A stretch of 64,000 nucleotides of DNA, taken from an uncultured delta proteobacterium. GTDB lineage: Bacteria > Desulfobacterota > Desulfobacteria > Desulfobacterales > SG8-13. A program made the translations under genes and the position numbers. The notes beneath the pieces were generated by a model that was not told where the DNA came from, ran no database searches, and saw only the letters and a program-made list of their open reading frames with translations. Positions 1-64,000 of the stretch are shown one piece after another; position 1 is the first letter of the stretch, and every line of letters starts with the position of its first letter. The stretch is from assembly GCA_963848135.1 (NCBI GenBank), contig CAWKCK010000018.1, forward strand, positions 138,938-202,937, given 5' to 3'.

Positions 1-162
1 AATGACTTCATTGTTCACAACTGCAACGATTCTATCAACAACCTCTGCAGCAGCAGCCTTCGGTATTACACTACCTGAGAAATAAAAAAGTGCGAGCATC
101 AAAACCAACGGACCCTTAAGCCGGAATATATGTTTATGCAATTTCAATAGCCGTAGTAACAT
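1..162 (-). CDS. SurA-family peptidyl-prolyl isomerase/chaperone, N-terminal part (runs off the window)
   Basis: Manual translation from ATG at 162 gives MLLRLLKLHK...AAAEVVDRIVAVVNNEVI: a signal peptide plus the typical SurA N-terminal motif. It follows another SurA-like gene. Confidence 0.8.
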   Translation of the reverse strand, partial: MLLRLLKLHKHIFRLKGPLVLMLALFYFSGSVIPKAAAAEVVDRIVAVVNNEVI

Positions 163-278
163 TTTTATTTTGCGCTTAAACTAAAAACCAGAAGTGCCGA
201 ACAACCGCCGGTTGTCAATTCGAACCTTAGATGCAATCGTGATAAGGGAATCTTGAATTCGTTAACGTTAAAGCGTTT

Positions 279-977
279 TCAATCGTTCGCTGCGTTCAGT
301 AGTTTATCCCACTGTTCGTTGTTAATGTCGACATTGTAGGTTGTGCGTAGTTTTTCTATCCATGCCTTGTAAGCAAGTTCTATCTTTTTTCTGCGCAACT
401 GTTTGATAATGATTTCTTCGATATCTGTCGAATTCTGCATTTCGTTAAGCTGATTGGGATCATTATCATAAGTTTCCCTGTAAAAAGTGGCCACCTCATC
501 GGCGGTGATAACAATTTCATCCTTCAATTCCTGTTCGACGAGTTTCTCCATAAGCAGGCGGGTTTTCAAGCCATTTTCCCAGGATTTGTAGGAGACCGCG
601 TATTCCAGTAACGTTTCTTCGAAAACATCGTCCGGATAATCCGATTTAATCTTCGCAACGGCCTGTTCCACTTCCGCATCCGAAACACTGACGTTCAATT
701 CACTGGCACGTTGAAGCAGGATCATTTCTTCCGTCATCTGATTCAACAATCTTAATTGCGTATCTTTGATATCCGCCGATGTCTGCATACTGCTGAGCGG
801 ATAAGCGGCTTTGGATATTTCAAACGCCCTGCTAAAATCTGCAACGGTAACCACACGATCCCCTATCCGAATCAGATACTCATCTCCAGCACCGTTATTA
901 TGCCCTGAACAACCAGTGAGGTAGAGCAAAGAAACAACCATGACCAGGTTGAATGTATGTCTGATGAGATCTTTCAT
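279..977 (-). CDS. SurA N-terminal domain lipoprotein (PrsA/SurA-like foldase)
   Basis: Lipobox LTGC; LLNQMTEEMILLQRA...VSDAEVEQ and C-terminal WIEKLR..Y.V.IN motifs; downstream of mfd. Confidence 0.8.
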   Translation of the reverse strand: MKDLIRHTFNLVMVVSLLYLTGCSGHNNGAGDEYLIRIGDRVVTVADFSRAFEISKAAYPLSSMQTSADIKDTQLRLLNQMTEEMILLQRASELNVSVSDAEVEQAVAKIKSDYPDDVFEETLLEYAVSYKSWENGLKTRLLMEKLVEQELKDEIVITADEVATFYRETYDNDPNQLNEMQNSTDIEEIIIKQLRRKKIELAYKAWIEKLRTTYNVDINNEQWDKLLNAAND

Positions 978-1110
978 ATTTGTTGGCGAATAAATACGCG
1001 AAAATAGATCTGCCTACTCCAGGATTACAGGCAATCAGTTCCTGTCCGGGTCAGCCGAAGTTGGTTTATCATTCCGAAAACTTACTGATATAACTCTGAT
1101 TTATAAACCA

Positions 1111-4100
1111 TTAACTGTTAACATGACGCGCAATTTCTTTCAAGATGTTTTTGGTCTGACTCAGCAGGCCCGGCGCCTGCCCGACCTTTAACTGGGTTTT
1201 CAAAGCGTGATCAACAGTCAGGTGATATTTCTTGGGTTGTGCCATAACGAGATCGGCCAGACCCCGGGGGTTTTTCAGGTGGGCTTCTGAAAACGATATC
1301 GTTAGGTTGGCCCCCGTTAAATCGAGTCGTTTCGCACCGGCTCGGATAGCAAAAACTCTCAGCATGATTTTCAGCAACAAATTCACCGCTTCTTCGGGTA
1401 ATTTACCGTATCGGTCGGCCAGTTCTGATTTGATGTCCGTTATTTCCCCGACGTCTGTCAGGCGCGAAAGACGCCTGTAAGCAGACAAGCGTTGATCGAT
1501 GTCCGGAATGAAAGACTCCGGGATGAATGCCGACAACGGGATATTAATTTCCGGCTCCAGCGCTTCGATCACCGGCTCACCCTTGAATTCGGCAATTGTA
1601 TTTTCCATGAGTTCCAAGAACATTTCATAGCCGACTGCTGCTATGTGGCCGGATTGTGACGCACCGAGTATCGTACCGCCGCCGCGGATTTGCAAATCGC
1701 TCATGGCAATTTGGAAGCCTGAACCCAAATCACTGTGCTCCATTAACACCTTTAAGCGTTTCTGAGCGTCTTTTCCCAGCAATGATTCGTTGGGAATAAA
1801 AAGGTACGCATAAGCCTGCTCATCAGAACGGCCGACTCTTCCTCTCAATTGGTACATTTGAGCCAGACCGAACTTATCGGCCCGATTGACAAGAATGGTA
1901 TTCGCAGAAGGGATATCGAGGCCGGACTCCACAATTGTCGTGCACACCAGCATATCGGTTTCCCGTTGAAAAAAACGGAGCATGGTCCGTTCCAAGTCGT
2001 CTTCGCTCATCCGCCCGTGGGCAACGTCAATTCGAACTTCAGGAACCAGCGTTTTTATCTTCTTCGCTATTTTGGCGATACTGGAGATATTGTTATGGAT
2101 ATAAAAGATCTGGCCGTCTCTTTGCAGTTCCTTGCGGATGGCATCGGCCACTACACCATCGTCGAACTCCGAAATGTATGTCATGATCGCCTGACGATAC
2201 TCGGGTGGCGTAGAGATCACACTTATGTCGCGGGTGCCCGTCAACGACATGTGCAATGTTCGTGGTATGGGCGTCGCTGTCAGCGTCAGCACATCGACGT
2301 TACGTCGCAAATTTTTCAACTTCTCCTTGTGTTTGACCCCGAATCGTTGTTCCTCATCCAAAATCAGAAGCCCAAGGTCTTTAAATGCGACATCCTTGCT
2401 GAGTAGCCGGTGCGTGCCGATGACAATGTCTATTTTACCGGATTTTGTATCCCGCACTATGGCCCGCTGTTCCCCCAAAGAACGGAAACGGTTAAGGCAG
2501 GCAATGCGCACCGGAAACTGTGCGAACCGATCCGAGAAAGTCGCGTAGTGCTGTTCTGCCAGGACCGTTGTGGGGACAAGAACGGCGACCTGTTTACCAT
2601 TGTAGACGGATACAAAAGAGGCCCGTAGGGCCACTTCTGTCTTGCCGTAACCAACGTCGCCGCAAACCAGTCGATCCATTGGAACGGGTTGGGCCATATC
2701 GTTGAGTACATCTTCGATGGCCTTCAATTGGTCTGATGTCTCTTCGAAAGCGAATCCAGCCTCGAATTCACGCAATTCACCATCAAGCAGGTTAAAGGCG
2801 ACCCCTTTGGCCACTTTGCGATCAGCATATAATTTGAGAAGTGCACCGGCAATTTTTTCGGCCGATTTTTTCACCCGGGCCTTGATACGTGCCCATGACT
2901 TTCCCCCCATCTTATCCAGTATAGCGGCAACCCCGTCCACTCCCAGGTATTTTTGCACCATGTTCATACGGTCGACCGGCAGATAAAGTTTGTCGTCATC
3001 CCGATAGTTAATGACAAGGTAGTCGTTGGTGGTGCCATTCAGTTTCAATTTTACGAGTCCACCGTAACGCCCGATTCCATGCTCGGTGTGAACGATCAGA
3101 TCTCCCGCTTTAAGGTCCTCAACGGCTATCAATTCGGAGGGCTTCGTCCGTTGAACCTTGGCCCGCCGTCGATAGTGGGCGCCGAAAATCTCCTCTTCAG
3201 TGACGATGGCAATTTTCTCGTTCGGCCAGACAAAGCCGCCGGAAATACGGCCGGGAACAATATAAACCGCCCCAGACCCGGAACCTTGAGCAGGCAGTGT
3301 GTCTTTAAATTCCGGTTTAACCCCGTAAGGAACGAGCAGTGCCTGTAATCGCTCAGAACGGGATTTGGATCGGCAAACCAGCACGATCGTACAACCCGCC
3401 TGCTTTCGAGCCGCGATCCAGTCAACCAAAGGGGTAAAAAGGTATTCTTTAGATTCTGGATGTTTTAGAGCATTCTGCAGGTCAGAATTCTCCTGTAGAT
3501 CAAACCGACAGGCCGTCACCGGATCATTCTCCGTGGCACCACGACTCAGAACAACAAATGATCTGATTCGCAACGGGTTCCTTTGCTCCAGAAGGTCCCA
3601 GGCACTCTCCCAGTTGAGAAACATCTGTTCTGGCTCAACGCACAAACGCCCATTTTCGCGGGCCTCGACGTAGTTGGCCCCTACCCTCGCCAAGCTGTCG
3701 ACGGCCACCCGTTCTAAATCGCCGGGGTTCAACAATATAAAGAGGGACTGCGCTGGTGCATAGTCGAAGAGTGTGTCCAATTGGGGATAAATCAGAGGCA
3801 ACAGGCCCTCGGCGCCTGGATAACTCCCTTCACTTTTGACCTGGTCGACGATTTTCCGAACCCGCGAAACCGGTATTTCTAATTTGGCAGCCTGATGTCG
3901 AATACGCGCGATGACCTCGATACGTGCCTGTTTGTAAAAGACGGCCTCCCGAGCCGGCAAAATTATCGCTTCGGGCAGATCCTCGAGCGTCCGCTGTGTC
4001 GCCGCTGAAAATATCCTGATTGTATCCACCGTATCACCGAAAAATTCGAGCCGCAGCGGTTCGTTATAGCCCGGAGTAAATACGTCTAGCAGCATACCCC

Positions 4101-4626
4101 TGGCACAAAAATCACCCGGTTCTTCGACAATGGCCGTGCGAGTATACCCGCCGGCCACAAGCTTATCGATGAGTTCTTCCCGCTGGCAGGTTTCCCCAGC
4201 CATAATAAGGTCGGCGAATTCAACAAGATTTGCACGGGGTACAACCTTTTGCAGCAAAGCATCCGTAGTGGTGATAACGAGCTGAGGCGCATCCGATGAA
4301 GCCAACCGAAACAGCGTACCGATGCGTCGGGATGCCGTTTCGCTGTGGTAGGCCATGAATTTGTATGGCGAAAGATTGTAGGCGGGGAATTTTGATGTCA
4401 AGTTTACCGCATCGGGTAAAAAAAAACGCAGATCTTCTTCGAAAACTTCCGCAGCCTTCATCGAACTGGTGACTAAAAAAATTGGTCCCTTCACCTCTCT
4501 TAGCAGTCTCGACACCAGAAAGGCGGCGCCAGAATCAGTTAAGCCGGTGCAATCAATCCCGGCATCTCGATTGGAAACCCGTTCGATCAATTGCGGTATC
4601 GTCATTTTTGCTTGATTTTGATTCAT
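1111..4626 (-). CDS. mfd: Transcription-repair coupling factor
   Basis: 1171 aa; RID domain (VHTEHGIGRY), GDVGYGKT, DEEQRFGV, TATPIPRT, QLRGRVGRS, TRCF C-terminus. Confidence 0.98.
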   Translation of the reverse strand: MNQNQAKMTIPQLIERVSNRDAGIDCTGLTDSGAAFLVSRLLREVKGPIFLVTSSMKAAEVFEEDLRFFLPDAVNLTSKFPAYNLSPYKFMAYHSETASRRIGTLFRLASSDAPQLVITTTDALLQKVVPRANLVEFADLIMAGETCQREELIDKLVAGGYTRTAIVEEPGDFCARGMLLDVFTPGYNEPLRLEFFGDTVDTIRIFSAATQRTLEDLPEAIILPAREAVFYKQARIEVIARIRHQAAKLEIPVSRVRKIVDQVKSEGSYPGAEGLLPLIYPQLDTLFDYAPAQSLFILLNPGDLERVAVDSLARVGANYVEARENGRLCVEPEQMFLNWESAWDLLEQRNPLRIRSFVVLSRGATENDPVTACRFDLQENSDLQNALKHPESKEYLFTPLVDWIAARKQAGCTIVLVCRSKSRSERLQALLVPYGVKPEFKDTLPAQGSGSGAVYIVPGRISGGFVWPNEKIAIVTEEEIFGAHYRRRAKVQRTKPSELIAVEDLKAGDLIVHTEHGIGRYGGLVKLKLNGTTNDYLVINYRDDDKLYLPVDRMNMVQKYLGVDGVAAILDKMGGKSWARIKARVKKSAEKIAGALLKLYADRKVAKGVAFNLLDGELREFEAGFAFEETSDQLKAIEDVLNDMAQPVPMDRLVCGDVGYGKTEVALRASFVSVYNGKQVAVLVPTTVLAEQHYATFSDRFAQFPVRIACLNRFRSLGEQRAIVRDTKSGKIDIVIGTHRLLSKDVAFKDLGLLILDEEQRFGVKHKEKLKNLRRNVDVLTLTATPIPRTLHMSLTGTRDISVISTPPEYRQAIMTYISEFDDGVVADAIRKELQRDGQIFYIHNNISSIAKIAKKIKTLVPEVRIDVAHGRMSEDDLERTMLRFFQRETDMLVCTTIVESGLDIPSANTILVNRADKFGLAQMYQLRGRVGRSDEQAYAYLFIPNESLLGKDAQKRLKVLMEHSDLGSGFQIAMSDLQIRGGGTILGASQSGHIAAVGYEMFLELMENTIAEFKGEPVIEALEPEINIPLSAFIPESFIPDIDQRLSAYRRLSRLTDVGEITDIKSELADRYGKLPEEAVNLLLKIMLRVFAIRAGAKRLDLTGANLTISFSEAHLKNPRGLADLVMAQPKKYHLTVDHALKTQLKVGQAPGLLSQTKNILKEIARHVNS

Positions 4627-4730
4627 AAAAAACGTATCTAAAATTCTTACTTTCGGACCAAGATCAATTGTTGATACATCTGCACAACCTGATCGGAAGA
4701 TTAACTCACCGAAAGAAGCTCACGGTTAAA

Positions 4731-4806
4731 GCCACCTTAGCTCAGTTGGTAGAGCAACGCACTCGTAATGCGTAGGTCCGCGGTTCGAATCCGCGAGGTG
4801 GCTCCA
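4731..4806 (+). tRNA. tRNA-Thr (anticodon CGT)
   Basis: Cloverleaf GCCACCT...AGGTGGC-TCCA; anticodon arm ACGCA-CT-CGT-AA-TGCGT; GTTCGAATC T-loop; encoded CCA. Confidence 0.97.
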
Positions 4807-4895
4807 TTAAAAAAGAGGATCTACAAAGATTATGCCAAGAAGATACAGCCATAGAGAGGATTAAGGAAAGCATATCACGGTAAATCTTTAATTGG

Positions 4896-4930
4896 AAAGG
4901 GTTTTGTAGGGTTCTACAAAGCCTTTTTTT
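4896..4930 (+). terminator. Intrinsic terminator downstream of tRNA-Thr
   Basis: AAAGGGTTTTGTAG-ggtt-CTACAAAGCC followed by a T7 run. Confidence 0.65.
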
Positions 4931-4959
4931 ATTTTGGTCAACATTTTGGTCAACATTTT
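4931..4959. repeat. 12-bp tandem direct repeat (ATTTTGGTCAAC x2.4), possible integrase arm-type site
   Basis: attttggtcaac attttggtcaac atttt at the 3' end of the integrase remnant, next to the tRNA. Confidence 0.55.
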
Positions 4960-5604
4960 TCAATTGGTCATCCAACCAGGTTGTGTATAAGTCCATGGCT
5001 CTTTTCAAATTGGATTCATCCAGAGCCATGTAATAGGCATCCATCCCCTGAGTGGCATGACCTAACATTTTATTCCAAAAGCCTTACTTACTCCCTGCTC
5101 TTGTCATATTGATATTGACAGACCGTCTGATGTCATGAAACGTCACACCGTTTGGAGTCTTTCTGCCGCAAGGGATCTTAGCATTTTTGTAAGTGGTTGT
5201 GAAAAATCGTTTCAACCCTCCCCGGTTACTAATCGGGCGACCTTTATATGTAATAACGTGGTCATGGTTCAAGGTGCGTGGCAACTTGCTCAAAACCGTT
5301 TTAACTTTGTGGTTGATCGGGACAACCTTCGCCCTGCCTTCTTTCGTCACTGTCAGTGAGTCTGATGAATCCATCCTTGCGGTCAACCTGGGTACACTTG
5401 AGTTCCCGAATCTCACTTGGTGTTATGTCCTATTATAATGGATTTTCTGAGGTGCAAGGGGGATTCCTTGATTAACCCTTTATGCTCGGCAATGCTGACG
5501 GTCCTCGTTCTGGCGTTCGCTCCCCTTTTTAATTTTCGTTTTACAGTCCTGAAGGCCTTTACCACATCCCAGCCGATTTTCCCATCATCGAAATCCTTGG
5601 TCAC
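4931..5604 (-). pseudogene. Fragmented tyrosine recombinase (phage-type integrase)
   Basis: Three short consecutive ORFs carry successive parts: ARTRTVS, TKEGRAKVVPIN, the catalytic motif FHDIRRS, then LGH...DAYY. The N-terminus is missing and it points toward the tRNA. Confidence 0.85.
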
Positions 5605-5833
5605 CTTGGTTTTACAATGGAAATCTCTTTGTCAACCGTGGCCGGTGAGGTGATCCGGCTCTTCGGATGGACTTACCTAACTGCTCAAAATGCAGAATGT
5701 TGACCAATCAAACAAAAGGGCCCGTGGGTAGTTCACAGGCCCTTTTTATTCTTATTTTTGTGGAATTGCCGTTACATAACCCTCTCTATTTCCATGTTTA
5801 TCCTTAGTGAATTCCGTAAAACCCTTATTTCTA

Positions 5834-5878
5834 TGGTACGTCCGGCAGGATTCGAACCTGCGGCCTGCGGACTCGAAG
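5834..5878 (-). other. 3' half of a tRNA-Arg(TCG)-like gene; att-site relic
   Basis: Reverse complement is CT-TCG-AGTCCGCAGGCC-GCAGG-TTCGAAT-CCTGC-CGGACGT-ACCA: anticodon loop, T-arm and CCA. No D-arm or 5' half. Confidence 0.75.
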
Positions 5879-6191
5879 GGCAGAAATCTTGGAATTCAAA
5901 AATGGTTTAATTTCAACCAGTTGATACTATTTGACTTTTTCTACTAAAAACCCAACGACATCAATTATTGTCTATGGTGTCTTGGGATGAAAATTGGGTT
6001 CTCGTTTGAATATGGACAGTTAGGACGGTGGGGACGATGCTTACGGATAGATTCTAAATGATAATTATATGTTTCACCCAGGAAGCTGACGGATGCTACC
6101 CCGCTTTTTCAGATAACCTCTTATTCACCAAGCAACAGCAGGGGGACTCCAGGAGCTGCAGGTATCGTCGTGCTTATATCGAGACGGTGTA

Positions 6192-6752
6192 TCAGGGGAA
6201 TATCGTCGGTGGTATCGTAAATATCGTTGGTATCGTATCTATCGTCGGTATCGTTGAGAATATCGTCAATATCGTTGGTATCGTATCTATCGTCGGTATC
6301 GTCGAGAATATCGTCAATATCGTTGGTATCGTATCTATCGTCGGTATCGTCGAGAATATCGTCAATATCGTTGGTATCGTATCTATCGTCGGTATCGTCG
6401 AGAATATCGTCGGTATCGTCGGAATCGTCGTGCTTATCGTCAGAATCGTCGGTATCGTCGTGCTTATCGTCGGTATCGTCGGAATCGTCGTGCTTATCGT
6501 CGGTATCGTCGTGCTTATCGTCGGTATCGTCGTGCTTATCGTCGGTATCGTCGTGCTTGTCGTCGGTATCGTCGTGCTTGTCGCATCATCAAGTAGCAGT
6601 AACGGTATTCCGGGAGATGTATTTTGCGCCCAAACAGCAATCGCGGCAACGCTGCAGATGAGGACGGCCGTCAACACAAAAAAGGTACAGAATAATCCGG
6701 TTTTTTTCCTTGGTTTTGCCTTAAGAGAATTAGGTTTGTTTATTTTTGACAT
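6192..6752 (-). CDS. Secreted Thr/Ile/Pro/Ser-rich tandem-repeat protein
   Basis: Basic N-region, hydrophobic stretch and AVWA cleavage site; then PGIPLLLLDD and 130 aa of STTIPTI / TIPTIDTIPTILTIFS repeats; RBS AGGAGAAAAGGA before the ATG; own promoter. Confidence 0.75.
   Translation of the reverse strand: MSKINKPNSLKAKPRKKTGLFCTFFVLTAVLICSVAAIAVWAQNTSPGIPLLLLDDATSTTIPTTSTTIPTISTTIPTISTTIPTISTTIPTIPTISTTIPTILTISTTIPTIPTIFSTIPTIDTIPTILTIFSTIPTIDTIPTILTIFSTIPTIDTIPTILTIFSTIPTIDTIPTIFTIPPTIFP
6200..6582. repeat. Composite coding tandem repeat: ~4 x 48 bp and ~7 x 21 bp units built on a 9-bp core
   Basis: 48-mer aatatcgttggtatcgtatctatcgtcggtatcgtcgagaatatcgtc and 21-mer tcggtatcgtcgtgcttatcg are directly visible. 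Confidence 0.95.
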
Positions 6753-6830
6753 TTCCTTTTCTCCTGAATACGGGCTCTGATTTTCCGATTCAACCGCTTG
6801 AAATTATTAGATAGGGATAATTCTTGCGTT

Positions 6831-6860
6831 ATAATAAATTTAAACTTACTAAGATGTCAA
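6831..6860 (-). promoter_or_regulatory. Sigma70-type promoter for the repeat-protein gene
   Basis: TTGACA-18 nt-TATTAT on the minus strand, ~80 bp upstream of the ATG, in AT-rich context. Confidence 0.6.
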
Positions 6861-6885
6861 TAATTATTTCAATTATCTGTTAAAT

Positions 6886-7299
6886 CTATATTTTCTCAGG
6901 CCAATCAAACCTCTCTTTATCCGTCATATCATTTATATAGGGCCCCTGTTTTACTTCGATGATCTCAGCATCTTCTAGTATATCAACCCCATGTCCTCCT
7001 GAAGCCAAAAGAATGACATCACCGGATGCAAGGATACGGTCACAAAAAAATTTTCGGTCATCCGTAAAAAGCAGTATTTTAACTTTCCCTTTCCTTATTA
7101 TAAGAACTTCCTGCGTTCGGATGACTTCACGCTTCACGTCATTATGCGTGTGGGGTGATATATGATGGCCGGCCGGGTGCCTTAGAAAACCTAACTGCTG
7201 GGTGAACTCCGGGGGGGTGAAAAAGGTGACTCCGGGAATAGAATCTTCGGCATAGATGATCAGGGCGATTATCTTACCGTTGTGGCTTATCTTTTCCAT
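6886..7299 (-). CDS. Cupin-fold protein of nucleotide-sugar clusters (possible isomerase/epimerase)
   Basis: PHTH...TQEVLIIRKGK...GDVILLASGGHG...EVKQGPY cupin motifs; 3 bp from the aminotransferase gene. Confidence 0.7.
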   Translation of the reverse strand: MEKISHNGKIIALIIYAEDSIPGVTFFTPPEFTQQLGFLRHPAGHHISPHTHNDVKREVIRTQEVLIIRKGKVKILLFTDDRKFFCDRILASGDVILLASGGHGVDILEDAEIIEVKQGPYINDMTDKERFDWPEKI

Positions 7300-7302
7300 T
7301 TG

Positions 7303-8409
7303 TTAACCCGATTGAATTTCTGCGATACAATTTACAATATAGGTTATGTCTTCTTCGGTTAATTTCATTCCAGAGGGAAGGCTTAGGCCTCGCTCTCCCA
7401 AAAACTCTGAAACAGGACAACGTTCGTTTCTCAGTTCAGGATAAATTGGTTGCAAGTGGACAGGAACAAAAAAATTGCGGGCATCAATCCCACGTTTTGA
7501 CAGTTGCTGTAAAATTTCGTCTCTTGAAACGCCAAAAAGGTCATCTATCACCAGGGAGTAGTACCAGTATACGGATTCAGCGTCCAGCGGTTCAGCCTGG
7601 AGTCTTAAACCGGGAATCGGTTTTAGTTTATTGCTGTACAGCGCAGCATTGCGTCTCTTCCTCGTAATCGACTCCTCGATATGGTTCAATTGGGCAACAC
7701 CGATGGCCGCTTGAATATTGGTCATGCGGTAATTAAAACCAACTTCCCTATGAAGGTATCTTTTCTCTGGAAGAAAGGCCAGATTTTTCAACCTTCTTGC
7801 CTTGCGGGCAAGATATTTGTCATCCGTCAGCAGCATACCGCCTTCACCGGTTGTGACAATTTTGTTGGCATAAAAACTAAAGCAGCTGATGGTACCAAAA
7901 CTGCCTACCCGCCGTCCATTATAAACGGCTCCATGTGCCTCGGCGGCATCTTCAATTAAAAAAAGATTGTGCCGACGGCAGATATCTTCAATTTCCTCCA
8001 TATCGGCCGGACAACCAAAAGTATGCACGATAATGATCGCCCGCGTATTTGGAGTTAATTTTCTTCGTATATCATCCGGATCAATATTCCAGGTATCCGG
8101 CAATGCATCAGCCACCCTGATATCAGCTCCCTGGAGATGTACGGCATTGGCACAGGAGATAATGGATAATGACGGCAAGATAACTTCCTGGCCGGGTCCA
8201 ATGTCGAGAACCGCCATGGCCAAATGAAGCGCCGCCGTGCCACTTGTCACAGCGACCGCATACTTTCTTCCACAAAAATCAGCAAAACCTTGTTCAAATA
8301 TTTCAACGAACCTACCCCGCGATGAAATCCAATTTGTATCAAGACATTCTTTTACCAATGCCCATTCATCGCCATAGAGTTGCGGTTCACACATGGGGAT
8401 TTTTTTCAT
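7303..8409 (-). CDS. DegT/DnrJ/EryC1/StrS sugar aminotransferase (perosamine synthase-like)
   Basis: SGTAALHLA, IEDAAEAHG, SFYANKIVTTGEGG (PLP lysine), GFNYRMTNIQAAIG. Confidence 0.93.
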   Translation of the reverse strand: MKKIPMCEPQLYGDEWALVKECLDTNWISSRGRFVEIFEQGFADFCGRKYAVAVTSGTAALHLAMAVLDIGPGQEVILPSLSIISCANAVHLQGADIRVADALPDTWNIDPDDIRRKLTPNTRAIIIVHTFGCPADMEEIEDICRRHNLFLIEDAAEAHGAVYNGRRVGSFGTISCFSFYANKIVTTGEGGMLLTDDKYLARKARRLKNLAFLPEKRYLHREVGFNYRMTNIQAAIGVAQLNHIEESITRKRRNAALYSNKLKPIPGLRLQAEPLDAESVYWYYSLVIDDLFGVSRDEILQQLSKRGIDARNFFVPVHLQPIYPELRNERCPVSEFLGERGLSLPSGMKLTEEDITYIVNCIAEIQSG

Positions 8410-8413
8410 GAAA

Positions 8414-9112
8414 TTATTTTTCTTTAAATTTTTTTAGAATCATGGCGACATAACGAGACCCAAGGATAAATAAATCCAAGATATTCTCACAAGTTTTACT
8501 TTCCCCTCGCTGACGGTCGATAAAACTGTAAGGTATTTCCATAACTTTGAAACCACTACGCTCGGCGCTGAAAATCAAATCAATACAATATTCACCGTAG
8601 GCACCCTGCAGACGGTGATTTTTAATTAAACTTCGGCGGCAAAGAATGAAGCCGCTGGTTAAATCCGATGTTTTGGTGTTTAGCAGAAATTGACCAAAAG
8701 AATTTATGATCCTGCTAAAAACTCTTCTTGTAAAGGGTCGTTTGTCACGACCGCCCGGGATATACCGCGATCCGACCACCAGATGAGCAGACTGCAAGTG
8801 TTCAGACATTTTTTTAAATAATTCCGGGGGCATAGAAAGGTCACAGTCAAGCCAACCCACCGATTTCCCTCCCGCAGTATCAATACCGGCCTGGATAGCC
8901 GATGTGAGCCCTCTCTGATTTACTCTTCGATGGACCTTCATCCGCGGATATTTTATTCGAAGCGATTCGGCGGCCGCCCAGGTTCGGTCGGGTGAATCGT
9001 CATCAACAATGATGACCTCGACGTCCGGCATGGACGAAAAAATGCGCTTGATCAGCTTCTCAATGTTTTCGCGTTCATTGTAAGTTGGCAATATCAGAGA
9101 AATGTCGCACAT
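8414..9112 (-). CDS. Polyprenol-phosphate glycosyltransferase (GT2, DPM1/Ppm1-like)
   Basis: ILPTYNERENI, VDDDSPDRT, DCDLS, VGSRYIPGG, DLTSGF, R.RGESK. Confidence 0.9.
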   Translation of the reverse strand: MCDISLILPTYNERENIEKLIKRIFSSMPDVEVIIVDDDSPDRTWAAAESLRIKYPRMKVHRRVNQRGLTSAIQAGIDTAGGKSVGWLDCDLSMPPELFKKMSEHLQSAHLVVGSRYIPGGRDKRPFTRRVFSRIINSFGQFLLNTKTSDLTSGFILCRRSLIKNHRLQGAYGEYCIDLIFSAERSGFKVMEIPYSFIDRQRGESKTCENILDLFILGSRYVAMILKKFKEK

Positions 9113-9233
9113 AAGCGTCCTATATTACTTAAAGTTGAGCATCCTGAAAGCGTTAGGATGTTCGTCTAAGAAAAGCCCACCAAAAAATCGAGAACTATTG
9201 GGGTTCTGGCCTGCGGCTCAGCATTGTTGGGCT

Positions 9234-10988
9234 TCACTTCTGAGAATTCGGACCTTTTGGTAGCATCCGATAAAGGCCAAACTTATAATTGAGCTCCTGA
9301 TATGACTTTATTTCTTTAACGGGATAAAGGTCCAATACGGTTTGGCAAAATGCTTTTTGTTCGAGATCGTCGACGTTGCACCAGTAATTGTAGTGGAAGT
9401 ATACCCCGCCCCTGTAGCGGCTGAAAAGGCTATCCATATATTCTTGGCCATACAGGGCGGTCGCTGTCTGGGCCGCATCCTTTCCCCACACCAGGAACAT
9501 ATTCGGATTATGGGTCAGCACCAGCGAGTGGGCTGGCAGACTATCGACGATTTCTTTTGCAAACTGATGACCGACTCTGGCACCCCAAGCTTCCTGGGTT
9601 TCCGCCCGGATGTACGGCATAAAAGGCAAGAACGAAACAATGACAAGGGCAGCCAGCCCTTTATCCAGCCAGGTTATGTCAAACCAGTGCTCAAACCACC
9701 CGCATATGGATGCCATTCCATATCCGGCCAAAATGGCCAGCGGGAAATATGACATCAAAGAGAACCTGACATCAGTGCCATAATTATAACTCCCCGCATA
9801 AAAAAACAGGAATATGCCCCAGAATGCCATAAACCAACCGATCAATATGGTCTTTTCTTTAATCAATAAAAACTCAGAGAGCTTTCCGCGGGACAATCCA
9901 TTGTTCGGCTTGTTGCTGCCGGGAAATACGATACCCATTATGAAGAAAAGTGAAAACAACAGTGGATAGCGGACATTTTTAAAATAAAATAACGAATTCA
10001 CACTGACATTGTCTTTTAAATAGTGCAGCCCGAATTTTACGCCGTCAGATGCACCCCAGGCTTCACCTTTGACCGCGAATAGATGGATAAAGTGCGGCAA
10101 CAAAAGAAACAAAACGAGGAATGTGAACCCATAGAGCCGGTAGCGCGCAAATCCCTGGGGCGCAAGCAACAGCAAGGCCAGGCATGCTGGTATTGTAATA
10201 AGAATTGACTCGGGACGGAACTGACACGCAAAAGGGAGTATGACGGAAGCCAGAAACTGGGTTTTGTTGCCGGGATAACGAATGAAAAGCAAGACGGCAA
10301 ATACCGCCAATCCTCCCAGCAAGGCAGTGCTCGGCTCTGCCGCCGTCGTATTGGACCATCGGATTCCTTCCGGGGCCAGAACGAAGATCAAAGAGGCGAA
10401 CAGACCGACATTGATATTCCTGAAGAGCAGGTATCCGATAAAAAAAACAATGAATCCCGACAAGCCCCAAAGGATATTGTTCAACAGAAAAGCGGCTGTA
10501 TGTGATACGCCAAACAACCTATATAGAATGCTCAACAGAAAAGGCCAACCATTGGGCTCTTTGTTATATTCAAGCCGGCCGCAGAAATATTCGCCAAAGA
10601 GATTGCCGCCCTCAATGCACATGCCGGCTTTTTCAAGAGAGGCGATCGTTTGCCCCACATTTAGGTAAATATCCTCGTCGTGGAAAACCCGGTGGGTTCT
10701 GGGGGCGACGACGGCGGTCAAAACGATCCCCCCGAGCGTAATTAGAAAAACGACAATCCAGATTTTTCTCGTAATAGTCTTGGCAACCTCCCGGAATATA
10801 TTTATATTTACAATGAATCCGATCAAAATTAAATAAAAGTTTAATTCTAGAATCAAGGGGGATACGAATATTAATTGCTCTTTTATCTGCTGGCTGTCAT
10901 AGGATACGATCCAGACGATAAAACCGGAAAGCAGGACAAGATAGCCTATCAGCCATAATATGACCCCGCGGATTCTTTTAAATTCCAT
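9234..10988 (-). CDS. Multi-pass GT-C fold glycosyltransferase (ArnT/PMT, family 39-like)
   Basis: Many transmembrane segments; HDEDIY acidic motif in the first external loop; RPE motif; soluble C-terminal domain. Confidence 0.75.
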   Translation of the reverse strand: MEFKRIRGVILWLIGYLVLLSGFIVWIVSYDSQQIKEQLIFVSPLILELNFYLILIGFIVNINIFREVAKTITRKIWIVVFLITLGGIVLTAVVAPRTHRVFHDEDIYLNVGQTIASLEKAGMCIEGGNLFGEYFCGRLEYNKEPNGWPFLLSILYRLFGVSHTAAFLLNNILWGLSGFIVFFIGYLLFRNINVGLFASLIFVLAPEGIRWSNTTAAEPSTALLGGLAVFAVLLFIRYPGNKTQFLASVILPFACQFRPESILITIPACLALLLLAPQGFARYRLYGFTFLVLFLLLPHFIHLFAVKGEAWGASDGVKFGLHYLKDNVSVNSLFYFKNVRYPLLFSLFFIMGIVFPGSNKPNNGLSRGKLSEFLLIKEKTILIGWFMAFWGIFLFFYAGSYNYGTDVRFSLMSYFPLAILAGYGMASICGWFEHWFDITWLDKGLAALVIVSFLPFMPYIRAETQEAWGARVGHQFAKEIVDSLPAHSLVLTHNPNMFLVWGKDAAQTATALYGQEYMDSLFSRYRGGVYFHYNYWCNVDDLEQKAFCQTVLDLYPVKEIKSYQELNYKFGLYRMLPKGPNSQK

Positions 10989-12684
10989 TTTGCCTCACTA
11001 CCATGTAATTCCCGATTGCAAGAAAATCACAATTGGTATCCGCCATCGTTTTGATAGCATCTTCCGGGGAGCAAACCAGAGGCTCGCCGTGAAGGTTGAA
11101 GCTTGTATTAAGAGCGACTCCATAGCCGGTCAGTCTTTTTAATTCTTCAATCAGACGACAGAATATTGAACCGTTATTCACCACAATTTGTGGTCGACAG
11201 GACCCGTCCACGTTGATAACCCCTCTTAACAATGATCTTTTTTCTTTTTTAACCTGATAGGCCATGGTCATGAACCTATCGGGCCTGCCGTCGTAGTCCT
11301 CAAGAATTTCGCGGGCATCACCTTCAAGCATTGCCGGACAGAAGGGCTGGTACCACACTCTTTTCTTAAGGCGCAAATTTAATTCGTCCTTGATGGCTTC
11401 CGAGTCCGGGCGCGCCAGAATGGACCTTGCCCCTAAAGCCCTCGGACCATACTCCATGCGACCCTGAAACCAGAAGACGATCTTGCCGTTCGCCAGTTTA
11501 GCGGCCACATCCTTGGCAATATCCGACCGCTTGGAATATGAAAAACCGCTGGTTCGCAAGCAGGCCTCGATATCGTTGTCTGTATATTCCGGCCCCCATA
11601 GCAGATTGGGAACAGCATACCTGTGGACGGCATTTAATCTATAATTGGTAGCCATGGCAGCGCCTAAAGCAAGCCCGCCATCGCCCATATGCGGGAAAAC
11701 AAAACATTTCTTGATCCCGGATTGATTTCTTAAAATCCGGTTTAGCTTCACATTGGAAAATATGCCTCCGGCAAGGCACAAATGTTTTAGACCGGTGGCC
11801 GCAACGGCATTTTTGACCAGTTCAAGCGCCTTAATCTCCAGTGTCCGCTGCGCCATAAAGGCAAATTGTTCCGCAGGGTAGCGCCAAAGTATTTTCTGCA
11901 GTGCCTCAAACATCTTTAAGGCGGAAAATCGGCAGCGCAGAGTGAGACCTTTTACGTCAATGAGCTCCATCATAGGGTTTTCGTCATCATGGATCGGGTA
12001 GGCGTAATTCGCCAATGCCATGACCTTGCCTTCGTCTTCCAGTTCCCGCATGTTCAACAAATTGGTTACATGCTCGAAAAAGATACCGAAGGAGTGGCGT
12101 GCAGAAATCGCAGATACCTGATCCAGTATCCCGTTTCTGAACTGATAAACTGTTCCGGACATTCCATCCCCGAGGCCGTCAGCGGTGATGACCAGCGCTT
12201 GTTTGAAGGGGCTGCAAAACGCAGCGGCGACAGCGTGACAGAAGTGGTGATCTTCTATTTGTAGACTGAAGTCATGGAATCCGAGCTTTTGCAACCGCCG
12301 GGTGACTGTGCGTCGGCTTACCCAGTGACTTGCACCCGTGGGAGGGAGTTCGGTAAGTTTATATTTGGCCTTTTTCTTGATAAAAGAGAGACGGCCGGCA
12401 GCGGCCTTTCTGCGGCGGATTAAATAATACTGCTCCTTTAGTGAGGGAAAGACCCGGGTTAAGGTCTTGGCAAAATCCCAGGTGGATAGAGAAATATTTG
12501 ATATGTCCTGATAGGTGGTGCCTGTTTGATCAAGACACATATTTATCGATTTTTCCGGAAAGGCAATTTCAAGCTTACGCCGGGTCAGCCGCTCCTCATT
12601 CACGGCATAGACGATCTTATCACCCTCTATTAGCGCCGCTCCTGAATCGTGTCCGTCCCAAATACCTAAAATTTTATTGCGCAT
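10978..12684 (-). CDS. Carbamoyltransferase (NodU/CmcH/TobZ family)
   Basis: GHDSGAALI, NEERLTRRK, HHFCHA, EGKVMALA, GRMEYGPRALGARSILA, NTSFNLHGEPLV. Confidence 0.95.
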   Translation of the reverse strand: MRNKILGIWDGHDSGAALIEGDKIVYAVNEERLTRRKLEIAFPEKSINMCLDQTGTTYQDISNISLSTWDFAKTLTRVFPSLKEQYYLIRRRKAAAGRLSFIKKKAKYKLTELPPTGASHWVSRRTVTRRLQKLGFHDFSLQIEDHHFCHAVAAAFCSPFKQALVITADGLGDGMSGTVYQFRNGILDQVSAISARHSFGIFFEHVTNLLNMRELEDEGKVMALANYAYPIHDDENPMMELIDVKGLTLRCRFSALKMFEALQKILWRYPAEQFAFMAQRTLEIKALELVKNAVAATGLKHLCLAGGIFSNVKLNRILRNQSGIKKCFVFPHMGDGGLALGAAMATNYRLNAVHRYAVPNLLWGPEYTDNDIEACLRTSGFSYSKRSDIAKDVAAKLANGKIVFWFQGRMEYGPRALGARSILARPDSEAIKDELNLRLKKRVWYQPFCPAMLEGDAREILEDYDGRPDRFMTMAYQVKKEKRSLLRGVINVDGSCRPQIVVNNGSIFCRLIEELKRLTGYGVALNTSFNLHGEPLVCSPEDAIKTMADTNCDFLAIGNYMVVRQNGI

Positions 12685-14125
12685 CTTTTTCTCTTTGGAT
12701 CTGCTTATACCCCGTATTAAAAGTAAACTTTAAGCCACCTGCAATAGCGCTGAATAAACCTTTGGCCTTAATCATTTTTAACAATCTAAATAATGCTACC
12801 GGCCGGAAGTAAAAGCGCCGATACGCTTTGTTTCGAAAATCATTTACCCTTTCGGGTGCAAGACCAGGCAAACTCATTCCGGCCGTCTCCTGACTGAACT
12901 CGCGGAATTCGCTGCCCTTTATCCAGCCGGAGGCTTTGGCCGCTTCATAAAGATCGGATCCGGCAAAAGGGGTGGCACAATAAAATTGTGCCAGGTCAGG
13001 ATCCAAATTTAAGGCAAATTCAATTGTTTCATTGATCGATTTTTCCGTTTCACCCGGTAATCCCAAGATAAAGTGAGCGGCCACCTTTATTCCCGCTCGC
13101 TTTGCCATTGCGACGGCAGTCCTCGATTGTTCGAGTGTTATTTTTTTTTTGACGGCATCTAATATTTTTTGATTGCCGGATTCAATGCCATAGCTTATCA
13201 TCCAACAGCCTGCCTCACGCATGGCCGTCAAAAGCTCCTGATCGACCGTATCAACACGACTGTTGCAGGTCCAGCTGATGTCCAGGCCCTGCTGCCGAAC
13301 GGATTGGCAAAACGCCATCACATAATCCCTGTCAACCGTAAAAGTGTCCGCCCAGATAAAAAATTCTTTGACACCAAAGGAAGCGATATTATGCTCAATC
13401 TCCTTCATCATTACCGGTGTAGACTTTCTGCGCAGTCTCCGGCCATAGTAGGTCTGAGCCGTGCAAAATGTGCAGGGAAACGGGCAACCCCGCAGCGGAG
13501 CGAGAATTAAATATGCTTTACCGTTAAGCGGTAATTTATATTTTTCCAGGTCCAACAGATGCCATGCCGGAAAGGGCAATTGATCCAGGTCCTGGATAAA
13601 AGGCCGTTGCCGGTTATGAAATATTCGGCCGTTGCTGTCCTTGTAACTTATTCCCCATATATCGTCTAACGCACCATGATGTTCCAGTGCATCTGCCAGT
13701 TCAGCCATTGATTCTTCCGGCTCATTTCGGATCACAAAGTCCAGCCCCGGGGTGTGGTTCAGACAGTCTTCGGCTAAAACGGATACATGGGTGCCAAATA
13801 CAGCCGTTTTAATGCCGGGATCATGATTTTTTAACTCATCGGCGAAAGCAAGGTCGCTGTTGATCGTCGGCGTCGAGGAACTCCAAGCAACGAGCTGGTA
13901 TTTGTTTGGCCGGATGTTTTTTAGAAAGGCAGCGCGAGAAATTTCCTGAGCTGCACAATCAACGATCTCCACCTCATGCTGATTTTTTACAAGAACAGCG
14001 CCGCAGGCAACCAAACTTATCGGAGGCCATAAGGTCGCCCACATACCTTTCTCTTGAGTGCAGCGGCCTTCGCGGATATAGAATTTTTGATCGCTGGAAG
14101 GTGGATTTAATAGCAATATCTTCAT
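12674..14125 (-). CDS. B12-binding domain radical SAM enzyme
   Basis: MKILLLNPP start, B12-binding N-domain, RGCPFPCTFC (CxxxCxxC), GIESGNQ, FILGLPGET. Start set at ATG 14125; an upstream start at 14161 is possible. Confidence 0.92.
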   Translation of the reverse strand: MKILLLNPPSSDQKFYIREGRCTQEKGMWATLWPPISLVACGAVLVKNQHEVEIVDCAAQEISRAAFLKNIRPNKYQLVAWSSSTPTINSDLAFADELKNHDPGIKTAVFGTHVSVLAEDCLNHTPGLDFVIRNEPEESMAELADALEHHGALDDIWGISYKDSNGRIFHNRQRPFIQDLDQLPFPAWHLLDLEKYKLPLNGKAYLILAPLRGCPFPCTFCTAQTYYGRRLRRKSTPVMMKEIEHNIASFGVKEFFIWADTFTVDRDYVMAFCQSVRQQGLDISWTCNSRVDTVDQELLTAMREAGCWMISYGIESGNQKILDAVKKKITLEQSRTAVAMAKRAGIKVAAHFILGLPGETEKSINETIEFALNLDPDLAQFYCATPFAGSDLYEAAKASGWIKGSEFREFSQETAGMSLPGLAPERVNDFRNKAYRRFYFRPVALFRLLKMIKAKGLFSAIAGGLKFTFNTGYKQIQREKDAQ

Positions 14126-14197
14126 TGCAAACAGTTGGATGGGTATCCGGATGTCAGGCAAAAATCACTTGAATTGAAAAAAAATATCATGTTTATT

Positions 14198-14893
14198 TCA
14201 TTTGAAAAATAAGTATTTAATAAAAGAGTATATATATCGGAACCAGACCTTTTTCAGGTCGATTTTAGAGTACCCGCCAACCCTCTTATTTTCATGTGAA
14301 GGTACTTCGCCCATGCGAAATCCTTTTTTAATGGTTTTAATAATCATTTCCTGCTCAATCGTGGTAATGTTTTCCTTTAATCCCAGCTGTTTGATTACAT
14401 CTGTTTTGATTGCTCGAAACCCGTTTTGACTTTCACTCAACCACACGTTGAATTTCCAATTGATACAAGCCGCAATAAAGGAGCTGCCCATCAGTCGAAA
14501 ACATTCATCAAACCCCCCGTGAAGTTCACTGGACCCGCCTATCAATCTTGATCCGGAAACGTGATCGGCTTCGCCCCGAATGATCGGGTCGATCAGTTTG
14601 GGGATGTCGGCAGGATTATGGGAGCCATCGGCGTCAATAAAGACGATAATGTCACCGCTGACATAGTTTAAAGAATGTCGCAGCGCTTCGCCTTTGCCTT
14701 TCTTATTGTCCAGGATAACTTTAACGCCAAGATCCCTTGCGATTTGACCGGTTTTATCTTCGGAGTGACCATCGACCACGATAATTTCATCGGCAAATGA
14801 CATGCAATCCCTGATCACCTTGCTGATCGTCAACTCCTCATTGAGAGTCGGTATGACGACGGATATCTTATGCGCTGATTGCTGTTTTTCCAT
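14198..14893 (-). CDS. GT2 glycosyltransferase (polyprenol-phosphate sugar synthase-like)
   Basis: VVIPTLNEE, VVDGHSEDKT, GKGEA, DADGSH, GSR, SQNGFRA, R.GG.SK. Confidence 0.9.
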   Translation of the reverse strand: MEKQQSAHKISVVIPTLNEELTISKVIRDCMSFADEIIVVDGHSEDKTGQIARDLGVKVILDNKKGKGEALRHSLNYVSGDIIVFIDADGSHNPADIPKLIDPIIRGEADHVSGSRLIGGSSELHGGFDECFRLMGSSFIAACINWKFNVWLSESQNGFRAIKTDVIKQLGLKENITTIEQEMIIKTIKKGFRMGEVPSHENKRVGGYSKIDLKKVWFRYIYSFIKYLFFK

Positions 14894-15004
14894 GATAAAT
14901 ATTCATTTTGATAATATAAAACTGAGTATCAACGGGAACCGAATCCAACAATAACATCACAGAATCGAATCTGCTTTCGGAAAAAACAGCTGGTGCTGGT
15001 TCCG

Positions 15005-16537
15005 TCAGTTAATTTGATAGATTTTAGGGTCGAATTTACCAAATTTTACATTATTTTCCCCCGCCACGACGTGAATCAAATCCCAATTTTTCGGTGGTAT
15101 CCGATACCAGGACGGCATTGCAGCTCGGTATCCCGGTATTTCTATGACGCTTGCGGAACCATCAACCACAAGATAGCCGCCCAGCGGCTTTGGTTTGCCG
15201 GAATAATTTTCAACGATTTCGAAGGTCAATTTTCCTTCGGAAAATAATTGCACAAAGATGGCGGTTCTATGATCCGTATAAACCGGTTCACCCTTGTAAT
15301 TTTGCAGTAAAACCGATGCAATTTTCCGATAGTCGGCGGTATGGATACGTGCGGCCTTTGCAGTATTGGTACCGGCGATGAACAAATGTATGACCATCAG
15401 GGCAAACAACGATCTAATGGCCCAGCGCCAATTTTCATGTTTCTGTATCATGTGGGTGCATAGGGCGGCTGTTGCCAGGCACTGCAAAGGTACGATCATT
15501 GATAAGTAACGAATATATTTTGTAATCGGCTCTCCCTCCAAAGACACGACACCCCACTGAAGATAGGCCGGGATCAGCCAGACACTGAGAGATAAACCCA
15601 AGGCCAACCACTGTTTTTCATACCATGCCGACAGCGGTACAAAGATGAATAGGAGCCATAAGATTCCGAAATGTCCTTCATCATAAATTGGATTAACATT
15701 GAATACATGAAAAAGGGTCCGGGGAAGATAGTTTGGGTCTTTGTTGCTGACAACTATTTTTTCGGTCGCGTCTATGCAGAAAATCCTGGCAAACCACGAT
15801 CCCGATGCATAATATCCAATTAACATATCAGCAAAAATAATCAGAGCAAATCCCAGCAAAGCCCAATATATATAGGCACCACGCGGTCTTAATACTATAA
15901 GCACGGGTATTGCGGCAATTCCCATGAGAACAAAAAGTTCATTCACAAGCCACCCGACTCCCATCAATGCTCCGGATAAGATCAATACGGCGTTGCCCTG
16001 CCATGCCGGCCAGGCCCTATTTTCCAACGCCCTCGCTGCATGGATGAAGAAGAACAATCCGGCAGCAACACACGCAGCGTGCTGGTTTGAGGGGGAGAGT
16101 TGCGTGTCGAAAACAATCTGAAGCGGGTATACAATCCATAATAATGCTGCCAGGACGGCTGTTTGCCGGCCCCAAAGGCTTTCGGCTGTTAAATAGATAA
16201 ATAGGCAGGTCATCAAAGTGCAGATTAATGGGTATACTGAAAATGCAGCCTCTGTATAGCCAAATGCTTTATATAAAACGGTGAGGGGCAGAACCATTCC
16301 GAGACGAAAGGCTAATTGGCTGCCGCCGTTTTCCAAAATATTGGCGCCCTCCCCCAGATTCCGGGCATGCTGAATGTAGCTCATGTCATCGTTTGGGCCG
16401 ATGCCGACGAACCATAGTATTCGAATAACCAGGCAGAGCAGCAAGAGGCATACTATCAAACCGGAATTCCGCACAAAATTTTTGATTTTCCGGTTATCAG
16501 AACGCCGATTCACAGATCCATCCCTAATAAATGTCAA
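15005..16537 (-). CDS. Multi-pass GT-C fold glycosyltransferase (family 39-like)
   Basis: IRILWF...PNDDMSY acidic loop motif, ~12 hydrophobic segments, RYL motif, soluble C-terminal domain. Confidence 0.72.
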   Translation of the reverse strand: MTFIRDGSVNRRSDNRKIKNFVRNSGLIVCLLLLCLVIRILWFVGIGPNDDMSYIQHARNLGEGANILENGGSQLAFRLGMVLPLTVLYKAFGYTEAAFSVYPLICTLMTCLFIYLTAESLWGRQTAVLAALLWIVYPLQIVFDTQLSPSNQHAACVAAGLFFFIHAARALENRAWPAWQGNAVLILSGALMGVGWLVNELFVLMGIAAIPVLIVLRPRGAYIYWALLGFALIIFADMLIGYYASGSWFARIFCIDATEKIVVSNKDPNYLPRTLFHVFNVNPIYDEGHFGILWLLFIFVPLSAWYEKQWLALGLSLSVWLIPAYLQWGVVSLEGEPITKYIRYLSMIVPLQCLATAALCTHMIQKHENWRWAIRSLFALMVIHLFIAGTNTAKAARIHTADYRKIASVLLQNYKGEPVYTDHRTAIFVQLFSEGKLTFEIVENYSGKPKPLGGYLVVDGSASVIEIPGYRAAMPSWYRIPPKNWDLIHVVAGENNVKFGKFDPKIYQIN

Positions 16538-16684
16538 AACGGTACCGAATGTGAAGACAACCTGAAGAATACCCAGATTACATTAAGGGCTTGATTTAAC
16601 ATTTAATTAATTGTTATACAAGGTGTATTCAAATAAACTTTTTAATCAATAAATGAAATGACAATTTGATTGAAACTTTAAATC

Positions 16685-16969
16685 CATGCCCTCAGGGCAT
16701 GATCGGAATTCAAAGGCTTTGTCACTTGAGCGACTCATTATTACCCCTGTAATGGGTTATCTCCACAATCTCATTAGGAGAAGGGACAAACGAATCGCTT
16801 CAGCAAATTAACCCATACCATTTGGCACGGCCAGTACCATATCATTTGGGTGCCCAAATACCGCCACAGGATACTCACAGGAGCAGTCGCGAACGAGATT
16901 GGTAACTGTATCAGGGCCTTTTCGCAACCATTTGGGTACCTCCTGTCGTCGCTGTTAATGTTTGGGTGA
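16685..16969 (+). mobile_element. IS200/IS605-family remnant (left-end hairpin plus truncated tnpA)
   Basis: Hairpin CATGCCC-TCA-GGGCATG at 16685. After RBS AGGAG, the frame from 16790 reads (ACG)NRFSKLTHTIWHGQYHIIWVPKYRHRILTG, a TnpA Y1 N-terminus. The start is mutated and the frame stops before the HUH motif. Confidence 0.85.
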
Positions 16970-17023
16970 ACTGTTGCTATGACCATGTTCCCAGATGGTT
17001 TTTTATTTTTCAAGTACGAATCG

Positions 17024-17386
17024 ATGCAGGATCGAGGTTATACACATATTATTAGGAGAGAAGCCGGTGCTTTGTATCGACACTTGCGCCGCCGGTTTTA
17101 TTATATATTCCGTCGCAATTATGTTCGCACCATGATCGCAAATCGCAAAGGTGTGTGTGGCCGGCATGGCTGCTGTGATCTCTCAATTTTGGCGAGATTC
17201 CGTACATGCATCGATCCTGCTGACCGAACGAAGTGCCTTAAGTGGCATTGTCTACCTTTTCATTGCCGACGGTATCCTTTCGACGAAAAAGATAAGATAC
17301 CGGAGACAAGATCTTATTGCAGCTTTTATTGGTTGGAAGAAAACTCCGGGATTGATGAAACGCGAAGCGATCGTACCTGTAAATAG
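17024..17386 (+). CDS. Cys-rich hypothetical protein, distantly YkgJ/CxxCxxCC-like
   Basis: RKGVCGRHGCC...C...CLKWHCLPFHCRRYP...C pattern; start uncertain (16979 or 17024). Confidence 0.55.
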   Translation: MQDRGYTHIIRREAGALYRHLRRRFYYIFRRNYVRTMIANRKGVCGRHGCCDLSILARFRTCIDPADRTKCLKWHCLPFHCRRYPFDEKDKIPETRSYCSFYWLEENSGIDETRSDRTCK

Positions 17387-18114
17387 TTACTTATGTACAC
17401 ATATCCGGGTGATTGCCTGGCGCAGATGGGGGACTAATCGGTTGTGGATTTCGGAATGCGCAATTTGAGGCGCAATTAAACTATACAAAATTCGTTAAAC
17501 TTTCAATCTCCACTTCTACGGCAACTGACAGCCGGTGCCGTCCTATCATGTTTTTCAATTTATCGTGTAGCACCAGGGAGGAACGGACTATAGGGGCAGG
17601 TAAATTATATTTCGGAAAAATGATTCCAGAAAACAAATAGAGTAAAAAGGGTTTAAAATCCTGGTCTTAAGGGCTTATTTAAAGGTACAGTGCAAACAAA
17701 TTATATTGGGTTATATAAAAAAAAGACTGTATCTAGGCTAAGGGACACAAAAGACCACAGAGAACTCTCAATCCAAGTCTTAAACGACTCCCTGGCACTC
17801 CTCTTTGTTTAGGCTCACCGCAATCTTGCCGTCATTCAGAACTTCTCGACGGTATTATCAACAAAAACCTGTGGATATTGGGTGTATTCGCTATTATGCA
17901 CCTGTTTAGCCGTGGATATGTCTCTAACATCGAAGGTTGGTGCGGTCACTCTGGCTTGATCTAAATGGGAAAATAAGTGTATAATAACTTATTGGTTATG
18001 TTCAACACCGAAGGAACGATCGGGCGCGACCGGAACTTGACTTTCCTTTACCGGGAACTCATATTGAGAAAGTTTCAGAAATAAACATTCAGCTATCCCG
18101 ATAAGGAGAGAACA

Positions 18115-18336
18115 ATGGCTTATACATGCAAAAATTGCGGCGCTGTTGCCGATGCGCCCGGTCATTTGTGCAACCCCTGTGGTGACAAAGCCAATTGCAG
18201 TTTCTGTGGCGAACCAAAGGTTGATACCAAACACGTATGCAAAGACAAGCTTGCTGTCATGCAGTATGTCTGCGAGGGGTGCGGTCGGGTGGCGATGGAG
18301 GAAAAGCACCTTTGTAGCCCCTCAAAAATCAAATGA
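18115..18336 (+). CDS. Small metal-binding protein with three CxxCG-x7-H-x-C motifs
   Basis: RBS AAGGAG; 73 aa with 10 Cys and 3 His; upstream TTGACT-17-CATATT. Confidence 0.85.
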   Translation: MAYTCKNCGAVADAPGHLCNPCGDKANCSFCGEPKVDTKHVCKDKLAVMQYVCEGCGRVAMEEKHLCSPSKIK

Positions 18337-18392
18337 ACTACTGGTATATGTGCTTACTGGTATCTATTGAGCAGCGCCGTTAACATGTAAAA

Positions 18393-19805
18393 TTGATCGG
18401 AAATCGTCCACTGATCAATAGAGTCCAAACATATGCGAAAGCGCTGGGGCTGAACAAACCCCCGTTCGAACCTGATCCGGATCGGCAATTCTATTTTTCA
18501 TTCGAGGCCCTCGAACAACGTTTGGGCGTGTTGCGCGGATTGATGGCCAGTCAGGACGTATTGATATTGATCCTTGGCGAAAGGGGCATCGGTAAAACCA
18601 CGCTTCTCCATCGGTATCTGGATAGCAGCCGAGTGGCGTGGCAATTCTGCCGCATCCGGAACAACGCCAACGAATGTAGAAAATCACCGGCACCCAACCG
18701 GTTCTATAAAGATCCTGCCTACATCCTACAGGATAAATCCTACCGGACCGTGCTGATAGACGATGCCCATCTTTTAGAGACTGCAACACTCAATTTTTTT
18801 TTAAAAAAACTGATGGCGGTTGAACAACCGGGCAAGGCAAACCGGTTGGTACTGTTTGGCGAGCCGCACCTCAGTGCCAACCTGACACTAATCAACAAGA
18901 CTCTGGATGATAACATCGCCGTTAGCAAAATCTTCATACCGGTATTGACTCAGGTTGAGACCTCAGCGTATTTGCGCCACCGGTTGTCGATTGCAGGAGC
19001 TTCAAACCCGAATCTCTTCAGCAGACGAGCAGTTAAAAGGCTCCATCGTTCAACCGGAGGATTGCCAGGCCGTATCAACGCTGCTGCAGACATTTGGTTG
19101 CGAAAGCGCGAAAAACCGGCATCATACATGGCCTCAGGCGGTAAACCGACAAGAATGGGACCTCTGCGCCGCTTCCTAAACGATGTCACTGCCGCTGGTG
19201 AGTTGCTGTCAACAGGCACCTTTTTTCGAAAAAATCAGTCCAATAATCGCTTCAGAACCCGGAAAATGGTGTCATCCCCCAAAATGCCAGAGGATGGGAT
19301 CAACGCCGGTCAAATACGATTTTCACAGGCCCCCGCAGGCCGCAATGAATCCAGCTCTGCCCCCGCACAAGACCCCATGCCGTCAATCGGCCGGAATAGC
19401 GCATTCAATATTTCCCCAACAGCCGGAGGAGCCTCGCCTTCTAATCCAATGGAGCCGATGTCTCCCGGTCAGAAGGATACCACAATTCACGCTGTATACC
19501 GTGAGGATTGGCTGCTCTGTCAGGACCCCAAGCATTACACAGTTCAGGTGTTGGGCGTGAGATCAGAAAAAGCCATCGCATCGATTGTCAAATCCCACCG
19601 ATTGCCCGTCCATCGTCAAATCGCCTGTTTCCGCACGTTTTACAAAGGCGAAACCGCCTATCCATTGCTTTGGGGTGTCTACCGAACCCGTTCGGAAGCC
19701 AGTGCGGCCGTGGATGACCTGCCTAATAAACTCAAGGATTTTTTTCCACTGATTCGCCGAATTTCGGCTATTCAGCAAGCCATTAACGCCAACAACTCAC
19801 CCTAA
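18393..19805 (+). CDS. ExeA-like AAA ATPase with C-terminal SPOR (DamX-like) domain
   Basis: PF...PD..FYF start, Walker A GERGIGKTT, Walker B LIDDAH, YLRHRL..AG, TGGLPGRIN; C-terminal HYTVQVLG...GVY.TRSEASAAV..LP. Confidence 0.8.
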   Translation: MIGNRPLINRVQTYAKALGLNKPPFEPDPDRQFYFSFEALEQRLGVLRGLMASQDVLILILGERGIGKTTLLHRYLDSSRVAWQFCRIRNNANECRKSPAPNRFYKDPAYILQDKSYRTVLIDDAHLLETATLNFFLKKLMAVEQPGKANRLVLFGEPHLSANLTLINKTLDDNIAVSKIFIPVLTQVETSAYLRHRLSIAGASNPNLFSRRAVKRLHRSTGGLPGRINAAADIWLRKREKPASYMASGGKPTRMGPLRRFLNDVTAAGELLSTGTFFRKNQSNNRFRTRKMVSSPKMPEDGINAGQIRFSQAPAGRNESSSAPAQDPMPSIGRNSAFNISPTAGGASPSNPMEPMSPGQKDTTIHAVYREDWLLCQDPKHYTVQVLGVRSEKAIASIVKSHRLPVHRQIACFRTFYKGETAYPLLWGVYRTRSEASAAVDDLPNKLKDFFPLIRRISAIQQAINANNSP

Positions 19806-19854
19806 ATATTTTATATTTTTATTTATTTTAATGTATCCCAGCTGATAGTCACGC

Positions 19855-22839
19855 ATGAAACTTTTCGACAAGATAAAAGGCCGGTTGGTCGCTGGATTCG
19901 TAACTGCCAGTTTGTTTATCCTATTGGTTATGGTACTCGTCCCTCGCCTGGTCGATCTGGAGGTCGTCAAGCAGAAAATCATTTCTCGGATTTCCACTTC
20001 CTTGGCCGGTGAACTCGTATACCGAAAGCTGGACCTGCGTTGGTTCCCACAGCCGGTAATTGCGATTCACGCCGCTAAATTGACGCGGCCGGACGACCAG
20101 ATTATTTCAATATCCGCACTCAAAATATATCCGAAAATCCTTCCTTTACTATGGGGCCGGGTACAATATAAAAGATTCGAGATTGTGCAACCCCGCTTCC
20201 AGTTAAATTTGCAACACTCCGGCCTATCGGAACCCGGGACGATTGCAGATCGAACAACCATTTGGCAGCTCAGGGAACGCATAATCGGCATCCTGGCTGA
20301 AACTGTCCTAAATGATCCAGATGTGGTCTATCTTATTCAGAATGGCAGTATTGACATTCTCCCCACTGCGGCCATCGATCTAAACTTCCGGAAAGTCAAC
20401 GCAAACCTCCGATTGTTGGGCAACCGACGCCGCCTGAGAATTTCCTGTGAATCAAATATCGGCAGAGAAATTGTTTTAACGGGCTGGGTCCGGCCGGATG
20501 GACGGTTCGGTAAAGGCCGACTCCACATTAAACAGTTCCGCCCGCACCTTCTGATAGATGGCTTTTTTTCTGAAGCCCGTTTACAAATGATCGACTCGGT
20601 TATGAACCTGGAGGCCGAGTTCCAGGCCGATGCTGACAAGCACGTCCGCGCCGACTTGAAGCTCTCGGACGTCTCCTTTCGGATGCAAAACAACAATGAC
20701 ACCGCAAAAATTTCCGGCGGTAACATCCAGGTGGCATTCAGGTTGGCCCCCCAGACCACGGTCATCTCTTTATCCAAATTAGTATTCGACACCCCTCGGA
20801 TGGAAGTATCCGGACACCTGTTTATGAATCACACAGGACCTGATATTAGACTTGAGCTCTCGGGAATTGATATACACATCGATGCGCTGCGGAAAGCCGC
20901 CGGGGTTATGGGGGGTAAAAACCATGGGCTTCAGCATGTCTTTAATGTGATCACGGGCGGGCGGGTGCCGGTTCTTACAATCAGCGGCCGTGGCCGGACG
21001 CTGACAGACCTGGGCCGGATTGAGAATTTAACCCTGAAAGGCAACTTGGCCGAAGGCCAGATCCATATACCGGGCCCCGATCTATCCTTGCAGGATGTGA
21101 AGGGAAATGCCACCATCAGTGGCGGCATGCTGCGGTGTAACCAGATGCAGGCAAAATTGGCCGATTCGCACGGTTACAATGGCGAAATGTCGCTCGGATT
21201 GATTGGAACTGAACCGCCGTTTCACCTGGAAATCGACACCCGTGCCGATGTATCCCAACTGCGAGAGGTCCTGTTACGACTGGTTAACAATGAAATGTTC
21301 CGGGAGGAGCTTAAGCATATTACAACGGTGACGGGAACAGCCACGGGCCGGCTGATCATCGGTGAATATTTGGATAATCTTCAGGTTTCTGCCAAAATCT
21401 CGGAGGCGCGGATCCAGGCCGATTATGACCGGATCCCTCTGCCGATAGGCATCAGCGGCGGCCAGTTTGAACTGACCCGCAACAGTTTTATTGCCAGCAA
21501 TATTGACGCCAATATCGGCCGGTCTTCTTTCACTGGCATATCCGGTGAATGGGGATGGAATGATCAACCGCGATTAAAAGTCGCTTCAAAACGATCACAG
21601 ATCGACCTGGATGAGTTGTACCGGTGGCTCACGAGGTTTGAGTTTCTCAAGCGCGAGCTTCCTGCCTTCCAAATAAGACAAGGCACTTTAGATCTTTCGG
21701 CGCTCACGGTATCAAGCGATAAGGCTGAAACACCAGCTTTTCGTTTCGAAATCGCCGGAACCCTATTACAGGCCCGCATCAGCGATGGAGAAACCCCGGC
21801 CCCATTGAACATTAAAATCCCAAGAGTTGATTTCTCCGCCCGGTCGATCTCTGATAAAGAAGCGAAAATCCATCTCTCGGGGAAACAAATCACGTGGGGG
21901 CAAACCCGGATGGATATCGCCGGCACTGCACATCTGGCAGGCGGTCATGCGCTTCTCGATCTCGATGTCAGTGCAGACCAGTTGAGCTGGTATCAGTTTG
22001 AAGAGATCAGCCGCCAACAGAAGACGTCTGCACCGCTAAAGTCCGGTTGGGGCCAACGTCTGCAGGGGAATCTTCGAATCGACGTCGCCGCATTTTCCTA
22101 CGGCACCTTGAACTGGCAATCCGTAGTGGCCGAGGTTCGAATTGCCAGCAGCGCTGCGACCATTTCGATCCATCAGGCCGAACTTTGCGGCATACCCTTC
22201 CCGGGTGAAATCCGGATAACGCCTCGCGGTATTGCATTAAATTTATCGCCCTTTGTCGGCGATAAGGACCTGGAACCAGCTTTTTCCTGCTTCTGGAATC
22301 GGCAAGGCGCTGTTACGGGCAGATACAATCTGTCCGGTAGCCTGATAAATGCAGAACCCGAACCGGTACTGATCCGGGCCTTGAAAGGTAACCTCGATTT
22401 GAAGGCCCACTCCGGGAGAATTTACCGTTATGGTATTCTCGCCAAAATTTTGGCCCTGCTCAATCTTACAGAAATTTTCAGAGGCAAGCTGCCGGATATC
22501 ATCAAGGACGGTTTTGCTTATGAAAGCATCAAGGCGAACGGGGAATTCGAGAACGGGAAATTCATCCTGAAAGAAGGTATCATCAATGGCGCATCAATGA
22601 CAATTATCTATCGGGGCACGGTTAACCTGGTCGACGAAAGCCTGAATTTGAGTATCCTGGTCTCACCATTTAAAACCTTCGATGCCATTGTCAAAAAGAT
22701 TCCCTTGGTGAACAATGCGCTGGGGGGACGTTTAATTTCGATTCCGTTTGCCGTAACCGGTAAATGGTCAAATTATACCGTAACGCCATTGTCAACAAAT
22801 GCAGGCAAGCGCAAAGTTCCTTTGACCATTGATAATTAG
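19855..22839 (+). CDS. AsmA-like (YhdP/TamB superfamily) protein
   Basis: N-terminal TM anchor, long beta-rich body, AsmA_2-type C-terminus (GFAYESIKANGEF...IPLV...F.VTG). Confidence 0.82.
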   Translation: MKLFDKIKGRLVAGFVTASLFILLVMVLVPRLVDLEVVKQKIISRISTSLAGELVYRKLDLRWFPQPVIAIHAAKLTRPDDQIISISALKIYPKILPLLWGRVQYKRFEIVQPRFQLNLQHSGLSEPGTIADRTTIWQLRERIIGILAETVLNDPDVVYLIQNGSIDILPTAAIDLNFRKVNANLRLLGNRRRLRISCESNIGREIVLTGWVRPDGRFGKGRLHIKQFRPHLLIDGFFSEARLQMIDSVMNLEAEFQADADKHVRADLKLSDVSFRMQNNNDTAKISGGNIQVAFRLAPQTTVISLSKLVFDTPRMEVSGHLFMNHTGPDIRLELSGIDIHIDALRKAAGVMGGKNHGLQHVFNVITGGRVPVLTISGRGRTLTDLGRIENLTLKGNLAEGQIHIPGPDLSLQDVKGNATISGGMLRCNQMQAKLADSHGYNGEMSLGLIGTEPPFHLEIDTRADVSQLREVLLRLVNNEMFREELKHITTVTGTATGRLIIGEYLDNLQVSAKISEARIQADYDRIPLPIGISGGQFELTRNSFIASNIDANIGRSSFTGISGEWGWNDQPRLKVASKRSQIDLDELYRWLTRFEFLKRELPAFQIRQGTLDLSALTVSSDKAETPAFRFEIAGTLLQARISDGETPAPLNIKIPRVDFSARSISDKEAKIHLSGKQITWGQTRMDIAGTAHLAGGHALLDLDVSADQLSWYQFEEISRQQKTSAPLKSGWGQRLQGNLRIDVAAFSYGTLNWQSVVAEVRIASSAATISIHQAELCGIPFPGEIRITPRGIALNLSPFVGDKDLEPAFSCFWNRQGAVTGRYNLSGSLINAEPEPVLIRALKGNLDLKAHSGRIYRYGILAKILALLNLTEIFRGKLPDIIKDGFAYESIKANGEFENGKFILKEGIINGASMTIIYRGTVNLVDESLNLSILVSPFKTFDAIVKKIPLVNNALGGRLISIPFAVTGKWSNYTVTPLSTNAGKRKVPLTIDN

Positions 22840-22994
22840 AACGAATATCAAGATTCGGGTCGGGGCACAGGATTAAGTGCCGAGTCTCCTTAAATTAAAA
22901 TATAAACATAATATCGCGAACAAATCGCGCTAATCAACTACACGGCCAAAGTCACTTCAACAGTTTTTTATTTGGGGCTTTACGAGCGTATCGT

Positions 22995-24581
22995 TCACCA
23001 ACCGAATTTCTGCATCAGTTTGTGAGTTAAGTCATCGATCTCTTTTATGCCAAGCACCCGTCCACAACACACCAAGGCAACTGTAAACAAAACGCCGACA
23101 ATCAGGATGACAAAGACACTGCCCGGACCGGTCGTGGCATCGATGCTCCCCAGCAACAACCGTCTCAAATATTCCAAGCCACCCCCCAGAATCCCGCTCA
23201 GGATTATCATCTGAAGGTAGAAGAGGTAAACCCTGCGACTGCCGCGATTGCGGGTTCTATAATTCCAAAGGGCATACAAGGCTCCGACCTGAATAATGGA
23301 AGAAAGCGAAACCGCCAGCCCGATACCCCCGGCACCCATGACCTGCATTCCGTACCAATAAATCGGCAGGCTGGAAAGAACGGCGAAAGTTCCAAATACT
23401 GCCGGGAACCATGTGTTTTGCGCAGCATAATACCCCCGAACAACTACCGTATAGGCCGACAAGGCAAATGCTCCCGGTAAAAGAAAAATAAGGATGTGGG
23501 CCGTCATCGCCGTTGCATCCGCATCAAATCTACCCCGTTCGAAGAGGATCTGAACAATTTCATGCCGGGTGACCATACACAAAGCAGATACGGGAATCGC
23601 CAGGGCCAAATACCTCAAGGCGCCATTCAGGAGCGTATTCATTTCCTGAATTTTATTCTGGGCGATCAGGCGGGCCATAAACGGATAGGAAGCCACGCCC
23701 ACCGCTTGACCAAACAGCCCCACCGGTATGAGGAGAATCGTGCGGCCGTAATTGAGTCCGGCAACGCTCCCAGGCGCCAAGTACGTCCCAAAGTAACGGA
23801 TGAAAACCTCCATTGAAAACATCATGGTCAGTCCCACCATAAGTGGCAGGGTGAGATAGATATATTTTCTAAGATCAGGGTGCCTGAAATTGAACCGGAG
23901 CCGATAGATCATACCGACCCTCCGGGCACCCCACCATTGCAAGGCGAAGTTTCCTACAAAAGCCCCGATCAGCACCCCCCACGAAAAACCTTCCATCCCG
24001 ATTTTCGGAGCCAAGAGAACGCCGCAAAGAATGATCCCGACATTGTAAAATATCGGGGCCAGGGCAGGTATGACAAACTTTTCTTTGGCAAATTGGACTG
24101 CCATTAAAAGACCGCCGGCGAAAAAGAAAAACTGACCCGGAATAATGATTCGGGTCATGCTGATCACCTGTTCTCTGAATCCGGCATCGGAGCGACCACG
24201 GGCGATCAGATCGACCAATTCCGAAGCGAAAAGAACGGAAATCAGGATAAAAATGATGAGCATGCCGCCGACAACAGTGAAAATGATCGAAAAAACCCGC
24301 CATCCTTCAGATTCGTTGTCGCTGGCCAGATAGGCCGAAAATATGGGAATAAAGGTGACCGATAAAAAGCCACTGGCCACGATGTGGTTTAAAATTTCAG
24401 GGATGAAAAAAGAGACCTGATAGGCATCCACGGCCCCACTGGCGCCACCACTGAAAGCAATGACCATCTCGCGACCGAGCCCGATGAATCGGCTCAATAG
24501 AACAGATCCCATCATGATGGCGGAAGCGATACCGACCTTTTTTCGTATCGACTGAGACATCACTTCATTAAATCTTTTCAA
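22995..24581 (-). CDS. murJ: Lipid II flippase MurJ (MviN)
   Basis: SRFIGLGREMVIA..G, DAYQVSFFIPE, FIPIF, LFERGRF, RGYYA..NT. Confidence 0.95.
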   Translation of the reverse strand: MKRFNEVMSQSIRKKVGIASAIMMGSVLLSRFIGLGREMVIAFSGGASGAVDAYQVSFFIPEILNHIVASGFLSVTFIPIFSAYLASDNESEGWRVFSIIFTVVGGMLIIFILISVLFASELVDLIARGRSDAGFREQVISMTRIIIPGQFFFFAGGLLMAVQFAKEKFVIPALAPIFYNVGIILCGVLLAPKIGMEGFSWGVLIGAFVGNFALQWWGARRVGMIYRLRFNFRHPDLRKYIYLTLPLMVGLTMMFSMEVFIRYFGTYLAPGSVAGLNYGRTILLIPVGLFGQAVGVASYPFMARLIAQNKIQEMNTLLNGALRYLALAIPVSALCMVTRHEIVQILFERGRFDADATAMTAHILIFLLPGAFALSAYTVVVRGYYAAQNTWFPAVFGTFAVLSSLPIYWYGMQVMGAGGIGLAVSLSSIIQVGALYALWNYRTRNRGSRRVYLFYLQMIILSGILGGGLEYLRRLLLGSIDATTGPGSVFVILIVGVLFTVALVCCGRVLGIKEIDDLTHKLMQKFGW

Positions 24582-24881
24582 AAAAAATATTTTATCGGGT
24601 TAAACGTTTTAACAGGTCATTGTTTAAAAGGCAAAATCTTCGGCAACTAAACGGTAACTTCCCCAGGGTTTCACCCAATGTTATCATATTTAGACCCCTG
24701 TTCCTGCTGAAATATAATCATATCATAAGCGGGTTATATCCGTACATGCGATCTGCGTTTACAAATTGCCCCCTCACCCTTATACTTTACGGCAACACCC
24801 GGACGACTGCACAAAAATGCATTTCTTAACACTGGGAAAAATGATAGAGATAGGAAAACAACATGCTCTCCGAGTCCGCTC

Positions 24882-26018
24882 ATGGAAAAAGACCAAAATC
24901 GATCGTCTGGACCACAACGGAATAACGGTATATTCCAATACGTTCGGGTTTGGATCGATCGCCATTTTTCTGATCCCCAAATTCTGATTCTCAGCTTCCT
25001 GCTGATTATCGGATTCATCGTCATATTCATGCTTGGCGGTATGCTGATACCTGTGTTTGCCAGCCTTGTTATCGCTTATCTTCTCGACGGCATCGTCGGT
25101 CGCCTGGCTTTCTTCAAAATACCGCGCTTCGCTGCAGTGCTGATCGTATTTCTGCTATTTTTAGCCAGCCTGATCCTGTTGACCGTTTTCCTGTTGCCGC
25201 TTCTGTCCCAACAAATTGCTCAACTGGTCCAACAGTTCCCGTCAATGATCTTAAGGGGCCAAAAAGAACTTCTGGGTCTGCCCGAGCGCTACCCCGGATT
25301 CATTTCGGAGGCGCAGATTACCTATGTTCTGGACTTTGTTAGCGCCGAACTCACCGCTCTTATGAAGCGGATCCTATCGCTCTCTTACGCCTCGGTTCGC
25401 GGGATTATATCCGTTCTGGTCTATCTGGTGCTGGTTCCTCTGATGGTTTTTTTTCTGCTCAAGGATAAATATAAAATCCTCAATTGGATCACCGACATAT
25501 TACCGGACCATCGCGGGCTCGCAACCGAAGTTTGGCGGGAGGTTAATCAGCAAACCGGCAACTACATCCGCGGAAAAATATGGGAAATACTTATTATTTG
25601 GGGCGTCAGTTACATGACCTTCAAGTTTCTGGGTATGAATTTCTCGATGGTACTCTCGCTTTTGGTCGGTCTGTCGGTGCTTGTACCCTACGTCGGTGTC
25701 ACCGTCGTCTTTCTGCCGGTAGCCCTGTTCGCCTATTTCCAGTGGGGCATGACCACGGATTTCGTCTATGCCGTTATTGCCTACTCGGTAATACAGTTGC
25801 TCGATGGAAACCTGTTGGCCCCCCTTCTGCTCTCCGAAGTGGTCAATCTCCACCCCGTCGCTATTATTGTCGCAGTATTGCTCTTTGGCGGGTTATGGGG
25901 CGTCTGGGGCTTGTTCTTCGCCATACCACTGGCCACTCTGGCGCATGCCGTCCTGAAAGCCATGCTTAAGGAAAATAACACGGAAAAAATGGCCGGTGAA
26001 CCCGCCGAGGCTAACTGA
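24882..26018 (+). CDS. AI-2E family transporter (PerM-like)
   Basis: IAYLL, FFLLKDK, NYIRGK, VPYVG, QLLDGNLLAPLL, LHPVAII, GLFFAIPLA. Confidence 0.92.
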   Translation: MEKDQNRSSGPQRNNGIFQYVRVWIDRHFSDPQILILSFLLIIGFIVIFMLGGMLIPVFASLVIAYLLDGIVGRLAFFKIPRFAAVLIVFLLFLASLILLTVFLLPLLSQQIAQLVQQFPSMILRGQKELLGLPERYPGFISEAQITYVLDFVSAELTALMKRILSLSYASVRGIISVLVYLVLVPLMVFFLLKDKYKILNWITDILPDHRGLATEVWREVNQQTGNYIRGKIWEILIIWGVSYMTFKFLGMNFSMVLSLLVGLSVLVPYVGVTVVFLPVALFAYFQWGMTTDFVYAVIAYSVIQLLDGNLLAPLLLSEVVNLHPVAIIVAVLLFGGLWGVWGLFFAIPLATLAHAVLKAMLKENNTEKMAGEPAEAN

Positions 26019-26166
26019 TCTTTTTATTCGGGTTGGTTACCTAGACTCGCTTTTGACCCTTTTCCGTGGCGTGTCGGACAGTATTCTTATCACGGACTCA
26101 TAATTCGTATCTTTTTTTACAGCGTAAGGAATCTTAAAATGCTGGTATAGGAGATGGAGGGTCAAA

Positions 26167-29100
26167 TTGAATCCAGAATGCGATACCGACAATCTGAGAT
26201 CATATGGCCTCTGTTTAGGTGCGTCCACTATCTCTATGGTGGCGGTGGAACAGAAGAAAAGACGCTATAACCCGTCGCGAGATTTCCCTCAGAGACGAAT
26301 CGTGTCACAGGTCATCCGCTCTCACGGCGGGAATCCCAGAAATACACTGCGCGACATCCTCACGAACCACACCTTCCCTCCCTTACACCGTATTACAGTA
26401 ACCGGCCGTAAATTCAGAAAATTCGTTAATATTACATCGGTTCCTGAACCTGAAGCGGTGGAATATGCCTATCGCTATACAAAACCGCGGGGCATCGACT
26501 GCCCGGCGATTATATCCGCCGGGGGAGAAACATTTATCGTTTATATCCTTGACCGCATGGGCCAAATTTCCAATGTCGTTACGGGCAATAAGTGCGCCTC
26601 TGGAACCGGTGAGTTTTTCCAACAGCAGTTGCGACGGATGGATGTCACCATTGAGGAGGCCGCCGGCTGGTCATCCGTTGGAGAACCGTACCATGTTTCC
26701 GGTCGCTGCTCCGTCTTTTGCAAATCCGATTGCACGCATGCCACCAATAAGGGTATCCCCAAAGCGACAGTCACCGCCGGCCTCTGTCAAATGATGGCCA
26801 ACAAAATTCTCGAGCTGTTGAAAAAGGTGAAGCGTCAAAACCTCATGATCGTCGGTGGTACCACCCGAAACCAGATGATGATCACGTATCTTTCCCGGGA
26901 AATCCCGGGTCTGGTCGTACCGGAAGAAGCACCGTATTTCGAGGCCCTGGGGGCTGCCCTCTGGGGTCTTGAACACCCGACCGACCCGATGCCTGAACGC
27001 TCTGAAATCTTCTCCAGCAATACATCTTCTTTCGAGGTGCTGCCGCCCCTCAGCCGTTTTAGCGACCAGGTCATTTTCAAAACCATTCAGATGGCTCGCC
27101 CGCAGAGTGGCGATAAATGTCTCATCGGCCTTGACGTCGGATCAACGACAACCAAAGCGGTTCTATTGCGGCAGGAAGACTGTGCGATCTTGGCATCGGT
27201 TTATCTGCGTACCAATGGAGAACCGGTTGAGGCCTCAAGACGATGCTACCGCAACATTGCCGAGCAAGTTTCCAACACCGTCGATCCACAAAAAATACAC
27301 ATCGAGGGGCTGGGCGTGTGCGGTTCCGGACGTCAAATTGCCGGTCTGCATGCGTTGACTGACGGTGTTATCAACGAAATCATCGCTCATGCCAATGCCG
27401 CGGTCTATTTTGATGCAGATGTCGATACCATTTTTGAAATCGGCGGGCAGGATGCCAAGTACACTTACGTCACCAATGGCGTCCCGTCTGATTATGCAAT
27501 GAACGAAGCCTGCTCAGCCGGTACAGGATCATTTCTCGAAGAATCGGCATTTGAGTCTCTGAACGTTAAAATGGAAGATATCGCCGCAATAGCGCTTGAG
27601 GCGAGAAAACCGCCGAATTTCAATGACCAGTGCGCGGCGTTCATTGCATCAGATATCAAAAATGCCATCCATGAGGGTGTCCGCCATGAAGACGTTGTGG
27701 CCGGATTGGTTTATTCTATCTGTATGAATTACACCAACCGGGTCAAAGGTAACCGCCCGGTAGGAAACAAGGTCTTCATGCAGGGCGGTGTCTGCTACAA
27801 CAGGGCGGTACCACTGGCCATGGCAGCGCTGGTGGACAAGCCGATCGTCGTTCCACCGGAACCCGGCCTCATGGGCGCTTTCGGCGTGGCACTCGAAGTG
27901 AAAAAACGGCTTGCAAAAGGCCTGCTCAAGAAAAAATCCTTTGATTTGGTGAAATTGGCTGAAAGGTCCGTAAGCTATGGTCGGACATTCATTTGTAAGG
28001 GTGGGCAGGAAAAATGCGACCGCCGCTGTAATATATCAGTCGTCGAACTGGACGGAAAAAAATACCCGTTTGGTGGCGCTTGTAACCGTTACTACAATTT
28101 ACGTAAAAAATTGGATTTCGATATCGAAAATCTCGATCTTGCCCGTTTGAGACAGCATTTTGTGTTTGACGCTTACGCTCCGGAACCGATCCCTGAAAAA
28201 AAGTCCAATAAAAGGAATCGGATCGGTTTCAATAAAAGCTTCCTGACTAACACTTATTACCCGCTTTACGCGACATTCTTTGCCGAACTCGGCATCGAAC
28301 CCGTTCTCCCGAAGGCGTACTCACGCCATGGTATCGAAAAACGTAATGCCGCCTTTTGTTTTCCCGCGGAACTCGCCCATGGCTACCTTCATGCCCTGCT
28401 CGACATGCAGCCACCCCCGGACTATTTATTTTTGCCCCACTTCAGGGCTGTCCCCACTCACGATGCCTCTGCCAACTCTCAAGTCTGTCCGATCGTACAG
28501 GGCGAAACATTTTATTTACGTACCGCTTTCAGGAATGAGCTCAATGCCTTGAACGCCAAAGGCATACGGCTATTTACACCGCTGATCGATCTCACTCAAG
28601 GATTGTCGGGTGCGAAAATGCCGCTCATCGAAACCGCTGAGCAGTTGGGGGTCAACCGTCGCAGAGCGAAAAAGGCCTTTCGCAAGGCCATCCGACGGCA
28701 GATTCTTTGCCTGGAAAAAATGCGCACCGTCGGTAACCAATTCCTTGCAGACCTCGAATCGCAGCCTGATCAATTGGCAATTGTCCTCTTCGGCCGTCCC
28801 TATAACGCTTTTGTCGAAGAAGCCCATATGGGCATTCCCCATAAGCTGGCGTCCAGGGGAATCCCGGTAATCCCGCTCGATTTTTTGCCCCTGTCAGACG
28901 AACTTCCGACGCCCAATATGTATTGGGGAACGGGGCAGCTGATCACCAAGGCCGCTCGGTTCGTTAAGAAACATCCGCAGCTTTTCGGGGTCTATATCAC
29001 CAATTTTTCCTGCGGACCGGACTCTTTCTTGCTCGGCTTTTGTCGCAACATCATGGGCCGAAAGCCCTCTCTGACTCTCGAGCTCGACAGCCATACAGCC

Positions 29101-55090: not shown

Positions 55091-56194
55091 TTATTCCAGG
55101 GTGAAGCGCCGCATGCTGACGTTGATGAGCAGCCCAACGGCAATCATCATGGTAACAATCGACGAACCTCCATAACTGATAAACGGCAAAGTCACCCCGA
55201 CGACGGGTAACAGCCCCATGACCATTCCGATATTCACGAATACCTGCCAGAAAATCATGGCAGAAATCCCCACCGCCATGATCATTCCGAAGGGATCGCG
55301 GCAACCGTAGGCCACATTCAGGCCCCAAATAATTAACAGTAAAAAGACAATAACCATTATCGCGGACCCGGCAAACCCCCACTCTTCTGCAAACACCGAG
55401 AATATGAAATCCGTGTGCTGTTCCGGCAGAAAGGACAAGGCGTTCTGGGTGCCTTTCAAGTAACCTTTACCTGCAAACATCCCCGAACCGATGGCGATTT
55501 TGGACTGTATGATGTGATATCCCGCTCCCAACGGGTCTCGATCGGGGTTAAGAAATGTCATAATACGCTGTTTCTGGTATTCCTTCAGCACAAACCAAAC
55601 CATTGGAACGGCAATAATCCCCGAAGTGAATAATATCAGAAGCGATCGTCTTTCGATTTTGACGAACAGGGTCATGGAACCGGCAATGATGAAAAGAAGC
55701 AGAGCCGTCCCCAAATCCGGTTGCTTGACAATCAACACTGCCGGAGCCATCACCAGCAATAGTGGAAAGATGAGATCCCTTAAAGTAAAGCCGCGGGTGT
55801 AAGCATTTTTGGAATAATGCCTGGCCAGAATGATAATCACAGCCAGTTTGACAAACTCGGACGGCTGAACAGATACCGGTCCTAGCGCCAACCAGCGTTT
55901 GGATCCGCCGCCGACTTTCCCTATCACCAGTACAGCCACAAGTAGCAAAACGGAGAAAAAGTATATCGCAAAAGCATATCGATCCAACAATTTGTAATTG
56001 AACAAAAATGCGGCAACCATAAAAAACAGTCCACCGCAGAACCAAGTTAACTGTTTGTAATAGAGTGTTTTTGTTCCCGCCGCCGCATCGGCGCTCACCA
56101 CGCTGAACAGCGTCAGGACCCCCAGGCCGCCCAGAACAACCGCCAACCCCAGCAATCCCCAGTCAAAATACTGAACGAACTTTCGATCAAACAT
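55091..56194 (-). CDS. rodA: Rod shape-determining protein RodA
   Basis: QPSEFVK, QPDLGT, GYHIIQSKIAIGSG, LPEQHTDFIF, PFISYGGSS. Confidence 0.97.
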   Translation of the reverse strand: MFDRKFVQYFDWGLLGLAVVLGGLGVLTLFSVVSADAAAGTKTLYYKQLTWFCGGLFFMVAAFLFNYKLLDRYAFAIYFFSVLLLVAVLVIGKVGGGSKRWLALGPVSVQPSEFVKLAVIIILARHYSKNAYTRGFTLRDLIFPLLLVMAPAVLIVKQPDLGTALLLFIIAGSMTLFVKIERRSLLILFTSGIIAVPMVWFVLKEYQKQRIMTFLNPDRDPLGAGYHIIQSKIAIGSGMFAGKGYLKGTQNALSFLPEQHTDFIFSVFAEEWGFAGSAIMVIVFLLLIIWGLNVAYGCRDPFGMIMAVGISAMIFWQVFVNIGMVMGLLPVVGVTLPFISYGGSSIVTMMIAVGLLINVSMRRFTLE

Positions 56195-56248
56195 GACGTT
56201 TTATCCTGTTATGGACACTCAATCGTACCGTCTATTTTTCGCGGATGT

Positions 56249-58123
56249 CTAATCAAGCTCAGCGGTCTTACGCCTGGCAATCATTTGCGGAACGGATAAT
56301 AATTGATCTTTGTACAGATAGGTCTTTATCATTTCCCGGGCAACCGGCGCGGCCGCACCGGATCCATGCTCACCGTGTTCGACAATAACCGCCACAGCTA
56401 TTTCAGGCGTATCGGTCGGCGCAATGCCAATAAACCACGCGTGCGCTTTGAGGTGGTCTGGGACCAGATCGGGATCATCCTCTGAACCTTCTTTGCGGCT
56501 GACAACCTGGGCCGTACCGGTTTTTCCGCTGATGGGCACGTCAAGAAACCGGGCCCCCCTCGCCGTTCCTCTTTCCCCGTTGACCACATTCCACAAACCC
56601 CGTTTGACAAGCGCCAGGGTTTTGGAGCTGATAGAAAACTTGCCGGCTAAAATCGGTTCGCTGACTTCCACCTGCCGCCCCTCCACCGTTTCTATCCGTT
56701 TTAGAATCTGTGGTTGATAGCGCGTTCCGCCCATGGCCACGGCTGCAGTCATGACGGCCATCTGAAGTGGCGTCACCAGGTTGAAACCCTGACCGATTGC
56801 CACTGAAAGTGTCTCTCCCTCCTGCCAAGCGACACCGGTGCGCTTCTTTTTCCAGGCGGCCGTCGGTATCAGTCCTCGTCCCTCATGGCCCAGATCGATC
56901 CCGGTTGCGGTCCCAAGTCCGAGCGCTTTGGCATAGTGCGCCAGTCTATCGACCCCCAAGGCAAGCCCAACCTGGTAAAAGTACACATCGCAAGACTGGG
57001 CGATAGCGTCAACGACATCGACGCAGCCATGCCCTCCCCTTTTCCAACAACGGTAGTAACGCCTGCCGAATCTATATTGTCCGTTGCAACAAAAAACGGT
57101 TTTCTCATTGATGACGCCTTCTTCGAGTCCGGCAATGGCCGTCAAAATCTTGTAGGTCGACGCTGGAGGATACTCTCCTTGAACCGCACGGTTATTCAGT
57201 GGTCTGGTCGGATCAGAGATAAAGGCTTGCCACTGGTCACGGGACAAGCCGTTTACAAAAACGTTCTGATCGAATGTGGGACTGCTCACGAGAGCCAGAA
57301 TCTGACCGGTTGACGGCTCTATGGCGACGGCAGCTCCCGTGATTCCGTCCAAGAGTTCCTCCGTTTTCTGCTGGAGGTCAGAATCAATGGTTAGGAAAAT
57401 ATTGTACCCGGGATAGGCCGGAACGGTCTTGATAACTCTTACGACCTGCCCGTTGGCATTCACTTCGACCTGACGACCGCCGAGTTTGCCGCGCAGGTAA
57501 TCGTCGAAGACTTTCTCAATCCCGAATTTGCCGATAAGGTCACCACGTATGAGATCCGGAAATCTGCCACTGCTTAATTCCTTCGGGCTGATTTCCCCCA
57601 GATACCCCAATAGGTGGGCACCACTTTGGTTTTTCACGTAGTGTCGAAGTGGCTTTGCGTTGACCTCGATACCCGGAAGGTCGTATCGATGAACTTCGAC
57701 CATTGCGAGACTGTCGCGGTTGATGTCTTGAACGAGCGATATCGGTTTGTAGCTATGGCCGTTTTTGCGGTTGACAAGCTTTTCAAGCAGATCCTGAGCT
57801 GGTATCCCAAGATATTCTGCCAACTTTTGTAAGGTGTCATCCACCGGTTTGGCATTCTTGGTTATGATACTCACATCATAAGAAGGCCGATTGTCGACCA
57901 GCCTCTTTCCGTTGCGATCGAAAACAAGCCCCCTGAATGGCTCGATACGTTGTAACCGGATACTGTTATTTTCTGACAATCGCCGGTACTCCGCCCCTTT
58001 TATAACCTGGAGAAAAAAAAGACGCACCAGGAGTATCGCCAAACAAATGGAGACAACCAGAATGACGCCGATTATCCGTTGCTTATACCAGTCAGTATCC
58101 GCTGTTTTGAGGTACTTGTCCAA
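56249..58123 (-). CDS. mrdA: Penicillin-binding protein 2
   Basis: SxxK (STYK), SCD, KTG motifs; located between mreD and rodA. Confidence 0.97.
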   Translation of the reverse strand: MDKYLKTADTDWYKQRIIGVILVVSICLAILLVRLFFLQVIKGAEYRRLSENNSIRLQRIEPFRGLVFDRNGKRLVDNRPSYDVSIITKNAKPVDDTLQKLAEYLGIPAQDLLEKLVNRKNGHSYKPISLVQDINRDSLAMVEVHRYDLPGIEVNAKPLRHYVKNQSGAHLLGYLGEISPKELSSGRFPDLIRGDLIGKFGIEKVFDDYLRGKLGGRQVEVNANGQVVRVIKTVPAYPGYNIFLTIDSDLQQKTEELLDGITGAAVAIEPSTGQILALVSSPTFDQNVFVNGLSRDQWQAFISDPTRPLNNRAVQGEYPPASTYKILTAIAGLEEGVINEKTVFCCNGQYRFGRRYYRCWKRGGHGCVDVVDAIAQSCDVYFYQVGLALGVDRLAHYAKALGLGTATGIDLGHEGRGLIPTAAWKKKRTGVAWQEGETLSVAIGQGFNLVTPLQMAVMTAAVAMGGTRYQPQILKRIETVEGRQVEVSEPILAGKFSISSKTLALVKRGLWNVVNGERGTARGARFLDVPISGKTGTAQVVSRKEGSEDDPDLVPDHLKAHAWFIGIAPTDTPEIAVAVIVEHGEHGSGAAAPVAREMIKTYLYKDQLLSVPQMIARRKTAELD

Positions 58124-58193
58124 TGTGAAATCTCGCCCTTGGCCGGATCCATTTTGTTATAGAGTGATGAACTCCGATCGGCTTCGAAAAAAT

Positions 58194-58736
58194 CTACCGT
58201 GCAACCCGGGACGCGACTGTATCAGATCGACGCACTAAAAATTTGCCGATCGTGTGATCCCAGAAACGGTGCAACCGTTGCAATATCAGAATCAAAATCG
58301 GACCGAGGAACAGGGCCCATAACAAGCGAACGATTATCTTACCAATGTCAGCTGGCGGCATCTCCGCAAGCGCTTCGAAACCACCGAAGGATACAACGGA
58401 TATCACCGTTTCCAATGAAATGCCCAAAATCACGATTAAGGCCAAACGAAAACGCAGCCCCACTTGCAGAATCCGACTCAACCAACGCACACATAGGTAG
58501 AGCCAGAAGTAGGCTGTCGTATACACCATCAGTGGTGTGCCCGAGAGGTTGTCCATGACCACACCAAGCAGTATAACCACCGGAAGACTTTCCCGGGTGC
58601 TTCGCAGCACACCAAGATAAATCACGAATATCGTCGTTAGATCGTAGAAGCTGGATATAACCGGCAGGTCCGGCATGATGACAGTCTGGATCACAATCAG
58701 AATCAAACAGGTGATTATGTAAAAGCCGTAATTCAT
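58194..58736 (-). CDS. mreD: Rod shape-determining protein MreD
   Basis: Hydrophobic protein with G...D..SG motif, between mreC and mrdA. Confidence 0.8.
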   Translation of the reverse strand: MNYGFYIITCLILIVIQTVIMPDLPVISSFYDLTTIFVIYLGVLRSTRESLPVVILLGVVMDNLSGTPLMVYTTAYFWLYLCVRWLSRILQVGLRFRLALIVILGISLETVISVVSFGGFEALAEMPPADIGKIIVRLLWALFLGPILILILQRLHRFWDHTIGKFLVRRSDTVASRVAR

Positions 58737-59566
58737 GGTTGGCTCGTGAACGGATCTTTCGGCGGGGTGAGAATAACTAGAACTTCCTCGAGTTTTTCGA
58801 AATCCACATGGGGCGTCACAGTGACCTCCTGAAAGATCCCGGCGGCGCGTCTGACCACCCCTGATACCTCGCCGATAGGCATTCCTTTCGGAAAGACACC
58901 ATCAAGTCCGGACGCGACGATCTTGTCCCCGACCTTCACTTCGTCTTTACGCAAAGCATACTGAAACACGCATCTCGACGTTGATTCTCCCTTGATGATA
59001 CCGCGTGCGCGCGTGCGCTGAACGAAAGCATCAACGGCACTGTTACGATCGATTATCAACATCACTTTGGCGTATTGGGCGGAGGCGTCGGTCACCTGGC
59101 CGGCGACCCCTTCCGGTACTCCCACCGGCAGACCTTTACGAACACCCGCACTGCGGCCTTTGTTGATGACGACCGTCCGGTACCAGGGAGAGGGATCCTT
59201 TCCGACGACCTCGGCCGCAATCGACTGAGTTTCTAAGCTTATCTTGAAATCAAGTAACTGCCTGAGGCGAATATTAGCAAGTTCTATCTCCTGGAATCGA
59301 TTGATACGCGCCACGGCGTGTTGCAGTTCTTTCCTGAGCCGGGAGTTTTCTTGAGCCGCCGAAATGTGGGCAAAATACGTATGCCAAGTGCCTTTGAGCG
59401 CACCGATGGTTTCTGTAACGACGCCTTGAACCGGGGCCACAAATATCAGCGCAATGCGTCCGACGCCATGAGTGGGAATGCGGCTGCTGGATAGGGAAAG
59501 AACCACGATGCTGGCAGCGAACAGAAAAATCACACCAGCGATCACCAACATTCTTTTTGAAAGCAT
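58733..59566 (-). CDS. mreC: Rod shape-determining protein MreC
   Basis: TM, coiled coil (ENSRLRKEL, RLRQLL), INKG, SGLDGVFPKG. Confidence 0.96.
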   Translation of the reverse strand: MLSKRMLVIAGVIFLFAASIVVLSLSSSRIPTHGVGRIALIFVAPVQGVVTETIGALKGTWHTYFAHISAAQENSRLRKELQHAVARINRFQEIELANIRLRQLLDFKISLETQSIAAEVVGKDPSPWYRTVVINKGRSAGVRKGLPVGVPEGVAGQVTDASAQYAKVMLIIDRNSAVDAFVQRTRARGIIKGESTSRCVFQYALRKDEVKVGDKIVASGLDGVFPKGMPIGEVSGVVRRAAGIFQEVTVTPHVDFEKLEEVLVILTPPKDPFTSQP

Positions 59567-59570
59567 GAAC

Positions 59571-60659
<1,089 letters not shown>

Positions 60660-60876
60660 TTATTATACAAAAAATTTCCCCGCTTCGCTACCAAAATTAT
60701 ACTGTTATTACAAGAAAAAATGTCGACCACCCGGTAATTGCACCCAAATGACCCGCTTATTTGCAGCATTCTACACAAACACAAACTGCCATACAAATGC
60801 AATACTTTTGAATGGCAGAGCAGCATGGTTTGAGCGAACAAGCCTTGAGATGCATTTGCCGAACCGGCCTATTGCC

Positions 60877-61989
60877 TTATCCACTTGACCGATCCGCACG
60901 CAAAGATTCCATGACGGCATCATGGATTTCCGGCCTAAAACGCTTTATCTGATTATTGTCGCGGTGAGGATGAACCCTGTTGCTCAAAAGAATCACGACG
61001 ATCGCCCGCTCGAGGTCAAGCCAGAAGGACGTGCCGGTGAACCCGAGATGTCCGACGGTTTCAGATGAGAAGAAACGACCGCTGCTCGATGCTTTCTGAG
61101 ACGGCGCGTCGAATCCGAGTGGTCTGCGATCCCCTTTTCCGCGTCTCAGAAAGACCTGAGCAAGTTCTGGCGGAAATAGTCCCGATGGGTTCTGACCACA
61201 ATAAGCTGACCACAGCGCGACGACCATATTATGAACCGCCCGCGCGTCGCCGAAAAGACCCGCATGTCCGGCAATGCCACCCATCACGTGGGTATTGTCG
61301 TCGTGTACGGTACCCTCTATCAGTCGTTGTCTCCAGGGACAACATTCCGTAGCAGCGACATCAGCAAAATGAATCGGTGCGGCAAGGTCGACGAAACAAA
61401 GACCGGGATAACCGCTGGAGTTGATTCCCAGAGGTATATAGACTTCTTCAGCGACATACCGGTCCAGGCGCTTACCAGAGACGGCCTCTACCACCCAACC
61501 CAAAATCATGAAGCCCAGATCGCTGTAAACCTCTTTTTGGCCAATGGGATGGTTCAGCGGTGTTTGACAGACTGCCAATCGAATCGAATCCATTCGGTTC
61601 TCATTCGAAAGCTTGTGGATATCGGTATGATAGGGACGGTAATCAGGCAGGCCGGAGGTATGGTTGAGAAGTTGTCTGAGGCTGATATTTGCCTTATCGG
61701 TACCCCTGAAGTCATTCAGCAGCATACCTAGCGTCTGATCCAGATTCAACACCCCACGTGAGATCAAAACCATGACGCCCATAGCGGTGGCTAAGGGTTT
61801 CGTTAAAGAAGCCAGATCGAAAACTGTCTGTTTGGTAACCGGCTTTTGAGTGAAAATATTGCTGACACCGTATGGACGAAAAAAATCGATTTCCCCTTTA
61901 CGAGAAACAAGGAGAACGCCGCCGGGGAAAACACCGTTCGCCACTGCCGCGTGCATGAGTTCATGAACCCGATCAAAGGAGATCATCAT
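60877..61989 (-). CDS. Serine hydrolase, beta-lactamase class C-like fold (AmiE-like; probably peptidoglycan recycling)
   Basis: FDLASLTK (SxxK), LLNHTSGL, YSDLG, VHDDN, GHAGLF, GHLGFTG; no signal peptide; adjacent to ldcA. Confidence 0.88.
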   Translation of the reverse strand: MMISFDRVHELMHAAVANGVFPGGVLLVSRKGEIDFFRPYGVSNIFTQKPVTKQTVFDLASLTKPLATAMGVMVLISRGVLNLDQTLGMLLNDFRGTDKANISLRQLLNHTSGLPDYRPYHTDIHKLSNENRMDSIRLAVCQTPLNHPIGQKEVYSDLGFMILGWVVEAVSGKRLDRYVAEEVYIPLGINSSGYPGLCFVDLAAPIHFADVAATECCPWRQRLIEGTVHDDNTHVMGGIAGHAGLFGDARAVHNMVVALWSAYCGQNPSGLFPPELAQVFLRRGKGDRRPLGFDAPSQKASSSGRFFSSETVGHLGFTGTSFWLDLERAIVVILLSNRVHPHRDNNQIKRFRPEIHDAVMESLRADRSSG

Positions 61990-62016
61990 TTCTTATCCAA
62001 AGACAGCCGCACTATA

Positions 62017-62964
62017 TTATTCAGTCGTCGCCGGGGCCTGATATGTCAAACGCCCCAGATTGGTATCGAGTGACGCCGTTAGACCGACCGGAATCGTCAG
62101 GTTTCGTTTTCCGTGACCGAATTCCAGTCCTGTCAGAACAGGATAAGGCACGCTCTTGAAACGGTCCGAGATAATTCTCAAAAATTCCTCCGGCTGTCCG
62201 CAAGCCTCGAAAGATCCGAAAGCCAGTCCGGCTATACCATCAAGAAACCCGGCCATATCCAGTTGGGTAAGCATTCGATCGAGCCGGTAGGGTGCCTCGC
62301 CCCGGTCTTCAAAAAGCAGGATATGGTCGTGTGTCGATGGTTGAAAGGGAGTTCCGATCAAATGGCACAGTGTTGTTAGATTCCCGGCCAGGACTGGCCC
62401 TCTCCCTATCCCCGGTCGAATGACTGTACCACCAGTGGCAGTCAGTTCGACGGGCGTGTCGCCGGCAACCGCCGCGATAAGTGCAGTCAACGAAGCCTTG
62501 TCGCTCGCCGGTAAACTGGCGGCAACAGGTCCGTGGAAGGTAACTAAACCGCATCGCACGTATAAAGCCGTAAGAAGTGCCGTCACGTCACTGAAGCCGA
62601 CCAAGATTTTTGACTGTTCGCGTATTCGTTTATAGTCCAATAACGGCAAAAGCCGCATCGAGCCGAATCCGCCTCTGGCGCAGATAATCGCCTTCACGAC
62701 GGGATCATCGAACATCTTCATGACAAGGGCCGCTCGCTGCGTATCAGGGCCGGCAAGATAACCGTTTTTGAGAAAAATACTTTTAGACATGCGGACATTG
62801 AACCCGGCAGACTCCAGCAGACTGACCCCGTAGTATAACTGTTCGATATCAAAGGGGCTTGCCGGTGCCACCAACCCAATGGTATCGCCAGGTCTCAATC
62901 GCCGGGGGAGAACCAGCGGGTTAAGTTCGGTTCTCGATCCAGGGTAAGGATATCGTCTTGACAT
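62017..62964 (-). CDS. ldcA: Muramoyltetrapeptide LD-carboxypeptidase (S66)
   Basis: VAPAS, ARGGFG, GFSDVT (catalytic Ser), GNL, FED, FGH. Confidence 0.93.
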
Positions 62965-62999
62965 GGTAATGATTAAATGTTAGCAGACTGTTCTTGCGT

Positions 63000-63078
<79 letters not shown>

Positions 63079-63320
63079 AACAACAACATGCGGTAATTTA
63101 TTCGATGACGGGACCGGTCTTAAGGGTGCCCGTTTTTTATTTATTCCGCAACCACGGACGGCGTGGCATTTGGATGGGCTCATTCGCACAAATACTATCA
63201 ACGCTGACCACTCTATCGACCGCCTGCATTTTCATAACCGCCGAACGGTACGCGCTTTAATCAGCATAACTGGCATATAATAGGGCACCCCCCATCGTAC
63301 TTTTATGACGTGCCTTACTC

Positions 63321-63349
63321 TTGACATCCTACTCTGTAGTATATAAAAT
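63321..63349 (+). promoter_or_regulatory. Near-consensus sigma70 promoter without a downstream gene
   Basis: TTGACA-17 nt-TAAAAT. Confidence 0.65.
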
Positions 63350-63586
63350 CACTTCAGCGATCATTCATCGACTCAAATGATCGTCTCACACTCCATCGCA
63401 TGTATGGGCGAGCCGCATCCCCAGCAGTTCGCCCGTACTCATTTTGACCGATGCATTCAAATCACCGTCTGATGGCAAACTCCCAACGGTCTCGATGCCG
63501 CCTAAATTCTGCAGGTGACAACGCTTTATGATATCACAGTCGCTTGAAATAACATAATAAAAAGACGATTTACTGGTGGGGAAACA

Positions 63587-64000
63587 TCAATTGCGAAGAT
63601 GGGAAAAAAGATTGGCAACCTTGCCGGTCGCCTGTTGACTGGATAATTTTCCTTCCTGATGAAGGTTCAGAAATATCTCCACAACTTCCGGATCAAATTG
63701 CGTCGTCGCGCCCTCACGGATGATTTGCAATACCTGACTTTCTTCCATGCGTTTACGGTAGGCGCGATCGGAGGAGACGGCATCGTAAACATCGGCCACT
63801 GAAAGAATGCGTCCGAGTATCGGAATTTCGTTTTTTGTCAACCCGTCCGGATAACCTTTTCCGTCGTAACGCTCATGGTGACAACGGATGATCTGTCGCT
63901 CCCGCTCCCAGAAGCCGAGTTGTTTGACAATGTTGGCCCCGATAACCGGATGCTCTTTGATTTTGGCAAACTCTTCTTCCGTGAGGCGGCCAGGCTTCAA
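63587..64000 (-). CDS. HD-GYP domain c-di-GMP phosphodiesterase, C-terminal part (gene starts outside the window)
   Basis: HHERYDGKGYPDGL, RILSVADVYDA, QFDP. Confidence 0.92.
   Translation of the reverse strand: MKPGRLTEEEFAKIKEHPVIGANIVKQLGFWERERQIIRCHHERYDGKGYPDGLTKNEIPILGRILSVADVYDAVSSDRAYRKRMEESQVLQIIREGATTQFDPEVVEIFLNLHQEGKLSSQQATGKVANLFSHLRN

Follow-up and report, generated by a model that had tools for sequence, protein, structure and literature searches.

A 12.9-kb genomic island adjoining a tRNA-Thr gene in an uncultured delta proteobacterium of the sediment sulfate-reducer type is best read as encoding a two-branch, lipid-carrier-dependent glycosylation system that would act outside the cytoplasm, with the Thr-rich tracts of exported proteins as its likeliest acceptors. 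We give this reading about an even chance (roughly 0.5). The gene identities, the GT-C folds of two of the products, the borders of the island, the separability and recurrence of two gene modules, and a local enrichment of secreted poly-Thr open reading frames (ORFs) are observed directly. The pairing of a module with a Thr-rich protein recurs in many bacterial phyla. Throughout, the window is the whole 64,000-nucleotide stretch of DNA that was analysed.

Gene content of the cluster

The ORF listing of the window gives nine co-directional ORFs on the minus strand between positions 6192 and 16537. The eight-gene cluster runs in the order GT-C, GT2, B12 radical SAM, carbamoyltransferase, GT-C, GT2, DegT and cupin, and the Thr-rich ORF follows:

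15005..16537, minus strand: GT-C1, GT-C fold transferase, module B (510 aa; PMT_2, 38.6 bits; AlphaFold2 model)
14198..14893, minus strand: GT2a, enzyme of the polyprenyl-phosphate hexose synthase type, module A (231 aa; Pfam GT2, 95.9 bits)
12674..14161, minus strand: B12-binding radical SAM enzyme (rSAM), nearest HpnJ, module A (495 aa; Pfam B12-binding and Radical_SAM)
10978..12684, minus strand: NodU/CmcH-type O-carbamoyltransferase (CarbT), module A (568 aa; Carbam_trans_N and Carbam_trans_C)
9234..10988, minus strand: GT-C2, GT-C fold transferase, module A (584 aa; AlphaFold2 model)
8414..9112, minus strand: GT2b, enzyme of the polyprenyl-phosphate sugar synthase type, module B (232 aa; Pfam GT2, 114 bits)
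7303..8409, minus strand: DegT/LegC/PseC-type PLP sugar aminotransferase, module B (368 aa; Pfam DegT_DnrJ_EryC1, 396 bits)
6886..7299, minus strand: small cupin, module B (137 aa; weak WbuC-cupin match)
6192..6752, minus strand: Thr/Ile/Pro repeat protein, secreted or membrane-anchored, candidate acceptor (186 aa; TIPTIS-type repeats)

The initial annotation had described this arrangement of eight genes with a Thr-rich ORF behind them; the ORF listing and Pfam bear it out, and Pfam and NCBIfam agree with the gene identities it gave. The rSAM and CarbT genes overlap by 11 nt, as do CarbT and GT-C2, and the gaps between GT2b and DegT (4 nt) and between DegT and cupin (3 nt) are tight. Both GT2s match Glycos_transf_2 in Pfam. 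The top NCBIfam match of GT2a, whose homologues across phyla are 55-80% identical, is AglJ (149 bits, under the cutoff). GT2b has a DCD motif, and its top NCBIfam matches (PgfS, ArnC, AglJ and PpgS) all fall far under their cutoffs. The rSAM carries a CxxxCxxC motif and scores 301 bits against the NCBIfam HpnJ model (cutoff 577.6) and 220.6 against BchE. The carbamoyltransferase matches Carbam_trans_N at 131.7 bits and Carbam_trans_C at 190.9 bits in Pfam, and the DegT protein reaches 360 bits against a LegC-family model (NCBIfam cutoff 420). The cupin, matched in NCBIfam by WbuC-cupin only (29.3 bits; cutoff 42), is possibly a sugar-nucleotide isomerase or epimerase.

Among the nine cluster proteins, Pfam finds no Wzx, Wzy, Wzz, ABC-transporter or GT4 family, in keeping with the earlier statement that wzx/wzy, chain-length and GT4 genes are absent. 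Pfam likewise finds no glycan polymerase, ligase, export or GtrA gene in the island, which also has no flippase gene, a point against the main reading. By family assignment, the cluster genes, whose GT2 and GT-C members were previously proposed to work as pairs, would form a coherent lipid-carrier system for extracytoplasmic glycosylation.

The island and its borders

All cluster genes and the repeat ORF lie within the island, which is delimited as follows:

4731..4806, plus strand: tRNA-Thr (anticodon CGT), chromosomal backbone, left island border (ARAGORN)
4808..17739, no strand: genomic island missing from congeners (collinearity with congeners)
4742..5416, minus strand: remains of a tyrosine recombinase (integrase), degraded and split over two ORFs (5084-5416 and 4742-5068)
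5834..5895, minus strand: orphan tRNA-like 3' fragment (T-arm, acceptor 3' strand and CCA; read from the sequence)
16979..17386, plus strand: ORF with no assigned function, right island end (135 aa; no Pfam or NCBIfam match)

Positions 2-4807 and 17740-24561 of the window are collinear with a genome of the same genus (G007), in which only 964 bp separate the two; in a second congener (G006) the gap at the island site is 1046 bp, and the tRNA-Thr is kept at the same site in both. We take the 12.9-kb island to be horizontally acquired and mobile. The integrase remnant matches Phage_integrase in Pfam weakly and under the cutoff (E 0.0012, 19.1 bits). ARAGORN calls no tRNA at the orphan fragment, whose 25-base 3' end is single-copy in the window and in the whole genome. 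Neither GT-C2 nor the Thr-rich ORF was found in any of 15 same-genus genomes, and this shared absence, with both genes inside one island, counts in favor of the main reading.

Two modules and a proposed pathway

Judged by gene neighborhoods, the cluster is made up of two recurrent, separable modules: A (GT2, rSAM, carbamoyltransferase and GT-C) and B (GT2, DegT, cupin and GT-C). No DegT or cupin accompanies the set of GT2a, rSAM, CarbT and GT-C2 in any of 77 related loci, and GT-C1 relatives travel with GT2b, DegT and cupin. Beside the GT-C2 homologues of these 77 loci, a carbamoyltransferase is present in 66, GT2a in 45 and the B12 rSAM in 33, and 27 loci have the full set. In 16 GT-C2 loci there is a SPASM radical SAM enzyme, which in those inspected closely takes the position of the B12 rSAM. 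Record titles place module A in Thermodesulfobacteriota, Ignavibacteria, Planctomycetota, Nitrospirota, Acidobacteriota, Chlorobiota and others, and we take all of the named hosts to belong to diderm lineages. Module B recurs with GT-C1 relatives, often adjoining module A (L090, L093-L097, L100 and L102); DegT homologues adjoin GT-C1 relatives in 7 of 22 loci, and cupin homologues do so in L090 and L105.

Because the modules are separable, the cluster more likely handles two different sugars than a single shared one. The earlier proposal of a single aminated, carbamoylated and radical-SAM-modified sugar is disfavored by the lack of DegT and cupin beside module A in all 77 loci. In the scheme that we infer for the carrier lipid, the sugars, the tailoring order, the membrane side and the acceptor, branch A would begin with GT2a placing a hexose on polyprenyl phosphate; this sugar would be O-carbamoylated by the NodU-type enzyme and rearranged or methylated by the HpnJ-like B12 radical SAM. 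For branch B, we propose an amino sugar made by cupin and DegT aminotransferase together, which GT2b would load onto the carrier and GT-C1 would transfer. Initiation on Thr would probably fall to one GT-C, and addition or extension of a second sugar to the other. The acceptor in this genome would be the 186-aa TIPTIS-repeat protein of the island, which may thereby become a mucin-like, sugar-coated surface or periplasmic protein.

Folds of the GT-C proteins

No PDB chain was matched by sequence for either GT-C, and neither matches Pfam PMT (PF02366) or YfhO. The PMT_2 score of GT-C1 lies above the Pfam cutoff of 26.1 bits, and that of GT-C2 (23.6 bits) just under it. The AlphaFold2 model of GT-C2 (pLDDT 77, pTM 0.83) matches STT3 with Z 23.5, Pmt1/2 with 22.6 and ArnT with 19.3, placing ArnT below the other two. 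For GT-C1 (pLDDT 87, pTM 0.88), ArnT (Z 27.2, aligned over its full length, 424 residues), Pmt4 (26.4) and AglB (26.1) are tied within about 1 Z. Comparison with homologues shows that D104 and E105 in the first outer loop of GT-C2 are invariant, as is D50 in the NDD motif of GT-C1, with N49 and D51 nearly so. Structure prediction had been suggested as a way to type the two enzymes; the models establish the GT-C folds, and the ArnT, PMT and OST types are unseparated by fold.

Thr-rich ORFs near the modules

An ORF was counted as Thr-rich if it was 60 aa or longer, reached 30% Thr over any stretch of 40 aa and had a hydrophobic 12-mer at its N-terminus, a rule that was fixed after a first, cruder scan and applied to naively called ORFs. 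By this rule, 40 Thr-rich secreted ORFs lie near modules in 29 of 99 related loci; the other 70 have none, many of their contigs being only 2-6 kb. These ORFs lie at a median of 1.1 kb from the closest module gene, with 31 of the 40 no more than 2 kb away. Compared with control windows from the same contigs of 14 genomes, which are not independent (L094 and L095 give the same hit ORFs at identical coordinates, and L037 and L060 have near-identical Thr-rich proteins), 8 of 14 module windows have such an ORF versus 4 of 60 controls (Fisher p = 7e-5); with the threshold raised to 50% Thr, 6 of 14 and 0 of 60 remain. Adjacent secreted Thr-rich ORFs are thus far commoner in homologous clusters, where the initial annotation had proposed to look for S/T/P-rich ones, than in control DNA of the same genomes. 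Per base, the enrichment is highest for Thr (10.7-fold), with Ser at 2.3-fold, Ala at 1.4-fold and Gly at 0.7-fold.

The neighboring proteins are mutually unrelated, including GH10, GH11, GH12 and GH16 enzymes with CBMs, FecR-like proteins, PEGA and NlpC/P60; their common feature is the tract, not the family. In 21 of the 40, as in the window ORF, the tract reaches to within 30 aa of the C-terminus. Counting against the main reading, the T-I-P-T-I-S repeat of the window ORF is less dense in Thr than the poly-T tracts at other loci. The poly-Thr enrichment supports protein O-glycosylation of Thr-rich tracts.

It may instead be that the GT2/GT-C pairs decorate an exported surface glycan (O antigen, core, EPS or capsule), as Gtr-type or three-component systems do, with the Thr-rich ORF a bystander; this is the strongest rival, although we consider it rather unlikely. 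A GT2 plus GT-C layout is also used by the Gtr and Arn systems, and ArnT nominally tops the fold matches of GT-C1. The presumed diderm character of the named hosts would suit such a role as well. In the available portion of PMC11127046, this layout is the standard one for periplasmic glycan decoration. Genes for Wza, Wzc, Wzy_C or a BBP2_2 porin occur in 10 of 77 related loci, so a glycan acceptor also suits those loci, 9 of which have Thr-rich ORFs too; GtrA occurs in 5 of 77. However, 14 of the 23 GT-C2 loci with Thr-rich ORFs lack EPS genes in the fetched DNA, the island itself is without polymerase, ligase, export or GtrA genes, and a Thr-specific, close-range enrichment of poly-Thr ORFs would go unexplained.

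The Thr-repeat ORF

Three further features accompany the repeat ORF:

6199..6574, no strand: tandem DNA repeat beneath the ORF (Tandem Repeats Finder; 9-nt unit and 48-nt higher-order unit, 96% matches)
6831..6860, minus strand: sigma-70-like promoter match (TTGACA, 18 nt, TATTAT; 11/12; consensus match only)
5714..5746, minus strand: terminator-like hairpin downstream of the ORF (13-pair stem and T run; consensus match only)

The ORF has 51 Thr codons, 4 in the first 56 residues and 47 in the last 130; the earlier figure of about 47 Thr in 130 residues is exact by codon count. It consists of a young tandem repeat with odd codon use: ACG accounts for 46 of 51 Thr codons, versus 24% genome-wide, and ATA for 36 of 41 Ile codons. 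Only five ORFs in the 6.03-Mb genome satisfy the Thr-rich rule, and the repeat ORF ranks first among them (47% Thr in 40 aa). That the genome's top Thr-rich ORF abuts the cluster also counts for the main reading, in which the repeat protein is probably the target of both sugar-transfer modules.

A second alternative, which we regard as quite improbable, accepts protein O-glycosylation but takes the repeat ORF to be a fortuitous frame in expanding repeat DNA at a junk-rich end of the island, with the targets elsewhere or the island decaying. Its neighbors are integrase debris and an orphan tRNA fragment, its codon use is extreme, and no sequence homologue was found in 77 related loci or 15 congeners. 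Two plus-strand frames are also open across the repeat (6058-6780 and 6227-6661), because the ORF is built on a tandem DNA repeat. However, among the frames over the repeat, only the minus-strand one has an AGGAG-type ribosome site a few bases 5' of its ATG and a Lys-rich, then hydrophobic N-terminus; this N-terminus lies outside the repeat, and a promoter-like match stands in the 133-nt gap 5' of the ORF. Both repeat periods are divisible by three. In a contig from a DNA metagenome, a close relative keeps the 5' coding part (6584-6743) with 5 differences in 160 nt before a similar repeat follows, versus 13 differences in 149 nt in the intergenic piece just 5' of the ORF. The ORF's rank in the genome, and a position matching that of such ORFs in other phyla, also argue against a chance frame.

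It is highly improbable that the island is an Arn-like system altering surface charge by decorating lipid A phosphates or core with an amino sugar and a carbamoylated one: DegT, GT2 and GT-C parallel ArnB, ArnC and ArnT, and ArnT aligns full-length with GT-C1, but the ArnB and ArnC matches are weak (232 bits versus a cutoff of 631, and 47 versus 529; NCBIfam), Pfam families of the ArnA, ArnD, ArnE and ArnF types are unmatched, ArnT is tied with Pmt4 and AglB for GT-C1 and ranks under STT3 and Pmt for GT-C2, and the Thr-rich neighbors would be left unexplained.

Comparison with known systems

In the HpnI/HpnK/HpnJ hopanoid cyclitol-ether pathway, a lipid receives a sugar from a GT2, and the lipid-bound sugar is then rearranged by a B12-binding radical SAM enzyme. 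The window rSAM is nearest the HpnJ model, below its cutoff; the island has no hopanoid genes, and its lipid presumably serves as a carrier, a polyprenyl phosphate, and is not itself the end product. The ArnB/ArnC/ArnT pathway of lipid A aminoarabinose resembles the island in joining an aminotransferase to a carrier-loading GT2 and a GT-C, and in a sugar that bears an N- or O-acyl-type group, whether transient or permanent. Its acceptor is a lipid, and the island proteins miss the Arn equivalog cutoffs and are not accompanied by ArnA, ArnD, ArnE or ArnF.

Ppm1/Pmt (GT39) protein O-mannosylation, found in actinobacteria and eukaryotes, likewise uses a polyprenyl-phosphate sugar donor and a GT-C, and its acceptors are rich in Ser/Thr. 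By fold, both window GT-Cs have Pmt structures among their best matches (Z 22.6 for GT-C2, 26.4 for GT-C1), although in Pfam they match PMT_2 only and not PMT. The island probably uses a sugar other than plain mannose. Three-component periplasmic glycan modification, as described in the available portion of PMC11127046, employs a polyprenyl-phosphoribose synthase, a MATE flippase and GT136. Systems of this kind, GtrA/GtrB/GtrC among them, resemble the island in a cytoplasm-made lipid-linked monosaccharide, periplasmic transfer by a GT-C and, sometimes, auxiliary sugar-modifying enzymes, but there the acceptor is a polysaccharide and the flippase, missing from the island, is dedicated.

Although the initial annotation knew of no described system with this combination, streptococcal Pgf follows the same logic: its cluster holds genes for a GT-A, two GT-Cs and Thr-rich adhesins (PMC11092751, in the part available). 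Pgf and the GtrB/PgtC2 pathway are the closest described analogue. Differences exist: the streptococcal GT-Cs belong to the YfhO family, the hosts of the modules are taken to fall in diderm lineages, and the carbamoyltransferase, the B12 or SPASM radical SAM enzyme and the aminotransferase have no Pgf counterpart. The best NCBIfam match of GT2b is the PgfS model, far under its cutoff (59.9 bits against 500). In the available portions of PMC11092751 and PMC12041528, a GT-A of S. mutans Pgf (PgfS, PgfE, PgfM1 and PgfM2) or of S. pyogenes and S. pneumoniae GtrB/PgtC2 makes a polyprenyl-phosphate sugar, and one or two GT-Cs O-glycosylate Ser/Thr-rich, often C-terminal disordered regions outside the membrane. 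In S. mutans the genes of Thr-rich acceptor adhesins lie within the Pgf cluster (PMC11092751), and PgfM2, the second GT-C, alters the glycoprotein further (PMC11092751; PMC12041528). That an experimentally studied system shares this logic counts in favor of Thr-tract glycosylation by the island.

Gene content and family assignments

Nine open reading frames (ORFs), identified with Pfam and NCBIfam, occupy positions 6192-16537 of the window, all of them running in one direction on the minus strand and listed here in order of transcription:

15005-16537, minus strand: GT-C1, a GT-C protein (PMT_2, 38.6 bits)
14198-14893, minus strand: GT2a, a small GT2 protein with AglJ and dolichyl-phosphate hexose synthase as closest models
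12674-14161, minus strand: rSAM, a B12-binding radical SAM protein with HpnJ as top model and a visible CxxxCxxC motif
10978-12684, minus strand: CarbT, a NodU/CmcH-type carbamoyltransferase
9234-10988, minus strand: GT-C2, a second GT-C protein (PMT_2, 23.6 bits, slightly below the cutoff)
8414-9112, minus strand: GT2b, a second GT2 protein (top model PgfS, followed by ArnC, all far under their cutoffs)
7303-8409, minus strand: DegT, a LegC/PseC-like aminotransferase
6886-7299, minus strand: cupin, 137 aa, with a weak match to WbuC
6192-6752, minus strand: the Thr-rich repeat ORF, 186 aa, after a gap of 133 nt from the cupin gene

ORF calls, Pfam and NCBIfam thus bear out in all particulars the initial annotation's description of a cluster adjoined by a Thr-rich ORF. 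GT2a and GT2b match PF00535 at 95.9 and 114 bits and are of the polyprenyl-phosphate sugar synthase type; their nearest NCBIfam models (AglJ, dolichyl-phosphate hexose transferase, PpgS, PgfS and ArnC) all score under the equivalog cutoffs. Both carbamoyltransferase domains are found in CarbT above the Pfam cutoffs (Carbam_trans_N, 131.7 bits; Carbam_trans_C, 190.9 bits), and the NodU equivalog of NCBIfam is not reached (137 vs 1000 bits). HpnJ is the top-scoring of the 36 NCBIfam models matched by the radical SAM protein, which at 301 bits stays under the cutoff of 577.6 for the HpnJ equivalog, TIGR03471.

The AlphaFold2 models of GT-C2 (pLDDT 77, pTM 0.83) and GT-C1 (pLDDT 87, pTM 0.88) are both clearly predicted GT-C folds. 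Their Z scores, given for GT-C2 and then GT-C1, are 23.5 and 25.5 with STT3, 22.6 (Pmt1/2) and 26.4 (Pmt4) with Pmt, 22.8 and 26.1 with AglB, and 19.3 and 27.2 with ArnT; values within about 1 are counted as ties, and because of these ties the fold does not tell whether the acceptor is a protein or, instead, a lipid or glycan. PDB sequence searches with the GT-C2 profile and with GT-C1 returned nothing meaningful. GT-C enzymes catalyse outside the membrane, and the conserved acidic motifs in the first outer loop (D104 and E105 in GT-C2, NDD at 49-51 in GT-C1) fit such catalysis.

The island and its borders

A single acquired island carries both the cluster and the repeat ORF. To its left (2-4807) are a SurA-like gene, mfd and tRNA-Thr(CGU), and to its right (17740-24561) are genes for an AAA/SPOR protein, a YhdP/AsmA-like protein and MurJ. 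Both flanks are collinear with the same-genus genomes G007 and G006, in which the two blocks are separated by 964 and 1046 bp, compared with 12,933 bp here. GT-C2 was absent by search from 15/15 same-genus and 19/19 same-family genomes and present in 2/21 genomes of other families in the order, and GT-C1 had a single weak match among 300 other genomes of the order. The right flank is retained in metagenome contigs that are 83-96% identical to the GT-C1 end.

Integrase debris and an orphan tRNA 3' fragment mark the start of the island, and the repeat ORF adjoins mobile-element debris. The tRNA-like fragment (5834-5895, minus strand) seems to have a long variable arm. It occurs only once in the genome, with no full-length copy in the 6.03-Mb assembly, and is probably an att relic carried in by a mobile element. 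At the far border, no direct repeat of at least 10 nt of the tRNA-Thr 3' end was found. Two stretches at the right end (16927-17041 and 17451-17589) have matches of 81-87% identity at several unlinked congeneric sites, which suggests small dispersed repeat elements. Elsewhere in the window, tRNA-Ala(TGC) and tRNA-Ile(GAT) are adjacent on the minus strand (40785-40958), the usual spacer pair of rRNA operons.

Two modules across genomes

A GT-C2 profile search of species-representative genomes yielded 77 loci from at least six phyla, going by record titles. Homologues of the window genes were counted in these loci by tblastn, and because many contigs end early the following counts are lower bounds: CarbT in 66/77, GT2a in 45/77, the B12 radical SAM gene in 33/77, and all four genes of what we call module A (GT2a, the B12 radical SAM gene, CarbT and GT-C2) in 27/77. 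DegT and cupin homologues occur in 0/77, and GT-C1 homologues with half-length cover in two. A SPASM radical SAM enzyme is found in 16 loci; in those inspected closely (e.g. L036 and L049) it takes the position of the B12 enzyme, with a copy of GT-C2 on one side and GT2a on the other, and a second paralogue of GT-C2 comes after. The GT-C1 family is rarer, with 52 matches. Among 22 metagenome GT-C1 loci, DegT is present in seven, GT2b in six and cupin in two; some have a GFO/IDH/MocA dehydrogenase and a methyltransferase, the cupin being replaced. GT-C1 loci frequently adjoin module A.

From this distribution, the eight genes of the window are module A flanked by parts of a module B (GT2b, DegT, cupin and GT-C1). 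The initial annotation had proposed one O-glycosylation system transferring a single modified sugar. A glycosylation system is still supported; a single pathway is not, given two separable modules and the absence of DegT and cupin from all 77 loci. The simplest reading is of two lipid-linked donors, a carbamoylated, radical SAM-modified hexose and an amino sugar. HpnJ works on a lipid-bound sugar, and by analogy the tailoring may take place here on a lipid-linked rather than a nucleotide sugar.

Some loci depart from this layout. In several CarbT/GT-C2 loci without a radical SAM gene (L016, L018, L025, L027, L029 and others), a class II aldolase gene lies directly upstream; its L-fuculose-phosphate-aldolase-like product (317.8 bits vs a cutoff of 264) is found in seven loci. 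One contig of genome G028 terminates in a tandem repeat (L006:1-60) immediately past the GT-C2 homologue's stop codon, a repeat that is not coding because its period is 8 nt. No carbamoyltransferase gene lies upstream of this GT-C2 homologue, which instead faces a gene for an acyl-CoA synthetase.

The Thr-repeat ORF

The repeat ORF begins with a Lys-rich and then hydrophobic N-terminus, from which its product is predicted to be exported, and continues in repeats of the T-I-P-T-I-S type up to its final residue, with 47 Thr among the last 130 residues. It is served by an AGGAG-type ribosome site and preceded by a promoter-like TTGACA-18-TATTAT. Beneath it is a tandem DNA repeat with periods of 9 nt and 48 nt, across which several reading frames are open, a caveat on the ORF. 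No homologue was found in 15/15 congeners or in the 77 GT-C2 loci. Its codon usage, with ACG for 46/51 Thr (24% genome-wide) and ATA for 36/41 Ile, matches that of a recently amplified unit. The tRNA-Thr(CGU) that reads ACG lies 1.4 kb away, probably by coincidence, since this tRNA is part of the backbone and G006 and G007 have it too.

In a DNA metagenome contig, the 5' portion of the coding sequence differs at 5 of 160 nt, compared with 13 of 149 nt in the upstream intergenic stretch, and the same contig continues into a similar repeat. No RNA-library contig covers 6580-6931, which weighs neither way, the contigs being few and of low depth. Two RNA libraries of one study (X7 and X17) gave contigs over cupin, DegT and GT2b at 95-99% identity, for which DNA carry-over is possible.

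Thr-rich proteins near related loci

Neighbouring ORFs were surveyed in 99 related loci, the 77 GT-C2 and 22 GT-C1 loci, with naive ORF calling. A first rule (whole-ORF Thr >20% or S+T+P >42%) returned mostly wrong-frame noise and four credible secreted ORFs in the 77 loci. A second rule (ORF of at least 60 aa, Thr of at least 30% in a 40-aa window and a hydrophobic N-terminal 12-mer), which is post hoc because it replaced the first after an initial look, returned 40 ORFs in 29/99 loci (23/77 GT-C2 and 6/22 GT-C1 loci). Thresholds of 0.3, 0.4 and 0.5 Thr were all reported. In the genome under study (6.03 Mb), five ORFs satisfy the Thr rule, the island's repeat ORF best of all.

Most of the 40 ORFs have true poly-T tracts, carried by unrelated proteins: GH10, GH11, GH12 and GH16 enzymes with CBMs, FecR-like proteins, a PEGA protein and an NlpC/P60 protein. 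With flanks of up to 10 kb searched, the median distance to the nearest module gene is 1.1 kb, 31/40 lie within 2 kb, and the tract ends within 30 residues of the C-terminus in 21/40. A Thr-rich ORF with a predicted exported product occurs within 2 kb of the module in 27/99 related loci; in the window a gap of 133 nt separates it from the co-directional cluster upstream.

For a control, 16 loci on the longest contigs were taken and 14 used, L035 (one match) and L041 (none) being left out for want of control windows. On those contigs, 60 windows of 20 kb each were drawn, none nearer to the module than about 20 kb. The initial annotation had proposed looking for secreted S/T/P-rich ORFs beside homologous clusters. 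At Thr of at least 30%, ORFs that satisfy the rule are found in 8/14 module windows (10 ORFs in 280 kb) vs 4/60 control windows (4 ORFs in 1.2 Mb; Fisher p 7e-5), and at 50% in 6/14 vs 0/60 (p 1.6e-5). The genomes compared are not independent of one another, and the loci L094 and L095 carry the same matched ORFs at identical coordinates. By the same rule, the per-base ratio of module to control is 10.7 for Thr, 2.3 for Ser, 1.4 for Ala and 0.7 for Gly.

Lipoprotein-like secreted GH10 and GH11 enzymes beside SPASM-variant modules (L049:1525-3150, L058:2651-3835, L094:15449-16789, L094:12927-14585 and L102:19548-20579) have a poly-Thr tract near the end, and a Trp/Gly tail of the SSWWGGGWW type follows the poly-Thr at the extreme C-terminus. 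This tail may act in sorting or mark a second site of modification, and is not known from any described sorting signal. In loci of Desulfobacterota type (L035, L040, L043, L066 and L081), several unrelated Thr-tailed proteins share a similar short ending behind the poly-T tract, T-T-V-S-P-x-x or V-S-P-x-x.

Protein or glycan acceptor

We favour, at a probability of about one half, a mobile protein O-glycosylation system with two lipid-carrier/GT-C branches, in which the Thr-repeat protein encoded on the island would serve as acceptor. The repeat protein would be glycosylated from two lipid-linked donors, one a carbamoylated, radical SAM-modified hexose and the other an amino sugar. Its lack of homologues, its codon usage and its position next to mobile-element debris count against the repeat protein as acceptor.

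The main rival is that the cluster decorates a glycan or LPS, a layout for which PMC11127046, on periplasmic glycan decoration, provides a precedent. Genes for Wza, Wzc, Wzy_C or a porin are present in 10/77 related loci, nine of which also have Thr-rich FecR-like proteins, and an EPS acceptor is equally possible in that Wza/Wzc-bearing lineage. However, 14 loci have Thr-rich ORFs without EPS genes, and the island, as opposed to those 10 loci, contains no glycan assembly genes. Glycan or LPS decoration seems the less likely of the two readings.

Protein O-glycosylation may also have a wider reach. More tentatively than for the island itself, it may be that the modules represent a widespread, undescribed mucin-type O-glycosylation of anaerobic diderms, in which poly-Thr tails and linkers are coated with a carbamoylated, radical SAM-rearranged sugar, and that the window holds a mobile island with two branches and a fast-evolving repeat acceptor. 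The sugar might then be ring-contracted, as by HpnJ, and glycoside hydrolases and FecR-like proteins would be among the targets. If so, GT-C families without a solved relative would handle an unusual carbamoylated, radical SAM-tailored sugar, and testable substrates would be the poly-Thr proteins encoded alongside, among them secreted xylanases and glucanases with sugar-protected linkers. The carbamoyltransferase/GT-C pair would be a simple genomic marker of the system, and machinery and acceptor, in a single island of 12.9 kb, would be suited to heterologous reconstitution. The module is widespread and its chemistry seemingly unusual, and the island offers a compact test object.

Comparison with known systems

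No description of a carbamoyltransferase, radical SAM and GT-C combination was found in the full texts searched. Among the Arn families, the ArnB and ArnC equivalogs are missed (PRK11658, 232.5 vs 631; PRK10714, 46.9 and 39.9 vs 529), and the nine window proteins include no match to ArnA-, ArnD-, ArnE- or ArnF-type families. The PMT/GT39 family PF02366 is unmatched by both window GT-Cs and matched by some GT-C neighbours in one related locus (L013). As for a Gtr-type flippase, the island has no GtrA_DPMS_TM or MATE match; GtrA is found in 5/77 related loci.

Passages on streptococcal pathways in PMC11092751 (the same work as PMC12041528) describe a GT-A enzyme, one or two GT-Cs and an exported Ser/Thr-rich acceptor that is sometimes encoded in the cluster, as are the adhesins Cnm, CnaB and CbpA in the Pgf cluster; the Ser/Thr-rich acceptor regions are mostly C-terminal. 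Neither window GT-C matches the YfhO family, PMT_2 being the only Pfam match at E <= 0.01. The window system lies outside the streptococcal family because its GT-Cs are not of the YfhO type, and its likeness to Pgf and GtrB-PgtC2 lies in its GT2 enzymes of the polyprenyl-phosphate type and in the putatively exported, Thr-rich candidate acceptor encoded beside the cluster.
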